Under the pieces are notes generated by a model. The model did not search any database. It was not told the DNA's origin and saw nothing but the letters and a program-made list of their open reading frames with translations. A stretch of 64,000 bases of DNA from a virus. Its lineage: Duplodnaviria; Caudoviricetes. Of this stretch, positions 1 to 64,000 are shown piece by piece. Numbering within the stretch: the first letter of the stretch is position 1; every line of letters starts with the position of its first letter. The translations under genes were made by a program, and so were the position numbers. The DNA is taken from IMG/VR virus record IMGVR_UViG_3300037067_020597, positions 10,963 to 74,962 of that record, one strand, 5' to 3'.

Positions 1-2
1 TA

Positions 3-128
3 ACGGTATATGTTGGTACGAAAGAACAACTCCAGCAACCTTTGGATATATCAAAGACAGCTGTTAATTCTGGTCTTCATAGCGATACTGGTACTTTGGT
101 TTTGCACACAGATACTCTGGTTGTATAA
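3..128 (+). CDS. 3' end of an upstream gene, truncated by the window edge; hypothetical
   Basis: Open frame from 3 (TVYVGTKEQLQQPLD...TLVV) ends at TAA 126-128, directly abutting the dnaE ATG. Confidence 0.6.
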   Translation, partial: TVYVGTKEQLQQPLDISKTAVNSGLHSDTGTLVLHTDTLVV

Positions 129-2933
129 ATGGGAAAGTACGATTTCAAGACTATTGTAGAGGCTGCATATAAAAAGCTTGAAAAGCTTCAGAAGTCAGAA
201 ATATATCGCAAGCGGCTGGATTTTGAAATAAATCAAATAATGCAGCAAGGAGCGGAACGATATTACGAAGATATAATTGAAGGAAATCGTAAATTTGATA
301 AGAATCCAAACCAGTTGCTATTGCCGTGGCTTTTGAGTCGATTTACAGGCGATGCTAATATAGATCCCATTGCAAATAGAGAAGGGCCGTTGGTACTAAG
401 TGCTAAGTATGATGATATACAAGAAATTATTAGGAAAACCGGAAAATTGCCTTCTGATATAAGGCAAGATGATGATAAGCCTGATATTGATATCGATTGT
501 TTGCCAGAAGCCAGAGATCAAATAAAAGGGTATCTGGCAAAGCGGTATGGTACTCACAATGTTGCGAGTGTTGGCACATGGCAAGCCTATCTCTTTAAAC
601 AAGCCATTGCTGATGCTTATTCTGCTCTTGGGTTTGAAGATGCCGATCGTAGCGCCGGTGCTAAAGTTCGATCGATTGAACTGACAAAGATGCTGCCTGA
701 TGACGTCAATGAAATGCGTGAAGGTGGTTTCGGATCATGTAAGGGTCGTATAAGAGATGATAATGGTCCTGAGAGAGAATGTGGATTTAGACATAAGGAG
801 TTACAATGCCCTCAATGTGGCAGTACTGATACTGATACGCCCACCATTGCGATGATCATGCGTGATTATCCAGAGATTGGCCAGTTTATTGAAGAAGATA
901 AAGAAAATCGTCAAGAAGTTATTGATATTGCTATCCGTTTGGTTGGCCGCATTAAACATGCCGGAAAGCATGCAGGTGGTGTTATAATTGCTGATCGTGA
1001 TTTATTTGGTAATGTACCGATGCAATATGATAGCAAGAGCGGGCAATGGGTTAGCATTTGGACAGAAGGCCGTAATACACAGCTATCGAAGTTTGGATAC
1101 ATTAAATGGGATGTTCTAGGACTTAAAAACTTGTCATATATCAAAACAGCGTGTGAGATGATTCGAGAAAATCATGGTATCACATTTGGTGATCGATTGG
1201 AGGGATGGGAAGAGTCAAGTCCTATTGACGATATTGCTGGCTATTATTGGAAAGATGGTGAAAAGATTCCAATTTCATTAAATGATCCGGCAGCACTTAA
1301 ATTAGCGAATGATTCATTAACCGACAGTATTTTTCAGTTTGACACTGAACTTGCTAAACGAACATTATCATCTGGGGTTCGTACTTTTCGCGACTTGTTG
1401 ATTTTTAATGCTATGGGACATCCAGGCCCCATGCAAAGTATACCTGATTACGTCAAGAACCGTGACGATCCGTCTAATAGTTGGGCTAAAGGCGAGCATA
1501 AAGATATCGTTGAAATCTTGAAGCCAACTAGTGGAGTCATTGTGTTTCAAGAACAGCTAACTTCGATTTGGCAGCGTATCGCTGGATTTACAGGTCCGGA
1601 ATCTCAGGACGCTAGGAAAGCTGTTGCGAAGAAATGGAAAGAAAAGCTGAAGCCAGTTAGAGAACATTGGCTAGCCGGTGCAGGTAAGAAAATCGGCGAA
1701 TCGAAAGCGGCGGCTTATTGGGACAAAATGGAGACATTTGGTCGCTATGCTTTTAATGCCAGCCATGCTATTTGCTATTGTTTGTGGGCATATCGTTGTT
1801 TATGGCTAAAGGCTCACTATCCAGAAGAATGGTGGGCGAGCGTAATGGGCTTATGTGATCAAAAAGCTCTTGAAAGATATATGTCTGCTGCTCGTAGTGA
1901 AGGGGTTGAATTCGGTGAGATTAATACAACGAAGCTCACATTGCGACCGACTGCTCATTCAGGTCAAGACGCCGAACACAAGCACATAGCACTTGGTTTG
2001 ACAAGCTTGAAAAAGATTGGGGACAAAGCGGCTGAGGCTTTTGTTGATTCGGTTAGCGGAAATACTTATACTGATATCGATAATTTTATAACTAAAAAGG
2101 GTAAAAGCAAAATACTTTTCGAGCGTCTAATAAAGTTAGGTGCATTTTCTAAGATACACCCCAATAAGCGTGCAACATGGATGTGGTATCTGCATGAATA
2201 TGGCACAGGAAATGTAGAGGAATTTGAATTTGATGGCGTTGATGAAGAAGCTAGAGCAGAAGTAGCTGCATCCAAGGCTGCACAGCTGGTTAAAAAATCA
2301 AAGTTGAAAGAATTTAGCCATCCGATCAAGATTCTAAAAGCCTATCATCTTCGCCGGTTATTTGCAGAATCTAAATGGACGGAAGAGACTATTCAGGATG
2401 AGCGAAATCGCCAAGAAGCTGAGTATAGGCGATTGTACCCAAAAAGGAAGAAAATACCAGCTAAAATAACGAATTGGAAACCAGAAATCAAAGTCACTCG
2501 TGAAGCTATAATGGCTATATATCCGGAAGACTATGGCTTTGATCAATTATTAAGATTTGAAAAAGAATTCTTAGGATATCATTGGCATTCACCGATAGAT
2601 CTATATCGTGTCAGCGGAGATCATACAGTCGACAAAGCCAAAGTCAATGACTGTGTGGAGGGTGTAATAGTAGAAGTCACTCAAGCTAAAACGAAGCGTA
2701 ATTCTGACTTCCTGCGCATCACTGTTTCTGACGGGCGTAAGAGATGTCTTGTGTTGGTTTGGGAACAGGATATGAAGAATCAGGCTAAGAAATATCTGCA
2801 ACCTGATAAAGGAGTTAGAATCAGGGTTGATTATGATAAGGATCGCGGTAGCTTCACTTTAAAAAGAGGAACAGTCATTGAACCTCTTTGGTCTAAGGCA
2901 GCATGGCAGAAATTACAGGCTGATGCTGAGTAA
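129..2933 (+). CDS. dnaE: DNA polymerase III alpha subunit (family C), lacking the N-terminal PHP domain
   Basis: PDIDID catalytic motif, GRIKHAGKHAGGVII, KWDVLGLKNL, IFQFD, IVFQEQ, YAFNASHA..Y, HhH (LTSLKKIG) and a C-terminal OB fold. Confidence 0.93.
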   Translation: MGKYDFKTIVEAAYKKLEKLQKSEIYRKRLDFEINQIMQQGAERYYEDIIEGNRKFDKNPNQLLLPWLLSRFTGDANIDPIANREGPLVLSAKYDDIQEIIRKTGKLPSDIRQDDDKPDIDIDCLPEARDQIKGYLAKRYGTHNVASVGTWQAYLFKQAIADAYSALGFEDADRSAGAKVRSIELTKMLPDDVNEMREGGFGSCKGRIRDDNGPERECGFRHKELQCPQCGSTDTDTPTIAMIMRDYPEIGQFIEEDKENRQEVIDIAIRLVGRIKHAGKHAGGVIIADRDLFGNVPMQYDSKSGQWVSIWTEGRNTQLSKFGYIKWDVLGLKNLSYIKTACEMIRENHGITFGDRLEGWEESSPIDDIAGYYWKDGEKIPISLNDPAALKLANDSLTDSIFQFDTELAKRTLSSGVRTFRDLLIFNAMGHPGPMQSIPDYVKNRDDPSNSWAKGEHKDIVEILKPTSGVIVFQEQLTSIWQRIAGFTGPESQDARKAVAKKWKEKLKPVREHWLAGAGKKIGESKAAAYWDKMETFGRYAFNASHAICYCLWAYRCLWLKAHYPEEWWASVMGLCDQKALERYMSAARSEGVEFGEINTTKLTLRPTAHSGQDAEHKHIALGLTSLKKIGDKAAEAFVDSVSGNTYTDIDNFITKKGKSKILFERLIKLGAFSKIHPNKRATWMWYLHEYGTGNVEEFEFDGVDEEARAEVAASKAAQLVKKSKLKEFSHPIKILKAYHLRRLFAESKWTEETIQDERNRQEAEYRRLYPKRKKIPAKITNWKPEIKVTREAIMAIYPEDYGFDQLLRFEKEFLGYHWHSPIDLYRVSGDHTVDKAKVNDCVEGVIVEVTQAKTKRNSDFLRITVSDGRKRCLVLVWEQDMKNQAKKYLQPDKGVRIRVDYDKDRGSFTLKRGTVIEPLWSKAAWQKLQADAE

Positions 2934-2987
2934 TAAGCTGCATTCTAATGTTTAGCCGAAGATGTACTATTCGGCATTCTGCGTAAC

Positions 2988-2995
2988 CAAACATA
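2988..2995 (+). promoter_or_regulatory. Candidate late-promoter element CAAACATA
   Basis: Intergenic, upstream of the collagen fibre genes; motif recurs before other genes. Confidence 0.35.
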
Positions 2996-3043
2996 ATAGG
3001 GATGATGGTGTGTTCCTATCTGAACCAAGGCAGCTGACAGGCT

Positions 3044-4663
3044 ATGAAATTTAAAGAATTCCGAACAATCCAACTTACCTCTCCCCCAATACCTGGTGAT
3101 AATCCGCCAGAGAATACGGTTTATCTATGGTTCCAGGAGATCGGCGACAATACACAAATATTGAACTATCGGTATTCGGATGGTTCTGAAAGAAATGTGG
3201 TTGGAGGTGGGAATCCAGGTGCTACTGGTGCTACTGGTATTAGAGGATATACTGGAGCCACAGGTTCGAGCGTTCAAGGTGCTTCCGGTGCAACTGGGCC
3301 TGGTGGAGGAGATACTGGTGCAACTGGTTCAACTGGCCCAGCAGGCGCAACCGGACTCGGCTTAACGGGCGCAACAGGCCCACGTGGTGCTTCTGGGGCC
3401 ACGGGACCATTGGGAGGCCCTATTGGTGCGTCTGGGGCTACGGGTTCCGTTGGTCCTCCTGGTGCAACCGGACCAAGCGGAGGGCCTACGGGGGCCACAG
3501 GAGCGACAGGTGTTGCCGGCGCGACCGGTCTGGCAGGAGTAATTGGTGCTTCCGGCTCTCAAGGGGCAACTGGAGTAGGCTTAATTGGAGCTACTGGACA
3601 TACAGGATCTACTGGTCCTACTGGTTCTAGTGCCACTGCCGGTGAAAACGTAGTCATCAACGGTGGCTTCGACATTTTTCAACGCAATACCAATACTAGC
3701 AATACTTGGTATGTTGCTCCCGACGACACTTATTGTTTTGACAGGTGGATTTCACTTAGTCAATCAAGTTCAGTTTCGTCTATGCGGTACAACACTACTA
3801 CAGGGTCTTCGTCTAATCCTGGACCATTTGTTGGCCGTATAACAAACAGCAGCGCCGCTACTCAGAGATATGGTCTACTCCAAATCGTAGAAGGTTTTAA
3901 TTCATTTCCACTTCGTGGCCAGACAGTCATATTGCAAGCTAAGATTGCCAGTAGCACCAGTTACACAGTTAGATATGCTGTTTTGGAATGGACCGGTGTT
4001 TCAGATACTGTGACTAGCGATGTGGTTAAGGATTGGACTAGCTCGACTTATACTCCTAACAATTTCTTTTTGAGTAGCAATTTAGCTGTGTCTGCTATCG
4101 GCTCTACTTCTGTATCAGCTACTCCAACGACAATTGCGCTAAGTGCTTCTGTCAGTAGCACTTGCAATAATTTAATCATATTCTTTTGGACTGAATCGGC
4201 AGTGGCACAAAATGTGGAACTCATCATATCTGATGTTGATTGTCATATCGGCAGCGCTCGTACGAGAAGCCCGCGACCAGTAGCAGAAGAATTGATTCTG
4301 TGCCAACGATATTTTGAAAAGAGTTATCATTTAGATGTTAAACCTGGAACGTCTACAAAAGATGGTATGGAGCAGGGGTGGGTTATTCCGACTAGCTTTG
4401 GATGGATGAAAACACCAGGAGTAACGCACTATTTGGTTTCGAAGCGCATTGCTGCAACACCAATTCTCTATTCGCCTCAGACCGGGGCAATAGGCCGTGT
4501 TGGTGAATACAATGCTGGTTCAACTTGGCTTGTAGACCGTGAAGCTGTTGCTGTATATGTTGGCAATAATTCTTATGCTATACAAAAACCAAACCCTGAA
4601 GCTGCTTTATGGGGTAATGATAATTATATCTGGCACCAATGGGCAGTCGACGCAGAACTGTAA
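3044..4663 (+). CDS. Collagen-like tail fibre / virion appendage protein with a C-terminal CBM-like domain
   Basis: Long Gly-X-Y (GAT/GAS/GP) tract followed by [13 protein letters not shown]...DRW, typical of the carbohydrate-binding-like domains of phage fibres. Confidence 0.75.
3220..3640 (+). repeat. Collagen Gly-X-Y coding repeat (approximate bounds)
   Basis: Repeated ggtgc(a/t)ac(t/a)gg-like units encoding GATG/GASG/GPTG. Confidence 0.85.
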
Positions 4664-4672
4664 AGGGTTATT

Positions 4673-6223
4673 ATGAAATTTAAAGAATTTCGGACAATTC
4701 AGCTTACGTCTCCGCCCGTTTTTGGTGACAATCCACCAGAAAATACGATCTATCAGTGGTTTACTGATGAACCGAATAACACGGTGATGGTTACATGTCG
4801 TTATTCTGACGGCTCAGAGAAGACAATTTCTGGCGGTTCTGGTCATATTGGTGCAACAGGTGCGACTGGTCCTATCGGAGCTACTGGCCCCAGCGGTGGT
4901 CCCGTGGGCGCGACAGGTGCAACTGGGTTAACTGGTGCGACTGGTCCTTCTGGCGGGCCGGTTGGTGCGACCGGTGCTACAGGTATTGGGTTAACTGGTG
5001 CTACTGGTCCTTCTGGCGGTCCAACAGGTGCGACAGGCACACCAGGTGCCACTGGTATAAGGGGTGCTTCCGGTGCTGCTGGCACTAATGGGGCTTCTGG
5101 TCCTCGTGGTGCTTCTGGTGCTTCCGGGGCTACTGGTATCATCGGTGCTTCTGGAATGAGCATTACTGGCCCGACCGGTGCAACCGGAGTAAGTGGAGCT
5201 TCAGTAGGATATAATGTTATTATTAATGGTGCATTTGAATTTTTTCAACGCAATAACAATTCCACATCAACCAATTACTCGACCTCGGATGATACATATT
5301 GTTTTGATCGATGGATTGGCCTTACACAAACAGCTGCAGTCAACTGTCAGAGACGGAACGCAACAACCGGTACATCTGCTCGCCCCGGCCCATTCTATGG
5401 ATGGATGGTTCAACCTAACGCAACGGCTCAACGAATGGGTTTATTGCAGATAGTGGAAGGATGTAACACATATCATTTACGTGGGCAATCGGTAACATTA
5501 CAAGCGAAAATTTTAAGCACTCCTAATGCAGCGAATATTCGCTATGCTATATTGGAATGGACCGGGGTAGCCGATACGGTTATAAGCGATGTTGTAAGAG
5601 ATTGGACAAGCACATCTTACACTCCAAACAACTTCTTTTTGAGCAGTGGTGTAGTTGTTTCTGGGACAGGAGCTGTGGCAGTCCCCGCTTCTGGTACACA
5701 AGAGATAACATTAACAGCTACTGTAAGTGCAGCTTGTAGTAATTTGATGATTTTCTTTTGGACTGAATCGCCAGCTGCACAAAATGCAGCTATCGGTTTA
5801 ACTAATGTCGATTGTCATGCAGGGGGCTACACTCGTGTTTTCAGCCCAAGACCAATAGCAGAAGAGTTAATGTTATGCCAGCGATATTATGAGAAGAGCT
5901 ATGACGTAGACATAAAACCAGGAACAGTGCAAATACGAGATGGTGCACATGGTTCATTACCAGAAAGCTTATGGTGGTTGTATAATTTCTGCGTCCATTA
6001 TGCCACCACTAAACGCCTGCCGGTTGCGCCAACGTTATATGCACCCTACACAGGTACAGCAGGCCGAGCAAGTCTTTATAGTATTGTTCAAGCTTATTAT
6101 AAAGATGCCGTTATAGCGGTCATTGAGAACAACACAACTGGGTATTCTATAGCGTCGGCTGGCGGGTATTTTGAAGCAAGTTATGTTGCGTGGCATCACT
6201 TTGTGACAGAATGTGAATTATAA
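4673..6223 (+). CDS. Collagen-like tail fibre protein, tandem paralogue of 3044..4663
   Basis: Same [16 protein letters not shown]-terminus, Gly-X-Y tract, and NVIING.F.FFQRN...DDTYCFDRW domain. Confidence 0.75.
4850..5210 (+). repeat. Collagen Gly-X-Y coding repeat (approximate bounds)
   Basis: Repeated [17 protein letters not shown] units. Confidence 0.85.
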
Positions 6224-7129
6224 TACTGCTTTATAACGCATTAGCTTTACTAGACAGCTGCCGAGATCCATAAAGTAATCGTGCTCTGCCATAGCGCCTA
6301 TACATTCAATACCAAGCTTATTGAATGGAGCAAGGTTTGGTTTTTGTCCAATTGGTATTGCTTCTGTGATTGTGGTCCCGTCTACTAAATCGAATTGTTG
6401 CATAAACTGCATGAAATATGGCCCTGGTATTGGTATATCATGTAGCAAATAGAACAGATATCTATTCTTGGCTATATTACTGACTTTAAAGAAATCAATG
6501 AGATTATCCAACACCAATACTTGATTAGCTCCTTCGAAGTTTAGCTCGTTCGTTTCAATATGATAATACCATATCTGTTTTGTTGGCAGTTTTATTCGTG
6601 GCGTATTAGTCAACTCGAATAGTTTGGATAGTTGTATCGTGCTAATCATATGATCAAAATCTATGCGTTGCCCTCCCCATATCAAATAATGATCGCCAAT
6701 TTCCGATATCGATCCTCTTTTGCTATCATTAATTAATTTTTGGACATACTTCTGTTGCAGCTGGTTATATAATCGGTTGGCTTTGACACTGTAAATGAAA
6801 TGATCGCCTCTTGATTTTATGCATGGCAAAGCTTGCGATGGGACATCATCGCCAAAGAGCTTATTCAACCAAGCATTTATAATGGTGTCATCTGGTGATA
6901 ACAAACCACCATTCAAAGAATAAAGTGTTTTATAAATAAACGATATTTTGCCACCAAGATGCGTTACTACATCGTCAATTCTGTCGTCTCTGATTATAAA
7001 ATTGTCGGCTAAAGCCGGTCTAAAGCTATAAAACCGTGAGCGTGAAAACGGCACAACGAGCCATTGTTCACCCAGTATCTCTCTGGCTAGCAGACCGACT
7101 ATCCCACTACCGAGAATTACTCCTTGCAT
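6218..7129 (-). CDS. Putative FAD/NAD(P)-binding oxidoreductase-like protein
   Basis: N-terminal Rossmann dinucleotide motif VILGSGIVG; C-terminal [12 protein letters not shown] resembles the ends of flavoprotein (amine oxidase/UGM-like) families. Confidence 0.55.
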
Positions 7130-7563
7130 GTTGCTCTCGATATCTTTTGTGCAACAGTGAGAGAATCACTGTCTGGAACATCGTCAATTGGAGTCACTAA
7201 TTCATCCAATTCCCAACGAGCAAGCTGTTTGCTATCGAAAGGATTAACGAAAGGATCTGTGAATTTAGGCAACGGCGTAGGCGGTATTGGTTTTCCAGCT
7301 CTGCACTCTGGGCATGAAACAAATTTGTGTCCATTTTTCTCGACAATATCACGCGCGTCAATATAAAACCCGGCGCAGCAAAAAGGACACATAGCAGAAA
7401 ATTTGGATGCTATATCTAAAACAAATTCGAAGGGTCGGCCTTGTGTGACTGATTCCTGGTTTGGAGAATCTGATGGCAGATCTACAAAGAAAGTAACTAA
7501 ATCGAATTGTGTCGGACTATCATCTTGTTGTAATACTATCCTGTTGGAGTCGTCGCTGACCAT
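7117..7563 (-). CDS. Hypothetical Zn-finger protein
   Basis: CPFC...CPEC pair; AAGGA SD upstream of the ATG. Confidence 0.6.
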   Translation of the reverse strand: MVSDDSNRIVLQQDDSPTQFDLVTFFVDLPSDSPNQESVTQGRPFEFVLDIASKFSAMCPFCCAGFYIDARDIVEKNGHKFVSCPECRAGKPIPPTPLPKFTDPFVNPFDSKQLARWELDELVTPIDDVPDSDSLTVAQKISRATCKE

Positions 7564-8012
7564 TGCTTGTTTTCCTTATTACTCTGAATTTTTAGGGCAC
7601 GATCTTTTAACTCTGTGAAAGCGCTTGCGCCAACCCATAATTCTAAATACTTGTCATCTTTTACAACCACGGATGGTGTAATGCTGACATTAACGGCTAC
7701 AATAGATATGCATATATGATAACAAATGAAATTTCCATTCATGTGTTGCCCGCTTAGATCGCAGAATATACCACTAGGGCATGATCGATTATCAATTATT
7801 CTGTAAGGCTTGTAATTTTTAATGATAGCATCTTTAATTTCGTCCATACATCGCTGACATATATCAAATGAATGTATAATGGGCGTGGAAATGGTCATAG
7901 AATTATTAACAACAGACACCTCTTTAGCATCGAGAGAATAATATGTGAATTCATTCGACACGCTTATACCGCATCTGTCACAGACGATTCCACGTTTATC
8001 TGAACTTAGCAT
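7536..8012 (-). CDS. Hypothetical Cys-rich protein
   Basis: CDRC...CQRC and CDLSG...CYHIC motifs; overlaps the next gene operon-style. Confidence 0.6.
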   Translation of the reverse strand: MLSSDKRGIVCDRCGISVSNEFTYYSLDAKEVSVVNNSMTISTPIIHSFDICQRCMDEIKDAIIKNYKPYRIIDNRSCPSGIFCDLSGQHMNGNFICYHICISIVAVNVSITPSVVVKDDKYLELWVGASAFTELKDRALKIQSNKENKQWSATTPTG

Positions 8013-8050
8013 AATATCATCCTCGAAATTGTTGTTAGTATTATATACCT

Positions 8051-8767
8051 ATGGATCTTCAAACATTTGACTGGAAATCAGGATCGAATCGACCATTTAT
8101 CCCACGAGAGATAATTACTAATTGGGACGTAGGTGCTATGGGAATTCAAGAAATGCAGAATGAGCGTAAATTAAGAATGTTGAGACAACTTAATAATACT
8201 TGCTTAGCCTGTACAATGTGTGAGCTTGGAAGAAAGGATGCAGAGAAAAATGGTACCTGCCGAGATCCACATGTATTATCTAATATGAATCCAAGCAACA
8301 TCTTTGTATGCGGTCAAGGGCCGGGATGGGATGAGCTTAAAGAAGGAGCACCATTTGTAGGAGCTTCCGGCAAGAATTTTGACAAGGAGCTGACTAAACA
8401 CAGTATAGATAGATCGCAGTTCTACATAACCAATACAGTTAGATGCTTCGTTACTGGCAACGCAAGGCCACCACAATTGTGCGTGGACAGATGTAAGCCC
8501 TTTCTCATGATGGAAATAGGGCTAATGCATCCGAAGTTAGTGGTTACTTTAGGTTCTATTGCTTTTGAAGCTTTATGTCCTGGAGTAGGATATCAGCAAT
8601 CACTCGGAAAAATCATAAAAAGTGAAGAATTTGATGTGAAAGTGTTCGCTGTCTATCACCCGTCCCCACTTAATTTGGCAGATAAGGGAAGACGATCCGA
8701 ATTTGAACACCAAATTGCGGTTTTGGCGGGAATAGTGAAAAAGCTATCTAAAACTACTCCTGAGTAG
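8051..8767 (+). CDS. udg: Uracil-DNA glycosylase, family 4 (Fe-S) type
   Basis: CLACTMCELG, GQGPG..E, PFVGASG, YITNTVRC, C..FL, YHPSP motifs. Confidence 0.88.
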   Translation: MDLQTFDWKSGSNRPFIPREIITNWDVGAMGIQEMQNERKLRMLRQLNNTCLACTMCELGRKDAEKNGTCRDPHVLSNMNPSNIFVCGQGPGWDELKEGAPFVGASGKNFDKELTKHSIDRSQFYITNTVRCFVTGNARPPQLCVDRCKPFLMMEIGLMHPKLVVTLGSIAFEALCPGVGYQQSLGKIIKSEEFDVKVFAVYHPSPLNLADKGRRSEFEHQIAVLAGIVKKLSKTTPE

Positions 8768-9146
8768 ATTCGAGATTATAGGGTACTAAGAAATATATGG
8801 GTTTTCCAGCACGGGTTCTCTTGCGTAAGATATATTCGTTTCCTTTTTGCCGCAAAAAATGCTTCATACGCATCATCAATGCTGATGGGTTTGTTATCTC
8901 TGGGCTTGCCGCTTCAAGCAGCTTGCCGATTTCTATGGGTTCTCCAGTTTCTACAGCGGCAAATAATAAATTGTAAGCAGCCTCAGTGGCCAACGTTGCG
9001 GGGTCGTTGATTGGTGCTTTTACTTTTTCATTAGCAGCAGCTTTTATATTTTCGATTGTTTCTTCACTTAATTTGCGGACATCTTCAGCGATAATTTGTT
9101 CCACTGAATCGCCTAAATCGACAGTGATGACGTTGATTTTTGCCAT
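8754..9146 (-). CDS. Hypothetical protein, possibly winged-helix
   Basis: 130-aa ORF with plausible composition filling the gap between neighbours. Confidence 0.6.
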   Translation of the reverse strand: MAKINVITVDLGDSVEQIIAEDVRKLSEETIENIKAAANEKVKAPINDPATLATEAAYNLLFAAVETGEPIEIGKLLEAASPEITNPSALMMRMKHFLRQKGNEYILRKRTRAGKPIYFLVPYNLESTQE

Positions 9147-9199
9147 TATGTATTCCTGTATTTAAGTGTAGACATTAAAATACAAAGCAGAGATTAGAG

Positions 9200-10033
9200 A
9201 TGCAAAACAACAGTTGTATTGTGTGTGGTTCTGATAAAGATTTAGATGCTGAATTGACTATATCTGTTGATGGCCAAAAGATTACTGTCAAGGTTTGTGC
9301 AAAGCATGCGGACGACATAACACCCAAGGCCGCTAAAGCTGCATATTTGAAATGGAAATCCGACAGAGATACGCAGATGCAAGATTTCTTAGCTCAAGCA
9401 GCTAAGCTAGGAATGAAAGTGGTACCGCAGGATGGCTTGATGACTGTTAAACAGTCATCAAATGGGATTATTGGGCCTGCGGCAACTCCTGGTCCATTAG
9501 CAAGCCCAGATCCGGCTGCGCCTGTGGGGGCACCAGCGACTGTTGGTCCTGCAGCGACATTGCACGGCACTAGAGAAGATGGTGTATTACCTGCCTCAGA
9601 AGTCGATGACATCATGCAGCGCCGCGTTACTGGTTTAGCTGGGTCAGTAGGAAACACGGGCATTGAAAGACATACAGCATACAATCCCAATGAATTGGAG
9701 TCCAAGTTGCCCGATGGTGCCAGAGAGGGTCTAGTAAAAATGGAGTTGGCCGAAGGGAGGCATGGAACTCCATTGGCAATTCCTGCAATTAGACAAGACG
9801 GACTTGGAGAGACTAGAGTTAGAATTTCTAAGTCTATGACTGATGCCGATTTACAACGCAGATTTAAACAACAAGCTTCAGCATCTGTTTCTGATGAGAC
9901 TAACTCAGCCCATTCTTTTAAAGATGGTTATGACTTGCATAAATGTCCGATATGCAAGGGTGAAGGACATATCGCGAAAAATCAGACGGAAATAATTCCA
10001 TGCCCAAAATGTGGTGGTTCGGGCATATTATAG
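9200..10033 (+). CDS. Hypothetical protein with an N-terminal Cys cluster and a C-terminal DnaJ-like Zn finger
   Basis: CIVC...CAKH at the N-terminus; CPICKGEG...CPKCGGSG at the C-terminus. Confidence 0.7.
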   Translation: MQNNSCIVCGSDKDLDAELTISVDGQKITVKVCAKHADDITPKAAKAAYLKWKSDRDTQMQDFLAQAAKLGMKVVPQDGLMTVKQSSNGIIGPAATPGPLASPDPAAPVGAPATVGPAATLHGTREDGVLPASEVDDIMQRRVTGLAGSVGNTGIERHTAYNPNELESKLPDGAREGLVKMELAEGRHGTPLAIPAIRQDGLGETRVRISKSMTDADLQRRFKQQASASVSDETNSAHSFKDGYDLHKCPICKGEGHIAKNQTEIIPCPKCGGSGIL

Positions 10034-10276
10034 ACCTGGTGGTGATAGGCTGAATTGTCTTGTAGAGACGCCCAAGAATTTTCTATGTCTTGGTTTTAGC
10101 GGGATGCCACTTGGCTGAGATGTGAAGCCAAGAACACGTGATCCAAGATCACCACCATTTTTTGGCTTCACATCAGTATCGCTTAGACTTAAGAGTGATC
10201 TTCGCCCATAGTTAGCACCAGTTGCTTTTTGGAGGGCTTTTAATAAATCACCTTCATTAAGCAATTTTAATTTCAT
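10028..10276 (-). CDS. Small hypothetical protein (MKLKLLNE-G), candidate internal head protein
   Basis: ATGA overlap with the upstream gene; shares the N-terminal LLxE motif. Confidence 0.55.
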   Translation of the reverse strand: MKLKLLNEGDLLKALQKATGANYGRRSLLSLSDTDVKPKNGGDLGSRVLGFTSQPSGIPLKPRHRKFLGVSTRQFSLSPPGL

Positions 10277-10716
10277 TCTTCACTGCCTGGTGATTGTCCC
10301 GGTTTGCTGACTGCAATTATATCTTTAAGATCAGGATGATAGCCTGCATCCTGCTCATTCCATCCGTCGCCTTCACTGACTTCTTTTCTGATATCTTCGA
10401 GAATATTAATCGCCTTTTCTTGTTCGATACCGCAGACTCCCTGTGTAGCCATTTCTTGCTTCATGGCTTTTTCGAACAATGGGTCAGTAATATACTTATA
10501 GTTGTGAACCTTTCTGAAGGCTCTGCAGACTCCTTCATGGCACACAAAATCGACAGATTTTAGCTCGAATAAGTCGTTTATTTGCTCTTGTAAATATTGT
10601 AGTGATTTAGAATCGGCATCAGCAAGATCTTTTGGTGGATCTGGAATTCCCAACTGCGTTTTGTGTTGCAGGTATGTTTGGACAGCTTCAGTTAATAATC
10701 TTTCATTGCGATTCAT
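10273..10716 (-). CDS. Hypothetical protein (MNRNERLLTE-A)
   Basis: GGGAGA SD 6 nt before the ATG at 10716; the ORF track start at 10770 is less well supported. Confidence 0.6.
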   Translation of the reverse strand: MNRNERLLTEAVQTYLQHKTQLGIPDPPKDLADADSKSLQYLQEQINDLFELKSVDFVCHEGVCRAFRKVHNYKYITDPLFEKAMKQEMATQGVCGIEQEKAINILEDIRKEVSEGDGWNEQDAGYHPDLKDIIAVSKPGQSPGSEE

Positions 10717-10788
10717 AAGTATTCTCCCATAAAAACTTTGCTTGGACCCCTGTAATTCTACAACCCCCATGATCGTTGATGAATCAAT

Positions 10789-11085
10789 ATGAGGAATGAA
10801 GAATATACTTTAGAAAAACCCAATCCGATAATTCAACAGTTAGATCAAGTTGAGTTGTTGACTGTCAAAAGGGTGAAATATTTATCTACGAGACCGGGAT
10901 ACGCACCCAGTCCTCACGGTAGATGGAGTGTTGTCGGGTTAGTCGATGGCGATGCCTTGCTTGCTAAAGACAATACTCTCATACGTATTCCAGTGGGAGA
11001 CATCAAAAAGGTTTGTACTCACGACCGCCAACAGGTTTTAGACTTCTTAGAAGAACTTTGTTACAAAGGCAAAAGAAATGGCTAA
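10789..11085 (+). CDS. Hypothetical protein
   Basis: 98-aa ORF overlapping the recA start. Confidence 0.6.
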   Translation: MRNEEYTLEKPNPIIQQLDQVELLTVKRVKYLSTRPGYAPSPHGRWSVVGLVDGDALLAKDNTLIRIPVGDIKKVCTHDRQQVLDFLEELCYKGKRNG

Positions 11086-12196
11086 AAAGAAACCAGCTGC
11101 TAAATCTGAAGCTGAAAAGCAATCTGGCCCAATGGATTTTGATAGCATGATTGCTGAACTAGAGAAAAAATTTGGCGATTCAGTTCAGTGGGGTGGTGCG
11201 GCCACTATTAAGCCGACCCAAGCAACTTCTACTGGCTTGGCTAGCTTGGATATAGCATTAGGATGCCATGGTATTCCTGATGGCAGAATCATAGAAATAT
11301 ATGGCACAGAGTCAAGTGGTAAGACGACTCTTGCGTTGCAGATAGTGTCCAGCTTTCAGCAGCAGAACAAATTGACTGCATATATCGATGCAGAGCATGC
11401 TCTCGATTATAATTGGGCAACAAACATCGGTGTCGACGTTAAGAAATGGTTATTATCGCAACCTGATAGCGGTGAGCAAGCTCTTGATATCGTTCAATCA
11501 TTAGCGACTTCTGGTATAGTTAAATTGGTGGTTGTGGATTCTGTAGCAGCACTTGTCCCGCAAGAAGAGCTAGATGGAGATATCAGTGATAGGCAGATAG
11601 GCGCACAGGCTAGGTTGATGTCTAAAGGTATGCGAAAGTTGGCTGGAATATGTTTGAGGAGCGGTACAACAGTTATATTCATAAATCAGCTGCGTGACAA
11701 AATAGGTCAAATCGGCCCAAGTTACATGCATCCAGAAATAACGCCTGGTGGTAGAGCATTGAAATTCTATTCTTCAATGCGGCTTGAGGTTCGCAGAGCA
11801 GAAACCTTACGGACCTCTAATATTCCATATGGAATGGTTACGAAAGTAAAAGTTGCCAAGAACAAAGTCGCTCCACCATTTCGATCTGCTGCTCTTGAGA
11901 TCCATTATGGCGCGGCAAGCGGAATTTACGGATTCAATAAGGTGCAAGCCTTAGTGAACGGCGCTGTTGAAACTTCAGTCGTTAAGCTTAGGGGATCTAA
12001 TTATTACTTTAACGATCAGAAAATTGCTGTTGGTAAGGAGAAGCTAGCCGAAGTATTAAATGCCGACCCAGAACTGTTTAATACCATCTATGCAGAAGTC
12101 TATCATACGGCACAAGATGGAATCGTTGGTTCCGAAGATAGTGATAGCCCCAAAGATACAGGAGAAGATGAATCTAGTTTCGATGAGGAAGGCTAA
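11078..12196 (+). CDS. recA: RecA recombinase
   Basis: STG..SLDIALG, GRIIEIYGTESSGKTT, YIDAEHALD, SQPDSGEQAL, VVVDSVAALVP, FINQLR, GGRALKFYSSMR, KNKVAPPF. Confidence 0.97.
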   Translation: MAKKKPAAKSEAEKQSGPMDFDSMIAELEKKFGDSVQWGGAATIKPTQATSTGLASLDIALGCHGIPDGRIIEIYGTESSGKTTLALQIVSSFQQQNKLTAYIDAEHALDYNWATNIGVDVKKWLLSQPDSGEQALDIVQSLATSGIVKLVVVDSVAALVPQEELDGDISDRQIGAQARLMSKGMRKLAGICLRSGTTVIFINQLRDKIGQIGPSYMHPEITPGGRALKFYSSMRLEVRRAETLRTSNIPYGMVTKVKVAKNKVAPPFRSAALEIHYGAASGIYGFNKVQALVNGAVETSVVKLRGSNYYFNDQKIAVGKEKLAEVLNADPELFNTIYAEVYHTAQDGIVGSEDSDSPKDTGEDESSFDEEG

Positions 12197-12513
12197 TGGC
12201 CAGAGCACCGCTTTACGATATTAACCAGATTGTCTATCTGCAAGAGTCTGCTGCATTAGGATTCTTGGAAGCTTATACTATAAAGGACATAAGTTATCAG
12301 CCCAATGGTAAGCTGATATATACATTAACCACATCATTGAAGCAGCCAGCAGCTGTTCAGACTGTCGGCGACAGAATCACAGGGCAACGCACTTTACCAA
12401 TAAGATTCTATGAAGAAGACTTGATCGAATACAAAGAAGCACTTGAGGTCTGTATTACAAACTTGCAAAGACAACTAGACGATTTGCAACGTTTGTACCA
12501 AGGACTCAGCTAA
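12196..12513 (+). CDS. Hypothetical protein
   Basis: Translationally coupled (TAATG) to both recA and the helicase. Confidence 0.65.
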   Translation: MARAPLYDINQIVYLQESAALGFLEAYTIKDISYQPNGKLIYTLTTSLKQPAAVQTVGDRITGQRTLPIRFYEEDLIEYKEALEVCITNLQRQLDDLQRLYQGLS

Positions 12514-13934
12514 TGATCGAGGCTCTTCAATCGGAACAAGAATCTAATATCGATACACCTTTTGGCCCGAACATGGAAGCGGGTATTGTGTCGCTATTTC
12601 TTGATTTTCCAGAGTTGTTCATCCCGACGTCTAAGTTTATTACTCTGGACATATTCTCTAGACCAGAAGTACAATATATCATTGGAGTACTGAAACGTGA
12701 TTATGACGAATTTGGCGTCTTGCCAACTCGTCCACTATTGCACGATCGGCTAGCTAAAGTCTTGACGATGGACGATCCATATGAAGAAATTTTAGCTATT
12801 GTTGATAAGCCATCTGATCCTAGAGAGACTCCAATTTTGCGTAATATCTTGCGTGATTGGATAGAGCATCAGTTATATTCACAACTATACTCCGATGAAG
12901 GTGTTGCTGCTTATGAGCGTCGAGATCATGAATTCTTACGCAAAATTGTCGATTCTGCATCTGCACTGAACTCGGTTGGAAAGCAAGGGTTTTGGTTCTA
13001 TGATCAAATCGATGAAGTATTTGCTGATGCTGCAATCGAGCATATCAATACTGGCTTTAAAGATTTAAATAAGCGATTAAACGAAGGAGGCCCATCTCCT
13101 GGTGAAGTGTTAATTATATTGGCACCCACTGGCGTGGGCAAGACCTTAACGCTAATCAATATGGCTTATTCAGCTATGGAAGAAGGCCATAACGTCTTGT
13201 TTATCACGTTTGAACTTTCGACATATAAAACTGCCATAAGACTGGCTTCTCTTATGTCGAAAGTTCCGATGAGTGATTTTACAAGAGCCAATATTTGTTC
13301 GTTGCCAGAAGAAGAACAAGAGGAAATCAGGGGTGCACAGACTAAGGTACGTAATGCTATCCGTGCGGGCCGAGACAAATCTGGAGAATTATTGATATAT
13401 GAATTACCGCCCGATGAATGCAGCGTAGATGATATATATGGTATCATTGAAGGGCATCGAAAGACCAAGGGATGGGAACCCAAGGTAGTTGTACTCGACT
13501 ATTTAGAGTTGATGCTAAGCCGTCGCAGCTGTAATAACAACGAAGGAGATTATACCAGGCAAAAAAGCGTTGCTACAGAAATGCGTGGTTTAGCTAAAAA
13601 TGAAAAGGTTTTAGTCTATTCGGCTACACAGACTAATCGCAGTGGTGCTAAATCCGGTTCTAGGGATGATGCCCCCAATGCAGCAGCAGATCCTACTCAT
13701 ATAGACTTGGATAAGGCAGCTGAGAGTTTTGGGAAGGCAATGCCTGTCGATTACGTAGTCAGTTTAAATCAGACTACAGATGAATACAGAGCAGGTATGG
13801 GAGCTGATGGAAAGCCATCGCCCAATGGGGCGACTGTAAGACTTTGGATAGCGAAAAATCGTAATGGTCCAAAGTTTGTCTCTATCACCACCAAAGTATT
13901 TTACGAGAAAATGTCAATCAAACAAATCGAATAG
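12513..13934 (+). CDS. Replicative DNA helicase, DnaB/gp41-like
   Basis: Walker A APTGVGKT, FITFELS, Walker B VVLDYLE, ATQTNRSG, IAKNRNG. Confidence 0.9.
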   Translation: MIEALQSEQESNIDTPFGPNMEAGIVSLFLDFPELFIPTSKFITLDIFSRPEVQYIIGVLKRDYDEFGVLPTRPLLHDRLAKVLTMDDPYEEILAIVDKPSDPRETPILRNILRDWIEHQLYSQLYSDEGVAAYERRDHEFLRKIVDSASALNSVGKQGFWFYDQIDEVFADAAIEHINTGFKDLNKRLNEGGPSPGEVLIILAPTGVGKTLTLINMAYSAMEEGHNVLFITFELSTYKTAIRLASLMSKVPMSDFTRANICSLPEEEQEEIRGAQTKVRNAIRAGRDKSGELLIYELPPDECSVDDIYGIIEGHRKTKGWEPKVVVLDYLELMLSRRSCNNNEGDYTRQKSVATEMRGLAKNEKVLVYSATQTNRSGAKSGSRDDAPNAAADPTHIDLDKAAESFGKAMPVDYVVSLNQTTDEYRAGMGADGKPSPNGATVRLWIAKNRNGPKFVSITTKVFYEKMSIKQIE

Positions 13935-13945
13935 AGGGAACAGTA

Positions 13946-14347
13946 ATGCCTGACAATGATCTACTGGCAAGATCGCTTACCACCACCATCGAAATGATTC
14001 AGCCGAAAAAGGGGGTATATCAAGTTTCTCCTTTGTTGATTGGTAACGATTATGTTGCCATTGCTCCAATCGAGGTCAAGAAGGACAGTAGTATCATAGT
14101 GCCAGATGAAGAATCGACTATTGGTATTATTGTTGGAATTGGCCCGCTGGTGCCAGAGGGGATGCGTACCGCTTTTACTATTGGCAATACCGTCAGATTC
14201 AACCCCAAGACTCCGATCTGCTTGTTAGATGGGCTATATCCGTTCTATAACAAGGCGCGGATCGTCTTGACTCGATTCCACAGTATTTTGGCAGCTGTAT
14301 CTGGCGAGCCTGTTCAAGTCATTGGGCTTGATAAAGCCAAGGAATAG
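13946..14347 (+). CDS. GroES/Cpn10-like co-chaperonin
   Basis: NDYVAIAPIE, mobile-loop-like SSIIVP, GIIVGIGP, IGNTVRF pattern. Confidence 0.65.
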   Translation: MPDNDLLARSLTTTIEMIQPKKGVYQVSPLLIGNDYVAIAPIEVKKDSSIIVPDEESTIGIIVGIGPLVPEGMRTAFTIGNTVRFNPKTPICLLDGLYPFYNKARIVLTRFHSILAAVSGEPVQVIGLDKAKE

Positions 14348-14352
14348 AGATA

Positions 14353-14760
14353 ATGCCGTTTTATAATTATATCTGCAGCGATTGTATCGCTGTAGAAGAG
14401 AAAAAGATTGGTAGAGAACTCACAGAGGAAGAGCAGATTCCTCTGGTATTTGAAGTCTTCCATGCAATGTTCCCTACAAAAAAGGAGTTAGCTGAGAAGA
14501 CGCAATGCCCAGCATGTCGTGGACATAACACACACACTACTCTATTAGAGACCTCACAATCTTTTCGTATTCTTGGCGGTGATTGGCGAGAATTCAAGAA
14601 GAAAAACGCTGCGGCATTGCAGCGTGATATGGCTTTACATCAATTGGAGAATGACGACCCGTATGGGTACATGAGGACTCCGAGCGAGAAAGCTGATTTG
14701 GCTGACCAATTGCGTTCTAGTAGCAAGAAACGGCCTAAGAGGAAGCATTTTTTGACTTAA
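14353..14760 (+). CDS. FmdB-family Zn-ribbon protein
   Basis: MPFYNYICSDC...CPAC signature. Confidence 0.7.
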   Translation: MPFYNYICSDCIAVEEKKIGRELTEEEQIPLVFEVFHAMFPTKKELAEKTQCPACRGHNTHTTLLETSQSFRILGGDWREFKKKNAAALQRDMALHQLENDDPYGYMRTPSEKADLADQLRSSSKKRPKRKHFLT

Positions 14761-14761
14761 T

Positions 14762-15985
14762 ATGGTTTTAGCTAACGATTCCTTCTGTTATTATTGTGTT
14801 CTTTTCGATAAGAACCTAAAACCCGCAATTGCGGGTTTTCGAGCTTTGGGAAAAGAAGTCATAGATCCCCTATTTTTGCCATATATGGGGAAAACGATTT
14901 ATGATATAAAGCAGCTTACTGCGAAGTATTACAAGCTATTAGAGAAATCATTATTAAGTGGCAGGACAGTAGTGACTAATGATTTCAAATCGATATTGAC
15001 TGGTTTTACTTTTGATGGTTTTGGTTTTGATAGTCTGCCGCGAGAGCAGCTAAATGTTTATGATGTTTTCTCACCGGTCCCTCAAATTCCAGATACGTAT
15101 GATGAAGCTGCAGCTGTAGTCCACGATCAGTTAGATAAGCTAGAACGAAGTAGACTGAAGATTTGGCAAAAAGTAGCCGCCAATGCTTCTGTTGTTTATG
15201 AGAGTTTGGAGCGGCAAGGCGTATTAGTTGGCGGATTGCGTCGATACCCTAAATGGACTCATCGGACAGTGAGTGGACGCAGTAAGAATACTGGTTTTAA
15301 TTTACAAGGAACGACTGCTAAAGACGATATTTCTGATCCTTATGGTAATCAATCAGATTTGTTTTTGAATTTCGATTGGAGAGCGGCAGACATACGTGTA
15401 GCGGCACTTCTGAGCGGCGATGAGCATTTAAATGAGATGTCTCTTGGTTCAGATCCATATCAAGCAATAGCAGATATCATAGATCAACCGCGCAAAGATT
15501 GTAAAATCATGTTGTTGCGTGCCATCAATTCTATCGATATAGAGCATCCAGTCATTCAGATGTTTCCAGAATTGAAAAAATGGATGGCTACTCAGAAAGA
15601 GAAATTGGAAAACTCACAACCTGTAAGGAGCATATTGGGTAGAGAATTTTTCAATGCTGAGAGACCACGTTCTGCTTTCAACTCCACAATGCAGGGATCA
15701 ATAGCACAAGCGATGCAATTGACAATTAGGAAGGTTTGGGAAGAGCACTATAGACTTCTTGCTGAGACACATGATTCTATAACTATAGCTTGCAATGCGG
15801 ATAGAAATATATTCAAAGAGACTGTTAGAGCTGTAGCTAATATCATGTGCAAGCCATTTGCAGGAATCTTGAAAAGCAATCCTACATTTCCTGTGCGTGT
15901 CAATATTGGTAAATCTTGGTGTCAATGGAAGCCGTTTGGGCTATATCTAGATGTAGATAAGTTTCAATCTTGTCGACGTATTTAA
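14762..15985 (+). CDS. Short, divergent family A DNA polymerase-like protein (polymerase domain only)
   Basis: TVSGR..NLQ, motif A FDWRAADIRVAALLSGD, AFNSTMQGS.A, motif C ETHDSI; no recognisable exonuclease motifs. Confidence 0.8.
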   Translation: MVLANDSFCYYCVLFDKNLKPAIAGFRALGKEVIDPLFLPYMGKTIYDIKQLTAKYYKLLEKSLLSGRTVVTNDFKSILTGFTFDGFGFDSLPREQLNVYDVFSPVPQIPDTYDEAAAVVHDQLDKLERSRLKIWQKVAANASVVYESLERQGVLVGGLRRYPKWTHRTVSGRSKNTGFNLQGTTAKDDISDPYGNQSDLFLNFDWRAADIRVAALLSGDEHLNEMSLGSDPYQAIADIIDQPRKDCKIMLLRAINSIDIEHPVIQMFPELKKWMATQKEKLENSQPVRSILGREFFNAERPRSAFNSTMQGSIAQAMQLTIRKVWEEHYRLLAETHDSITIACNADRNIFKETVRAVANIMCKPFAGILKSNPTFPVRVNIGKSWCQWKPFGLYLDVDKFQSCRRI

Positions 15986-16000
15986 CCAGACGGTCTTGAT

Positions 16001-16516
16001 ATGACAGAAGAAAAAATAAATTCGCCGCAATGGTTCCAAGAACACGTACCACCTGAGGTGGCTAATAGTTCTCTATTTCAATTCAACATCAAGCTACCCG
16101 ATAATAAGTCTTACCACATCAATCTGATCGATGATGTCGATATAAATTTCGAAATTCTAGAAGAACAGCACGAGCGTATTCCAGCCCAATATGTCTATTG
16201 GGCTGCTATTTACAGTGAGTTGAGATACGCCATTGCTAAATTAGAATTAAAAATCAAATCTCGCAAGCACGCAATTGTTCGCAAGATGCTTGAGGAATTC
16301 CGTGCAAGGAATATCAGAGCGACAGATAAGCAAACTGCTGTGCTTTTGGATGGCGATGCGGACCTTGTGAGATTAGAAGCCGAGTTGATCATACAGCAGA
16401 AGAATTGTGGGAAAGTATATCACATGGTTGAAGCGATTCGGCTTCGTTCCGAGCATAGTCGTTCGTTGGCTGGCTTCAAACGCCAAGAGAGAGAACAATC
16501 TGGTAGACAAACTTAA
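16001..16516 (+). CDS. UvsY-like recombination mediator
   Basis: Helical protein with the DVDINF.ILEE...IPAQY.YW pattern, located between PolA and SSB. Confidence 0.55.
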   Translation: MTEEKINSPQWFQEHVPPEVANSSLFQFNIKLPDNKSYHINLIDDVDINFEILEEQHERIPAQYVYWAAIYSELRYAIAKLELKIKSRKHAIVRKMLEEFRARNIRATDKQTAVLLDGDADLVRLEAELIIQQKNCGKVYHMVEAIRLRSEHSRSLAGFKRQEREQSGRQT

Positions 16517-16527
16517 GGAGATTTCAC

Positions 16528-17763
16528 GTGGGATATGACATTGAGACTATTAGGAATCAAGTAAGAGCCAAGATGAAGAAGGGGCGAGACCCAACAGAAT
16601 TTCGCGCCCCTAAGATTGAAGATGGCAAGACGCTGAAGTATCGATTCTACATTTTGCCGCCACTGCGAGTCGGCGACGTTTGCAATGACGGCAAAGTGAA
16701 GTGCGAACGCGAAATGGAGCTATTTGCGATTTCTAACGGTGCGCATTACATTGATAACAAACGGCTAGGCTGTCCTCGCATTATCGAGGACGAGGAATGT
16801 GATATTTGCCAATATGCCTTTGATCTGCTTCAAGAGATTGATGGTTCAACGACAGAAGGCAAGAAACGGCGAAGTGAGATTGGCAAACAATTGCTTCCCG
16901 GCCAATATCACTTGGTCAATCTTTATTTTCCGCCAGTCAAAGTCAACCCTGAAGAGTTGCGCGGCAAGGTATTTTGGTTCAATGCACCGAAGACAGTTGT
17001 TGATATTTGGCTTGAGTGCCTGTATCGCGATGACGACGGAGGCGATCCTGAGGAACCGTTGCCGTTCGGCGTATTCTTCGACGAGAACAACGCGAACCAG
17101 TTTCAACTAGAAGTGGTTAAAGACGGCCAGATGAATTCATACAAGAGGTCGAAATTCATCGGTGCGCCTCGGCCCATTGTTACAGACAAGAACACCAAGC
17201 AGGCAGATGTGAAGCGCATCAAGGAGATCCTCGCAAAGAGATACAACTTGTGGGAAAAGCTGCCTGAAATTAATCGTGATGAAATTGCTCGCGTTGCGGC
17301 TGCTTTGAGTGGTAAGGCTCCCAAGGCGGCATCCGGTGGCTTCGATCAGGATGAAGAAGCTGTCGAAGACGAGATTATGGAGACTCCACCGGCCAAGACA
17401 GAATCGAAGCAGGCCACAGCCGCTAAGGCTGCTGCGAAACCAGCCGCCACCAAGTCGTCGGCCAAACCAGCTACATCTGCCACATCTGCCAAGCCTGCCA
17501 CATCTGCCAAATCTACTGCCAAGGCAGCGCCAGCAAAGGCTAAGCCAAAGGAAGAGTTGGAGGATGAATTAGAGGACGATCTTGAGCCTGAAGCTGAGCT
17601 TGAGGAAGATTCCAATGACATCGCTGGAGAAGCTCCATTCGATGAAGAGGCTGAGGTTGGCGAGGAAGCTGAGGAAACCGAAGCAGCAGAGGTTGAAGAC
17701 GAGGGTGGCGGTGAAGATGTCGACAGCGAAGTCGACCGCCTATTAGACGAACTCGACAGCTAG
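16528..17763 (+). CDS. Single-stranded DNA-binding protein, gp32-like
   Basis: YRFYILPP, H...CP...CDIC Zn site, GKVFWF, very acidic C-terminal tail; AAGGAG SD before a GTG start. Confidence 0.75.
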   Translation: MGYDIETIRNQVRAKMKKGRDPTEFRAPKIEDGKTLKYRFYILPPLRVGDVCNDGKVKCEREMELFAISNGAHYIDNKRLGCPRIIEDEECDICQYAFDLLQEIDGSTTEGKKRRSEIGKQLLPGQYHLVNLYFPPVKVNPEELRGKVFWFNAPKTVVDIWLECLYRDDDGGDPEEPLPFGVFFDENNANQFQLEVVKDGQMNSYKRSKFIGAPRPIVTDKNTKQADVKRIKEILAKRYNLWEKLPEINRDEIARVAAALSGKAPKAASGGFDQDEEAVEDEIMETPPAKTESKQATAAKAAAKPAATKSSAKPATSATSAKPATSAKSTAKAAPAKAKPKEELEDELEDDLEPEAELEEDSNDIAGEAPFDEEAEVGEEAEETEAAEVEDEGGGEDVDSEVDRLLDELDS

Positions 17764-17780
17764 CAGTATGTCGTAAATTC

Positions 17781-17820
17781 CAGGGCGAGAGTTCGATTAT
17801 CGGGCTCTCGCCCTGTTTGT
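17781..17820 (+). terminator. Rho-independent terminator after the SSB gene
   Basis: CAGGGCGAGAG/CTCTCGCCCTG 11-bp stem, extendable, followed by TTTGT. Confidence 0.8.
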
Positions 17821-17821
17821 T

Positions 17822-18709
17822 ATGAGGGATGTTATGGCTCAGAAATGCGCACTATTGGTAGACGCCAGGAATTTGATGTATCGGGCAATCTTTGCTAATA
17901 GAAAGCAGTCAAGATATCGCAATCAGCATCCTTTCACCATTATGTTACGTTTCATGGTGGGTTGGCTAGACAAGTTCAAGCCAGAGAGTGTCAATATATT
18001 TTGGGATGCAAAGCGATCTACTCTGTGGAGAATGAAAGTTTTTGTTGGTTATAAAGATAAGCCTGATAAATATACAATCGATATCAAAGATGAGCTAATT
18101 AGTACGCAAATTGCTGCGAAAGCCATGTTCTCATACATGGGATGTAGGCAGTTTAGCAAGGATCGGATGGAAGCGGACGACCTAATCTATGCTACATGCA
18201 AAGTCTTAGCTCCATCGCCTATTGTAGTATGCTCTTCTGATAGTGATTATCAACAGCTGGTATTTCGTATGTCTCACGTCAAATGCTTTGATCCTATGCG
18301 TGAGACTTTTATGCCTCTTCAAGATTACGATCCTGTAATACAAAAAGCATTATGCGGCGATAAATCAGATATGATTAATGGTTATACTGGTATAGGACCA
18401 ATTAAAAGCACAGCTATGGCTAGATCCAGCGTGGACAGACAGAAATTTCTCGACACAGCAGGTATGAAGCCGTATATCAGGAATCTATTATTAATAGATT
18501 TATCACTATGTCCTGACTTACTCAAGAACCAATTATATGTGCAGCGAATATTAGACGCACAGCCGACTTTTGATAAGAATAAATTGTTTGATCTGGCTCG
18601 TAAATATAAAGTTGGTGGATTTGTTACAGAATATCCTAGATTAGCTGCTAGATTTAAGCAGCTTATAATTCATCCAGAGGATAAAGATGACCAGGACAGC
18701 AAGAGTTAA
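17822..18709 (+). CDS. 5'-3' exonuclease / RNase H (T4 rnh, T5 D15-like)
   Basis: LLVDARNL.YRA, FWD, WR...F.GYK, EADDLI, SSDSDYQQL, GDKSD.I.G..GIG. Confidence 0.88.
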   Translation: MRDVMAQKCALLVDARNLMYRAIFANRKQSRYRNQHPFTIMLRFMVGWLDKFKPESVNIFWDAKRSTLWRMKVFVGYKDKPDKYTIDIKDELISTQIAAKAMFSYMGCRQFSKDRMEADDLIYATCKVLAPSPIVVCSSDSDYQQLVFRMSHVKCFDPMRETFMPLQDYDPVIQKALCGDKSDMINGYTGIGPIKSTAMARSSVDRQKFLDTAGMKPYIRNLLLIDLSLCPDLLKNQLYVQRILDAQPTFDKNKLFDLARKYKVGGFVTEYPRLAARFKQLIIHPEDKDDQDSKS

Positions 18710-18726
18710 TAAAATGGTGTCATAAT

Positions 18727-18734
18727 CAAACATA
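18727..18734 (+). promoter_or_regulatory. Candidate late-promoter element CAAACATA
   Basis: 4 nt before the ATG of the HNH fusion. Confidence 0.35.
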
Positions 18735-18738
18735 TTCT

Positions 18739-20118
18739 ATGACACCCAATATGGTCGGTCTACAATTTGGTCGGCTGACAGTTCTAGAGCGAGCCCCTAA
18801 TGCTGGTAAATTTTCTGCTTGGTATTGCTCTTGTTCTTGTGGTACAATCAAGACCAAACCAATTCGCGGGTTTAGCTTAAGAAACGGTCAGACACAAAGT
18901 TGTGGTTGCATATTACGCGAGCTTTTGAATAAGCGTAATTTCAGACACGGTTGTACGAAACACTACGGCAGCACTAACAGACGTACACCTGAATATATTA
19001 GTTGGAGTGCTATGATACAACGTTGTACTAACCCGAAGCATAGATTCTATAGGAGATATGGTGGTGCAGGCATTAGGGTTTGTGATCGGTGGTTACGATT
19101 TGAGAATTTTTTGGCGGATGTTGGTCACAGACCACATCAAGATTATTCAATTGGTAGAATTGAAAATAATCTTGGTTATGAACCAGGTAATTGTAGATGG
19201 ATGGCACCAGAAGAGCAAGTAAATAATACATCATATTCACGACATATTACAATTGCAAACGAGACTAGAACTATCACGCAATGGTGTCGTCATCTGAACA
19301 TAGATGTAAGAACTGTAAACTCTCGAATTCACAGGGGATGGTCGCCAGAAGAAGCGATAGTAACTCCTATAAGAAAGCGTGAAATGGCAACAAAAGAAGA
19401 GATGTCTAGGGTTGGTAGATCTAATTCAAGACGTGGCAAATCACAGGAACGCCACGTAGCACACTTATTGACTGATTGGTCGGGGGTAGAGTTTAGGCGT
19501 AGGAAAGTAGAGGGGAGAGATGCTTCGGTAGTAGCACGCGAATCGACCGCAGACGTAATAGCGGTTCTACACGACTTTAGATTTTCTGTGGAGGCTAAGA
19601 GTGGCAAAGGATTCAGTCTTGATGCGCTAATGGGCAATCCTAATACTGCTTTATTTTCAACATGGTGGTTTCAGACTTGTTATGATGCACAATTGGTTTC
19701 TAATATCAGTGGGAATAAGATATTCCCAATGTTGTTCTTTAAGCCAAATCCAAACACTGATTGGGTTGCTTTTTCTGAATACGCTATATCAATATTAACA
19801 TCAAAACAAGACAACACCATCAAACAGGAACTGTGGTTTCCCCATATCTATTTTGGAGCATATAAGTTATCGAAACAAATTGGATCAATTACTTTTTCTA
19901 AAAAGAATAAAATTACGACAGAGATTCAGTTAGATCCGGTTATTATCTGTAGATGGAAAGATTTTGCCGCAAATGTCAGACCAGATGGACTATTTCTAGA
20001 CGAGAAGGAACCAAAGATATTAAGAAATCATCCAGAAGGTGAACCATGGCATGCGGTGGATGTGGAAATAGAAAACCAGTTAGGGTTGCAAGAGCAAGCT
20101 CAAGTAAGCCAATCGTAA
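18739..20118 (+). CDS. HNH-family homing endonuclease-like domain fused in frame to a PD-(D/E)XK Holliday-junction-resolvase-like domain
   Basis: N-half: GLQFGRLTV, EYISWSAMIQRC, YGGAGIRVCDRW, YEPGNCRW. From M at 19384: RGKSQER...ADVI...SVEAKSG. Confidence 0.75.
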   Translation: MTPNMVGLQFGRLTVLERAPNAGKFSAWYCSCSCGTIKTKPIRGFSLRNGQTQSCGCILRELLNKRNFRHGCTKHYGSTNRRTPEYISWSAMIQRCTNPKHRFYRRYGGAGIRVCDRWLRFENFLADVGHRPHQDYSIGRIENNLGYEPGNCRWMAPEEQVNNTSYSRHITIANETRTITQWCRHLNIDVRTVNSRIHRGWSPEEAIVTPIRKREMATKEEMSRVGRSNSRRGKSQERHVAHLLTDWSGVEFRRRKVEGRDASVVARESTADVIAVLHDFRFSVEAKSGKGFSLDALMGNPNTALFSTWWFQTCYDAQLVSNISGNKIFPMLFFKPNPNTDWVAFSEYAISILTSKQDNTIKQELWFPHIYFGAYKLSKQIGSITFSKKNKITTEIQLDPVIICRWKDFAANVRPDGLFLDEKEPKILRNHPEGEPWHAVDVEIENQLGLQEQAQVSQS

Positions 20119-20200
20119 TTAGGCAGGTAGTAAAGCAAAATCTGCCATCATATAGACCTCTCCATATTCAACGGTCTGGAGTAAGAAAGGCAAGAGTATA

Positions 20201-20500
20201 ATGGGATGTGGTGGATGTGGAGGAAAAGCCGCTGCTACAGTTGCGCAGAACAGAGTTATTGGAGCGCAACAGGTTAGACCGAAAGCTACACCCAGGCTGA
20301 CACAAGTTCCCAAATTGCGCCCGTCGCCAACGACGAAAGTTGTTATCAGATCTACTCCTAGGACAACTATTAAAACAAAGCAGCAACTAAGAGACTTGAA
20401 AGTTTGTCCGCTGTGTAATTCCACCTTGACTCCGATTCTAACGGGTAATGGAGCAAAAAATCGCAAACGGTGCTTACGCTGCAATAGAACGTTCGTATAA
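20201..20500 (+). CDS. Small basic Cys-rich protein
   Basis: MGCGGCGG N-terminus and a CPLC...CLRC Zn finger. Confidence 0.6.
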   Translation: MGCGGCGGKAAATVAQNRVIGAQQVRPKATPRLTQVPKLRPSPTTKVVIRSTPRTTIKTKQQLRDLKVCPLCNSTLTPILTGNGAKNRKRCLRCNRTFV

Positions 20501-20523
20501 TTTATCGCTGTATTAAATAATAT

Positions 20524-21039
20524 ATGAATATGGACTTTGCGATTATCGGTGCTTGGTTAATTTGTGCGGTAGCATCTGAACGAGCAACTGAGGCTATTAC
20601 TACGTCACTATTCTTTGCACCATTACGGCAATTTCTGGGCCGGGCCGCAATAGCAGATCAGCTGACTGATAAATATGAAGAAATATTTATCAGTAGGATT
20701 TTTGTCAAAGCGGCGAAATGGTCGTCCGATTTGGTGTCGTGTGGGTGGTGTACTAGTTTTTGGACATCTCTGTTTTTCTCTTTGTTTTTGCCGGGGGGAT
20801 ATTTTTCACTTATCGCTGCCGATAATATCATAGTAAAAACTATTGCCCTCTGGGGTTTTGCAAATCTGTGGCATTCTATCTTCAGGTTAATTCATAACGG
20901 TCGTGTTGCGGCTATAGATATCAATTTGAAGATTATTGACATTGACACTGATGTAAATAATAATGGAGGTTCTGATGGAGAATTTGGAGAGGGAGTTGGC
21001 GAGGCGGACTCAATCGGAATTGAACCGCCAACGGTTTGA
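20524..21039 (+). CDS. Membrane protein, DUF1360-like
   Basis: Hydrophobic segments; ERATEAI...FFAPLR and L.SCGWCTSFW pattern. Confidence 0.55.
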   Translation: MNMDFAIIGAWLICAVASERATEAITTSLFFAPLRQFLGRAAIADQLTDKYEEIFISRIFVKAAKWSSDLVSCGWCTSFWTSLFFSLFLPGGYFSLIAADNIIVKTIALWGFANLWHSIFRLIHNGRVAAIDINLKIIDIDTDVNNNGGSDGEFGEGVGEADSIGIEPPTV

Positions 21040-21502
21040 GCCTCCTACCATACGAACCGCATCAGATATTAAGCGTGTACTGGCCCAACTAGAGCCAAGT
21101 GCTACGATTAATACGAGCGCTAGTGATGTTACTCTGGCTGCTGAGATGACTGGGACAGACACTGAAAACCGTAGCCAAAAGTTTCGTGTATCAGCAAAAA
21201 CGAAGACTAGCTCTGTGCGAGATGTCCTGCTCGAAGGGCTTAATATGGTTAAGCAAAGAGAGGAGGCAGCCGCTCAAGTTCGAGATGAGCAGATACCAAT
21301 AGCTGTCGATGGCAAAGAAATGAAATCTCCATCAGTGATGGCCGAGAATAATTTTATTGCCATCGATCCGGTGATAGGTAGAACTCTTGGCGGTTATCGC
21401 TGTGGACATTATATCCAATGGGATTTGTCCGATGGCTTTACGTATCGTTATGACATATTTGTTCACAGACTAACTAGATTCAAAACTGAGAAGAAGTTAT
21501 GA
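20975..21502 (+). CDS. Hypothetical protein
   Basis: GGAGG SD at 20965-20969 supports the ATG at 20975 rather than 20963. Confidence 0.65.
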   Translation: MENLERELARRTQSELNRQRFEPPTIRTASDIKRVLAQLEPSATINTSASDVTLAAEMTGTDTENRSQKFRVSAKTKTSSVRDVLLEGLNMVKQREEAAAQVRDEQIPIAVDGKEMKSPSVMAENNFIAIDPVIGRTLGGYRCGHYIQWDLSDGFTYRYDIFVHRLTRFKTEKKL

Positions 21503-21807
21503 GAGAAATCGAATTGCCGCCGCTAGCAACATATAAAGCATTAGCGACATGGAAGCCACGGTATGCTGACTTTGTTGTGTGGGCTGGCTGGTTCCGGGTT
21601 TGGTTCGGCCTCGTAAACAATTTCGATCCCAAGAGTGGCAAAACGTCTGTCATATTTGAAGGAACGCCAAGGTTGCTTTTTACTTTGACAGATGAAGAAA
21701 TACAAAAGAATGCATACGTTTTTGATCTGGATCATATCCGTAACAATAAACGCGGACGCTGGTATATCCAGCAGTGTATAGATGGGAACACAATCTGGTA
21801 TATCTAA
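21499..21807 (+). CDS. Hypothetical protein
   Basis: ATGA overlap with the upstream gene. Confidence 0.65.
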   Translation: MREIELPPLATYKALATWKPRYADFVVWAGWFRVWFGLVNNFDPKSGKTSVIFEGTPRLLFTLTDEEIQKNAYVFDLDHIRNNKRGRWYIQQCIDGNTIWYI

Positions 21808-22369
21808 AATCGTCCCGGTAATGCTACCGCACCCTGAACCGTTGTCGGATTTGGCAATGGTTTCCAATATGTTGTGTTATATAGTTAAATATTATCAAAA
21901 TGTCGGCATTAGCTGCCTGATAACGCATAAAGACGGCAATGTTAGTATATCAATGGGCGATTGGAACGGCCAGACGATCGACTTGGCAAATATTAAGGAT
22001 TCTATGTCTCTTGTTGCAATCGACTTCTTGCATAAACAGGGACAACTTCTGGCAGCCATATCGAATGCTGCTGGTGTCAAGCAAGCTATTTATTATTTTG
22101 CACTTGATACTGGTGTTCCGGTTTTGGTAGATATTAGGCTAAGTTTGAATAAATTTCTTGGTCCAGGGATGATTAGAGATGTATTTGGCAAGACGTTTGA
22201 TACACAGCAGATATTGAAGGTCGACGTAATATCTGAACAGTTAATTGAGCAAATCAGAGATGGAGCAGGAAATTTTGGTGATGGTGTCATAATCAAGCCA
22301 AGTAGATTTAGGTTTACTGAAGCAGATGGCAAATTGATGCCGCTTTATATTAAGGTTCAACACGATTAA
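21782..22369 (+). CDS. Possible degenerate ATP-dependent ligase / nucleotidyltransferase-fold protein
   Basis: DGVIIKP (motif IV-like) and LYIKV (motif V-like) at the C-terminus; motif I is not canonical. Confidence 0.3.
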   Translation: MGTQSGISKIVPVMLPHPEPLSDLAMVSNMLCYIVKYYQNVGISCLITHKDGNVSISMGDWNGQTIDLANIKDSMSLVAIDFLHKQGQLLAAISNAAGVKQAIYYFALDTGVPVLVDIRLSLNKFLGPGMIRDVFGKTFDTQQILKVDVISEQLIEQIRDGAGNFGDGVIIKPSRFRFTEADGKLMPLYIKVQHD

Positions 22370-22382
22370 GCGAGGTGGTGTC

Positions 22383-22910
22383 ATTTTAGTTCTAACAGCA
22401 GGGCTCCCAGCTGCGGGTAAATCGAAGGCTATAGATATTCTAGCCAAGCATAAAGAATATACTTGGCATATTATCAGACCGTCAGACTGGGTTCCTGAAA
22501 ATCTAGCTACATTGGATGAGAAAACACAACGAGAATTCAATATAGGTTGTTGGTCTGTTGCACTTGAGAAGTGTAAAGAAGCAATCGCTCAAGTACCACC
22601 TAACGAAATCATTGTATTAGATACGTGTAATTCAAAGTTTAATTCGCACGTATCGATGATAGCTGACGCAAAGAAAGCACTACATAAGGTAGTCTTGTTT
22701 TTCGTTCAAGCCAATGTTGATTTGTGTTTAGAAAGAAACTCGCAGTTGTCCAAAACATTGTTATGTGATTATGTTGATAGATTCAAGTCGTCATTACCAA
22801 AATACAAGAAGTCTTGTGATCTTTTTGTGGTAGTACGAAACAATGGGATTTTGGAACAACTCGAAACAGAATTATATGATGTTTGGAAACGATTGTGCCA
22901 GAGTATCTAA
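22383..22910 (+). CDS. P-loop kinase (AAA_33 / polynucleotide-kinase-like) with a non-canonical start
   Basis: Frame is open from 22338 with ILVLTAGLPAAGKS (Walker A) and later IVLDTCN...R; there is no ATG/GTG/TTG before the TTG at 22512; GAGGT SD at 22372-22376 lies 6 nt before an ATT. Confidence 0.75.
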   Translation: MLVLTAGLPAAGKSKAIDILAKHKEYTWHIIRPSDWVPENLATLDEKTQREFNIGCWSVALEKCKEAIAQVPPNEIIVLDTCNSKFNSHVSMIADAKKALHKVVLFFVQANVDLCLERNSQLSKTLLCDYVDRFKSSLPKYKKSCDLFVVVRNNGILEQLETELYDVWKRLCQSI

Positions 22911-24724
22911 ACCCACACCCACACGATTTGTACTTGGTTGGGCCAAATGGTGATACTATACATATTCGAAAAGGACGTAGAGTAAGACTGCCCGACTTTT
23001 TTGATCGCTATGTTAGTAAGGATAACGCTGGGACTAAAGGGTATTTAGTTAATGTCGACAAAATACCCGTAGCACCGCCTCCAAGACGAGAGATCAGGGC
23101 TGTGCGCCAGCTGGGGCGGCCAGTCAAGATAGTAAGACAGCCAATAAAAGATGTAAAACATCAACGTCCCATCGTAGGGCGTATGCACAGAAATAATGAT
23201 CCGGCACGATCAAAGAACTTTACAGGCCAAGTATATCCGATTAGCAACGGCGTTGGTGTTGGAATATTGACATATAATCGACCAGCATCGCTACGTCGGT
23301 TGATAGATTCTATTTCTCAGTATACGGATACGTGTCGCACAACTATATTCGTGAGTGACGATGGCAGCACGAACCCAGATCAACTACAATACTTAGAAGA
23401 GCTTAAATTACGTGGCGACATAATAGTTGTACAGAATAAAAACCAATTAGGTGTCGCTGGTAATAGTAATCGTTTGATGAGGTGTCTTTCACGCTTTCCT
23501 AAGAAACTCCTATTGAACGACGATGTTGAAATATTGGCAGAAGGGTGGGAGCATTTTTATTTTTCGGTAATGCAACGAACCAATTTTCATCATTTTTGCT
23601 ACCGGCAGCCTGGAGTATATGGCGCTGTCAAAGGAAATAATGTAACAGTAAATGGCGTTGTTTTGAATGTCGTGGATAATAAACCGCACGGCGCTGTAAT
23701 GGCATTTGATCATACTGCTTTTTCTAATATTGGATATTTTGATGAGCAGTTTGGGCAATATGGTGTTGAGCATGTAGATTGGTCTACCAGGCTGTCGGAT
23801 AGCAAGCTACAACAACCTGGTTTTTTCGATGTCAATGGTTCTGACGCATATTTTATAGTCCATGCAGAACATTCGGCTGTGGAAAATAGAATTGAAAAGT
23901 TTAGAGCGGCTAAGGCAATATTGAATAAAGTTGGCGTCAGACCTGTTTATGTTGAGGCTAGTGATAAAACCATGGTGCCGCGCATATCATGTGTGATACC
24001 ATTTCGGGAAATCGACAGAAAAAGCTCTATATTTACTGTTCTTAATAATATCAGAGCACAACGATTTCCAGATATTGAAATCGTGATGTCCGAGGAAGAT
24101 GAACGATCTAAAATTAAGGATAATGAATGTGCTCCTGCAATGCACATTTTTACAGTGGGACAGCCAAGCGCAGCATTCAATAAGAGTAAAGCGTGGAATG
24201 TTGGCGTAAGCATATGTACATGTGACATGCTAGTCTTACATGATGCAGATACTTTAGCACCTGGTGAATATTTTCAAGCAGTCGCTGACGAATTGACTAC
24301 AGCAGAATCATGCCATCTTTGCAAGCAGATATTTTACATAGGCGCAGCTGCGACAGAAGCAATTAACTCAACTGGTGTAATTAATCGGCCACCGTATGAT
24401 CTATTAGTCGATTATTTTGAAGGTGGTACAATTGCATGTCGCCGAAAAGCATATTGGAGAATAGGCGGCTTCTCCGAAGAATTTGTGGGATATGGTGTAG
24501 AAGATAACGATTTTTATTTTAGATTGTCGAAGGCCACTATTTGGCGTGAAAACAGACATTTCGATCTTTTACATCTATATCATATAAGAGTTAATAATTG
24601 GGCGGCATTTCATAAAAAGAACAAAGAATTAGGGCAGAAGCTCGATGCATTGTCGCTCAATGATAGAATAACTCGCCAGCGTCAATTGTTAATCAGAAGT
24701 GGGCGTGGTCATCATTTAGATTAG
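22895..24724 (+). CDS. Two-domain GT2-family glycosyltransferase with a small extra N-terminal domain
   Basis: GILTYNRP, VSDDGS, LLLNDDV, FDEQFGQYGVEHVDW; second domain SCVIPFR, FNKSKAWNVG, LHDAD, FSEEFVGYGVEDNDF; GTG start gives MPEYLNP. Confidence 0.88.
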   Translation: MPEYLNPHPHDLYLVGPNGDTIHIRKGRRVRLPDFFDRYVSKDNAGTKGYLVNVDKIPVAPPPRREIRAVRQLGRPVKIVRQPIKDVKHQRPIVGRMHRNNDPARSKNFTGQVYPISNGVGVGILTYNRPASLRRLIDSISQYTDTCRTTIFVSDDGSTNPDQLQYLEELKLRGDIIVVQNKNQLGVAGNSNRLMRCLSRFPKKLLLNDDVEILAEGWEHFYFSVMQRTNFHHFCYRQPGVYGAVKGNNVTVNGVVLNVVDNKPHGAVMAFDHTAFSNIGYFDEQFGQYGVEHVDWSTRLSDSKLQQPGFFDVNGSDAYFIVHAEHSAVENRIEKFRAAKAILNKVGVRPVYVEASDKTMVPRISCVIPFREIDRKSSIFTVLNNIRAQRFPDIEIVMSEEDERSKIKDNECAPAMHIFTVGQPSAAFNKSKAWNVGVSICTCDMLVLHDADTLAPGEYFQAVADELTTAESCHLCKQIFYIGAAATEAINSTGVINRPPYDLLVDYFEGGTIACRRKAYWRIGGFSEEFVGYGVEDNDFYFRLSKATIWRENRHFDLLHLYHIRVNNWAAFHKKNKELGQKLDALSLNDRITRQRQLLIRSGRGHHLD

Positions 24725-24733
24725 GATAACAGC

Positions 24734-25693
24734 ATGCGTGTGTTATTTTGTAATAAACCCGGTGGTGCATGGGGTTTCGTTACTGAGAGTATGATAAACG
24801 CACTTCGTGATGTTGGCATAGAGACAGCAAGATGGGATGGTAACTACAATACTTGGCAGTCTTTTGCTCCGGATGTTTATATTGGATCGAGCGGCCATAA
24901 GCAGCCGATACCGAGTGTGCGATCATGTAAGGTCGCACTGCAAGTAAATCCGTTTGGCCCAATTAAAGTAGAGCCAAACATCAACGAATCAACTGATACG
25001 ATTGAATGGGTTAAATCGGTGCGACCGAATGTTGTCTTCGGCTATGCACATGAAAGCGATCGTTTTTATTGGTCATATTGGGCAAACGTGGCCCAATGGA
25101 TTCCGATGGCGACAGCTGGAGATGTCACGATATTTAAACATACAAATGGAACACATAACCAATTCGATATAGGTTATGTCGGTGGCCGCTGGCCATATAA
25201 AGCCCAAGATATAGATGCCTATTTATTGCCGGTATTGCGCGATAAGTCTATATCGCACAGAGTATGCGGATGGGGCACATGGCCAGAAGGATTATGTTCC
25301 GGCAAAATCACAGATGAAGAAGTGCCAATATTGTTGGCAAGTTGTAAAATTGCACCGTGTATTAGTGAACCTCATACACTAGAACATGGAATCGATTTGC
25401 CTGAAAGGGTGTTTAAGGCGGCATTAAGCGGTGCAGTTGTAGTTCACGATCCTGCGAAGGGTCTAGAGAGATATCTTCCACACGCAATAATAGCAAGCAA
25501 CCCTAAGTCATTCCATTTTGAGATTAGGAGCCTACTTGCTGATCAGAGCTTTTTGTCAAGCATAGCTGAAACACAGCGCCAAGATGTTTTACAAGCCCAT
25601 ACATATCATCATAGAATGGCTACGTTGATGACGTCACTGGGATTTGACGGGGAAGCAGAGTCGCTGTTATGTGCAGTAGAGAAATTTAAATGA
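24734..25693 (+). CDS. GT-B glycosyltransferase, CgeB / Glyco_trans_1_2-like
   Basis: DIGYVGGRW, ERVFKAALSG, HTYHHRM pattern. Confidence 0.75.
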   Translation: MRVLFCNKPGGAWGFVTESMINALRDVGIETARWDGNYNTWQSFAPDVYIGSSGHKQPIPSVRSCKVALQVNPFGPIKVEPNINESTDTIEWVKSVRPNVVFGYAHESDRFYWSYWANVAQWIPMATAGDVTIFKHTNGTHNQFDIGYVGGRWPYKAQDIDAYLLPVLRDKSISHRVCGWGTWPEGLCSGKITDEEVPILLASCKIAPCISEPHTLEHGIDLPERVFKAALSGAVVVHDPAKGLERYLPHAIIASNPKSFHFEIRSLLADQSFLSSIAETQRQDVLQAHTYHHRMATLMTSLGFDGEAESLLCAVEKFK

Positions 25694-26658
25694 TTGCAAT
25701 AGACTTTTCAATGTTAAGCCAAAACAGACTGCCACGCTGTGCATATCAGCTTGCAAATTTGGCAGAAATAGCAGATCGTATGCATCTTTCTGTGAAGGTA
25801 ATAGCTACCGATAATCAATTAGCAAAAATGCCGATTTTGCGGCGCGTTGAACATCTAATATCAAATGATTATACTGATGTGACCTTGTATATCGCGAAAT
25901 CAGACACATTTTATTTCGATCGCAATTGGAGAAATATAGAGAATCTACTAGCCTATAAGGTTTGTTTAAGTTCGTCTGATAGAGTTTTCAGAGAAAGAGA
26001 TGGCAGTTGGAAAGGAGAATCCGGTGGTGCTGTTCAGAATCGATGCGATTTGTATATGCCAGTGAATTGTACTCCACAGCTATTGCAGAGCCATGGTCAT
26101 AAGACGATCCCTGTAGCACACCGGACCTCAACACAAGTTTTTGATCTATTTGCTAAAATGGGGTTAGATTATGCTTATCTTGATGATGATGTTCAAACCA
26201 TCAGAGACGCTTTTACGGTAGAGAATATCGGGTTAGCCGGTTTTATGGGACGCAGTGGATATGGTGAGCGACGTAACACAAGCGGCATGCCGACATGGGT
26301 CAATTTACTATGGGTTGCCGGAGCATCAGCACATCAATATATTAAAAACTTGCTCTCTTATACAGCTTGTGTCGATTTGCGTGGTGCTGGCGATAAAAGT
26401 CTACGATTTATAGAAGCTGTTATATTTGGACGCACAATAATAACGAGGCAACAGAGATCGCCATATCTTCCACCTTTGATAGATGGACACAATGCCATTA
26501 TCGTGAAAGAATGGAGTGAATTGGATTCACGTGTTGATTTGCCGCTTTGGCAATCTGTCGTTGAACAAGCTACTAAAGATTATTTGACACACTGGTCACA
26601 ATTAGCACAGTTTAAGATGATACTAGAAAGGGCTGGATATGATCAACATAGTGCTTGA
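25690..26658 (+). CDS. Putative GT-B glycosyltransferase
   Basis: DLRGAGDKSLRFIEAVIFG...LIDGHNAIIV resembles the donor-binding region of GT-B enzymes; coupled to the upstream GT. Confidence 0.55.
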   Translation: MIAIDFSMLSQNRLPRCAYQLANLAEIADRMHLSVKVIATDNQLAKMPILRRVEHLISNDYTDVTLYIAKSDTFYFDRNWRNIENLLAYKVCLSSSDRVFRERDGSWKGESGGAVQNRCDLYMPVNCTPQLLQSHGHKTIPVAHRTSTQVFDLFAKMGLDYAYLDDDVQTIRDAFTVENIGLAGFMGRSGYGERRNTSGMPTWVNLLWVAGASAHQYIKNLLSYTACVDLRGAGDKSLRFIEAVIFGRTIITRQQRSPYLPPLIDGHNAIIVKEWSELDSRVDLPLWQSVVEQATKDYLTHWSQLAQFKMILERAGYDQHSA

Positions 26659-26965
26659 ATTCGATGCAGCCGATAAGAAGATTTTTAGATTTACTATACG
26701 TAGTGAGGAAGATTGGATCTCCCACCTATCGTCTGGCGATGAAATAGGATTCGATCTTGTAGAGTCAAAAGAATTCTTTTATGTTACAATATCACGTCGT
26801 GTGTATCTGGTCGGCCACACAGAGCCGATTTATGTGATATGCGTCCCTACGAAATTTAAGACAGTCAACGAAGCAGAGAAATTTTTTGATAAGTTCAAAA
26901 AACAATTTGGTAATGATTTATCAATTGATAGAGATGAAACTGATATTTTAGAGCAGCCAGAATAG
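26639..26965 (+). CDS. Hypothetical protein
   Basis: 108-aa ORF overlapping the GT stop. Confidence 0.6.
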   Translation: MINIVLEFDAADKKIFRFTIRSEEDWISHLSSGDEIGFDLVESKEFFYVTISRRVYLVGHTEPIYVICVPTKFKTVNEAEKFFDKFKKQFGNDLSIDRDETDILEQPE

Positions 26966-27313
26966 CTAAATTCTCATGATAAGTTTTTGATCTGGTTCGT
27001 ATTCAAGTATCTCTACATCGAATACGAAAACATCTTTGAGTACTCGTGGATAAGTGAATTTTATTGCTTGCCATCCTTTTTTATCCATCCATTTAGCATC
27101 GCGTATATCTAGTTCTACTGTGCCACAAAACCATTCTTCAGGGAGATTCCTTCTAGCGAATCTCATTGCTATGTGTGGATCTTCGAATACAGGAACTATG
27201 GGCCTATCTTTTTCACGTATTACTAAGATAGGCACCCATTTTTGAGTTCCACATTCAACTTTCATTTCTTGGGCTGTCATTTGCCCTTGCGTGCAGAAGA
27301 GGCAATAAGTCAT
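26966..27313 (-). CDS. Hypothetical protein
   Basis: 115-aa ORF coupled to the upstream minus-strand gene. Confidence 0.6.
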   Translation of the reverse strand: MTYCLFCTQGQMTAQEMKVECGTQKWVPILVIREKDRPIVPVFEDPHIAMRFARRNLPEEWFCGTVELDIRDAKWMDKKGWQAIKFTYPRVLKDVFVFDVEILEYEPDQKLIMRI

Positions 27314-27552
27314 AATGGCGGTAGTGGTAGTTCTTTGCGAGTAGAGAAATATTTAAATGCAGCTTGCAGCTCTTCAGACGAGAACCCTATATCGAGGATG
27401 CAGTCTCGCCATCGTTTAGCATATCTAGATATTAGAGCATATTCCATACCAGTTATTGGAACAGCTGTACCATTCTTCCTGCAAGTACATATGGTCCTGT
27501 CATACTCCTCGGTATTTATGTAGTATTGCTCTGCTAAGTCATAGACATCCAT
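27310..27552 (-). CDS. Hypothetical protein
   Basis: 80-aa ORF with ATGA overlap. Confidence 0.55.
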   Translation of the reverse strand: MDVYDLAEQYYINTEEYDRTICTCRKNGTAVPITGMEYALISRYAKRWRDCILDIGFSSEELQAAFKYFSTRKELPLPPL

Positions 27553-27658
27553 AGTGTTAAAATACGTTCTATTTCGTAATTATTTGGATTATTCGAGCAA
27601 AATTAATGTGGGCAGAGAAAAGATAGTAAGCGTAAACAACCTTTGTCGGAGATTAACG

Positions 27659-28063
27659 ATGAGTGCTCAACCAGCCAATACCGCGATTTCGGTTTTTCGG
27701 AATGTCCGAAGCTATCGCCAAGATCTTCGCCATGAGGCAATCGGTGCTTTGATCAAGCGATTACGTCCCTTGGTCATGAGTGTTCCTGGACAGGAAATAC
27801 TGGTCGGCGTTTTGGCCAGGGATACTACTGTCTCGGACTTCAGCCCGTATTGCGGCGAAGCTCGTTTTGGCGCAAGCCGTGGCTTCCCGATTGTGGTCGG
27901 TCTGTACAAGGTCGAGAGCTTTGCTTCGGCCCAGGAAAATCTTCCTGGTATCGATTTCGCTTTCCAGATTGGAAGCGACATGTTCTTGACCAATACCCAG
28001 GCCAACCTGACACGAGACCTCCAGGCAGACCTGCGAGCAGACGCCGCCGTTCATGCAACCTAA
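27659..28063 (+). CDS. Hypothetical protein, probably an abundant virion protein
   Basis: CGGAGATTAAC RBS identical to the sheath gene's; locally GC-richer codons; has its own downstream hairpin. Confidence 0.65.
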   Translation: MSAQPANTAISVFRNVRSYRQDLRHEAIGALIKRLRPLVMSVPGQEILVGVLARDTTVSDFSPYCGEARFGASRGFPIVVGLYKVESFASAQENLPGIDFAFQIGSDMFLTNTQANLTRDLQADLRADAAVHAT

Positions 28064-28091
28064 TGCTAGCGATAGCATTATGAACTCGACC

Positions 28092-28121
28092 ACAACAGCG
28101 GCCCTAAAAAGCCGCTGTTGT
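28092..28121. terminator. Stable hairpin, likely a terminator
   Basis: ACAACAGCGGC / GCCGCTGTTGT 11-bp stem with an 8-nt loop; weak U tract. Confidence 0.6.
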
Positions 28122-28127
28122 CGTATC

Positions 28128-28135
28128 CAAACATA
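28128..28135 (+). promoter_or_regulatory. Candidate late-promoter element CAAACATA
   Basis: Just after the hairpin, 5 nt before ATG 28141. Confidence 0.35.
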
Positions 28136-28140
28136 CTTAT

Positions 28141-28470
28141 ATGAGACACTTTGATAAAATCCTGTCTGAAGCTCTTAATCGTCACAGCCTAAAAGGGGAT
28201 GATTTAAGAGACGCAATGTATGAAATCGCTCAGAGGGCTTTAAGGCTTGAGGTCGACGACAACGAGGAAGAATTGGATCACCTTGCAAATGCAATGCAAG
28301 AACTAAAAACTGAGGAAAATGCAGACGAATTTGAGCGATATCGGGACGAAATTGTCCGCAGAAATGAAGATAATCCTCGGTTTAGCAAAATATTGAGGAA
28401 AAGAATCAAGCAGGGCTGTGATTTATCTTTGTGGATGTTTAAGCATTTGGTTGATCGGGCTCAGAAATAG
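28141..28470 (+). CDS. Hypothetical protein (MRHFDKILSE-A), candidate head protein
   Basis: 109-aa helical ORF carrying the N-terminal ILSE motif. Confidence 0.6.
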   Translation: MRHFDKILSEALNRHSLKGDDLRDAMYEIAQRALRLEVDDNEEELDHLANAMQELKTEENADEFERYRDEIVRRNEDNPRFSKILRKRIKQGCDLSLWMFKHLVDRAQK

Positions 28471-28517
28471 CTGCTAGATATTGAAGTGCCTACACTGCTA
28501 CGAAGGCATCTGCTTGC

Positions 28518-28525
28518 CAAATATA
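28518..28525 (+). promoter_or_regulatory. Candidate late-promoter element CAAATATA
   Basis: Intergenic, before 28554. Confidence 0.35.
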
Positions 28526-28553
28526 GTTATGACACATTAGATGGGAGATTAAT

Positions 28554-29087
28554 ATGTCCGCCCAAGTTCCATTTACTGCCTACTTTCGAACTGTTCCTGC
28601 ACGTGGCAGAGAGAAATGGGTATATGTCAGAGATTTGCAGCGCCTCGGCGTTCAGCTTTACGCTGAATTAGAGGCGGTATCTGGAATTACATTGCCTATC
28701 CCCGGTGGTGGACAAAACGGCTTAAGTGGCCAGTTTGGCAGTATTGTTGATGGGACGGGTGTTCGCCCACAATTTGGTAATAATCCTTCGTTGTTGATGA
28801 TTGAAGGATTTTATACAGCCAGCAGCAGCCCCAGCGCTCAACCTGCACTGCCAATGATGCTTATTCATTCGAACGAAGTCCTTACTGGCCCAAGAGGACC
28901 ACGTTTATGGGGTAATGACAGCAATTATCCGACTACTACTGTCAACAACGAAGCAGCAGCTCTACGTACTCTTCTTAATAATGCTGCTGCAGCTATCACG
29001 GATGATTCCGGTGGACATCCGGAGCTATTTAGACTCAATTATAAAGACATTACGTTTGGCGATTCTGGGATCACATTCCCGACATAG
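28554..29087 (+). CDS. Hypothetical virion-associated protein
   Basis: GGGAGATTAAT RBS; located in the neck gene block. Confidence 0.65.
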   Translation: MSAQVPFTAYFRTVPARGREKWVYVRDLQRLGVQLYAELEAVSGITLPIPGGGQNGLSGQFGSIVDGTGVRPQFGNNPSLLMIEGFYTASSSPSAQPALPMMLIHSNEVLTGPRGPRLWGNDSNYPTTTVNNEAAALRTLLNNAAAAITDDSGGHPELFRLNYKDITFGDSGITFPT

Positions 29088-29132
29088 CAACTTATTCTCA
29101 TCTCTGTAGTCGGTAAGTAAGTATCCTTGTCT

Positions 29133-29140
29133 CAAAGATA
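29133..29140 (+). promoter_or_regulatory. Candidate late-promoter element CAAAGATA
   Basis: Intergenic, before the gp13-like neck gene. Confidence 0.35.
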
Positions 29141-29159
29141 TGACGGAGGATCTGAGTAT

Positions 29160-29921
29160 ATGGCTATAGTTGGACCAAATGATTTGCCTGTGGTTTTAAA
29201 GCTCAACCCAGATCCAATGAAGGCATACGCATTGGCTCAACTTGGGCATCCGGCTGTTAATGTAGAGATTTCTGAAGCTCAATTTGAAATAGCTCTGCGC
29301 ACTACTTGCGATTTTATAGCTGGTTATTTTCCTAGAGAACAGAAGCTTGCTCTTTTTTATACAGAGCCGTTAGTTCCAACTTACGCGATGCCAGATGATG
29401 CCTATTGGATTCAAGAAGTTCAATGGGACCCGGTTACAACTCGTATCGATGATGTCTTTGGTGCAGAAAGCTTTCTATTTAACATCGGCAATATTTCTGG
29501 TATTCAGAACATCCTGACAGATTATTATTTGTTGCAGGCGTATCGTCGGTCTTCTCAACAAATTCTTGGAACTATAGGGCATTGGGATGTGCTTAATGAA
29601 GGCGGACCTGGACCAGGCAATCAACTTATAAGATTGTATCCGACACCAAAGGGTGCTTTCCCTGTGACTGTTCTTTATTATCCAACTATCACACATTTTC
29701 GCAGCCCACAAGCACGCATGCTGGCCAGTGAGATGCTTCTGGCTGAAACGAAAATCATGGTCGGCGCTGCTCGTAGAAAAATTGCTGGAGTCCCGATGCC
29801 TGATGGCGGTAGTCTCGCTTTAGACGGCGAAGCACTAGCCAGTGAAGGAAAAGAGGAAAAAGCCGCTTTGATTGAAAAGGCCGTGCATTTGGGAGAGCCC
29901 ATGCCCATTATCAAAGCATAA
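29160..29921 (+). CDS. Neck / head-completion protein, gp13-like
   Basis: LGHPAVNVEISEAQFEIAL, LIRLYPTP, GG.LALDGEAL..EG.EE pattern; GGAGG SD. Confidence 0.7.
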   Translation: MAIVGPNDLPVVLKLNPDPMKAYALAQLGHPAVNVEISEAQFEIALRTTCDFIAGYFPREQKLALFYTEPLVPTYAMPDDAYWIQEVQWDPVTTRIDDVFGAESFLFNIGNISGIQNILTDYYLLQAYRRSSQQILGTIGHWDVLNEGGPGPGNQLIRLYPTPKGAFPVTVLYYPTITHFRSPQARMLASEMLLAETKIMVGAARRKIAGVPMPDGGSLALDGEALASEGKEEKAALIEKAVHLGEPMPIIKA

Positions 29922-29957
29922 TCCCCGGTAGTGGGGTAACAGATTAGAGAGGCGAAT

Positions 29958-31985
29958 ATGCAAATTCAAGAACTCGACATCAATATTACATCAGCTACGG
30001 ATCTCAATAATCTCGCTTTTGGTGACTTCAACAGATTGACGAGCGATGCTGCCTACACAATCAGCGGAATAGCGTCTGGAGAAGGTAGCGGAGATGGCAT
30101 ACCAACTAATGCTATATTGTTTATCAATGTAGGGTCATATCGTATCGATTTCGCTAATGAGAGTGGAAATACCACAGCTGCGAATAGGATTATTACATTA
30201 ACTGGCGGTGCAGTTAGCATTCCGCCGCGCGGGACGATAGAGCTTGTTTATGATGTTACAAGTAGCAGATGGAGAGAAGTTAATTCTGTGACGGAACCAT
30301 CGAGATCTCCATCGCCATCTTGGTTATCACCGTCATTTTCGCCATCACCTTCTTTGTCTACATTATTCTCACAATCGCCATCTTTATCGCCATTATTTTC
30401 GCAGTCGCCATCTACATCACCATTTCCTGGTATATTATTAGGGAGGGGTTGCACCTTTTCTGCGGGATCTACTACGAACATTTTAGATGATAGATGCTCC
30501 GAATCTTCAATTATTATCTTATTAGAATTCGATAGTAAAATCGGGGAACCACATAACCAGTTAGTGTCTTATATTTCTAATAAAACTACATCGGGGTTTG
30601 TTATAAATCATGTAAATGCACAAGGTAATGAACTCGCATCTTATATCATGATTAATGACACAAGCGGTGCCGTAAAAACAGGTAGCGGTACGCTGGAAAA
30701 TGGAACATCTACTGTTATTTATGATGCCAATGTGAACGTGGATTCTAAGATATTTTTGCAAGCTACGAGTCCAGGTACATTTGAAAAATTCCCTGGGATT
30801 ATCAATAAGTCTAATGGCTCTTTTGAAATAGCACACGGATCTGCAAGTGGCATTGAGACATTCGATTATGCTATATTTAATATGGAGAGCGGTACGGACG
30901 GCATTTGTCTTGGAAGTGACACATTGACTATAGGAACTTCTACAACTGTGACTGATCCGTTATTACCCTGTGGTACTATGGTCTTTTTGCAGGCTACATG
31001 CGCGTTATTTAATATTTATTGGAAACTATACAACACCGGTATTGATAGCATCATTCTTTCTACTAGCGCTGCTGCAGGCACGGAAACTTTCGACTATATT
31101 TCATTTCCTAGAGATGTAATATGTTTTCCGTCACTATCTCCATCACTATCACCATCGTCATCACTATCACCATCGTTGCCATCGCCGTCATTATTGTCGC
31201 CATCTCCATTTCCTGATATTCTTTCTAGAGGTACGTGTGTGCTTAGCGCAGCTACTTCTACTACGGTTTATGACGAGAACGTGTCGCCAACTTCGATAAT
31301 TATTACATTAAAATCAGATAATAATCAAGCAGCATATCTTTTATGTGTCAGTTCTAAGTCTAATGGTTCATTTGTGATTACGCATAATCAAGGACAAGGC
31401 AATGAATTAATCAATTATATTGTTTTGAACGGATCTAACGAGATGATTGGGGCTAGCAGTGGCACGCTTAATGCTGGTACTAGTACAACTATTAACCATC
31501 CTCTTGTTAACCCATATACGAAAATATTTCTACAAGCAACTGGATCGACCTGTAATACTTTTATGAGATGGCCAAGAGTTTTTAATCAGATGGGATCTTA
31601 TTTTACAATTGGACATGAAAACGCTGCTGGCATAGAAACGTTTGATTATGCCATCTTTCGTATAGATATTGATACATATGATGGTATCTATTTGGGCAGT
31701 GGCGAACTAAGCATACCTCCAGCTACTGATACAACTATCATGAATGCTGGTGTTACAGCTAATTCAACAATTTTATTACAATCGACAAACGCTCAAATGT
31801 ATGGCGGCAATCCAACTTATGCTTATTGGCGAATTAAAACAAAATCTGAAGGCTCATTTGTTATTGCTTCAAATTTTGTGGATCATGCATCTTTTAGCTA
31901 TGCTGTGATTAATGGTGGAGCACCTATTCCTTCGGCATCGCCGTCACCCTCTCCGTCACCGTTATCATCACCATCACCGGAGTAG
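29958..31985 (+). CDS. Virion fibre/decoration protein with duplicated repeat modules and Ser/Pro linkers
   Basis: Two ~250-aa units (PFPGILLGRG / PFPDILSRG) with recurring KIFLQAT...GIETFDYAIF sub-repeats, separated by SPSPS tracts. Confidence 0.6.
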   Translation: MQIQELDINITSATDLNNLAFGDFNRLTSDAAYTISGIASGEGSGDGIPTNAILFINVGSYRIDFANESGNTTAANRIITLTGGAVSIPPRGTIELVYDVTSSRWREVNSVTEPSRSPSPSWLSPSFSPSPSLSTLFSQSPSLSPLFSQSPSTSPFPGILLGRGCTFSAGSTTNILDDRCSESSIIILLEFDSKIGEPHNQLVSYISNKTTSGFVINHVNAQGNELASYIMINDTSGAVKTGSGTLENGTSTVIYDANVNVDSKIFLQATSPGTFEKFPGIINKSNGSFEIAHGSASGIETFDYAIFNMESGTDGICLGSDTLTIGTSTTVTDPLLPCGTMVFLQATCALFNIYWKLYNTGIDSIILSTSAAAGTETFDYISFPRDVICFPSLSPSLSPSSSLSPSLPSPSLLSPSPFPDILSRGTCVLSAATSTTVYDENVSPTSIIITLKSDNNQAAYLLCVSSKSNGSFVITHNQGQGNELINYIVLNGSNEMIGASSGTLNAGTSTTINHPLVNPYTKIFLQATGSTCNTFMRWPRVFNQMGSYFTIGHENAAGIETFDYAIFRIDIDTYDGIYLGSGELSIPPATDTTIMNAGVTANSTILLQSTNAQMYGGNPTYAYWRIKTKSEGSFVIASNFVDHASFSYAVINGGAPIPSASPSPSPSPLSSPSPE

Positions 31986-31989
31986 AATC

Positions 31990-32199
31990 ATGAACCAATT
32001 AAGCACACTGAACAAAATTTGTTTTGTCGTCTGTATTGTCACGATCATCTTAAGTGCCTTGCTTGGCATGGCTATGATTTGGACCAATATTGATCCGGCA
32101 ATAGCATCGAAGACGTTTTTGACTTTCGGCATCTTTTTTATCAGCGCCATTGCCATTAGCGGTGTCAATGCATACTTCAAGGCCAACAAAAAAGAATAA
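31990..32199 (+). CDS. Small two-TM membrane protein (holin-like topology, function unproven)
   Basis: Two hydrophobic helices and a basic C-terminus (KANKKE). Confidence 0.5.
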   Translation: MNQLSTLNKICFVVCIVTIILSALLGMAMIWTNIDPAIASKTFLTFGIFFISAIAISGVNAYFKANKKE

Positions 32200-32471
32200 T
32201 GCGATTGCAATTACTAAGTGAATCTGGGCCGCAGTACGATACCTTGGAGAAGAACAAGGTAAAGCTGACTGACGAAGAACGTAACAAAGTGATGAATGCT
32301 GCAGCTACTTGGCACCATGGCAAAAATGGTGGTGCAACTCCGGCAATAAAGAAATCTGTGATTCGCGGAAAGACATATTTTTATTGCAATACACACAGAT
32401 GCTATCAATCCGCAAAAACGCTTGATGCGGCCATAAACAAATTCTTTAAGACAGTGGAGCCATCTGCTTAG
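32199..32471 (+). CDS. Small hypothetical protein (MRLQLLSE-S)
   Basis: TAATG coupling; N-terminal LLSE motif. Confidence 0.6.
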   Translation: MRLQLLSESGPQYDTLEKNKVKLTDEERNKVMNAAATWHHGKNGGATPAIKKSVIRGKTYFYCNTHRCYQSAKTLDAAINKFFKTVEPSA

Positions 32472-32479
32472 GTGATAAT

Positions 32480-32935
32480 ATGCGATTAACGTTGTTATCT
32501 GAAGGAACGGCGTCATCTGAACTCGGAGACGTCACTGCCCTTAAGAATTCATTAGCTAGCAAGCTTGCTGTAGCTCTACAAAGAATGGGATTTCGTAAGC
32601 CTGACACCAAACTTGCAGAATCACCTACTGATGATGCTATAGTTTATATCGAGGCTGGTCGAAATGCGATAGTGCCACACTCTCAGATTATCATGGTTAC
32701 TATCGAGGACGATGACAGAGTAAGAATACAAATACCAAGTGATATAAGCAGAACCGGAAAGAAAAATTTGGCTGATGCCCTGGGAATTGAAGATTTCTTT
32801 GTTACTGGATCTATTGGTGAAGCTATAGCAAGATTAAAAGATATAAAGAATAGGGCTGACAATCTCATACGCCAGCAAGGAGTACGCGGCTCTTTGTCTG
32901 CTGGCCATATAGGCGAGAGCGATATCGTCGCATAA
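32480..32935 (+). CDS. Hypothetical protein (MRLTLLSE-G)
   Basis: N-terminal LLSE motif. Confidence 0.65.
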   Translation: MRLTLLSEGTASSELGDVTALKNSLASKLAVALQRMGFRKPDTKLAESPTDDAIVYIEAGRNAIVPHSQIIMVTIEDDDRVRIQIPSDISRTGKKNLADALGIEDFFVTGSIGEAIARLKDIKNRADNLIRQQGVRGSLSAGHIGESDIVA

Positions 32936-32962
32936 AATATATGGTAGCAAAGTGAGGCTGCC

Positions 32963-33481
32963 ATGCGACAAATCTACATAGCCAACAAATTGGAAGTGGT
33001 CGGCCCAGACAGTGTAGTTATTCCTGGTTGTGAGCCAGAAGCGACATTCACAACTACAAGTTTGTCTTGGCTACATCGGTGCCAAAGTGCTTATGTTAAA
33101 TTGTCAGTTGCGTTGGCTGCAATTCCTGGTTCTACTGTCGAGTGGCAGATAAACAACGGAGAATCAAATGGCTCGGCTAAAAAATGGTTTGTGCTTCCTC
33201 CATATAATGTAGAATGTCCGTGTCAGCCTATGCCTGACTATTATGCGATATTGCGTAGTTTGGGTAATAGTAATGATAGCGAGCCGCAAGAACTTGATTG
33301 CGGACAGATAGATCAAGGATGGTGTCCTGCGAAGGACTATAACCAACAGCCGCCTCCGCCAGTGAAGAGATATGTTCCTGAGGGGGTAATTTACGGGATT
33401 GCCCCATCTTTGTTATTTGGGCCTTATTATTATGGCAACGATCCTAGAGAAGCGCAGGGCGAAATTCCTCTCTCGATGTGA
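32963..33481 (+). CDS. Hypothetical virion protein
   Basis: GAGG SD; Cys/Pro-rich; in the neck block. Confidence 0.6.
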   Translation: MRQIYIANKLEVVGPDSVVIPGCEPEATFTTTSLSWLHRCQSAYVKLSVALAAIPGSTVEWQINNGESNGSAKKWFVLPPYNVECPCQPMPDYYAILRSLGNSNDSEPQELDCGQIDQGWCPAKDYNQQPPPPVKRYVPEGVIYGIAPSLLFGPYYYGNDPREAQGEIPLSM

Positions 33482-33488
33482 GAAATAA

Positions 33489-34094
33489 ATGATTCACAGC
33501 TTTACTAATGTCGATGAGAGACCGCTATCATCTGATATGCAGGTGGATTTTCGTAGCGATATCGAGAAGTCCAATCCTCTCTATCAGGTTCATGACGCAG
33601 ATGCGTCTGATATAATGATGGCTAAGAAAATAGCATTTGAAATGGTCCAGGTCAACGGTGCTCTTGTCCGCGTTCATCCTCGGACAGACAACATGGACCA
33701 TGATAAAGTGTTCGATGAAGACGCAGACCCGACATACTGGGCTCCTATCAGCATTAAAGGGTTTTTCATTCCTAACCCTATGGAATATGAACTGACACTA
33801 TGGGGAGTTGATTGTGCGAACAAACAAGAAGTCGTGTTTGCTCTCGAACAAGTAGCAGATCTATTACCAGACAGGCTGTTCCGACCTGGGGATTTAATTG
33901 AGCTACCATTCGATTCATTGTCTCAGCAGAAACCGAAATATTTTATGGTCGATAACGCATCTGAAATTGGTAATTTCAGATATAATTGGCTATACCTGAA
34001 ATGTTACACTACACTAATTGTTGGTGATGTTAATATTCGACCTCCTCAAGATGCAGCAGCAAGCATCGATGAATATACTGATGAGGTGGATTAA
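33489..34094 (+). CDS. Neck protein, gp14-like (head-tail connector)
   Basis: E.VQVNGALV.V.PR, DKVFDED, L..WG+D, PGDLIELP, F.Y.WLY pattern. Confidence 0.65.
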   Translation: MIHSFTNVDERPLSSDMQVDFRSDIEKSNPLYQVHDADASDIMMAKKIAFEMVQVNGALVRVHPRTDNMDHDKVFDEDADPTYWAPISIKGFFIPNPMEYELTLWGVDCANKQEVVFALEQVADLLPDRLFRPGDLIELPFDSLSQQKPKYFMVDNASEIGNFRYNWLYLKCYTTLIVGDVNIRPPQDAAASIDEYTDEVD

Positions 34095-34432
34095 TGAAGG
34101 AATTTTCTAACGTAAGAGAATTGATTGGTCAAATAGGATTAGATCTGCAGGCAAAGGCTGGTAGTTTCAGTAATACATTTCGAAAGAGCATACGTAGAGA
34201 GTTAAGCAGCTTTGATGAGGGCGTAAAAGATGTCAAGATTTCCATAGAGCAGGTTCCTGGAGGCTCATTGATTTCATTACATATCGGTGATTGGGTCGAG
34301 CCACAGAAGAAAGTTAAGTATGAACGTCAATTTCGTAGTCTTGTACGACGATTAGGTGCCACACCAACTGGGATTTGTCGTGGGGTTATGCCTGGTGCTT
34401 TGGCTACATTCTTGAACGAGGGTGCGAGATAA
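34094..34432 (+). CDS. Hypothetical protein
   Basis: Coupled by TAATG on both sides. Confidence 0.65.
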   Translation: MKEFSNVRELIGQIGLDLQAKAGSFSNTFRKSIRRELSSFDEGVKDVKISIEQVPGGSLISLHIGDWVEPQKKVKYERQFRSLVRRLGATPTGICRGVMPGALATFLNEGAR

Positions 34433-35295
34433 TGGCTCTTTACGAATTCACACCAGATGTTCTTGAGACGCCCAGAACTTCAAAGCCTGTACCAGGGCCT
34501 GAGTTGAAGCCAGCTATTGAACTTTATCCAACAGCTGTTGCACAAAGCAGTGATGTTCAGCAGGGGCGTCACAGCCTGTATGGAGACCCGCTCGGAACGC
34601 AGCCGGAGTATGCAGAAGAATTCTTAATGCCTGGGTTTCGTGCGCTAGATGAGGCCATGAAGACCTATTGGTCAGGAATAAGAATTCCAACTAAAGATTC
34701 TTATCGATTTATGCGAATCAAAGTGGCTGGCGGCGATAAGAGTGTGCTTATTTGGCGCGATCAATTGAAGGATGGAAGGGTCAAATTTCCAGTCGCTTCA
34801 ATAAGTCGAATCAGCCACGAATTCAATCCATACAAATTCAGCTCTCCTGCGCTGTTTATGGCTCGCAGATATACAAGCAGCCGCATGGATCGAGTAGCAT
34901 TGATAAGACGCCCTGTTCCTTTTTTGGTTAAGTATACATTAACAATTTGGGCATCATGGAAGAATGATGCAGACCATGCTGCTGCTCAGATTGCTACCAG
35001 ATTCAACCCCCTTGCTGAATTTGTGATGAGTGACCATCATTTACGGGGTAGTGTGCAGCTTAGATATGAAGGCTGGGCTGATACAAGTGAAAAAGAGGCT
35101 GGATTTGATCAAAAAGCCAATACGCGGTATGAATTTTCTATGACAGCAGAAGCATGGCTACCTCTGCCAGAGTTGGTAGTCCCCACAATTCTTGGACACG
35201 TCAACACCGTGAAAGAGCAGACAATTGGCGAAATAGTTGGGCGTGGCAACACGACTAGGCTATTTTATGAACCTGCTAGTAATGCAAATATGTGA
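34432..35295 (+). CDS. Tail terminator / sheath stabiliser, gp15-like
   Basis: FPVASISR, RPVPFLVKYTLTIW, QI..RFNP, YEFSMTAEAWLP; position before the sheath gene. Confidence 0.65.
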   Translation: MALYEFTPDVLETPRTSKPVPGPELKPAIELYPTAVAQSSDVQQGRHSLYGDPLGTQPEYAEEFLMPGFRALDEAMKTYWSGIRIPTKDSYRFMRIKVAGGDKSVLIWRDQLKDGRVKFPVASISRISHEFNPYKFSSPALFMARRYTSSRMDRVALIRRPVPFLVKYTLTIWASWKNDADHAAAQIATRFNPLAEFVMSDHHLRGSVQLRYEGWADTSEKEAGFDQKANTRYEFSMTAEAWLPLPELVVPTILGHVNTVKEQTIGEIVGRGNTTRLFYEPASNANM

Positions 35296-35351
35296 GCAGA
35301 TTTTCTGCGTAAATACCATCATGGGTTATATTATGACTTAGGGTAAAACTC

Positions 35352-35600
35352 ATGAAGCAACATACCAGAGAGACCAATTTTGTCGTTCAGATTTACAACA
35401 GCAGTAGGCAGATGATACCAATATCTGTACGACCACCGGGCGGCGACTTCTTTTTGCATGAACAGACTATCTATTTGAGGCCCGGCAAAACGGTCCGGCT
35501 TCCGAAGAGTTTTTTGAATGATTCGCAAGTGTCTAATCTGACAACTAAGCGGATGATAAGAATTCTTCACGATAGCGAAAAGTCTGTCCCTCAAGTCTGA
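35352..35600 (+). CDS. Small tail-locus protein
   Basis: 82-aa ORF; its TIYLRPGKTVRLP motif recurs in the GT at 22895. Confidence 0.6.
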   Translation: MKQHTRETNFVVQIYNSSRQMIPISVRPPGGDFFLHEQTIYLRPGKTVRLPKSFLNDSQVSNLTTKRMIRILHDSEKSVPQV

Positions 35601-35779
35601 GGGTCATATTACGAATATCTAATGTTCTGTGGGCTGCTATACATATCGAGCGAAATATATAAGAGAACCGCTGTTGGTTTGGCGGCATTTTAGCATTAAG
35701 AGAAATTAAGATTTGCCTTGTCGCCCCTAGTTGTCGGCAAATCTATCGTAGTTTGATACTCGACAACGGAGATTAACAA

Positions 35780-38632
35780 ATGCCCACATATCTCAGCCCT
35801 GGTGTTTATCCAAGGGAAATAGACCTTAGTGCAGTTACTGGTACTGCCGGACCGCTCCGTGCGGCATTTGTGGGGACTGCCAAAAAAGGTCCAATGAATA
35901 CCCCCACTTTTGTGACAAGTGCACAACAAGCAATTGACGTATTCGGGGAGCCCTTTGTCGAGAGTTATTTAATGTATGCTGTACTTGCTTACCTTGAAGA
36001 GAGCAATCAGGCATATATTATTCGAGTCGGCATTGAATGCCAGGATGGACAACCTGAGGAACTCAGCGACATTTGTGTTGACACTTCCGGCAACTGCCTG
36101 AATGGCTGGAATCGAATTCCAGTCTTTACAGGAATTGATTATGGCAAGCTGACGCTAAGGGCTGTGACAGAAGCTGCTCCATTATCATTCCATGACGCCG
36201 GTGTCGAAGATATCACCTTTACCGATGTTAGTGTATCAGTCACTGATGGGCCGACTGATGCTACGTTGAACTTCACAACTGGCACATATGTCAGCGATCA
36301 ATATACCGGTTGCACTGACGACACCTTCTCACTATTCATCACTGGTGCCCCTGATGATGGTTATTCCATTAAGGGTTGTACGTTTAATCTCTTCCGTAGT
36401 AGAGATAGTGCCCTGATGGTAAGTGGGACGCTTGATGAGAAGACAACCGGTGTCAGTACCGATATTGAGATCGGCGACGGTCTTGTTTGCGAAATCGTTG
36501 TAACTGATGGGCGGCTTGACGCAAACGACGTTTTCGGATTTACCGCCAAGCCGTATAACCGAGAATTCGATGTCGAAGTGAATGGCACTGGCACGGCATA
36601 TATCATGCCAGTTGCTGATTACACTACTGCTGACGACTTTATCGAAGCAGTCAACACACTGATAACAACAGAAGAGTATGTGGCTGTCGTTGTCACTGAG
36701 AGCGGCACTGAATATCCTCAATTTCGGACGAAAGTTGCTGGTGATCGTATCCAGTTGGTTGGATCTTGCGCCTTCGCTGCTGAAGTTGGGGTTCAACAGT
36801 ACGTGTATGATATCCCACGCAGCTATCTGTTGGGGACTGATGCAGAGCCGTACTTCATCAATAGCCAGAGCAATCGAGTTTCGATTGATATAATACCAGC
36901 AGACAGAAGCGACACCATCAGTATCGTTTTCACCATTCCGGTTGGTACTAATTTGTCTGTGGCTACTATCGCGGCTGCGATCAACAGCAATGGAGTGTAT
37001 GGCGGCGAGACGTACTTTACCTCGTTTGCTATTACTGCCCCTGGCAACATTCAACATGTCATTGTCTTGACGTCCGACACACACAAGCTCGATCAGTTGA
37101 TGTTGAAGGCGAACTATTCCAATCTCAAGACTTTGATGTTTGCGGAAGAAATCGGAGTGCTTTCTCCTTACACAAAGGCGTATCGCGGGTTCTATGACAG
37201 TCGTGTCTCATTGCCCGCAACTGGCGAAATCACACCGTCTGTACCACTATCCTGTGAGTCAGATCCTAGCAGCGCGCAGTGCGCATTGGATACCGCCTAC
37301 TTTCAGAATATTGTTGGATGGTTTGTGGCGACAAGCGCAGGGACCTGGTTGGATAGATACACTCTGACCCTTCAGTTGCAAACGCAAATCGCCGGGAACT
37401 CTGCCGCACGGTATCAGTTGGTCATCAGCGATCCTGATGGGGCGACAGCCGACAATGTGCAGAACATTAGCTTCGACAAGACCGATGATCGGTACATTGG
37501 AAGTGTTTTGAACCCAGGTACTACTTATGGTGGTACCAATGGAAATGATTTCGTCAATTGGGAGGACCGCCCGTCGTTCTTGAACAATGATGAATTAGAT
37601 CCGACCACCTATGAAGTGCGGCAGCCAGCACAGCTATCGAGCCATACGTTCAGTGGTGGTGCCAATGGTATTCCTACCGATCCGGCATATTCGAGCGAAT
37701 TGGATGCTGCTATCATCGGTAATCCACAGGATTCCAGCGGAATGTATGGAATTCAAAACTCCGAAACTTATGATATCAATCTCTTGATCATTCCTGGAAT
37801 GACATCGGGAGCTGTCATAGGTCAGGGGTTGCAATTGTGCGAAAGCCGTGGAGATGTTCTTTATATCGTCGATCCGCCATTTGGATTAAGACCACAACAG
37901 GTTGTTGATTGGCACAATGGAATGCTGCTGTCAGATTTGTCACATGCCATTAACAGTAGCTACGGTGCTTTGTATTGGGGCTGGCTAGAGATTTATGACC
38001 AGTTCAGTAAGCAAAATATCTGGACTCCACCATCTGGTCAAGTTGCCTCAGTATTCGCAAGAACTTCGAGAGTTGCCGATCAATGGATGGCACCGGCAGG
38101 TATCAACCGTGGTTACTTGCTGACCCCTCTGGCCGTCGAATACAACCCAAGCCAAGGGGAGCGAGATCTCCTGTACGGGTCCGGCAATGCTGTTAATCCG
38201 TTAGTGTCATTCCCGAAAGACGGGATTGTCGTTTTTGGTCAACGGACGCTGCAGCGGACTGAGACTGCTTTAGATAGAGTCAACGTGAGAATGTTGCTAA
38301 TCTATCTAAAGAAGAATCTGGTCCAGATACTTCGAGCATTCGTTTTTGAGCCAAATGATTCGACCACTTGGGCACAAGTCAGAACCCTGATTAACCCATT
38401 CATGGCGGATATCCAGGCCCGTCGTGGTTTGGATGCCTACAATGTGGTTTGTGACGAATCAAATAACACGCCACAAAGAAGAGATATGAACCAGTTGTGG
38501 GTATCGGTCTTCATTAAACCGACACGCGCGATCGAGTTCATCGTCTTGAATCTTGTCGTTATGCAGTCTTCGGCCTCCTTCAGTTCCGAAGAAGTGTTGG
38601 CAGCAGGTGGAGTTGTGGTTAGTGGAAGATAG
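35780..38632 (+). CDS. Contractile tail sheath protein (gp18-like)
   Basis: YLSPGVYPREIDLS, AFVGTAKKGP, YGALYW.W, PPSG, W.APAG.NRG, FGQRTLQ...ALDRVNVR, FVFEPND, KPTRAIEFI. Confidence 0.95.
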   Translation: MPTYLSPGVYPREIDLSAVTGTAGPLRAAFVGTAKKGPMNTPTFVTSAQQAIDVFGEPFVESYLMYAVLAYLEESNQAYIIRVGIECQDGQPEELSDICVDTSGNCLNGWNRIPVFTGIDYGKLTLRAVTEAAPLSFHDAGVEDITFTDVSVSVTDGPTDATLNFTTGTYVSDQYTGCTDDTFSLFITGAPDDGYSIKGCTFNLFRSRDSALMVSGTLDEKTTGVSTDIEIGDGLVCEIVVTDGRLDANDVFGFTAKPYNREFDVEVNGTGTAYIMPVADYTTADDFIEAVNTLITTEEYVAVVVTESGTEYPQFRTKVAGDRIQLVGSCAFAAEVGVQQYVYDIPRSYLLGTDAEPYFINSQSNRVSIDIIPADRSDTISIVFTIPVGTNLSVATIAAAINSNGVYGGETYFTSFAITAPGNIQHVIVLTSDTHKLDQLMLKANYSNLKTLMFAEEIGVLSPYTKAYRGFYDSRVSLPATGEITPSVPLSCESDPSSAQCALDTAYFQNIVGWFVATSAGTWLDRYTLTLQLQTQIAGNSAARYQLVISDPDGATADNVQNISFDKTDDRYIGSVLNPGTTYGGTNGNDFVNWEDRPSFLNNDELDPTTYEVRQPAQLSSHTFSGGANGIPTDPAYSSELDAAIIGNPQDSSGMYGIQNSETYDINLLIIPGMTSGAVIGQGLQLCESRGDVLYIVDPPFGLRPQQVVDWHNGMLLSDLSHAINSSYGALYWGWLEIYDQFSKQNIWTPPSGQVASVFARTSRVADQWMAPAGINRGYLLTPLAVEYNPSQGERDLLYGSGNAVNPLVSFPKDGIVVFGQRTLQRTETALDRVNVRMLLIYLKKNLVQILRAFVFEPNDSTTWAQVRTLINPFMADIQARRGLDAYNVVCDESNNTPQRRDMNQLWVSVFIKPTRAIEFIVLNLVVMQSSASFSSEEVLAAGGVVVSGR

Positions 38633-38638
38633 AGCTTA

Positions 38639-38671
38639 AGAAAAGCCAGCTGGAATCTAGCTGGCTTTTCT
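38639..38671 (+). terminator. Rho-independent terminator after the sheath gene
   Basis: AGAAAAGCCAGC / GCTGGCTTTTCT 12-bp inverted repeat, possibly bidirectional. Confidence 0.8.
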
Positions 38672-38693
38672 TGTATCTAAGATTGTATCGGCT

Positions 38694-40295
38694 ATGGGTA
38701 AATATAGTGGAGGGCCGACTATGATTTTATGGGATAAAACTAAAGAGCAGTTTGGATATGACAAGATATCTGCCAAATCAAAAAGCAAGTTAGTAGTGGC
38801 TTGTGATAATTGTAAAACAGAATTAATAAGAATATCAAGCTCATATAAACAGAAAGTAAAGAAAAACGGCAAATTCTTATGTCATAATTGTGCTACTAAA
38901 AGCACGGATTTTAAAGAGCAGTGTTCTATTAGAGCAAGGCAATTATGGCAAGACGACAGCTACATAAAAAACAACCTATCTGCTGTTAAATCTGATGAAT
39001 ACCGTCAAGCTAAAAGCATTGAGTCTAAAAAGAGATGGCAAGATGCCAATTTTAGAGCTAAGATGATGACGGTTGAGATGACAGCTGCTCGCAAAGTCAG
39101 TAGCTCGAAAACAGCTAAGATTCTCTGGAAAGATCCAAAATATCGTACTAAATTGAGTAGAAGAATTAGTGATAGAATGTTAAAGCGATGGAAACAAGAA
39201 GGATATAGAGAATTTATAGTAGAGGTTGCTAGAGATAATACTACTAAATTATGGGAGGATGGTGTATTTAACGATTCGTTTGGAGAAGAATTTTGTGGTA
39301 AGATGCAAATTATTAATAAGGCTAAATGGCAAGATGAAGAATATCGTCAAAAGATGGCTGTTGTTTTGCTTAATCAACCACGTGTTTCTTCTATACAAAC
39401 GATTTTATATTCTATTCTTGATGATTTGGGTGTTAGATATTTCAGAGAGCACGACAATAGATCTGCTGATGTTGAGTGTCTTATAGGCCCTTGGACGTTT
39501 GATTGTGTCATTCCCAGAGAAAATAAGACGACTTTATTGATCGAATGTCAAGGTGATTATTGGCATTCGCGAAAAGATAGACAAATACGCGACCAACAAA
39601 AATCTTCATATATAACAAATAATCTTTTAGGTCAGTATGAATTGAAGTATTTGTGGGAACATGAATTTCTTTGTCAAGATAAAATAAAAGAAATATTGAA
39701 ATATTGGCTAGGACTCAATGAGCCTGAACTAATCAATTTCAGTTTTAATGATATACAAATTAAAATTACTCCAGCCTTAGATTATAAACCATTATTAGGA
39801 AAATATCATTATCTTCCGAACGCTGGTAGAGGTGGAATAGTTTATGGTGCCTATCTGAAGAATGAACTGATTGCTGTTTGTGCGTTTTCACCATTAATCA
39901 GACAGAACATATCAATTCCAGGATATGATGCTGGTGCTGTTAGAGAGCTATCTCGCCTTTGTCTCCATCCTAAATATCGAAAGAAGAATTTCTTATCATG
40001 GTTCGTGTCTTCTTGTTTAAAGGCACTTGATGATAAATTCAAGTGTGTTATTTCATATTGTGATACAACTTTCAACCATACTGGTGCTATTTATAAAGCA
40101 TGTAATTTCAAATTAGATGGAGAAATATCACCAGATTATTGGTATGTCTCTGATGACGGCTGGATTATGCATAAGAGAACGTTGTATGGGCATGCGATTA
40201 AGATGCAAATGACTGAGAAAGTATTTGCTGAGAAATACAGATTCAAACAAGTATGGGGACAGAAAAAATTAAGATTTAGATACGATAGAGATTAA
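38694..40295 (+). mobile_element. Free-standing Hef-like homing endonuclease: Zn ribbon, NUMOD3-like repeats, Vsr/DUF559-type nuclease, C-terminal Mom/GNAT-like domain
   Basis: CDNC...CHNC; (K/R)WQD.(E/N)(Y/F)R repeats; FDCVI...LIECQGDYWHS; ELSRLC...SWF...ISYCD...HTGAIYKACNF; AT-richer than the flanking tail genes. Confidence 0.7.
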
Positions 40296-40333
40296 CAGGC
40301 TGATTTCTCTGAATCACGAGGCCCACCGCACAT

Positions 40334-40341
40334 CAAACATA
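40334..40341 (+). promoter_or_regulatory. Candidate late-promoter element CAAACATA
   Basis: Intergenic, before tail tube 1. Confidence 0.35.
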
Positions 40342-40458
40342 AGTTAAAAGCAATACGATGTTGGTGGAGCTTTTGGTACTCGAACTTGCGATCTCGCATA
40401 CAATCTCCAGTGCTGAACCTGCCAACATCCATTGTATCATGCGAAGGAGACCCTGACA

Positions 40459-40965
40459 ATTCCTGGATTCAATATATGTGGTACCGGTAGCGGGCCTGCC
40501 GCCAATCTTGAGACTCGCAGAAAGCATCGTTGGGTGTTCCGGACACTCGGAGCAGTGAATCCTGCGGCATTGCTAGTTTTGCAGGCGGCATCACGGCCTA
40601 ACTTCAAATTCGCAGAGCCAGAAATGCACCACGACCAGGAAGTAGCCTACTTCGCTGGCAAGCAAACTTGGGAACCTGTGAGCATGAAATGGTATGATGT
40701 CGAGCAAGATCCCGACGTCTCAGATACCATCTATACCTGGTTACGTACAGTTGTCGATCTGCCGACAGCTATTGTCAATGCGCCATCTGTATATAAACAG
40801 CAAGCTACTTTGGAGATGATTGGGGCTGCTGGGAATACGACAGAGACGTGGATTATGTGTAATGCTTGGCCTAAAGAGGTCAATTGGGGCGATCTTGATT
40901 ATACCGCCACAGATATCTCGACAATTGAAGCAACGTTGAGATACGACCGGGCTATCAAGGCGTAG
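40459..40965 (+). CDS. Tail tube protein (gp19-like) 1, probable ATT start
   Basis: RPNFKF, AGKQTWEPV.MKWYD, W.M.NAWP..VNWGDLDY, L.YDRA; ATT-CCT-GGA-TTC aligns with the MPGF starts of its paralogues; AAGGAG SD at 40444-40449. Confidence 0.88.
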   Translation: MPGFNICGTGSGPAANLETRRKHRWVFRTLGAVNPAALLVLQAASRPNFKFAEPEMHHDQEVAYFAGKQTWEPVSMKWYDVEQDPDVSDTIYTWLRTVVDLPTAIVNAPSVYKQQATLEMIGAAGNTTETWIMCNAWPKEVNWGDLDYTATDISTIEATLRYDRAIKA

Positions 40966-41059
40966 CCCTGCTCTATATCTATTCTGATAGTATATAATTG
41001 GCTTGTTCCATATCAAATCTAAGATAGTGGAACCCGCTCTTACCTTGTATTGGTTTGCC

Positions 41060-41581
41060 ATGCCTGGATTTAACATAGGCCAGAACAATCAAGCTGCTCA
41101 GCCTGGGGCCGCTGTCGAATCGGCTCGCCAACATCGTTGGAAGTTCGCTACACTTGATCCGCTAAAAGACATACTCATATATGCGCATAAGTCTGGCAGA
41201 CCGAAAGTTGAATTTGATAGAGCACAGTTACATCACAGCCAAGACGTTTTGTGGTTTCCTGGCAAGCAGAAATGGTTGCCGATAGATGTTAGTTTCTATC
41301 ATATCATAACAAACACCGATTCTGCATATAAGATTTATCAATGGTGGTCAACTAGAGTTGTTAATCTTGCTTCATCTACTATTAATATCGTGAAGCAAGC
41401 TTGTACGTTGGAGTTACTAAATGGAGAGGGCACATCGATATATAAGTATACAATGTATGGTTGCTGGCCATCTAAAATTACGCCAGATGAATTAGACTAT
41501 GCATCGTCTAAGGTTGGTGAAATCACATTCACATTGGAAATGGATAAAGCCAAAGAAGAGAATCTACAGGAAGCAGAATAA
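41060..41581 (+). CDS. Tail tube protein (gp19-like) 2
   Basis: MPGFNIG, RP.VEF, FPGKQKW.PI...FY, GCWPS.I...LDY, TLEMD. Confidence 0.8.
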   Translation: MPGFNIGQNNQAAQPGAAVESARQHRWKFATLDPLKDILIYAHKSGRPKVEFDRAQLHHSQDVLWFPGKQKWLPIDVSFYHIITNTDSAYKIYQWWSTRVVNLASSTINIVKQACTLELLNGEGTSIYKYTMYGCWPSKITPDELDYASSKVGEITFTLEMDKAKEENLQEAE

Positions 41582-41582
41582 T

Positions 41583-42146
41583 ATGCCAGGCTTTATTGTT
41601 AATGATGTGGGAGGTGGATCTGCCAGCCGAGCGGCAGCTGGAATAAAGCCTGTTTACAACTATACATGGGATATTAAGAGTTTATTTGAAGACCCCATTA
41701 ATACAACCAGGCTTCTGGCCAAAGACGCCACGATGCCAACTTTTACTATTACTAAGGATACTGTAGATGGTTCTTCTCTGACTTATAAATATGCAGGAAT
41801 GGTAGTATGGGAAGATATAAAAGTTACCTTTTATGATGTTGTTCTTGGTGGTGATTCACCGGGGGCCATTCAACTTAAGGCATCCACAATATTTAAGACT
41901 TGGCGCGAAACGGTTTGGTCGAATAGCACTGGGCTGCGTAGCCCATCAGATTACAAAAAAGAATCTAAAATATCAACTTATACTCTTGATTGGCAAGCTG
42001 AATCTGCTTGGACATTGCATGGTAGCTGGCCGAGCGTAGTTAAAGAGGGTGATTTAACATACACAAATACGGACATCAAGGTGGTCGAAGTTACCATTTC
42101 TTATGATTGGGCCGTTTTAGATGAATCTCCTGGCACTACACAATAG
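41583..42146 (+). CDS. Tail tube-like protein (gp19/gp54-like) 3
   Basis: MPGFIV, MPTFTI, YAGMVVWEDI.VTFYD, GSWPS.V..GDL.Y, ISYDWA. Confidence 0.78.
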   Translation: MPGFIVNDVGGGSASRAAAGIKPVYNYTWDIKSLFEDPINTTRLLAKDATMPTFTITKDTVDGSSLTYKYAGMVVWEDIKVTFYDVVLGGDSPGAIQLKASTIFKTWRETVWSNSTGLRSPSDYKKESKISTYTLDWQAESAWTLHGSWPSVVKEGDLTYTNTDIKVVEVTISYDWAVLDESPGTTQ

Positions 42147-42199
42147 TGTTCTGCATAGTAGATACAATTCAGAAATACGCCAGCCACTAGAGGTAATTT

Positions 42200-43225
42200 A
42201 TGCTTGACGATCGCACAGAAGAAGTTGCTTTGACTAATGAGGAATCAGAAGTCAAAGACCAGAAACAAGAGCAGCCTCAAACGAAATCTCTGACAGACCG
42301 GCCAGCTTCAGAGATTGCTAGTATGATTAACGGTGGATCATCTGATATCGACATTATTGATATCATTTCTAGAGCTTCACCAGAGCAGTTAATTCCTTGG
42401 GAAGAAACGACGTTGCCGAGTAAAGGTCTATACTACGGCTGGACTTCGGGCGTTATATCTGTGAAAGCATGGTCATCGAAAATTGACAAGATTTTGGCCA
42501 CTGCCCGGTTAGCTCAAACTGGGCAATCGATCGATTATATGATCAAAGAATGTTGCAAATTTCCAGACGGATTCAACACTCAAGATCTACTAGTTGGCGA
42601 CCAAATTTATTTGCTGTATTACTTGCGTGGTATTACGCACGGCAATGAATATGAGTTTGCAACTACATGCCCGAATCCACAGTGTGGCCAATCTGCAACG
42701 CATTCTATTGACCTTAATGAGTTGGTCAATACTATAGTGTGGGCTGACGAAGGACTCGGATCTGAACCTTTCAGAGTCAAGTTGCCATATTTATCCAAGA
42801 CCATCGAACGAGAGGTTACTGCTGGCATCAGATTTTTGCGAGTGAAAGATGCCAGTCAAATCCAGAGAGCGAAGAAAGCTCAGAATATCATTGGTGGTTC
42901 GAATAGGGCAAGAATCAGGCCAAGAGATCGTGCACAGCAAATCGATCGTAGCCGAGAAGAAATAACGCTCGATGACGTCGTTACACAGAATATCGAAACT
43001 GTGATTGTCGATATCATGGGTAGCACTGATAGATTTAAGATCAGAAGTATCGTTGGCAAGATGCATTCTACCGATATTGCTGTTATCAGGGAATGGCTGA
43101 CAGAGCACACTCCAAGCATTGAAACAATGGTCGAGATGCAGTGTGCTAACTGTGGCGAGACCCATCGCGCTATGTTACCAATAACAGAATCCTTTTTTCG
43201 TCCACAGGTCCCACGAGCAATGTGA
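42200..43225 (+). CDS. Baseplate hub assembly / tail chaperone protein, gp26-like
   Basis: TLPSKGLYY, DQIYLLYYLRGITHG..Y, TCP..C, CANC, LPITESFF. Confidence 0.7.
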   Translation: MLDDRTEEVALTNEESEVKDQKQEQPQTKSLTDRPASEIASMINGGSSDIDIIDIISRASPEQLIPWEETTLPSKGLYYGWTSGVISVKAWSSKIDKILATARLAQTGQSIDYMIKECCKFPDGFNTQDLLVGDQIYLLYYLRGITHGNEYEFATTCPNPQCGQSATHSIDLNELVNTIVWADEGLGSEPFRVKLPYLSKTIEREVTAGIRFLRVKDASQIQRAKKAQNIIGGSNRARIRPRDRAQQIDRSREEITLDDVVTQNIETVIVDIMGSTDRFKIRSIVGKMHSTDIAVIREWLTEHTPSIETMVEMQCANCGETHRAMLPITESFFRPQVPRAM

Positions 43226-43238
43226 AAAAGAGTGGAAT

Positions 43239-43421
43239 ATGCTGATGGAGCAGCAATTCATGCTACGGTGTGGAATAGGCGGGACAGGAGAGTTGACGCT
43301 TTTTGAGCAGAATTGTATGACTGCTGAAGAACGTGCTTGGTGGGCCAAGAAGCTAGAAAGAGTGGCTGAGGAGCGTAATCGCAAGGCACAAGGATCGATG
43401 CCTAATCTACCTCACCAATAA
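43239..43421 (+). CDS. gp51-like small tail/baseplate assembly protein, possibly made as a frameshift extension of the gp26-like ORF
   Basis: F.L.......E...M...ER.WW...L pattern; frame is open back to 43185. Confidence 0.55.
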   Translation: MLMEQQFMLRCGIGGTGELTLFEQNCMTAEERAWWAKKLERVAEERNRKAQGSMPNLPHQ

Positions 43422-43463
43422 TTATTTTCTTAATAAAGTATATTGGTTTTGTTTCAGCCCTAG

Positions 43464-43471
43464 CAAAGATA
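43464..43471 (+). promoter_or_regulatory. Candidate late-promoter element CAAAGATA
   Basis: Intergenic, before 43490. Confidence 0.35.
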
Positions 43472-43489
43472 CTAAAACTGAGGTGCACT

Positions 43490-44371
43490 ATGGCCATATA
43501 CCAACGAATTTCTGCCCGTCGCGGCAATACTGTGCAATTAGACACGCGATTCATGCGTGGAGGGATTGCGACTGCACCATATGCCATTCGTAAGGTGGAA
43601 ATTTATAAGACTCAAGTCATTCCATCGAATCTCATTTCGACTTTTGTTGTGGTCGACCCATGTGACCCAACTTACCCTTCACCCGTCGAATACATTAGGA
43701 CCAACACAGAGCCTGGCTTGTGTGGTACAGAAGGGCAAGAAGGAGTAATAGTTCCTGGTGAGTATCGGCTCATGCTTGATGTACCGCCAGACATCCCAGT
43801 TCCAGACGTTTATTTTGATGTTTGGACATATTTGCCCACAAATCCATGCCTTCTACAAGAAGAATATGGATCAGAAGTGGTCTGTTTAGAGGATACCAGC
43901 GGCTGTATCTATCCCGATTTTGATAATCCAATTGTTGCTGGTATGCTATTGCAAGCCTGTAACAAATTCTGGGTTTATTCTGATGACTGGGATGTCTCTG
44001 ACTCTTTAACTTCTATCAGGCTTGGTTTTGAACCTCTTGATCAGAAGTTCAATCAACCGGAAGTGAGACCGCTGGAAATTGGCATCATGCCGCTCCCATT
44101 GTATGATTATGACTTTAATTTGGTCGCGCCGATATTGCCATATTTAACCGCAACCATCACAATTGAGACCGAATTTCGAGAAGTGCTGGTAACTGATGCA
44201 CCAATGGAGATTGGCCTAAGACAAGGTTCTTATCGCTCAAATCCTTATGTGTTTAGATATATGATTCATACTGATAGGTTCCTTAAAGGTACGTATCAGT
44301 ACAGCATCGTTGTAACGTTGCCAGATGGTTCAACACGATGTAGCAAGAAATTTATTTTAACCATATCGTAA
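43490..44371 (+). CDS. Hypothetical virion structural protein (Ig-like/beta-rich)
   Basis: GAGGTG SD; position in the tail block. Confidence 0.65.
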   Translation: MAIYQRISARRGNTVQLDTRFMRGGIATAPYAIRKVEIYKTQVIPSNLISTFVVVDPCDPTYPSPVEYIRTNTEPGLCGTEGQEGVIVPGEYRLMLDVPPDIPVPDVYFDVWTYLPTNPCLLQEEYGSEVVCLEDTSGCIYPDFDNPIVAGMLLQACNKFWVYSDDWDVSDSLTSIRLGFEPLDQKFNQPEVRPLEIGIMPLPLYDYDFNLVAPILPYLTATITIETEFREVLVTDAPMEIGLRQGSYRSNPYVFRYMIHTDRFLKGTYQYSIVVTLPDGSTRCSKKFILTIS

Positions 44372-44373
44372 TT

Positions 44374-47154
44374 ATGGCTGATGACTCGACTCAAATTGGA
44401 TTAACAACATATATCGAGGCAATACAAATAACGCCATCGGTATCGAGTTTCAGTATAAGCAATGTGATATTAGGTGCTTCCAGATGGCAAAATCCTGGAA
44501 ATCGTTTTGATGTTTTAAATGATGGTACTGTTGATATAAATGATTATAATACTATCATTAATTATATCGCTAGCAATGGTAGCGGTATGCTTCCAAGAAA
44601 AAAGCCAGAGAATCAGCCATATGTAGATGTCAATGGCGACGGGCAAATCACTAGTCAAGATGCCGACCAATTGTTGGCATATCTACAACGCAAGAAGCTA
44701 ATCGACACTACACCCACAACGTCATATCCTATTGTTGACTTCAAGATCAAGCGCGATCTCGTCAATCCGATTACTGTCACAACCATCAAAGATGTAGCTG
44801 CGCAGCAGAACATTTTTCCAACGGCTGATTATTTAATTTTTAGACGCAATTTATCAACAAACGAACTAACACCAGCACAATATTCTGAATCAGTTGCCAG
44901 TAGAGATAGCCTAGTGTTCGTCAATTCACAGGTTATGGTGCCTATTCATCCATTCACACCTGGATGTGATAATAATTCTTGTATCTTAAGGTTAATCAAA
45001 GAGAGAATCGCCGCTGCTGAAATATTGCCTATCAGATTTAACAAGATAGCTGGTGCAACTGGTGTTCTTGCCGCTGGTGCAGGATTGCCAATACCTGGGA
45101 CTGACACAAGTGAGATGCCAGCACAGCCTGTAGTAGAAGGACAGGCTGTTGAGCCTATAGTTTATGTTGAACAGACTACAGAAACAGACACAGATACGAC
45201 AGATACGACGGATACAACTGTTGTTACGCCTCCTGTCGTGGTTTTAGATCCTTTCCCATCGCCATGCGTTATTATCGGTGAAATCAAGTTCGTTTGTGCA
45301 CAAACGAGCGGCAGCAGCAATACTAGCACTAGTTATTGCACTGCTAAAATGACGTCAAATACAACGCCAACACCATACGTAGCAAGTGCTGATAGCGAAG
45401 CGTCGTCATTACATTCAACCTATTTAGGACAATACATTTTTAAATCCTATAGGTATGGTGTATTACAAATTTCTACTACATTAGATCCGACGACATCAGA
45501 TTTTTATCATTGGATTGCCGGAGATTATGAAATAAATTGGGCATTGGCTGGCGGCGATGATCCAGCGCGTATGGCTGGATTTATCGATCCTAGAACAATT
45601 CCCGGTGCTTATATGATATGTTTAGAAGATGTATCAGGTCCTCGTGGTTCCGTTTTTGATTCATGTGTTTTAGTTATACCACAGCTGGATGGATCAATTC
45701 GTTGTGCTTGGAATGGTGAATCTGGACATGTTTTTCAGCACAAGATGTTTGGTCCTGGTGGTAATGTATTATTTGATCCATTTCAACGCGGTAATGAATG
45801 GTACACATGGGAGGTTCCAGGATATTCATGTCCAGCTTGGAAGGCGTTTAATAGAGCGAATGTTGATGAAGCTGATCAATGGGAGAGTGCATCGACGGTT
45901 TTTCCACATTATTTGCAATATGATTTCCATAGTAGTGTTATTGTTAATAAATATGCTTTATTGGAGCGTAATTCCTTTGATTATGTTGGATTTCCACGAG
46001 ATTTTACGCTACAAGGTTCGAATGACAATGTGAATTGGACAGTACTTGATACTAAAACTGGTATGCATGCGCCAGGTCCTAATTCTTGGACACAATATTT
46101 CACTTTTACCAACGGATCGGCATATCGATATTACCGACTAAATGTTACCTCAGTAATAGGCGGCGGCAATAGAGTTAATGTAGGCGAGCTTAAGTTAATT
46201 TGTTCTTCAATCGATGGTGCTGACAATTCGAGCAATACGACATGTACGGCAGTTATGTCTTCTGATAACTTGCCGACTCCTAAGGCTGCTATGGCTAGTG
46301 GCGAATACTATTCTTCATACCGCGATACCACATATTCTGCGTGGAAAGCTTTTAATGGGACGAATCTTGGTGAACCTGATAGATGGATAAGCGCTAATTC
46401 GGTTCCCCCATGGCACATCACTTACGATTTTGGATCTGATTCACCTGTGGCTATAAATAAATATGCTATCCAGCAGCAGAATTATAATGGTGTCACTGTG
46501 GTAAATGATCAGATTGTAAATGAACAGAATTATAGTACTAATGATGGATTTCCAAGAGACTTTACATTGCAAGGATCTCACAATGGAACTACTTGGGTTG
46601 TCTTAGACACAAGAGTCAACGTTACTGCCCCTGGAATGAACAACTGGACTGCTGACTTCACTTTTAGTAACGGGACAGCATATCGTTATTATAAAATCAA
46701 TGTTACAGCTGTGAATGGGCAGTTAGCAATGCCTGTCACTGGTGCGACGGGAGCCACAGGACCAACTGATTGTGTGATCACAGCCAGCCCATCGGCTACA
46801 ATTCGTTATGTTGTGATCACACAATATAATGAGGACGAAAGGACTACAGCAATATTTCATACTGCTGGCCATTCACAAACGACGTTATATTCTAATCAAG
46901 ATCTGATAATCACATTTAATGCTTATGATGTGAAAGGCGTTTATGCAGCTTCTCTATGGCTTGATGGTGTAAAAATTCCTATATCTACAGGTCCGCACGC
47001 CGACACAACAACAGGAGGCGTCAATTTCGGTGTTGCTATTGGTAAGCGTGCCGCAGGAGTCCACAATTACACCATCATAGCAACAAACAACGATGGTGTA
47101 GAAACGACACCTCCGTACACTTGTTGGTTTACTGTATTGCAAGGCGGGGCGTAA
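44374..47154 (+). CDS. Large virion surface protein with a planctomycete-type dockerin pair and two F5/8 type C (discoidin/CBM32)-like domains
   Basis: RWQNPGNRFDVLNDG..DIND and YVDVNGDGQITSQDA; two AWKAFN...YDF...NKYA...FPRDFTLQGS...W.VLD...YRYY repeats. Confidence 0.75.
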   Translation: MADDSTQIGLTTYIEAIQITPSVSSFSISNVILGASRWQNPGNRFDVLNDGTVDINDYNTIINYIASNGSGMLPRKKPENQPYVDVNGDGQITSQDADQLLAYLQRKKLIDTTPTTSYPIVDFKIKRDLVNPITVTTIKDVAAQQNIFPTADYLIFRRNLSTNELTPAQYSESVASRDSLVFVNSQVMVPIHPFTPGCDNNSCILRLIKERIAAAEILPIRFNKIAGATGVLAAGAGLPIPGTDTSEMPAQPVVEGQAVEPIVYVEQTTETDTDTTDTTDTTVVTPPVVVLDPFPSPCVIIGEIKFVCAQTSGSSNTSTSYCTAKMTSNTTPTPYVASADSEASSLHSTYLGQYIFKSYRYGVLQISTTLDPTTSDFYHWIAGDYEINWALAGGDDPARMAGFIDPRTIPGAYMICLEDVSGPRGSVFDSCVLVIPQLDGSIRCAWNGESGHVFQHKMFGPGGNVLFDPFQRGNEWYTWEVPGYSCPAWKAFNRANVDEADQWESASTVFPHYLQYDFHSSVIVNKYALLERNSFDYVGFPRDFTLQGSNDNVNWTVLDTKTGMHAPGPNSWTQYFTFTNGSAYRYYRLNVTSVIGGGNRVNVGELKLICSSIDGADNSSNTTCTAVMSSDNLPTPKAAMASGEYYSSYRDTTYSAWKAFNGTNLGEPDRWISANSVPPWHITYDFGSDSPVAINKYAIQQQNYNGVTVVNDQIVNEQNYSTNDGFPRDFTLQGSHNGTTWVVLDTRVNVTAPGMNNWTADFTFSNGTAYRYYKINVTAVNGQLAMPVTGATGATGPTDCVITASPSATIRYVVITQYNEDERTTAIFHTAGHSQTTLYSNQDLIITFNAYDVKGVYAASLWLDGVKIPISTGPHADTTTGGVNFGVAIGKRAAGVHNYTIIATNNDGVETTPPYTCWFTVLQGGA

Positions 47155-47155
47155 A

Positions 47156-50077
47156 ATGGGATTGACAGCCACAAGTCAAATTACTCAGCAAACAACACCA
47201 GAAGCGGTTCAGGAATTTCCTATATCATTTGATAATAGATATATGGTTACTGGGTTTGTAAACGCAAGCCTAATACCTGGTACGCCTTTCGTTAATATGT
47301 GGGGCAATGTTACTCTTGCTGGTTTGTTGTCAACTGATAATAAAGGTGTCATTACTAGAGTTGATAGACAATATCAAAGCTTGAACCAAGATAATGTATC
47401 TCTTGCTTACGATGAAGAGACGATGAATTCGGTATTGGCACTGCTACGGATTTGTCGATGGCCCAACATTTCACATTATATAGCATTCTTAGACGATGCT
47501 AATACACTTTATCCTTGTGCAATAACATATCTAGAAACAAATCAATGGGTTTCGCAACCTATAAACATCGATATCGACCACACAATTTTCACTACGCAAT
47601 ATGCAGTGTGGCATACTCATCAGCTAGAATATTTTGGTCTTGATTTGCCGCAGAACGGTGAAGTATGGAGTGGGGGACTGGTCCTTGGCTCATCCGATAG
47701 TATGATGAACTTGGGAGAGTATCGCACTTACGATGTGATGTTTGGCAATCAAGATGTTTTTAGTCCTACATATATTGAGAAACTAACTGTTACTTTGCCG
47801 GTTCCAGGATACCAATATTTGCGTGCAGCGGGTTACAAGACTCCATTTATTCGAGCAGATCTGCCATATACGCTCGAATGGTTTAACGATTCTCCGGATG
47901 TCGCTGCAACAGAATTATATTGTCGTGACTTATGTTGTGCAGGATGTGACGGAGATTACTATGGCAGTTTTGCGCCATCGGGATCGATTAGAGTAGATGG
48001 ACATCCTATTGGTACGCAGAGGTTATGGCTGATAAAGGGCATAAATGCTTTTGGCACAACTATTACACAAATGTGGTTTAGCGCTGTAGCAACATGCCCC
48101 AGGAGATTGACGTATTTCGGTGACTTTATAGAAGATTGTAAACTGCCACCATCTCCTATTCCGCCACCACCGACACCGACTCCGCTGCCACCGCCACCAT
48201 CACCTTCATTCAGCCCGTCACCTTCGCCTTCGTTGTCACTATCGTCATGGCAGTCTGCGTCTTTATCGCCATCACCATCACCATCTGTTTCGCCGTCGCC
48301 GTCTGTTTCGTCTTGGGCATCTCCTTCGGCATCGCCATCATTGTTGTCGCCATCGACGAGTTTGTCGCCGTCTCCTAGCATCTCATCATCACCAGCAACT
48401 TCAGCATCGCTTTCACTCTCTCCGTCATTATCTGTATCGCAGTCGCCTTCAACTTCGATATCGCTATCTCCTACGCCTTCTATATCACTGTCGCCTTCGC
48501 CATCATTGTCATTGTCTGGATCACCCTCACCCTCACCTTCACCATCGGCTGATGTCAGCCATTATGATTGGTACTCAAGAGTGGCCGATGCTTTCGACGG
48601 TCGTTTTGTTATCACTTGGGTGCGTTACAGTCAATCACCATCAGATAGAAAGCAGTATCAATATAACCCGATTGTCATGGCACAGGTATTTAATGCTGAC
48701 AATACGCCAATGACGGGGCAGTTTATTGTGCCGTCATATACCGATAAAACAAGTATTTGTCCAGATGTAGCGATGAATTGGGATGGATCATTTATTATTA
48801 CCTGGTGTGGTCCAGATGTTGATTATGGTGTCGGTGTTCAAGCACGTAGGTTTGATTCGTCTGGTAATCCAATAGGAGATCAGTTTAGAGTAAATGCATT
48901 GGCTGACGCCAGTTACGAGACACCAGCTATTGCTATAAGGCAAGGTATATCAGATGGCAGTTTTATGATTGTGTGGGCCGAGTATTGGAACACTGGTCAA
49001 CGTGAGATTTATGGTCAGAGGTTTAATTCTTCTGGTGCTAAAGTTGGTACAACTAACCTCAGAATAAGCACGACATCTGGATATTATAAAGAAAATCCAG
49101 ATGTCGACATGGCTGATAATGGCAATATGTTTGTTGTATGGGAAGGCGCGAAGGTTGACGTTCCTAACATATGGGGGCAGCGATTAAATAGTACTGGTGG
49201 TTTAGTTGGTGGTGAGTTTCAGGTCAACACTAGCTCGACTACGATGCTCAGTGAAGACCTGAATCCAAGAGTTTCTGTTGCGGCGAATGGCTTAACCGTT
49301 GTGTCTTATCAGTTATTTGCTGCTGGAGATGCTCCTCAGTTTAATGTTTATGCACGCAGATACAACGCTTCCGGAGTTGCACAAGGCAACAACTTCAGAG
49401 TTAACCAATATACGGGTAGTGGTTGGCGTCGATGGTCGGAACCAGCCTGTGACCGTGATGGCAATTTTTCTATCTGCTGGCATTCACTAGGTCAAGACGA
49501 TCCGATAACGACTGATTATGGCATTATGGGGCGATCTTATAATGCCGCTGGTACTGCAGTGACGAATGAATATTGTATAAATAACTACCAATTAGAACAT
49601 CGCGGCATTGATTACCAGATGTATCCTGCTATGACACGACGATGTGGTAGTGGCCAATGGGTATGCTCTTGGAATGGATATCAAGGAATTGCACCATCAG
49701 GTGGCACCTTAGGCATATGGCATTCGCAAGTTAAAGATGTTGGTGATATCAGAAGGCAACCGTTGCCAGGATTATGGTGGGCTATGAATGCACCACTTTC
49801 TGGAACTTATAATGTGGGTTCAAATATTACCATTTCTTGGACTGCTACTGGCGTTCAGCCTGGATACACTGTATGTCTGTGCTATGCATCGCAGCCTAAC
49901 TTGTCTGGCGAGGAGCATTGGATTACAGTTGGTGAAATCCAAGCTATTAACGAAATTGCAACTTGGACTTGGAACACCACTGGTGCTACTCCTGGTACAT
50001 GGTATATCGGTGGCTATATTTGGAACGGTAGTGCTCCTACCTATGCGTTTGCTACAACATCATTTATTTTGCAGTAG
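47156..50077 (+). CDS. Large virion surface protein with a Ser/Pro linker, ~6 propeller-like repeats and a C-terminal Ig-like domain
   Basis: SPSPS tract at ~48145-48550; recurring F.VN....P.VA....G.F...W.......QRF...G repeats. Confidence 0.65.
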   Translation: MGLTATSQITQQTTPEAVQEFPISFDNRYMVTGFVNASLIPGTPFVNMWGNVTLAGLLSTDNKGVITRVDRQYQSLNQDNVSLAYDEETMNSVLALLRICRWPNISHYIAFLDDANTLYPCAITYLETNQWVSQPINIDIDHTIFTTQYAVWHTHQLEYFGLDLPQNGEVWSGGLVLGSSDSMMNLGEYRTYDVMFGNQDVFSPTYIEKLTVTLPVPGYQYLRAAGYKTPFIRADLPYTLEWFNDSPDVAATELYCRDLCCAGCDGDYYGSFAPSGSIRVDGHPIGTQRLWLIKGINAFGTTITQMWFSAVATCPRRLTYFGDFIEDCKLPPSPIPPPPTPTPLPPPPSPSFSPSPSPSLSLSSWQSASLSPSPSPSVSPSPSVSSWASPSASPSLLSPSTSLSPSPSISSSPATSASLSLSPSLSVSQSPSTSISLSPTPSISLSPSPSLSLSGSPSPSPSPSADVSHYDWYSRVADAFDGRFVITWVRYSQSPSDRKQYQYNPIVMAQVFNADNTPMTGQFIVPSYTDKTSICPDVAMNWDGSFIITWCGPDVDYGVGVQARRFDSSGNPIGDQFRVNALADASYETPAIAIRQGISDGSFMIVWAEYWNTGQREIYGQRFNSSGAKVGTTNLRISTTSGYYKENPDVDMADNGNMFVVWEGAKVDVPNIWGQRLNSTGGLVGGEFQVNTSSTTMLSEDLNPRVSVAANGLTVVSYQLFAAGDAPQFNVYARRYNASGVAQGNNFRVNQYTGSGWRRWSEPACDRDGNFSICWHSLGQDDPITTDYGIMGRSYNAAGTAVTNEYCINNYQLEHRGIDYQMYPAMTRRCGSGQWVCSWNGYQGIAPSGGTLGIWHSQVKDVGDIRRQPLPGLWWAMNAPLSGTYNVGSNITISWTATGVQPGYTVCLCYASQPNLSGEEHWITVGEIQAINEIATWTWNTTGATPGTWYIGGYIWNGSAPTYAFATTSFILQ

Positions 50078-50097
50078 CACTGAGTATTTCACTGCAC

Positions 50098-51186
50098 ATG
50101 TACATCCCCATACCGCCCGAAAAGATAACTGCCTGGGTTTATAAGAACTTTCCAGACTGCAAGCCGCGAAAAAACGGTGATGAATTACGTATCAACAATC
50201 CGTTTAATGGCGATGCTGGATATCATTTCAATATAAGTGTAATAAAGGCCAAAGCACATGATTGGCGCGGTGATGCTGATTGGGTAGGCTATAACCCTAA
50301 TACTGGCAAGCTAAACTATAGAACCTTCATACGGTTCGTTCAACAATATCTCACGCTTAAGCATGGAAGGTGCTCATTCTCTGAGGCCGTTCAAGACATT
50401 CTCGGAACGTCTTCTGGCACACGTGCGCTGTGGAAGTGGCACAAAACACGTCTAATGCCAGAGTGCAAAGAAAACGTATCTCTTGCACTTCCAGAGGGCA
50501 CTCTAGAATTCGGTAAGTCGTCTAAATTGACGTCTGGATTATTATCATGGTTGGAAAGCAGGGGAGTAGATGAGAAGAAAATCAACAAATACAAAATAAT
50601 GTATTGCGGTCTCAATGTGGTGTGGCCGTATTTTGAATATGATGAATTATGCTATTGGCAAAGTCGATCTCGTATTAATAAGATTTTTCGATTCCCGCCA
50701 GAGAGTGTTGGTGTAACCAAAGGTCAATTTCTTTATGGTTTCGATCAGATAGAACCGGCCAGTTATATCATAATTACTGAATCGATTTTCAATTGTCTGA
50801 CTCTGGAAGATCAGTGTTTAGCGACAGGCGGTGCATCACTTACAAATATACAAGTTAAGAAGATACGTTTGCTTGGGCCAAAAGATGGAATTATCCTTGC
50901 ACCCGACTATGATAAAGCTGGGATAGAGAGCGTATTACATAATGCAGCGTTGCTTCAACCCCTCAATTACAAAATTTATTATGCATTGCCGCCAGTAGTT
51001 AAGCTGCCAAATGGCGACCTTAGTAATGATTGGAACGATCTTGTAAAGGTGGCTAATGCCGCCGAGATACGAGAGGCTTTTGAGAAGAGCGTCAAACCAT
51101 TTAATGTGCAGCAGAGGCTGTATCTAGAGCACAAATTGAAGACGCTTGGAATTGCAGCATGTCCTAAGCTACTGCGGCACTTTTAG
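50098..51186 (+). CDS. DNA primase-like (TOPRIM) protein, divergent
   Basis: YWQSR, FLYGFD, IITESIFN, ILAPDYDKAG, DWND. Confidence 0.7.
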   Translation: MYIPIPPEKITAWVYKNFPDCKPRKNGDELRINNPFNGDAGYHFNISVIKAKAHDWRGDADWVGYNPNTGKLNYRTFIRFVQQYLTLKHGRCSFSEAVQDILGTSSGTRALWKWHKTRLMPECKENVSLALPEGTLEFGKSSKLTSGLLSWLESRGVDEKKINKYKIMYCGLNVVWPYFEYDELCYWQSRSRINKIFRFPPESVGVTKGQFLYGFDQIEPASYIIITESIFNCLTLEDQCLATGGASLTNIQVKKIRLLGPKDGIILAPDYDKAGIESVLHNAALLQPLNYKIYYALPPVVKLPNGDLSNDWNDLVKVANAAEIREAFEKSVKPFNVQQRLYLEHKLKTLGIAACPKLLRHF

Positions 51187-51584
51187 CGTTTTCGTAGGCT
51201 ATCAAGTGCCCATGTTCCGACGATGAGAGCAGACATCACTCTGCAGAACTTCCGAAGCATTTGCCCAATGCTGAGCAGGCTGTTGGTATCGACTTTACCA
51301 TATTCGTCCAGAGCCACGTCAAGCTCATTGGTCATTTTTATCCAGACGGGATTTCTTGTCGCTTCTAGGTGATTGAACAATTCATCGCGGGCATTAATGA
51401 TTTCAACAAGATGTGCAACCTCTTCCCTACACGCTTTTGTTCTTTGAGACGACAACGTACCCCCCTCTATCAAGCTTAGCAGACGGCCACGTTGTACGAT
51501 GTCTTTTTGCTGTCTGATGAACTGCTCTCTGAGTTCTTCGTATCCCATAATTCTGTTGCTTGCATGCTCTCTCATCATCTGCAC
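51183..51584 (-). CDS. Hypothetical protein
   Basis: 133-aa helical ORF convergent with the primase. Confidence 0.55.
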   Translation of the reverse strand: MQMMREHASNRIMGYEELREQFIRQQKDIVQRGRLLSLIEGGTLSSQRTKACREEVAHLVEIINARDELFNHLEATRNPVWIKMTNELDVALDEYGKVDTNSLLSIGQMLRKFCRVMSALIVGTWALDSLRKR

Positions 51585-51650
51585 CTCTATCTTTTTATAG
51601 CACGAGAGAATTATATCGTTAATTTAGTAGAACCGGTAAATATAATATAC

Positions 51651-51920
51651 CTATTTGGGGGTATATTCAGACAGAATTATAACCTTAGATTTGGCAAATT
51701 GCCTATAGGCGGTTTTCCATGACCTTAACTTTCGAAACCATTCCATTTTGTCACGAACTGACAGCCGTGACAAGCGTGGCAGCGCGGCTCTTATCATCGG
51801 TATCTCTGATTTATCCATTGCTTCATGCTTTAGAAGCACTAGGCGTTTGCCGTCGTCGTCCAATAAGAGGAATAGGGCTGGTTTTTTGGCGGGGTCAAAA
51901 TTGATAAAGAGGAGTTTCAT
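51651..51920 (-). CDS. Hypothetical protein
   Basis: 89-aa ORF with plausible composition; GGTGG upstream. Confidence 0.55.
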   Translation of the reverse strand: MKLLFINFDPAKKPALFLLLDDDGKRLVLLKHEAMDKSEIPMIRAALPRLSRLSVRDKMEWFRKLRSWKTAYRQFAKSKVIILSEYTPK

Positions 51921-53306
51921 GTGGCCACCAATAATAAAAGGCTTGTTAACGACGGTATCGCTAAAATAAGTACAGCCCCATCGGTTGTAGTCAAGATTAA
52001 TATACCCACTACATCAAATGAGATTTTCCCAAATTGCGGCACTAACTGTATCGAATATGAATTTACGGCAATGTTAAATGGTGGAGAGCAAGTCAGAGCC
52101 AAATTTGCCGATCCACACTTCACTATGTACAAGAATTTTATCGGCAACTCGTATTTTCACTATAGCCGTAATGAATCACTAGGTCCGGTCGATATTGAAA
52201 GTCTCATTAGATGGGGGGCAGTTAGTGAATTAAGGACTGCTACTCAATCTCATGCGTTAGTGACAATGGCACCTTCTGGAGTTACTAATACCTCTGAAAT
52301 AGAATTACTAGCAGTCGATTACCCATCTTATTTTTTAGCTGCCGGTGATGCTGGTGGCGGTAGCTATCAAGGCAATGTTGCCAGTGTTATACGGCAAGTT
52401 GTCCAGAAATATGGAAAAGGTCGATGTAACTTAGAGTTTGATGCCGATACAAGAGATAATAAATTTAATAGATGGTGGCAATTGAGAATGGACCCTAAGA
52501 CATTCATTTTGTCACTGTTGGATTGGACGACAAGCTTGTCTGATAATCAGACACGTTGGTTTTTATATCCAGATGCTAGTACGTTGATAATAAAGGAGCA
52601 GGCGTCTGTAGAATCAAAGCAGAGAGCAACCTATGAGTGGCGTGGATTTGGAGGTGGCTCAGACAAAAGACCGGGCGATATTCTAGAATGGGAGTTTATA
52701 GGTGACAATGCTTTGCAAATGTTGAATAATCAGATGGTTACTAGTGGTATGTCGTCGGTGTCAGGTGAGTACTTTGATCGATCAACACATAAGCAGAAAA
52801 TGGATGTGGTGTTTATTGGCGATGAGCAGACGCCAAATAAATATAAGCCACAGGTTGATAATACAGGCAAGATAGGCACATCGACTAGGCTATGGAGATC
52901 ATACGATAAACCCAGCGGTGATGGTGATCCATTATCAGACGTTGTTGGTTGGACAGGAATATCCTCGATCCCAGAGTTTTCGGCTGGTGATTTAGGTTTG
53001 AGGTATCGTGATTTTATTGACGGGAGAGCACGTGGTGCATATCTATCATCTTGTTCAACACTTTTGCGAATGCGCTTTCGAGTTATGGGACATCACATAT
53101 GGTCTGGGTCTGAAGGATTAGGCGCTGATACCATATATATAACCTTAACTTCATCACAAAAAGGTGCACCTCCTTATTTTGTTGCTGGCAATTGGATTGT
53201 TTATGGATTTACACATACTTATCATCCAGAATCATGGGTAACAGATCTTTATTGTTATAGGCTTGACAAAGATGCCACTGCAGTAGCTGTTGGTAAAGGA
53301 GCATAA
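51921..53306 (+). CDS. Baseplate hub / tail protein (gp27 or late-control-D-like)
   Basis: AAAGAGGAG SD 6 nt before the GTG; ends in G.W.VYGFTH; immediately precedes the tape measure gene. Confidence 0.55.
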   Translation: MATNNKRLVNDGIAKISTAPSVVVKINIPTTSNEIFPNCGTNCIEYEFTAMLNGGEQVRAKFADPHFTMYKNFIGNSYFHYSRNESLGPVDIESLIRWGAVSELRTATQSHALVTMAPSGVTNTSEIELLAVDYPSYFLAAGDAGGGSYQGNVASVIRQVVQKYGKGRCNLEFDADTRDNKFNRWWQLRMDPKTFILSLLDWTTSLSDNQTRWFLYPDASTLIIKEQASVESKQRATYEWRGFGGGSDKRPGDILEWEFIGDNALQMLNNQMVTSGMSSVSGEYFDRSTHKQKMDVVFIGDEQTPNKYKPQVDNTGKIGTSTRLWRSYDKPSGDGDPLSDVVGWTGISSIPEFSAGDLGLRYRDFIDGRARGAYLSSCSTLLRMRFRVMGHHIWSGSEGLGADTIYITLTSSQKGAPPYFVAGNWIVYGFTHTYHPESWVTDLYCYRLDKDATAVAVGKGA

Positions 53307-56300
53307 TGGCAGACGACATCAATAGCTATGCCTTGAATCTCGCATTCCAGCTCCAAGCTGCACCTGCAATATCGAGCTTAGGAGATATCTTAAGTTCTAT
53401 CACCAATATTCAAAATGGTCTGCAGAAGGTGAGTGCTATCCTGTCTGCACCGGTCACAAAATCATTGACTTACATCCAAGATCAAGTCTCAAAAATTTCA
53501 ACCTCTAGTACGGATATATCCAAAACAGCGACCCAACTTGAGACCGATCTGACAGCCATCCAGCAACATTATGAAGAGATTGATCGGTTAAACACAAACA
53601 CAGCCAAGACTGGTTTAAAATCGTTTTTGGACTTGGACAAGATTCGCAAATGGATTCCACAGCTGTTGAAAGAACAGAAATCTATATCTGATGAAGGTAA
53701 GGTACAAGCCCAATATCAAGAAGAAATAGTTGATGCCGTTAAAGCAAACCAAGCTGCTGGCGATCAATCTCTTAAACAAGGAAAAGCACAAGTTGATATT
53801 GGTAATCAGGTAGCTGCTGCTTGGCACGGTGGTAGTGGTGCCGTAGCCCAATTTGCTCATCAAGGCAGAGATTGTGCTGAATCTAGCAATCTCGTCGCTG
53901 CTGCATGGCATGGTGTCTCGAAGGGCGTAAAGGATACTGTTCTTGGCTTCGCAGAGATGTTAATTGGAATACAAGCCATTCGCTCCGCTTTGTCGCTGTT
54001 TGTCGAAGAAGAGAATAAATTTAATACCGCTAATTATCGTTTATATGGGTTACAAAAGGAGATAATAGGGCAAGTCAATAAATTGACAGTCCAATATGGG
54101 TTGATGCGCAGACCGGCAATGGAAGCCATGACGATATTAGGCGCATCCATACGCACCACCGATGAAGAATTAGGCAAACTAGTCAATACAAATGTACAAT
54201 TCTCTAAGATTTTAGGTGTGGCTCAAAAGGATTTGGCGGATTGGCAACGTGCTATGAGAAGTCTAGGTATTAGAGATGCTGAAGCAATACTTCTCAGATA
54301 TGCAACTGCGATGCGCCGTCTTGGGATGTCTGCTGAACAGCTGAATAGGATACTTAATCAGCAAGCAAAGTCAGCGGCAACTATGAAGAGCATGTTTGGC
54401 TCAGAGGGTACGACCGAATTAAACGGTTATAATGTTTCATTGACTGCTTTTGCTAATAAAATGGGCATGAGTACTGAGCAAGTTGCTCAGTTGTCAGATG
54501 GTCTTGGTAAACTATGGGCTGATCCAGACGCATTGGCGCGTATAAAAGGCATGGGCCATGCGATTGAAGAAGCATATGATACAATGGCTCCTGCTGAACA
54601 GGCTAAAGCCGACTTGCGTGCGTATGTGAAAGTGTCTGCTGAGACTTTTTCTGCAATTCAAGATCATACGATGCGGCAAATAGCTATTCGCCAACGTGCT
54701 GCTGCATTGGGTATGGATGAGCAAGCACTCATGGCTATGATTAGTTTGCAGACATTTGAAGATTCTGCAGGTAAGACTGTTGATCTGCTGCGCAAATCCA
54801 GTAAAGAGATGAGTGATTTCATTGCGGCGGAGTCTGCATATGCCAGAGATAAAGCCTTTGCTGAAGCGCTTAAAGCTGGCGAAGGGCAGGAGTTTCTATA
54901 TAGAGAAGCCACGCAATCGATATCTGATAGTTTTACTAAGATGTGGGGTAAGATAGAATCTGCATGGAGCAATTTAGCCATAGCGGTCGCACCAGCAATT
55001 ATTTGGCTTATGGATAATGTTTTGTCGCCGTTGATCGATGCACTTAGTTGGGTTTTTAATTTGTTATCCGGCAGTCTTACACCAGCTGTTGATCAGGCAA
55101 CTGCAGCGGTCGGGAAAATGAGCGAAAAGGTCGAGCCAGCAGTCGGATTTTTTGATCGGATGTGGCAGGTTTTGAAAGGTTTAGGAGGTGGCATTTTAGT
55201 ATTAGCAGGCGGCGTTATTGCGTTGGGTGTAGCATTTATTGGGCTAAGGATCGGTATTGCACTATGGAGAGCATTTATGGAGGCAACTAGTGCTCCTAAG
55301 CTGCTGGCTCTTGCCATTGCTGCTGTTGCTGTTGGTGCCGGATTTTTGATGATAGCAGCAGCTTTTGTGCGCATGGCTCAGCTTGGATGGTCCATAATCG
55401 GGCCATTGGTTGCTGTCGTAGTTGTAATTGGAGCGCTTACTGCTGCATTAATGGCTCTCGGTACATTTGGGTGGTTGGGTGTGGCCGCATCAATTGCGTT
55501 GGCTGCTGCATTTTTGGGATTGGGGTTCTCGGCGTTGATGGTGTCGTGGGCATTTGAAAATGTGGTAAGCAGCATAAGTAAGCTGGCAGATATTGGTGCT
55601 TTAAGTCTGTTGGGGATTGGTTTAGCGTTAATTGCGTTTGGTGCTGAGCTTACATTAGCAGCGGTGACAATAGGTATAGGTGCTACCGCTATGACGTTAG
55701 CTGTGATACCGTTGATAGCTGCTATGACTGGTCTGAGTATGGCCATGTTTTTACTGAGCGACAGTGCTGTAGAGAAAATGGTTAGGCTCAGTGATGGTAC
55801 AATGCAAAGATTCGGGACTGCACTTGGGTCATTAGGTCCCGGTATCATTACATTTATTGCCTCAATGGGTTATGGGATTAAATTTGCAGCAGGAATGCGA
55901 GGATTATCTTCTGGCATTAATAAGATTGATCCTACCCAGACAATGCTCGTCGGTAATTCATTAATAGCTTTTGGTAGAGCACTAGAAGCAGTATCAAGAT
56001 TTGAGGTCGGTAATCTGTCTGGCATCAGTTCATCTGTTTTGACTTTTGCAGATTCGTTAGTTATTATCTTCGATGAATTAAAAGCTGCTGTCGATCGTGC
56101 TGTTTTGAGCATGACGATAGGGTTGTTCGGCATTGCGTTTGTAATGTGGCAGTTACGCGAGAATATGACTAACGCGTTTATTGATTTATTATTTGTTATT
56201 CCTGTAATAACAGATGTCACTGATAGAATTGCAGCTGCTATTGAATCTGGACAGCATAAAATAGAAAGTCAAATAGAGACACTAAGAGCATCATTTATTG

Positions 56301-56620
56301 CACTTGAATCTATTTCCAGTAAACTAGGAGTGCCCACTAGTGTTGAGGAAGAAGATAAAAAGAAGGTCATGGCTGAGACGATTTCTACAATTCAAGTGAA
56401 GACCGAAACAACGGGGGCCGTGGTAAGTCGCTGGAAACAAGAAGAGATGCAACAAAAACAAGTCGAGTTGATGAACACTATAGCTGAGGCAGTCGATAAA
56501 ATTAGTGGTGGCGCGAATTTGGAAGATGTAGGTGCTATCAAACTATTATTACAAACATATCTTCCAAAGATGGGAGAGTCGCCATCGAAATTGAGCACAA
56601 GATTAAATAACTGGTCATAA
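53306..56620 (+). CDS. Tape measure protein
   Basis: 1104 aa, Ala-rich and helical, with a long hydrophobic Ala/Gly/Leu region; tail context. Confidence 0.85.
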   Translation: MADDINSYALNLAFQLQAAPAISSLGDILSSITNIQNGLQKVSAILSAPVTKSLTYIQDQVSKISTSSTDISKTATQLETDLTAIQQHYEEIDRLNTNTAKTGLKSFLDLDKIRKWIPQLLKEQKSISDEGKVQAQYQEEIVDAVKANQAAGDQSLKQGKAQVDIGNQVAAAWHGGSGAVAQFAHQGRDCAESSNLVAAAWHGVSKGVKDTVLGFAEMLIGIQAIRSALSLFVEEENKFNTANYRLYGLQKEIIGQVNKLTVQYGLMRRPAMEAMTILGASIRTTDEELGKLVNTNVQFSKILGVAQKDLADWQRAMRSLGIRDAEAILLRYATAMRRLGMSAEQLNRILNQQAKSAATMKSMFGSEGTTELNGYNVSLTAFANKMGMSTEQVAQLSDGLGKLWADPDALARIKGMGHAIEEAYDTMAPAEQAKADLRAYVKVSAETFSAIQDHTMRQIAIRQRAAALGMDEQALMAMISLQTFEDSAGKTVDLLRKSSKEMSDFIAAESAYARDKAFAEALKAGEGQEFLYREATQSISDSFTKMWGKIESAWSNLAIAVAPAIIWLMDNVLSPLIDALSWVFNLLSGSLTPAVDQATAAVGKMSEKVEPAVGFFDRMWQVLKGLGGGILVLAGGVIALGVAFIGLRIGIALWRAFMEATSAPKLLALAIAAVAVGAGFLMIAAAFVRMAQLGWSIIGPLVAVVVVIGALTAALMALGTFGWLGVAASIALAAAFLGLGFSALMVSWAFENVVSSISKLADIGALSLLGIGLALIAFGAELTLAAVTIGIGATAMTLAVIPLIAAMTGLSMAMFLLSDSAVEKMVRLSDGTMQRFGTALGSLGPGIITFIASMGYGIKFAAGMRGLSSGINKIDPTQTMLVGNSLIAFGRALEAVSRFEVGNLSGISSSVLTFADSLVIIFDELKAAVDRAVLSMTIGLFGIAFVMWQLRENMTNAFIDLLFVIPVITDVTDRIAAAIESGQHKIESQIETLRASFIALESISSKLGVPTSVEEEDKKKVMAETISTIQVKTETTGAVVSRWKQEEMQQKQVELMNTIAEAVDKISGGANLEDVGAIKLLLQTYLPKMGESPSKLSTRLNNWS

Positions 56621-56621
56621 C

Positions 56622-57272
56622 ATGGCAGACAATTTATTACAAATCGATGTTGAATTAGCAAATAGTGTTAAATTCACTATGGGTACTAATGTTGATAAAA
56701 GTTTATCAATATTATTTCAATTTCCCCCCAAGATTCTTACTGATAGCCGGACTGGTTCGTGGTTTGAAACTGAAATTCCAGGTGATCAGCCCATAGCTAC
56801 ATGGAAAGTATCTGGTGCTAGAAAATGGTCATTAGAATGGACTTACGTTGTAGGTGCAAATGGTTGGGATGTTAATAAAGTCAGAGAGCAGATTGTTAAT
56901 ATACGAAGTTATTGGACTGCGAGAGAGAATTTAGCGAGTAACTTCATAGTTACTTTTTCAATTTGGAAATTGGGTGGTGTTGAGGATATGACATGTCGTC
57001 TTACTAATATAGATGTCACACATGGTAAAGCGTTATATGTTCCAACCGACTCCGGCGGCTCGCCGCAATATAGAGAAGCTCATCCTGTGATAACCAATAT
57101 AAAGGCTTCTATGCAGCTTTGGACTGCTGGCGGTAGTTCTAAATTTGGAAAAGCAGCGACCGAAACAGAGAAAAAAGCAATTGCGTCAATGAATAAATTG
57201 ACTGAAAATGCAGATGACGCGAAAATGGCGTTAAATGGTCTGAAACTGACTGTACCACCTGATTGGAATTAG
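56622..57272 (+). CDS. Baseplate / tube-initiator protein (gp48/54 or CIS tube-like)
   Basis: FQFPP.I..DSR...W......G.QP...W..SG.R pattern, following the TMP. Confidence 0.6.
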   Translation: MADNLLQIDVELANSVKFTMGTNVDKSLSILFQFPPKILTDSRTGSWFETEIPGDQPIATWKVSGARKWSLEWTYVVGANGWDVNKVREQIVNIRSYWTARENLASNFIVTFSIWKLGGVEDMTCRLTNIDVTHGKALYVPTDSGGSPQYREAHPVITNIKASMQLWTAGGSSKFGKAATETEKKAIASMNKLTENADDAKMALNGLKLTVPPDWN

Positions 57273-57273
57273 G

Positions 57274-57576
57274 ATGGATATACAAGTATATTCTCGATTC
57301 GTTCAAACAGATCCAGTCGTGTTTGATGGCTGTGATACTTATGGTAGATGGAATAGCCCGCTTACACAGGCTATTTATGATAATTTATTACTGCTTGTTA
57401 TTAACGCGCGATATGCAGGTCGGCCAGATTTAATAGCGAATGAACTGTATGGAGATGATTCTCTTGACTGGGTGTTAATTACTGTAAATAATGCAACGGA
57501 CGCTCTAAACTGGCCGAACGCCGGGGATACTATAAAAGTTCCAGATCCTACAATAATGACAAGTGAATTATTATGA
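57274..57576 (+). CDS. LysM-like / gp53-like baseplate wedge protein
   Basis: GRPDLIANELYGD..L.WV....N...AGD.IKVP. Confidence 0.75.
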   Translation: MDIQVYSRFVQTDPVVFDGCDTYGRWNSPLTQAIYDNLLLLVINARYAGRPDLIANELYGDDSLDWVLITVNNATDALNWPNAGDTIKVPDPTIMTSELL

Positions 57577-59717
57577 GTGACAATTCTACTATTACTCTAG
57601 ATCGGTTCTTGAATGCACGCGAGCGGCCACTCGATGCGCGTTTCCCTGGCATATATCGAGCAATAGTAGTAGAAACGAACGATCCATTAAATATGCATCG
57701 TATCAGGTTCAAATGCCCTGAAATGCACGATTGGGATCTGAAACCAGAAGAATGTCCATGGGCAGTTTCTCAATTTATACTTGGTGGTAAGCGCGCTGGT
57801 TCTTGGGTATCACCGTGTATTGGTGACTGGGTTTGGATAGATTTTGAGAAGCAGCACCCATATGGTCCTGTATGGGTCGGTTTTTGTACTCCTACTAGAA
57901 GAAAGTTCTATTCGTATCCGTCTATATATGGCGTTACTCCTCTCCCAGTAGATTCGAACGGGACAGCAATCGATCCTCCAGATGATTATAACAAAGACTA
58001 TCTGCCTAAAGATTCTCGACCTATGAGCAACGGTTTGGCGGATAGATATGGTAATCTTGATTTGATGAGTTCAGTAGGTTTCTTTCCTGTAGAGCATAAA
58101 GAGAAACCTCCTGGACCCGACAATGATCCTTTGCAGTCACAAACTAGCACTGATAAAGATGGCAACGTAACACCATATAAGCAGACTACCTTGCCCCCGG
58201 TAATGAACAATCCTGATCAAAAGTGTATGATCAGGATGAGCAAATATGGTCACCTTTTATTAATGGGAGACCAAGGATATCATTGGCAAATACCTGACTC
58301 ACAGGGCGGATCTGCAGTATCCGACACTGGGGAATTTTATGGTGATGCTGAGAAAGATGAGTCTTGGGAGATTGCACGTTGGAAGTACCTGCAAAAGCTT
58401 ATCAATGAGGATGCTGCACATGGTGCAGACCAACGTAGAATGATGTCATGGACCAGATATGGCCATAAGTTTGAGATGAGAGATGTTGGATGGAATAAGA
58501 CACGTGACGGTGAGTATGGTAAGCCGCGCACGATATCGAATAACACAAAAGATGAACGATGGATTAAACTACGTACTAAAGGCGGTATGTTGTTTCAGAT
58601 GTCAGATATAGGGTTTGATCCTGTAGATGACACTTTTGTTAAACGGAAGTTGCTGGACGAGGTTGGAGCAAAAACAGAACAAGAGAACGTGTATTGGAAT
58701 CGCGATGCTCGATGGATACGATATGTCACCAGATATGGTTTTAAATTCGTTTTAGATGATCGCGGTTCAGATGCAAAAAATGCAGATTCACAAGAAAACC
58801 CACGTGGATATGGTGTTTTAATAAAGGGTCGACGGACACCAGGTGCTCAAGGAGAGATTGTTGAAGGAGACCCTAGGGGTTTTTACTGGGAATTTAATGA
58901 ACGTGATCAGCTTAATCAAACAACATGGGGATCTCCACTAGGCATAACAGCCCAAATAAGTGATAAATTACAATATTTCATGATCGCTGGTAAGCCAGAT
59001 TATCCCATGCCATGGCGTGGTATAAAGGATAATGAGTTTTTAGATTCGTGTCTGGTATATGGTGATACCGAATTAACGTCACACCATCTTAAAATTGACT
59101 TTCATAATGAGTATATTCGATTTAAGACTGCTGGTGGCAATGCTACAGACCTTCCTTGGGCTCTAAGTGGATCGGGTATAGTTAATCCATTGGGAGCTCA
59201 AGGAGTACAGCAAGGTTTGGAGTGTAGAGATGGTAGTAAAGATGATGATCCTTGGACTGAACTTGTCGATATTCATGATCGCGGTCTGTGGTTTTCCGGT
59301 AAAGAGAAATTAACAGTATGTCGTGCGAGGCAAGAGCCTGATGCAGTAAAAATCTGTTGGTGGTTTGATGAGATTAAGAAGGAAATAGTTATAAGAAATT
59401 CTGAATCCGGTAAGATTCAGATAGCCTGCAATGGTGATGTGGAAGTCATAGCCGGTCAAGATATTAAAGCATATGCCAACCGCGACGTGACTGTACGCAG
59501 CAATAATAAAGTCACATTAATGGGTGGTAGCGGCATGCTTGAGATAGATTCTCAGTTTGTTAAAATTAACAAAGTATTGCGATGGAAGGGATTTGATAGC
59601 GAGGTACCCATTGAACCGCCAGATGTTCTCACACCGTCGAGTACGCCGCAATTGAAGCCGACTAACCGTGGGGCTAGGTACAATGAGGACTTGGAACGTA
59701 ACAAAGATATAGTATGA
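57573..59717 (+). CDS. Baseplate hub/spike protein, gp5/VgrG-like
   Basis: OB domain GIYRAIVV..NDP....RI...CP..H...WA...P.IGDWVW..FE..HP..PVW; C-terminal beta-helix-like repeats; no recognisable lysozyme domain. Confidence 0.8.
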   Translation: MSDNSTITLDRFLNARERPLDARFPGIYRAIVVETNDPLNMHRIRFKCPEMHDWDLKPEECPWAVSQFILGGKRAGSWVSPCIGDWVWIDFEKQHPYGPVWVGFCTPTRRKFYSYPSIYGVTPLPVDSNGTAIDPPDDYNKDYLPKDSRPMSNGLADRYGNLDLMSSVGFFPVEHKEKPPGPDNDPLQSQTSTDKDGNVTPYKQTTLPPVMNNPDQKCMIRMSKYGHLLLMGDQGYHWQIPDSQGGSAVSDTGEFYGDAEKDESWEIARWKYLQKLINEDAAHGADQRRMMSWTRYGHKFEMRDVGWNKTRDGEYGKPRTISNNTKDERWIKLRTKGGMLFQMSDIGFDPVDDTFVKRKLLDEVGAKTEQENVYWNRDARWIRYVTRYGFKFVLDDRGSDAKNADSQENPRGYGVLIKGRRTPGAQGEIVEGDPRGFYWEFNERDQLNQTTWGSPLGITAQISDKLQYFMIAGKPDYPMPWRGIKDNEFLDSCLVYGDTELTSHHLKIDFHNEYIRFKTAGGNATDLPWALSGSGIVNPLGAQGVQQGLECRDGSKDDDPWTELVDIHDRGLWFSGKEKLTVCRARQEPDAVKICWWFDEIKKEIVIRNSESGKIQIACNGDVEVIAGQDIKAYANRDVTVRSNNKVTLMGGSGMLEIDSQFVKINKVLRWKGFDSEVPIEPPDVLTPSSTPQLKPTNRGARYNEDLERNKDIV

Positions 59718-60421
59718 TTATAAGCTACCCGACAGCACTGTATTCATCGGCAATCCCACAGACTGCTTCTGACAGCGGAAATGTTACATATACTATAAGT
59801 ATGACATCGCCACCCAATGGCTCTTTGACGGAAGTCCAACTACCGTCAGCAATAGAGCGCAGGCAGCGGTCGCCCATAGATACTACTAAGCCAGATGGCC
59901 AGAGAGTTTATACAGATAATCTTGCTGGGCCATCATCTATAGGCTCCGCTAAGAAACAATTTGAAGTTGGACAGGTACTTGAGTTTGTAACATCTCAAGA
60001 ATCGACATTGCAACCCATGTTGGTATCGGATTCATTGGAAGTACGGCATGACACCAATGTACTCGATTTAGCATCTCTTGGAGTATCACAAGCTGATATA
60101 GAGACAATCAACAAATCCGCCGATACTCAATTTACTACACTCAATGCTGAATTGAGTGTAGTAATACAGGACAGAATGGATATAGAGACAGCAATTGCTG
60201 AGAATCAAAAGAATATAAACGAGACTCAGAAAGCGATAGATGCACTTATTCAACTGATTCAGCACGATCCGTCGCTACAAAATGTTTTAGATTCTTTACG
60301 TATTAAGTTAGCGGAATTTGCAGCAGAGAGTACCATTTTAGTTGAAAGAGCAAACGTACAAGCAGCATTGGCATCAAGTTTGGAAAACCAAATATTGGCT
60401 GTTGCTCAAATGGTGAGATAG
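59714..60421 (+). CDS. Hypothetical coiled-coil baseplate-associated protein
   Basis: Heptad-rich C-terminal half; coupled to the gp5-like gene. Confidence 0.6.
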   Translation: MIISYPTALYSSAIPQTASDSGNVTYTISMTSPPNGSLTEVQLPSAIERRQRSPIDTTKPDGQRVYTDNLAGPSSIGSAKKQFEVGQVLEFVTSQESTLQPMLVSDSLEVRHDTNVLDLASLGVSQADIETINKSADTQFTTLNAELSVVIQDRMDIETAIAENQKNINETQKAIDALIQLIQHDPSLQNVLDSLRIKLAEFAAESTILVERANVQAALASSLENQILAVAQMVR

Positions 60422-60535
60422 ATGGATGTAGTAATCAAAAGATGTAGCGTATATGGCCAGATGTACTAATTGCTACCTGAGACGGATAATCATGACGAGC
60501 ACTAATGATAAAGTAATGAAAGTGAGAGGTGCAGC

Positions 60536-60979
60536 ATGAGTAAAGAAACATATTATGGGTTTAATCCGCCGTTTCTTTCGGCTGTGCAGACAACCGCAAA
60601 TACAAATCCGTCGAACACCGAACCAAATCGTTATCGTGGCATATTGCCACGACAGGTCGATATGCGTCTTATTAAAAATGATATATTGCAATTGTTATTC
60701 ACTATTCCGGGAGAACGTGTTCATCGACCTACATTTGGGACGACACTTCGTTCAACCGTGTTTGAGCCTATGACAGACAGGGTTATGTCTGACTTGCGGT
60801 CCAATATCATTTCTGCGATAAATGATAATGAACCACGACTGATCAATGTCGATGTACAATTAGCGGCTGTACCTGCAGATTTATTGCTTAAGGTTACGGT
60901 ATCTGGGAATATGAGTTATGCTCCAACTGAACAATTTTTGCTGGATACATCAATACCAGCGCCAGGAGTCGCGACATGA
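60536..60979 (+). CDS. Baseplate wedge protein, gp25-like
   Basis: LLFTIPGERVHRPTFG..L...VFEP...I...EPR. Confidence 0.88.
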   Translation: MSKETYYGFNPPFLSAVQTTANTNPSNTEPNRYRGILPRQVDMRLIKNDILQLLFTIPGERVHRPTFGTTLRSTVFEPMTDRVMSDLRSNIISAINDNEPRLINVDVQLAAVPADLLLKVTVSGNMSYAPTEQFLLDTSIPAPGVAT

Positions 60980-62598
60980 GTGATGAATTAGAAAACACAA
61001 TGTTTGAGTTGCCTCTGTCGCCAGATGAATTCAGCGTAATGCTGCCACCGGCTAAATTACGCCGTATTGATTTTAGTGCATTGGATTTTGATACATCAAG
61101 ACGTGCTATTATTGAGTATATCAGAACCTACTATCCAAATGACTTTAATGATTGGGTCGCACACAGCGGAATAATGATGTTGATAGAGACTCAGGCTAAC
61201 AATGTGGCCAAATTGAGTCTGCGATCAGATTTATTGTCGAACGAAGCTTTTCTTCCGACATGTCAAACTGAAGCTGCGCTTATAGAGCATTTAGCTTTAA
61301 TTAATCAGACTGTAAAGCCACAGACGCCAGCTGTTGTCGATATTGAAGTATCGGTGCAAACAGCACTCACTATAAGTCTTGATATTGATGCAGGCGCAAG
61401 ATTTACTATTACTGGCCCAGACGGGCAGCCACTATACTATGAACTATTCAGAGCACCAGGTGACTTTACCAGCACAATTACAATTCCTGCTGGCAAGCGC
61501 GGTGTTATAGGATATGGTATAGAAGGTCGATTTGCTGGACCAGCTAAACTGTATAGTCCTGGAGGCCCAAATCAGACATACACAATAAAAGCGTCTAATA
61601 TATTGCAGGAGCCAATCACAGTAGATGTCTATACTGGTGATACATCAACGTCATGGAGAGTCACCACAGATCCGCTTGAAACTTATGATGCCGATGCTGA
61701 AGTTGTCAATGTGACTTTCTACACAGATCGCATTGAATTATTATTTGGCGACGACATAAACGGTAAAGCTCCTCTTGCGGGGCAAGAAATAGATGTTAAT
61801 TATAGAGTTGGAGGTGGTGTAAGAGGAAGAATAGGTAGCTATGCGATAAATGAATCTAGATCGATATTGCCGTCTTCGCCATCGAGTGCAACCGCTCCAG
61901 TACAGGTCACTTTTAGAAATCTTGTTTCAAGCTCTGGTGGCACAGATCGTGAGACATTAGAGCAAGCGAAAAAACGAGCACCGCGAGATTTTGCAGTCAG
62001 AGCTTTTGCGTCCGATAGGCCAGCCAGCATTACAACTGCCTCTGATTATGCACAAGTCATCAGTAGTTTTTCGAGTCCAGTCTATGGGTCTGTCGCAAAG
62101 GCTGTGGCGACTATTCGTACAGATTTAAATGCAAATCTTGTTGAGCTTTATATATTAGCATATGGTGAGGATGGTCTCGTTACTCCTAGTCTGGGATTAA
62201 AACAAGCCGTATCCACATATGTCGATGAGTATAATGTGCTCACAGATACAGTCAGCGTCCTAGATGGTGCAATAAAATCGATTTCTATCGATATGACTGT
62301 CGTAGTTAATAGAAATGCTGATGCATCTGTAGTTCGCACAAACGTCAATGCGGCTTTAGATGATTTTTTCAATGTAAATAATAGAGACCTCGGTCAGCCG
62401 CTGTACGTGTCGGATATCATTGAAGCTGCATCAAATGTCGACGGGGTTTCGTACGTTGATTTGTTCGATCCGGCTAATAACATTCTTCAAACCAATCAGC
62501 TTGCCGATCCAGAAGATAAAACTGGTGTTGGAATAAATGAGATTATCGTAGAAGGTAGTCGAAATGTGAAATTCTTCTACGAGAAATCACGAATCTAG
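60976..62598 (+). CDS. Baseplate wedge protein, gp6 / baseplate-J-like
   Basis: DFSALDFD, YYPNDFNDW, E.FL.T, FGDDINGK.P, YRVGGG..G, SSGG.D.E.LE..K.RAP, TASDY. Confidence 0.88.
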   Translation: MSDELENTMFELPLSPDEFSVMLPPAKLRRIDFSALDFDTSRRAIIEYIRTYYPNDFNDWVAHSGIMMLIETQANNVAKLSLRSDLLSNEAFLPTCQTEAALIEHLALINQTVKPQTPAVVDIEVSVQTALTISLDIDAGARFTITGPDGQPLYYELFRAPGDFTSTITIPAGKRGVIGYGIEGRFAGPAKLYSPGGPNQTYTIKASNILQEPITVDVYTGDTSTSWRVTTDPLETYDADAEVVNVTFYTDRIELLFGDDINGKAPLAGQEIDVNYRVGGGVRGRIGSYAINESRSILPSSPSSATAPVQVTFRNLVSSSGGTDRETLEQAKKRAPRDFAVRAFASDRPASITTASDYAQVISSFSSPVYGSVAKAVATIRTDLNANLVELYILAYGEDGLVTPSLGLKQAVSTYVDEYNVLTDTVSVLDGAIKSISIDMTVVVNRNADASVVRTNVNAALDDFFNVNNRDLGQPLYVSDIIEAASNVDGVSYVDLFDPANNILQTNQLADPEDKTGVGINEIIVEGSRNVKFFYEKSRI

Positions 62599-62608
62599 AG
62601 AATAAATC

Positions 62609-62980
62609 ATGCACATACCGGTAGGTCCTGTTTTAGGTAAAGTGTGGGGAACTACACAAAGCATATTCAATTTCAACAATGTTGATGTTAATAGATTGCT
62701 TTCGACTGCACGTGGCTATTGTTCAGAGCACTATCACAATTGCAAATTCTCTCGATTGTTTGTGCTTCGGGGGAAAATGAAGGTTACGATTTTTCGTGAT
62801 AATGACGTCACAGACGAAATTGTCTTAACTGCTGGCATGTGTACTGATGTACCGCCACGCGTATGGCATAAATTCGAAACGTTAGAAGATTCTGATACGA
62901 TAGAGATCTATTGGGTCGCACTTGACGACGATGATATTGAAAGAAGAACAACCGGTGGAATCAGCAGCCAAACAATGTGA
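62609..62980 (+). CDS. Cupin-fold protein (sugar isomerase/epimerase-like)
   Basis: KVWG, CSEHYH, G.M.V, VPP.VWHKF, EIY. Confidence 0.75.
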   Translation: MHIPVGPVLGKVWGTTQSIFNFNNVDVNRLLSTARGYCSEHYHNCKFSRLFVLRGKMKVTIFRDNDVTDEIVLTAGMCTDVPPRVWHKFETLEDSDTIEIYWVALDDDDIERRTTGGISSQTM

Positions 62981-63335
62981 TTTGCTGGATAAAGTCATTC
63001 CACTTTGGTTGATTGTTTTTGACCAAGATCCAACAAAAGCATATATCTGCACTACTAAAAATAAAGTGCTGGCATCTGTAGAAGGTGCAATTCGCGGCAC
63101 GTATGGCGATTCTTCTGACTTGTTAGTTCGTCCTGTGATAAGCCAGATAAACAAAGCGTGGGGGCAATCGTTTATAAGCTTACGGTGCCCTCCATCTTTA
63201 GATTTATTTGTGCATAGATTAGAGATTGATAAGTATAATCCAATTGGCAAAATATTGTTAGAGTGCTACGATGCACTACCAACTTGCCCATTGCGCAGCA
63301 GAATCGCTAAGCTATTCGTCGACGTGCCTGCCTAG
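62922..63335 (+). CDS. Hypothetical protein; start uncertain
   Basis: 137-aa ORF overlapping the cupin 3' end. Confidence 0.5.
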   Translation: MTTMILKEEQPVESAAKQCDLLDKVIPLWLIVFDQDPTKAYICTTKNKVLASVEGAIRGTYGDSSDLLVRPVISQINKAWGQSFISLRCPPSLDLFVHRLEIDKYNPIGKILLECYDALPTCPLRSRIAKLFVDVPA

Positions 63336-63625
63336 GAAGATATATCTTCATTGATCTTGTGTTTAAGATCGCGTAGCATTTTAGCTAATATGCATGCTTG
63401 ATCGTATATATGGCCGTGATTGTAAATAAACGGCGTTGATGGGTGCTCTGGGTCTAAAACAATGGCGATTGCAATGGGTACTTTGGCCTCTTCACAAACT
63501 GTGCGGAATCCAGTCATAAAGAGATCGAATCGCTGTTCAAACTCTACTTGTGCATCTTTTTGTGATGCATCCTCGCCAGCGACTTCTTGAGGTTTCTTGA
63601 CATCGTTTTTTACTGATTTCGCCAT
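63332..63625 (-). CDS. Hypothetical protein
   Basis: 97-aa ORF; GAGAAC upstream. Confidence 0.6.
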   Translation of the reverse strand: MAKSVKNDVKKPQEVAGEDASQKDAQVEFEQRFDLFMTGFRTVCEEAKVPIAIAIVLDPEHPSTPFIYNHGHIYDQACILAKMLRDLKHKINEDISS

Positions 63626-63667
63626 GAGTGTTCTCTAGTATTGGAGTGTGGTCACAAGGAAAGTACA

Positions 63668-64000
63668 ATGACTCAAATACTAGAATCTCCTACAACTACA
63701 TTACGCACATGGCAATGGTGCCAAGAAGCGTTTGCAGCACATGGCATTAAGTTATCATTCCCAAAGAATACAAATCCTCAAAAGACTTATCAATGGCGAT
63801 ATGTCACGAGATTAACCCACAAAATAGATGAATGGGGACTAGATAAACCTACGGCGAAGGCATTTATCAGTTTTGCAGTAGGATATGTCAAAGAGCAGAG
63901 ATTGCTACATAAAGGTTTATCTGTGTTCTTTCAGAATAATATGATGGATATTTGCTACAACCGTATGAAAAGTCATTCTTCACTCTCACATGACAGAATT
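63668..64000 (+). CDS. Hypothetical protein, truncated by the window edge
   Basis: AAGGAA SD; open frame MTQILESPTTTLRTWQWCQ... to the end of the window. Confidence 0.6.
   Translation, partial: MTQILESPTTTLRTWQWCQEAFAAHGIKLSFPKNTNPQKTYQWRYVTRLTHKIDEWGLDKPTAKAFISFAVGYVKEQRLLHKGLSVFFQNNMMDICYNRMKSHSSLSHDRI

Follow-up and report, generated by a model that had tools for sequence, protein, structure and literature searches.

The window, that is, the whole 64,000-nucleotide stretch of a Caudoviricetes virus analysed here (positions 10,963 to 74,962 of the IMG/VR record IMGVR_UViG_3300037067_020597), contains three co-oriented glycosyltransferase (GT) genes that encode four GT domains in total (Table 1; coordinates are from gene calls). 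The original prediction of a GT trio at 22895..26658 is correct: Pfam together with AlphaFold2/Foldseek revealed a double GT-A enzyme (P0001), a CgeB-like GT-B enzyme (P0002) and a third GT-B enzyme (P0003). Judging by their motifs and folds, all three are apparently genuine, active GTs. None of them has a transmembrane segment; the Kyte-Doolittle 19-residue maximum is 1.1 for P0001. The cluster occupies the 3' end of a run of co-oriented genes, the first of which encode RecA, DnaB, PolA, SSB and an exonuclease. It does not stand directly before the neck/tail genes, as had been proposed, since the 108-aa orf, two convergent minus-strand orfs (26966–27552) and three small orfs separate it from the structural genes of the window. 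The 108-aa orf is present in 12 of 80 loci and gave no match in family searches (Pfam, PHROG, NCBIfam). The first neck-like gene (29127–29921) has a weak PHROG adaptor match (E 1.8e-4), and a neck module is located downstream of the core GT pair in just 24 of 81 loci.

Table 1. Coordinates of the GT cluster, its conserved neighbours and the other features discussed in the text.
Feature	Position	Strand	Basis or remark
Collagen-like (G-A-T rich) tail-fibre protein	3044..4663	+	Pfam Collagen
Second collagen-like tail-fibre paralogue	4673..6223	+	Pfam Collagen; tail-fibre PHROGs down to E 7.5e-24
DUF1360-like small hydrophobic protein, first gene of the block	20524..21039	+	Pfam DUF1360, 26.1 bits (cut-off 21)
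179-aa conserved protein	20963..21502	+	cluster in 74/81 loci
102-aa conserved protein	21499..21807	+	tblastn: 71/80 loci
195-aa conserved protein	21782..22369	+	cluster in 76/81 loci; most constant neighbour of the GT
P-loop kinase-like gene (AAA_33/KTI12-like)	22365..22910	+	overlaps P0001 start
P0001, two-domain GT-A glycosyltransferase, 613 aa	22883..24724	+	Pfam, AlphaFold2
P0002, CgeB-like GT-B glycosyltransferase, 319 aa	24734..25693	+	Pfam Glyco_trans_1_2
P0003, third glycosyltransferase, predicted GT-B fold, 322 aa	25690..26658	+	AlphaFold2 + Foldseek
108-aa orf	26639..26965	+	closes the co-oriented run; 5' part overlaps P0003 end
P0004, 675 aa, three SP tracts between repeated beta-rich modules, candidate acceptor	29958..31985	+	
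P0005, 973 aa, 141-residue SP linker, candidate acceptor	47156..50077	+	baseplate/tail-fibre region
Small cupin	62609..62980	+	Cupin_2, 27.5 bits, barely over cut-off 27.2

P0001 matched the Pfam families Glycos_transf_2 (53.1 bits, cut-off 23.3), Glyco_tranf_2_2 (55.7 bits) and Glyco_transf_7C (57.5 bits). In its AlphaFold2 model (pLDDT 89.1), a small beta domain (residues 1–60) and a disordered segment (63–94) precede two GT-A domains at about residues 120–356 and 366–592, the latter with a beta4GalT-like Glyco_transf_7C motif. Residues D159/D160, N212-D213-D214, H453-D454-A455-D456 and E540-D541 are invariant in an alignment of 42 sequences with 43–75% identity to the query, and this holds for both DXD motifs and for the beta4GalT-like E-D pair. 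Eight of 81 relatives contain an insertion after residue 538, in the GYG-(C)ED catalytic loop; it starts with Cys-Phe in the three relatives whose junctions were inspected, and Pfam Intein_splicing is annotated on several P0001 homologues. Inteins tend toward indispensable sites. P0001 is confined to phages: it has 438 homologues, on contigs of up to 388 kb, and 126 relatives in IMG/VR, while a full-length relative was found in only three of 185,579 species genomes, in all three cases on MAG contigs assigned to unrelated phyla. The best Foldseek matches are two-domain polymerases, namely K4CP (E 5.7e-16), LARGE1 (1.5e-12), PmHS2 (2.7e-12) and CHSY3-CHPF (1.8e-11), and TarP and TarS, which act in wall teichoic acid glycosylation, tie among the structure matches. 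At the sequence level chondroitin synthase and beta4GalT7 were matched (E about 7e-5 to 9e-5). In NCBIfam, the only resemblances of the cluster to small-molecule GTs lay far below threshold (e.g., MftF, 41 bits where the cut-off is 280).

P0002 belongs to the CgeB-like family Glyco_trans_1_2 (60.5 bits, cut-off 25, E 2.2e-16); it has 200 homologues, and 73 of the 81 loci have it beside the two-domain GT. P0003 had no match in Pfam and PHROG searches. A PDB search with its AlphaFold2 model (pLDDT 90.1, pTM 0.90) had 272 matches (E <= 0.001), among which MshA, GlgM and further GT4-type enzymes rank first. By this predicted fold P0003 is a GT-B glycosyltransferase; its viral fold neighbours include giant-virus CgeB-like and GT1 proteins. 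It is limited to the near clade (20 close homologues, 17 of 81 loci).

A wide jumbo-phage clade has both the two-domain GT and its CgeB-like partner among its core genes (73–81 of 81 loci). These two end a block with the order DUF1360 / 179 aa / 102 aa / 195 aa / (kinase) / two-domain GT / CgeB-like GT, the members of which are present in 68–81 of 81 loci, the DUF1360-like cluster in 71 and, as the exception, the kinase-like one in 34. The 179-aa and 102-aa proteins had no match in Pfam and PHROG, and profile searches against PDB sequences yielded nothing below E 0.2 and E 0.06, respectively; Pfam, PHROG, PDB-profile and Atlas searches with the 195-aa protein were all without a match. Relatives of the kinase-like gene match AAA_33 (E 2.6e-13). 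Its frame is open from 22365 with no ATG, GTG or TTG before the P-loop, which means that the gene either starts at an ATT or is decayed at its 5' end; the homologue in G001, a complete and collinear relative, has 186 aa and a normal start. Across the loci the core pair is always attached to the replication module and is preceded by SSB and UvsY-like genes in 72 of 80 loci and by exonuclease and PolA genes in 68 of 80 each. Given this location after replication/recombination genes, early/middle expression and a DNA-related role would fit equally well.

In other subclades, genes for Glyco_tranf_2_5, GT2 and GDP-mannose 4,6-dehydratase (GMD; E 1e-134) and a weakly sulfotransferase-like gene come after the GT module, and the accessory GTs differ among related phages. 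G001 contains 10 further GT genes (at least 14 in all), comprising three GT2, two GT1 (one fused to a methyltransferase), GT10, GT11, GT25, Galactosyl_T and a Glyco_transf_7C protein, and also encodes an FkbM methyltransferase. Its GMD and epimerase genes lie on the same strand in the head module, between the Gp23 capsid gene and the portal gene. The size of this toolkit and the position of GMD within the head module indicate a structural product. The lipid-carrier genes Bac_transf, Glycos_transf_4 and Polysacc_synt were each found in none of five related records, whereas the same searches were positive in 9, 12 and 13 of 14 control genomes, respectively; an initiating phosphoglycosyltransferase and a Wzx flippase were not found in near-complete relatives.

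The Ser/Pro tracts and collagens proposed as glycosylation targets do exist. With a 15-aa window of at least 70% S+P+T as the criterion, tracts were recovered at 30291–30422, 31125–31214 and 31917–31982 (P0004) and at 48137–48559 (P0005), and the collagens at 3220–3640 and 4850–5210 correspond to Pfam Collagen in the two tail-fibre genes, the first of which also has tail-fibre PHROG matches (best E 3e-25) and a match of E 2.9e-35 to a PHROG that carries no annotation. Three large proteins encoded on the contig have SP tracts, and the (S/T-P)x3.5 DNA pattern has five matches in the window against 0.04 expected, a number reached in none of 100 shuffles. However, the tracts had been ascribed to virion proteins, and no virion family was matched by either P0004 or P0005: the sole family match of P0004 is a weak one to K1-lyase_C, while for P0005 Pfam and PHROG gave nothing at E <= 0.001 and the Atlas search was empty. 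P0004 is strain-specific; it is missing from the corresponding slot in three related loci (L004, L005, L007), has no relative in IMG/VR, and occupies a mobile-element hotspot that holds endonuclease genes elsewhere. The P0005 homologue in G001 retains the SP linker. The comparison of S/T/P tracts covered only phages that carry the core pair. The strict (S/T-P) pattern was not found in six of these (G004, G007, G009, G010, G012, G013), and three complete relatives with the pair have no strict tract, contrary to the expected co-occurrence of the GT cluster with SP-rich genes. A specific tie between this cluster and Ser/Pro proteins is thus not supported by the sequences. The mucin-like idea is better suited to another GT cluster, which lies beyond the window and adjoins a collagen/SP fibre gene with matches to tail-fibre PHROGs (L008:3450-5610). 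Neither gene proposed as a donor-sugar supplier is backed in that role: the cupin only hints at a connection with sugar metabolism (WbuC-family match of 26.5 bits where 42 is the cut-off), and for the orf at 6218–7129 on the minus strand no family was matched at E <= 0.1, which leaves its designation as a flavoprotein unsupported.

What we observe is the set of genes, their folds and catalytic motifs, their conservation and their restriction to phages. From this we tentatively favour the reading that these genes supply the enzymes of a cytoplasmic glycan module specific to phages and that the acceptor is most likely a soluble protein made by the phage. Soluble P0001, with its two intact GT-A sites, could add two sugars in succession or, like bifunctional GAG-type synthases, alternate between them; P0002 and the GT4-like P0003 would attach further sugars, P0003 probably being a lineage-specific elaboration, and the kinase-like gene and the four conserved small proteins belong to the same block. 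As acceptor, which like the donor sugars and the time of expression we infer, a conserved component of the virion would be the most plausible candidate, possibly together with fibre proteins. A soluble acceptor is preferred to DNA or a lipid carrier because ThyA-type hydroxymethylases, initiating phosphoglycosyltransferases and Wzx flippases are missing in near-complete relatives and because the complete relative adds at least 10 GT genes and a GMD in the head module. The dedicated virion glycan coat of the original prediction is thus partly supported, by the GTs, the evidence against DNA glycosylation, the large toolkit and the missing lipid-carrier genes, but its link to SP proteins is not, given the attachment of the core pair to the replication module and the strain-specificity of P0004. 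If the favoured reading is right, the particles would leave the cell already glycosylated, resembling chloroviruses and mycobacteriophages.

It is less likely that the module builds or modifies a polysaccharide, either a host surface glycan (LPS, capsule, teichoic acid) altered against superinfection or a GAG-like disaccharide polymer made by P0001 in the manner of K4CP, PmHS2 and LARGE1. The top Foldseek rank of two-domain polymerases, the resemblance to chondroitin synthase and beta4GalT7, the tied TarP/TarS matches and the variability of accessory GTs point this way, and GT clusters of jumbo cyanophages were read as diversifying the outer polysaccharide against other phages (Iyer et al., 2021, PMC7824862). 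However, the two-domain alignments of P0001 have an rmsd of 9–22 A, which indicates a domain arrangement unlike that of the polymerases, the GTs lack membrane segments, and a near-universal, syntenic rather than sporadic core pair is unexpected for a function bound to host-specific envelopes. The lack of an initiating phosphoglycosyltransferase and flippase in near-complete relatives also argues against it, although host carriers and exporters could serve instead. We regard as improbable an acceptor of another kind (a small molecule, RNA, or a phage or host protein outside the virion, e.g. one of the 195-aa, 179-aa and 102-aa neighbours), with the virion left unglycosylated by the cluster. Four family-less neighbours do accompany the GT pair in 68–76 of 81 loci, there are far sub-threshold NCBIfam resemblances to small-molecule GTs, and the small-molecule enzymes MshA and BshA head the P0003 fold list, but no particular acceptor of this kind has positive support, and the G001 toolkit with its head-module GMD speaks for a structural product.

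Glycosylation of phage DNA against restriction, as in T4, RB69 and MT/5mYOX-dependent clusters, appears very improbable. To our knowledge, every described route of DNA glycosylation requires a hydroxylated pyrimidine. The ThyA family produces 5hmC and 5hmU. The same family is reported to produce 5hoC (PMC13326640). It was found in none of five related records, two of them 99–100% complete, while 10 of 14 controls were positive; thus the disfavouring of DNA glucosylation, proposed from the window, extends beyond it. Tet_JBP was found in none of the five records, but in none of the control genomes either; 2OG-FeII_Oxy_3 was absent from all five near-clade records, and no Tet, 2OG or C5-methyltransferase domain occurs among 150 G001 proteins scanned (E <= 1e-5). 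ThyX and thymidylate kinase in G001 indicate an ordinary dTMP supply. Moreover, four GT domains here, and at least 14 GT genes with GMD, fucosyltransferase-family and sugar-methyltransferase genes in G001, go beyond any described DNA glycan. Nevertheless, the cluster ends a replication run, a P-loop kinase-like gene is immediately upstream, and a 2OG-Fe(II) oxygenase is found upstream in 13 of 81 loci, in distant subclades. According to Pyle et al. (bioRxiv 10.1101/2023.12.21.572611), phage GT-A and GT-B enzymes add mono- to trisaccharides to 5hmC, and DNA-modifying GTs are found near polymerases, helicases and structural genes. MshA and BshA, top fold matches of P0003, are also top matches of the GT-B DNA enzymes described there.

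Like K4CP (E. coli K4 chondroitin polymerase, 2z86), PmHS2 (P. multocida, 8vh8) and LARGE1 (7zvj), its top Foldseek and VIA matches, P0001 combines two GT-A domains, each with its own DXD site, in one soluble chain, and its 7C motif has a weak sequence match to K4CP. Identity is only 10–17%, the domains are oriented differently (rmsd 9–22 A over some 400 residues, TM about 0.26), and P0001 has in addition an N-terminal beta domain of 60 aa and, after it, a disordered linker. Polypeptide GalNAc-transferases (GT27) start mucin-type O-glycosylation. The GT27 matches of P0001 (13–15% identity) are statistically tied with TarP, WrtF and PmHS2, and P0001 lacks the ricin-type lectin domain of GT27.

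Autonomous glycosylation is reviewed for chloroviruses and giant viruses (PMC9614988, PMC5408694, PMC7019647). As in chloroviruses, G001 has many virus-encoded GTs, GMD and epimerase, and glycosylation, as predicted from the genes, would be cytoplasmic and independent of host ER/lipid-carrier routes; the present virus is by contrast a tailed bacteriophage with a T4-type capsid, portal and sheath. 'Moraphage' jumbo phages, a large aquatic lineage, share T4-like structural genes, DNA polymerase I, SSB and core GTs; PMC12619734 describes four core GT orthogroups and leaves their function open, and GT architecture, synteny and acceptor analysis are not given in it.

In mycobacteriophages, virion glycosylation reportedly affects Ser/Thr tails at the C-termini of the capsid and tube proteins (the work of Freeman et al. 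in Cell Host Microbe, 2023, is said to describe this). Glycans on the mycobacteriophage capsid and tail tube are also cited in PMC12619734. Here, too, a tailed phage encodes soluble GTs, and the best GenBank-phage matches of the first GT-A domain of P0001 are annotated mycobacteriophage GTs (Lucky2013, LittleE, ScoobyDoobyDoo, Squint), with an identity of only 24% over 35–42% of the query. Unlike in mycobacteriophages, two GT-A domains in one chain are followed by two GT-B enzymes, and the GT module is a core block of a jumbo-myovirus clade located beside replication genes.

The three glycosyltransferase (GT) genes are co-oriented and tightly packed, and their GC content (0.40–0.41) is even with that of the rest (~0.42 overall), so that the cluster has no look of a recent import. 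P0001, the two-domain GT (613 aa), is composed of two GT-A domains and belongs by score, DXD motif and fold to the GT-A, GT2-like family (PF00535 and related); the Pfam models Glycos_transf_2, Glyco_tranf_2_2 and Glyco_transf_7C were matched at 53.1, 55.7 and 57.5 bits (cut-offs 23.3, 27.3 and 23). An alignment of 42 homologues 43–75% identical to it revealed no variation at D159-D160, N212-D213-D214, H453-D454-A455-D456 or the beta4GalT-like E540-D541. Since the motifs of both domains are invariant, both sites look catalytically intact. The AlphaFold2 model (pLDDT 89.1) also contains a small N-terminal beta domain (1–60) and a disordered linker (63–94).

P0002, the CgeB-like GT (319 aa), matched PF13524 (Glyco_trans_1_2, CgeB-like) at 60.5 bits (cut-off 25) over profile positions 16–143 of 144; no sequence relative was found in the PDB at E ≤ 1. 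The third enzyme, P0003 (322 aa), matched no Pfam, PHROG or NCBIfam model, and the same was true of 14 of its 18 distant relatives, the other four being recognized only through a separate C-terminal GT1 domain. Its model (pLDDT 90.1) nevertheless predicts a clear two-Rossmann GT-B fold. Foldseek gave a probability of 1.00 to MshA, GlgM, BshA and WaaG, and these enzymes, together with glycogen synthases, led the 272 PDB matches at E ≤ 0.001; the best matches in a viral structure library were GT-B proteins from giant viruses and uncultured tailed phages. In 19 sequences R231 is nearly invariant, while G232, G234-D235-K236-S237, R239, E242 and R248 are invariant; these residues of the C-terminal domain, picked out by alignment, are candidates for NDP-sugar binding. 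P0003 was also considered as a paralogue of P0002 and rejected, as BLASTP revealed no similarity (E 0.48). No membrane segment was detected in any of the three proteins, and NCBIfam names were matched only far below threshold.

To our reading the fold of P0001 leaves its acceptor without a name. Like the bifunctional GAG-type polymerases (K4CP/PmHS2/LARGE1), it carries two GT domains per chain with both active-site motifs intact, and the modelled architecture resembles these synthases; taken singly, the domains are equally similar to protein, teichoic-acid and polysaccharide GTs.

Structure comparison of P0001 (three values for each match)
PmHS2 (8vh8)	19.2	230	3.5
ppGalNAc-T4, T12, T10, T2	17.5–17.8	219–235	3.0–4.8
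K4CP	17.7	414	22.1
TarP	17.6	193	2.7

P0001 has 438 homologues at E ≤ 0.001 (among the 120 matches listed, identity is 40–100% and contigs reach 388 kb) and P0002 has 200. For P0003 only 20 close homologues were found, and 72 at E ≤ 0.001 in a set of 1.84 billion representatives. In IMG/VR, a profile scan revealed 126 relatives of P0001. Full-length relatives were contained in only three of 185,579 species genomes, always on MAG contigs that bear the names of unrelated phyla (Promethearchaeota, Melioribacteraceae, Nitrospirales); they are most simply explained as mis-binned phage DNA, and the family is effectively restricted to phages.

To describe the gene neighborhood, ORFs were clustered in 80 of the 126 loci, with flanks of up to 10 kb, and in the window; as many loci are cut by contig ends, the counts are lower bounds. 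The two-domain GT (81/81 loci) and the CgeB-like GT (73/81) are accompanied by a conserved block of a DUF1360-like protein (71/81) and proteins of 179 aa (74/81), 102 aa (68/81) and 195 aa (76/81), and optionally by a P-loop kinase (34/81). Searches of Pfam, PHROGs, PDB profiles and the protein Atlas returned no function for the four conserved upstream proteins. Replication and recombination genes were always found 5′ of this block (tblastn: SSB and UvsY-like, 72/80 loci; exonuclease, 68/80; PolA, 68/80). The content 3′ of the core pair, i.e. the two-domain and CgeB-like GTs, differs by subclade: (i) in the near clade, the group to which P0003 is confined, it consists of P0003 (17/81 loci), a 108-aa ORF and the neck module (neck gene, 24/81); (ii) in other subclades it includes Glyco_tranf_2_5 (28 loci), GT2 (8), a weak sulfotransferase-like match (24) and GDP-mannose 4,6-dehydratase (13; E 1e-134); (iii) in a third group it is made up of primase and baseplate genes. 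As the downstream genes vary and the upstream ones are constant, it is the replication module that accompanies the GT pair throughout. The location before neck and tail genes, stated in the original prediction, thus holds for the near clade only, and even in the window the neck genes do not follow immediately: a 108-aa ORF, two convergent minus-strand ORFs and three small ORFs intervene.

A P-loop kinase-like frame lies just 5′ of P0001, and its relatives match AAA_33 at E 2.6e-13. In the window, at 22365–22512, it contains no ATG, GTG or TTG before the P-loop, which implies that the gene either starts at an ATT overlapping the TAA stop codon before it or is decaying. In G001, the complete collinear relative, the gene encodes 186 aa and has a normal start; in the close relative L002 a short ORF of 84 aa is found. 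No intergenic gap of 35 nt or more exists between 20201 and 26965. Scans for the T4-type late promoter TATAAATA (5 matches against 4.2 expected) and for sigma-70 promoters (43 against 34) were uninformative on the timing of expression.

Eight of the 81 P0001 relatives (L016, L017, L018, L019, L034, L060, L066 and L078) carry an insertion of 146–360 aa after residue 538, within the catalytic loop (GYG-(C)ED) of domain 2 and immediately behind its conserved GYG. In the three relatives for which the junctions were read, the first residues of the insertion are Cys-Phe, and Pfam Intein_splicing was matched by several of the P0001 homologues listed. Together these features mark the insertions as inteins, or at least as intein-like, within the GT active site.

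The Ser/Pro (SP) tracts noted in the window were recovered, at the positions first given, by a tract scan; an (S/T-P)x3.5 DNA pattern gave 5 matches against 0.04 expected, and the collagen repeats were likewise confirmed. Two of the proteins with SP tracts, P0004 and P0005, are proposed acceptors. The slot of P0004, the 675-aa SP-tract protein, is empty in L007 and is occupied in L004 and L005/G001 by a TnsA-like/HTH endonuclease gene and other small ORFs; the adjoining neck gene appears interrupted in L003. Exact-peptide seeding in IMG/VR found no relative of P0004, and its only family match is a weak one to K1-lyase_C. With the slot variable, no relative and only this match, the virion status of P0004 is unproven. 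The L003 neck homologue diverges after ~105 residues into unrelated sequence whose first residue is Cys, suggesting that an intein or an insertion interrupts it. P0005, the 973-aa protein with an SP linker, is located between a dockerin/F5-F8-type-C "tail protein" and the primase, and its G001 homologue retains the linker; no family identifies the protein, and a search of the protein Atlas with its N-terminal domain returned nothing.

A second GT cluster was revealed upstream of the window. The first gene of the contig encodes a 925-aa collagen-like protein with SP tracts that matches tail-fibre PHROGs (E 2e-5). Directly 3′ of it are an MptE/DUF115-like protein (24.3 bits, under the Pfam cut-off of 34.6) and then a fusion of GT2, Glyco_transf_7C and MptE-like domains (GT2 at 70.5 bits). 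The equivalent place in G001 is occupied by two fibre-like proteins bearing long tracts, of SP and of the mucin-like "GPTTTS" kind, followed by an extra GT2 and the same MptE-like and GT2-7C fusion genes. This cluster, beside a fibre gene, fits the idea of mucin-like substrates better than the one originally flagged.

We also compared S/T/P tracts among carriers of the GTs. By the strict (S/T-P) DNA pattern, for which reversed-pattern controls gave 0–9 matches per record with both strands summed, tracts are present in four of the five near-clade records (G001, 7; G002, 15; G003, 3; G004, 0; G005, 5). Among the ten distant carriers of the core pair (G006, 5; G007, 0; G008, 2; G009, 0; G010, 0; G011, 155, in TP repeats; G012, 0; G013, 0; G014, 3; G015, 6) five had no match, three of them (G007, G009 and G010) 100% complete. 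In G014 and G015 the pattern seems to have been matched by chance, with mixed codons and in numbers no higher than those of controls elsewhere. By a broad criterion (at least 70% S+P+T in a 15-aa window), long tracts occur in a few large proteins of all four genomes examined, with 318 tract residues in G000, 697 in G001, 227 in G007 and 285 in G009; those of G009 include a 160-residue poly-Ser stretch, and G007 encodes Pro-rich fibre-like proteins matching tail-fibre PHROGs. As the comparison set consists of GT carriers only and the near clade is one lineage, the counts neither support nor refute an association. In sum, the cluster is a genuine glycan-building module, conserved and specific to phages. 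Its proposed pairing with the collagen and SP proteins has no proof, and some of it is contradicted.

The glycan toolkit of the clade was assessed in G001 by a Pfam scan of 150 of the 381 ORFs without a match in the contig of the window (scanned ORFs, 176–852 aa; 14 of the 164 ORFs of 170–900 aa were left out, 8 of them spanning two sequence pieces). Ten further GT genes were detected: three GT2, two GT1 (one fused to a methyltransferase), GT10, GT11, GT25, Galactosyl_T and a Glyco_transf_7C protein. Together with the collinear homologues of P0001–P0003 and the GT2-7C fusion, G001 contains at least 14 GT genes. An FkbM methyltransferase was also found, and GMD and an epimerase/reductase lie on the same strand between the genes for the Gp23 capsid protein and the portal. 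Of the proposed suppliers of donor sugars in the window, the ORF taken for a flavoprotein has no family match that would support the name, and the cupin matches WbuC only below threshold.

Like virion-glycosylation systems of the mycobacteriophage type, the module consists of phage-encoded soluble GTs. A phage (virion) protein is the acceptor that we tentatively favor, at a little under even confidence. The GTs could instead serve polysaccharide or host-envelope chemistry, the reading given in the consulted part of Iyer et al. (PMC7824862) for GT clusters of jumbo cyanophages. Synthesis of a surface polysaccharide on a lipid carrier involves an initiating phosphoglycosyltransferase and a flippase along with GTs; none of the five near-clade records contained Bac_transf (PF02397), Glycos_transf_4 (PF00953) or Polysacc_synt (PF01943), and controls for each were positive. 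Host enzymes could substitute for them, and we consider this chemistry unlikely but deserving of attention. Because lipid-carrier genes are absent and the GTs are soluble, the module is most simply read as glycosylating soluble acceptors in the cytoplasm; use of host lipid carriers is conceivable. An acceptor of some other kind seems improbable.

DNA as the acceptor would agree with the position of the module beside replication genes and with the kinase-like gene. According to the parts consulted of Pyle et al. (bioRxiv 10.1101/2023.12.21.572611) and Lee et al. (2026, PMC13326640), published routes put sugars on 5hmC, 5hmU or 5hoC, made by ThyA homologues or MT/TET-type enzymes. The lack of a hydroxymethylase, noted earlier for the window, extends beyond it: a ThyA homologue that could make a hydroxylated pyrimidine (PF00303) was found in none of five records (G000–G004; G001 is 100% and G002 99% complete), with controls positive in 10 of 14 genomes. 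Tet_JBP (PF12851) was also absent from all five, yet no control genome was positive. Among the 150 scanned G001 proteins no Tet, 2OG or C5-methyltransferase domain was found at E ≤ 1e-5; ThyX, thymidylate kinase, a Dam-type methyltransferase, an N6/N4 methyltransferase and two adenylosuccinate-synthetase homologues were present. DNA glycosylation is thus quite improbable in our view. The adenylosuccinate-synthetase homologues of G001, which we presume may be PurZ-like, and a GmrSD_N-domain protein encoded in the same genome hint at non-glycosyl DNA base modification in the clade. Plant-like Hyp-O-glycosylation of SP repeats, suggested by a 2OG-Fe(II) oxygenase 5′ of the module in 13 of 81 loci, all distant, was dropped for this phage, as PF13640 was absent from the five near-clade records.

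To our knowledge, particle glycosylation by phage-encoded GTs has been documented so far in mycobacteriophages, which have a few such enzymes. Autonomous glycan machineries of large size are known from giant viruses of eukaryotes. The phage-restricted core defined here, a two-domain GT-A and a CgeB-like GT-B on 126 IMG/VR contigs, together with at least 14 GT genes in G001 and no lipid-carrier genes, suggests that environmental jumbo phages of an entire clade assemble complex glycans by themselves. If the virion is the acceptor, this bears on phage adsorption, resistance to proteases and grazing, and recognition, and offers a tractable enzyme pair for glyco-engineering; if it is DNA or the host envelope, a new hypermodification or a new route of superinfection exclusion would be involved. 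Whichever the acceptor, heterologous expression has a concrete target in this module. As a long shot, it can be hypothesized that the phages perform host-independent cytoplasmic protein glycosylation on a giant-virus scale, in which the intein-bearing two-site core enzyme would polymerize a repeating disaccharide, matriglycan- or GAG-like, on virion proteins. Subsequent tailoring of this chain by lineage-specific GTs, deoxy-sugar enzymes, methyltransferases and perhaps a sulfotransferase would give the phage a proteoglycan-like coat. Our literature search found no paper describing this GT module; the nearest report, on "moraphage" jumbo phages (PMC12619734), lists four core GT orthogroups and, in the part consulted, leaves their function open.

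The contig (74,962 bp, the window being its bases 10963–74962) has a CheckV completeness of 21% and is therefore a fragment of a ~350-kb phage. Pfam and PHROG scans revealed a T4-like myovirus layout in the window.

Positions of features in the window and, where a locus is named, in IMG/VR loci (L008, the window's own contig)
Feature	Position	Strand
DNA polymerase III alpha, finger/HHH part	129–2933	
Two collagen-like tail fibres	3044–6223	
UDG-family protein	between tail fibres and RecA/UvsX	
ORF originally called flavoprotein	6218–7129	-
RecA/UvsX, DnaB, PolA fragment, UvsY-like, gp32-like, 5′-3′ exonuclease, HNH/PD-(D/E)XK endonuclease	11078–20118	
GC-rich hairpin with T-run	17781–17815	
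Small genes without assignment	before the GTs	
Kinase-like frame	open from 22365	
Glycosyltransferases	22883–26658	+
Neck-like gene	29127	
Sheath	35780–38632	
Mom-domain fusion protein (533 aa)	38694–40295	+
Three tail tube paralogues	40432–42146	
Hub and baseplate genes	after sheath, out to 62598	
Dockerin/discoidin "tail protein" (926 aa)	44374–47154	
Toprim DNA primase	50098–51186	
Collagen-like protein (925 aa), first gene of contig	L008:427–3204	
Actin-fold protein	L008:5719–7080	
DNA polymerase III alpha, PHP part	L008:7361–8926	
Diverging neck homologue	L003:18267–18974	
Mom-fusion homologue	L003:16543–17817	-
Mom-fusion homologue	L005:20135–21106	
Adenylosuccinate-synthetase homologues of G001	L083:7255–8472; L085:6253–7458	

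The tail tube genes are three tandem T4 gp19-type paralogues (177, 192 and 215 aa). In the "tail protein" a type I dockerin domain (E 2.4e-10) is found together with a carbohydrate-binding domain of the F5/8 type C (discoidin) family. The primase gene lies amid the tail/baseplate module, and a primase–baseplate adjacency was seen again directly 3′ of the GT pair in a distant subclade. The 533-aa protein between the sheath and tube genes contains an HNH/homing-endonuclease-like region and a C-terminal Mom-family domain (Pfam Mom, E 2.5e-18). Its homologues occupy differing positions among relatives, including three places in G001, and it therefore looks like a mobile endonuclease with a Mom-like DNA-modification domain.

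It should be mentioned that DNA polymerase III alpha appears split. The first of its two ORFs carries weak Hint/intein signals besides a PHP domain and the beginning of the alpha domain; the second, with the finger/HHH part, follows 2.2 kb downstream, beyond small ORFs and a TnsA-like one. The perfect 16-bp hairpin directly 3′ of the gp32-like SSB gene is the strongest terminator-like site within 17.5–30.5 kb. Upstream of the window, the actin-fold protein matches Pfam Volactin (E 2.8e-42, 145.8 bits) and is 83% identical in G001, representing a phage-encoded actin homologue in a jumbo phage.

Follow-up and report, generated by a model that had tools for sequence, protein, structure and literature searches.

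Tail Module and Question

A 64,000-nucleotide stretch of a 75-kb virus contig, here called the window, carries a tail tube gene that seems to begin with ATT. This raises the question of whether the codon starts translation and how it came to stand there. AUU initiation is discriminated against by IF3, and infC is autoregulated in that way. Tail structural genes are usually expressed late. Comparison with related loci indicated that ATT 40459 is probably the working start of the tube gene, and that it probably arrived as an allele brought in with an HNH homing-endonuclease cassette.

About 180 related loci were taken from IMG/VR and JGI metagenomes, and the codon in the column of the initiator methionine (Met column) was read. 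The relatives of the window are jumbo phages of 364-388 kb. Phage GenBank records held no DNA match to the window, and the protein matches among GenBank phages were only 23-32%, to jumbo phages such as RsoM2USA, XacN1 and Atu_ph07. The features of the window are listed in Table 1.

Table 1. Features of the window around the tail tube genes and at the kinase gene, in coordinates of the window.
Feature	Position	Strand	Remarks
Contractile-tail module			Sheath, endonuclease/Mom-like gene, three tandem gp19-like paralogues, baseplate-hub gene
Kinase initiation region	22372..22385	+	GAGGTGG (22372-22378), 4 nt, ATT 22383
Tail sheath gene, ATG start	35780..38632	+	Precedes the tube genes in the module
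Endonuclease/Mom-like gene, 533 aa	38694..40295	+	Pfam Mom PF25680; PHROGs 1384, 559, 3339
HNH homing-endonuclease remnant, 35 N-terminal codons	40292..40399	-	tblastn, residues 1-35, 89% identity
L015-like stretch	40296..40475	+	Cassette remnant, 5' UTR and tube nt 1-17; contains ATT
Alternative in-frame TTG, tube gene 1	40432..40434	+	Shine-Dalgarno sequence (SD) absent
Mini-ORF, five codons ATG...TGA	40439..40456	+	Spans the SD in another frame; stops 2 nt before ATT
SD AAGGAG, tube gene 1	40444..40449	+	9 nt 5' of ATT
ATT start codon, tube gene 1	40459..40461	+	Met column of MPGFN
Tail tube gene 1, 168 aa, gp19-like	40459..40965	+	PF06841, phrog_4542
Tube paralogue 2	41060..41581	+	PF06841; ATG in window
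Tube paralogue 3	41583..42146	+	PF06841; ATG in window

Initiation Site of Tube Gene 1

All three tube ORFs matched PF06841 and phrog_4542. Tube gene 1 passed the curated cut-off of Pfam PF06841 (T4 gp19 tail tube) with 30.0 bits against 28.2 and matched phrog_4542 with E=8e-23. The tube-family profile matched PDB entry 9ev2, 'Tail tube protein', with E=1.7e-6. The product of tube gene 1 is probably the major tube protein.

The SD and the ATT are separated by the spacer ACCCTGACA (40450-40458, as read from the sequence). CCT GGA TTC AAT follows the ATT directly, and the frame remains open to the TAG at 40963-40965. The original prediction had placed AAGGAG, a 9-nt spacer and ATT at the start of the major tail tube gene, and the coordinates proved exact. 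It had also described the starts of the paralogues correctly, as ATG CCT GGA TTT (41060) and ATG CCA GGC TTT (41583). Protein homologues of tube gene 1 almost always begin with MPGFN, so the ATT falls exactly in the Met column.

The sole canonical in-frame codon 5' of the ATT in the window is TTG 40432, nine codons upstream. Initiation there would add nine residues to the N-terminus and turn the ATT into an isoleucine codon. In favour of this, the frame runs from the TTG to the ATT without a stop, and locus L015 has the same TTG together with an in-frame GTG. Against this reading, the TTG lacks an SD, as the original prediction had noted: no GGAG or GAGG was found within 20 nt upstream, and AAGGAG would become coding. 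The extension is confined to the flank of the window and L015, and a counterpart of the TTG is missing from most other ATT loci. In six of these (L010, L018, L019, L066, L156 and L065), no ATG, GTG or TTG occurs from the in-frame stop to the ATT, and the next canonical codon lies 16-64 codons downstream, within conserved sequence. Since homologues moreover begin at MPGF, a start at TTG 40432 was considered very unlikely.

The mini-ORF that spans the SD is not conserved, with ACG in L015 where the window has ATG. A frameshift from it into the tube gene was rejected. The tube frame lies at -1, no slippery heptamer is present and the ATG is not kept in L015. A conserved upstream mini-ORF with reinitiation at the ATT was rejected as well, the arrangement differing between loci.

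Start Codons Across Orthologous Tube Genes

Among 116 distinct orthologous tube loci, the Met column held ATG in 85, ATT in 13, GTG in 12 and TTG in six. The other six one-step neighbours of ATG were absent from the column in these 116 loci. This limitation to ATG, ATT, GTG and TTG is the signature of a constrained start codon and not of errors or decay. In the orthologue alignment, codons 2-6 change synonymously while PGFNI is retained.

It is hardly credible that the ATT results from faulty assembly or sequencing, or that the gene is dead. Nothing but the rarity of ATT starts speaks for this. ATT is common to 13 distinct loci from several samples, the Met column holds start-competent codons only, and the ORF is intact, with a protein 99% identical to that of L004. 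L015 comes from an independent sample and has the same flank and ATT as the window, which excludes sequencing error.

A GGAG-type SD was found 6-9 nt 5' of the start in every orthologue, all ATT loci included. The SD duplex energy was -9.6 kcal/mol for ATT loci and -10.0 kcal/mol for all non-ATG loci, compared with -8.3 kcal/mol for ATG loci (Mann-Whitney p=0.0007). The comparative start-column data therefore agree with the original prediction that an SD-supported ATT initiates tube gene 1. AAGGAG at a distance of 9 nt would position the 30S subunit, and the initiator tRNA would read AUU as a near-cognate codon, so that the protein would begin with fMet-Pro-Gly-Phe like that of ATG-started relatives. 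Judging from AUU and AUA sites at which output has been measured, the ATT is expected to yield less than AUG, a deficit that the stronger SD pairing would partly offset. In Staphylococcus aureus, AUU and AUA starts with extended SDs gave about 10% of the AUG reporter output, and up to about 30% in one case (PMC13009471). Context dependence of AUU-initiated mRNAs has been documented (PMC5499595).

The start codon is not a stable trait. Phages whose tube proteins are 87-99% identical variously start the gene with ATG, GTG, TTG or ATT, and such free swapping among near-identical phages is unlike a conserved regulatory device. On the tube tree, ATT requires nine changes, of which at least four are forced by well-supported branches, and the HNH gene requires 12.

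Mosaic Structure Upstream of the Tube Gene

The minus-strand HNH remnant showed where the ATT may have come from. Intact divergent copies of this gene, encoding 331-340 aa, are present in L015 (1948-2940, minus strand), L013, L040 and other loci. They match PHROG HNH families and contain two invariant DH...N motifs with CxxC pairs. The window keeps only codons 1-35, and the HNH gene is therefore not functional here. From about codon 36 it has been overwritten by the 533-aa endonuclease/Mom-like gene, which L001 and L004 lack and which combines HNH and homing-endonuclease families with a Mom domain.

The window is a mosaic of two types of sequence. Its backbone resembles L004, which is HNH-free and starts the tube gene with ATG. 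The 163 nt 5' of tube gene 1 are 83% identical to L015 and unalignable to L004. Over tube nt 1-17, identity is 100% with L015 and 82% with L004, and the relation is reversed for nt 18-507, with 93% identity to L004 and 80% to L015. The informative sites at nt 3, 6 and 15 are L015-like, after which L004-like sites prevail by 78:13 (p about 0.004), placing the breakpoint between tube nt 15 and 18. With the flank and nt 1-17 L015-like and the remainder L004-like, the ATT lies within a co-conversion tract, which we infer to span 40296..40475. Donor tracts with a similar 5' bias were found in L040, L011, L015 and L013, with breakpoints within the first 15-35 nt. Endonuclease homing with co-conversion of flanking sequence is an established process (PMC2988022).

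As judged from the mosaic and from the association described below, the ATT allele would have come with a site-specific HNH cassette that inserted divergently before the tube gene. Later, the second endonuclease gene would have overwritten the HNH gene and left the 35-codon stump. The same nesting as at 38694-40399 of the window was observed in L066 (1262-2934), a distant lineage, the two Mom-like proteins being only 33% identical. The nesting in both loci suggests that the second element targets the first.

The intergenic site between sheath and tube gene is a hotspot of gene gain and loss. In relatives, tube gene 1 follows the sheath gene directly, with a gap of about 115 nt in L001. In L004, the 170 nt before the start of tube gene 1 (3001) contain a 28-codon stump of a further gene, of which L012 has an intact copy (250 aa). 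A terminator-like hairpin is located at 38648-38666 of the window, 3' of the sheath gene. Searches for RNA elements in the sheath-tube gap gave no candidates. ARAGORN found no tRNA in the window, Rfam returned nothing at E<=1 in 35000-44000 that would indicate a group I intron, and the tRNA-like appearance of 40360-40420 is due to a coding remnant of the HNH gene.

The motif ACATCAAACATAAG was rejected as a late promoter: it occurs only once in the window and is the reverse complement of HNH codons (LCLMCG). The 15-nt motif ACACATCAAACATAAG was observed 5' of tube gene 1 in HNH-free relatives, at 2905-2919 of L001 and also in L003, L004 and L007-L009. It is likewise the reverse complement of the HNH codons for LCLMCG and occurs just once in the window (40330-40343). 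Rather than a promoter, this motif is probably a trace left by a former HNH gene, or a site of recombination or a target site. A sigma-70-like promoter was observed on the minus strand at 40431-40459 (TTGTCA, 17 nt, TG-TACAAT; 10/12 matches), facing the HNH remnant, and its -35 box overlaps the spacer and the first base of the tube start codon. Consensus promoter matches around 40431-40459 were no more frequent than in shuffled sequence.

Association of the HNH Gene with Non-ATG Starts

A divergent HNH gene adjoins tube gene 1 in 13 loci, and in every one of them the tube gene has a non-ATG start (ATT in nine, GTG in two and TTG in two). The deduplicated loci without a divergent HNH gene have ATG in 81 of 97 cases. 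L179, in which the HNH gene is oriented in the same way as the tube gene, has TTG. These loci are not independent with regard to the association and represent roughly three cassette lineages; a test of pairs across well-supported branches gave p=0.25 with five pairs only. ATT is found beside both HNH group i and HNH group ii, which share only 48% identity, and group iii adjoins GTG or TTG. Mom-like endonuclease genes alone showed no link to non-ATG starts.

The HNH gene is distributed patchily, at one fixed site, among close relatives. A scan of IMG/VR with an HNH profile yielded 15 matches, all on contigs that the tube gene had already brought in or beside the same 5' UTR. The latter were two new loci, situated at a contig edge and adjoining this same tube 5' UTR. 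A second HNH copy was observed in L019 (600-1463) between tube genes 1 and 2, where tube gene 2 starts with TTG.

Five close-clade genomes in which the HNH gene is intact use ATG at none of their 15 tube-paralogue starts; HNH-free genomes use it at 17 of 36 (Fisher p=0.0008, without correction). Several observations count against the cassette explanation and against the role of the endonuclease target considered below. In the close clade, tube genes 2 and 3 are mostly non-ATG with or without the HNH gene. In L010, tube genes 1 and 2 both start with ATT, and no endonuclease lies in their vicinity. The kinase and the one or two other genes with near-cognate starts described in the next section also have no endonuclease in sight.

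Paralogues, Kinase and Genome-Wide Occurrence of Near-Cognate Starts

The neighbouring genes of the tail module differ in their start codons. The sheath gene starts with ATG in 41 of 41 loci. Paralogue 2, which has ATG in the window, starts with GTG, TTG, ATT or ACG in most close relatives; across loci its starts were ATG 57, GTG 9, TTG 8, ATT 4 and ACG 1. For paralogue 3, ATG 73, TTG 5, ACG 5, ATA 3, ATT 3 and ATC 1 were counted. Many of its non-ATG starts have no canonical alternative. Where paralogue 3 has a near-cognate start, this lies 10-13 nt past the stop of paralogue 2, in a coupled arrangement in which the stop overlaps the SD. This was observed as TAAGGAG or TAGGAG in L007 (4160-4180), L012 (4115-4130), L016, L022 and L023. 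Several paralogue 3 starts are ATT-ACG or ATT-ATT doublets, which makes the exact start codon ambiguous.

The kinase at 22383 had been named as the second SD-supported ATT start of the window, and this was borne out. It is preceded by GAGGTGG, the frame contains no ATG, GTG or TTG from the preceding stop as far as the Walker A motif, and the start column of the orthologues holds ATT (G003), ATC/ATT (G004) or ATG (G002, G005). In L181, the 45 nt 5' of the ATC/ATT kinase start were observed to be a decayed duplicate of the kinase's own 5' end. The duplicate forms a mini-ORF, MLILVCGLSPKEATLS, which holds the SD and stops two codons inside the kinase gene. It resembles a scar of repair and may also favour reinitiation.

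The genome-wide scan suggested with the original prediction was carried out on five relatives, which were stitched. Start columns were read for 321 orthologue groups across six related genomes. In 290 groups with a clear start column, ATG accounted for 91%, GTG for 3% and TTG for 1.3%. A relaxed search for near-cognate starts mostly caught the codon preceding the true ATG, and a stricter filter was applied. A simple scan for enrichment of SD plus codon, over about 640 kb of loci, mostly picked out the second codons of tube genes and gave no information on ATT. Of about 320 groups, only a few retained credible near-cognate starts, namely those of the three tube paralogues and of the kinase, plus one or two more. 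The use of such starts is consequently gene-specific and not a genome-wide layer. SD-supported ATC/ATT starts with no canonical alternative were observed in group 244 (G005) and group 404 (G002/G004). One of these two genes is metallophosphatase-like with the N-terminus 'IRFHILGLPH', and the other encodes a small protein and is preceded by GAGGTG.

The original prediction had further proposed that the phage may use AUU codons as a layer of translational control, suppressed by IF3 and, for example, released from suppression late in infection if the host's IF3 becomes limiting or is altered. The two SD-supported ATT starts within one window fit this proposal, as does the ATT start of the tube gene, since genes for tail structure are usually expressed late. 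The discrimination of IF3 against AUU and the autoregulation of infC provide a precedent (PMC9723500). The proposal of a phage-wide layer was not supported, since near-cognate starts are rare and three of the few cases are tube paralogues. Further evidence against it is given by the interchange of start codons between phages with near-identical tube proteins, the invariant ATG of the sheath, which is needed in equal copy number, and the ATT state following a mobile element at tube gene 1. A phage-encoded IF3 was rejected because the IF3 domain (PF00707) had no match in five relatives, two of them about complete. The IF3 explanation is thus unlikely.

Alternatively, weak starts could have been selected to tune the dosage of the tube family, for stoichiometry or to avoid premature tube polymerisation. 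The link to the HNH gene would then be incidental, or would reflect rebalancing after the insertion had uncoupled the tube from the sheath. Non-ATG starts occur in all three paralogues and never in the sheath gene, tube genes 2 and 3 are probably low-copy with near-cognate starts in the coupled arrangement, and AUU or AUA cut the output about ten-fold in S. aureus (PMC13009471). Tube gene 1 does not fit this pattern. It is the most conserved paralogue, adjoins the sheath and is the best match to solved tube proteins, which suggests that its product is made in many copies, and a weak start would be unexpected for such a protein. The stronger SDs of non-ATG loci look like compensation and not like a demand for less protein, and the start codon differs between sister phages. 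Selection on dosage was therefore rated as unlikely, and arrival of the ATT with the HNH cassette was preferred.

A Possible Role of the Endonuclease Target

The association raises the question of why the allele beside the HNH gene is never ATG. The HNH nuclease might recognise the conserved tube 5' end ATG-CCN-GGN-TTY-AAY-AT. As the initiator tRNA inserts methionine at any near-cognate codon, the start codon is effectively a silent site, and because it can be changed without a change of the protein, non-ATG alleles would be immune or escape alleles. We tentatively suggest, at somewhat less than even probability, that the HNH target includes the ATG, that non-ATG alleles are immune or have escaped and that their SDs were strengthened to compensate. 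The alleles ATT, GTG, TTG, ATA and ACG would spread by co-conversion, and self-cleavage would block the return to ATG. Of the tube genes found with HNH group ii, the first alone retains CCN-GGN-TTY-AAY-AT, and its start is ATT. The immunity reading is favoured by the HNH-group data and by the lack of any surviving ATG beside the HNH gene; the one-step reversion to ATG has apparently not survived there. The retention of ATG by tube genes 2 and 3 of HNH group ii counts against immunity. The HNH insertion by itself might also destroy the target, making a change of the start codon unnecessary. In a simpler alternative, the ATT may merely hitch-hike with the driving element.

The tube start codon may thus be a battleground in a homing-endonuclease arms race, a possibility put forward with reservation on comparative data from the loci. 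The unusual start would then point to such an arms race at the DNA level and not to a translation timer. If this is true, a DNA-level selective force shapes start-codon choice, and, once confirmed, start-codon variation could mark endonuclease target sites in phage genomes. The tight link to the HNH gene suggests a cause of start-codon change apart from translation control, namely the drive of a selfish element and possibly immunity. The repeated occurrence of AUU in a probably high-copy structural gene suggests that near-cognate initiation is tolerated beyond the classic low-output regulators. Gene callers ignore ATT, ATA and ACG, so tube genes are mis-started or truncated in databases, one homologue being annotated as 'VQLPGF...'.

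Comparison with Known Systems

Bacterial genes initiated at AUU or AUA include infC and pcnB of Escherichia coli and cvfC1, ccpN and infC of S. aureus (PMC13009471; PMC5499595). Tube gene 1 resembles them in its strong or extended SD, proper spacing, recurrence in relatives and expected reduction of output. It differs in being a phage structural gene whose product is probably high-copy, in the turnover of its start between ATG, GTG, TTG and ATT, in the linked mobile endonuclease and in having no apparent autoregulatory logic.

The HNH cassette is comparable to the intronless homing endonucleases SegF, SegG and MobE of phage T4. In both cases, the endonuclease gene occurs sporadically between two conserved genes, at a fixed site that adjoins a conserved essential gene, and short flanks are inherited along with it (PMC2988022). 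Unlike in T4, the co-converted tract of the tube cassette includes the SD and start codon of the neighbouring gene, and the linked allele is always non-ATG. In addition, a second endonuclease gene has overwritten the HNH gene of the tube cassette, and it has done so near the same codon in the window and in the distant L066.

The tube genes themselves are similar to T4 gp19 and its paralogues (T4 gp48 and gp54; Afp1/Afp5; Pvc1/Pvc5) in belonging to PF06841, following the sheath and standing in tandem. In contrast to that set, the three small paralogues of the window share the N-terminus MPGF, and tube gene 1 is the putative tube-builder among them.
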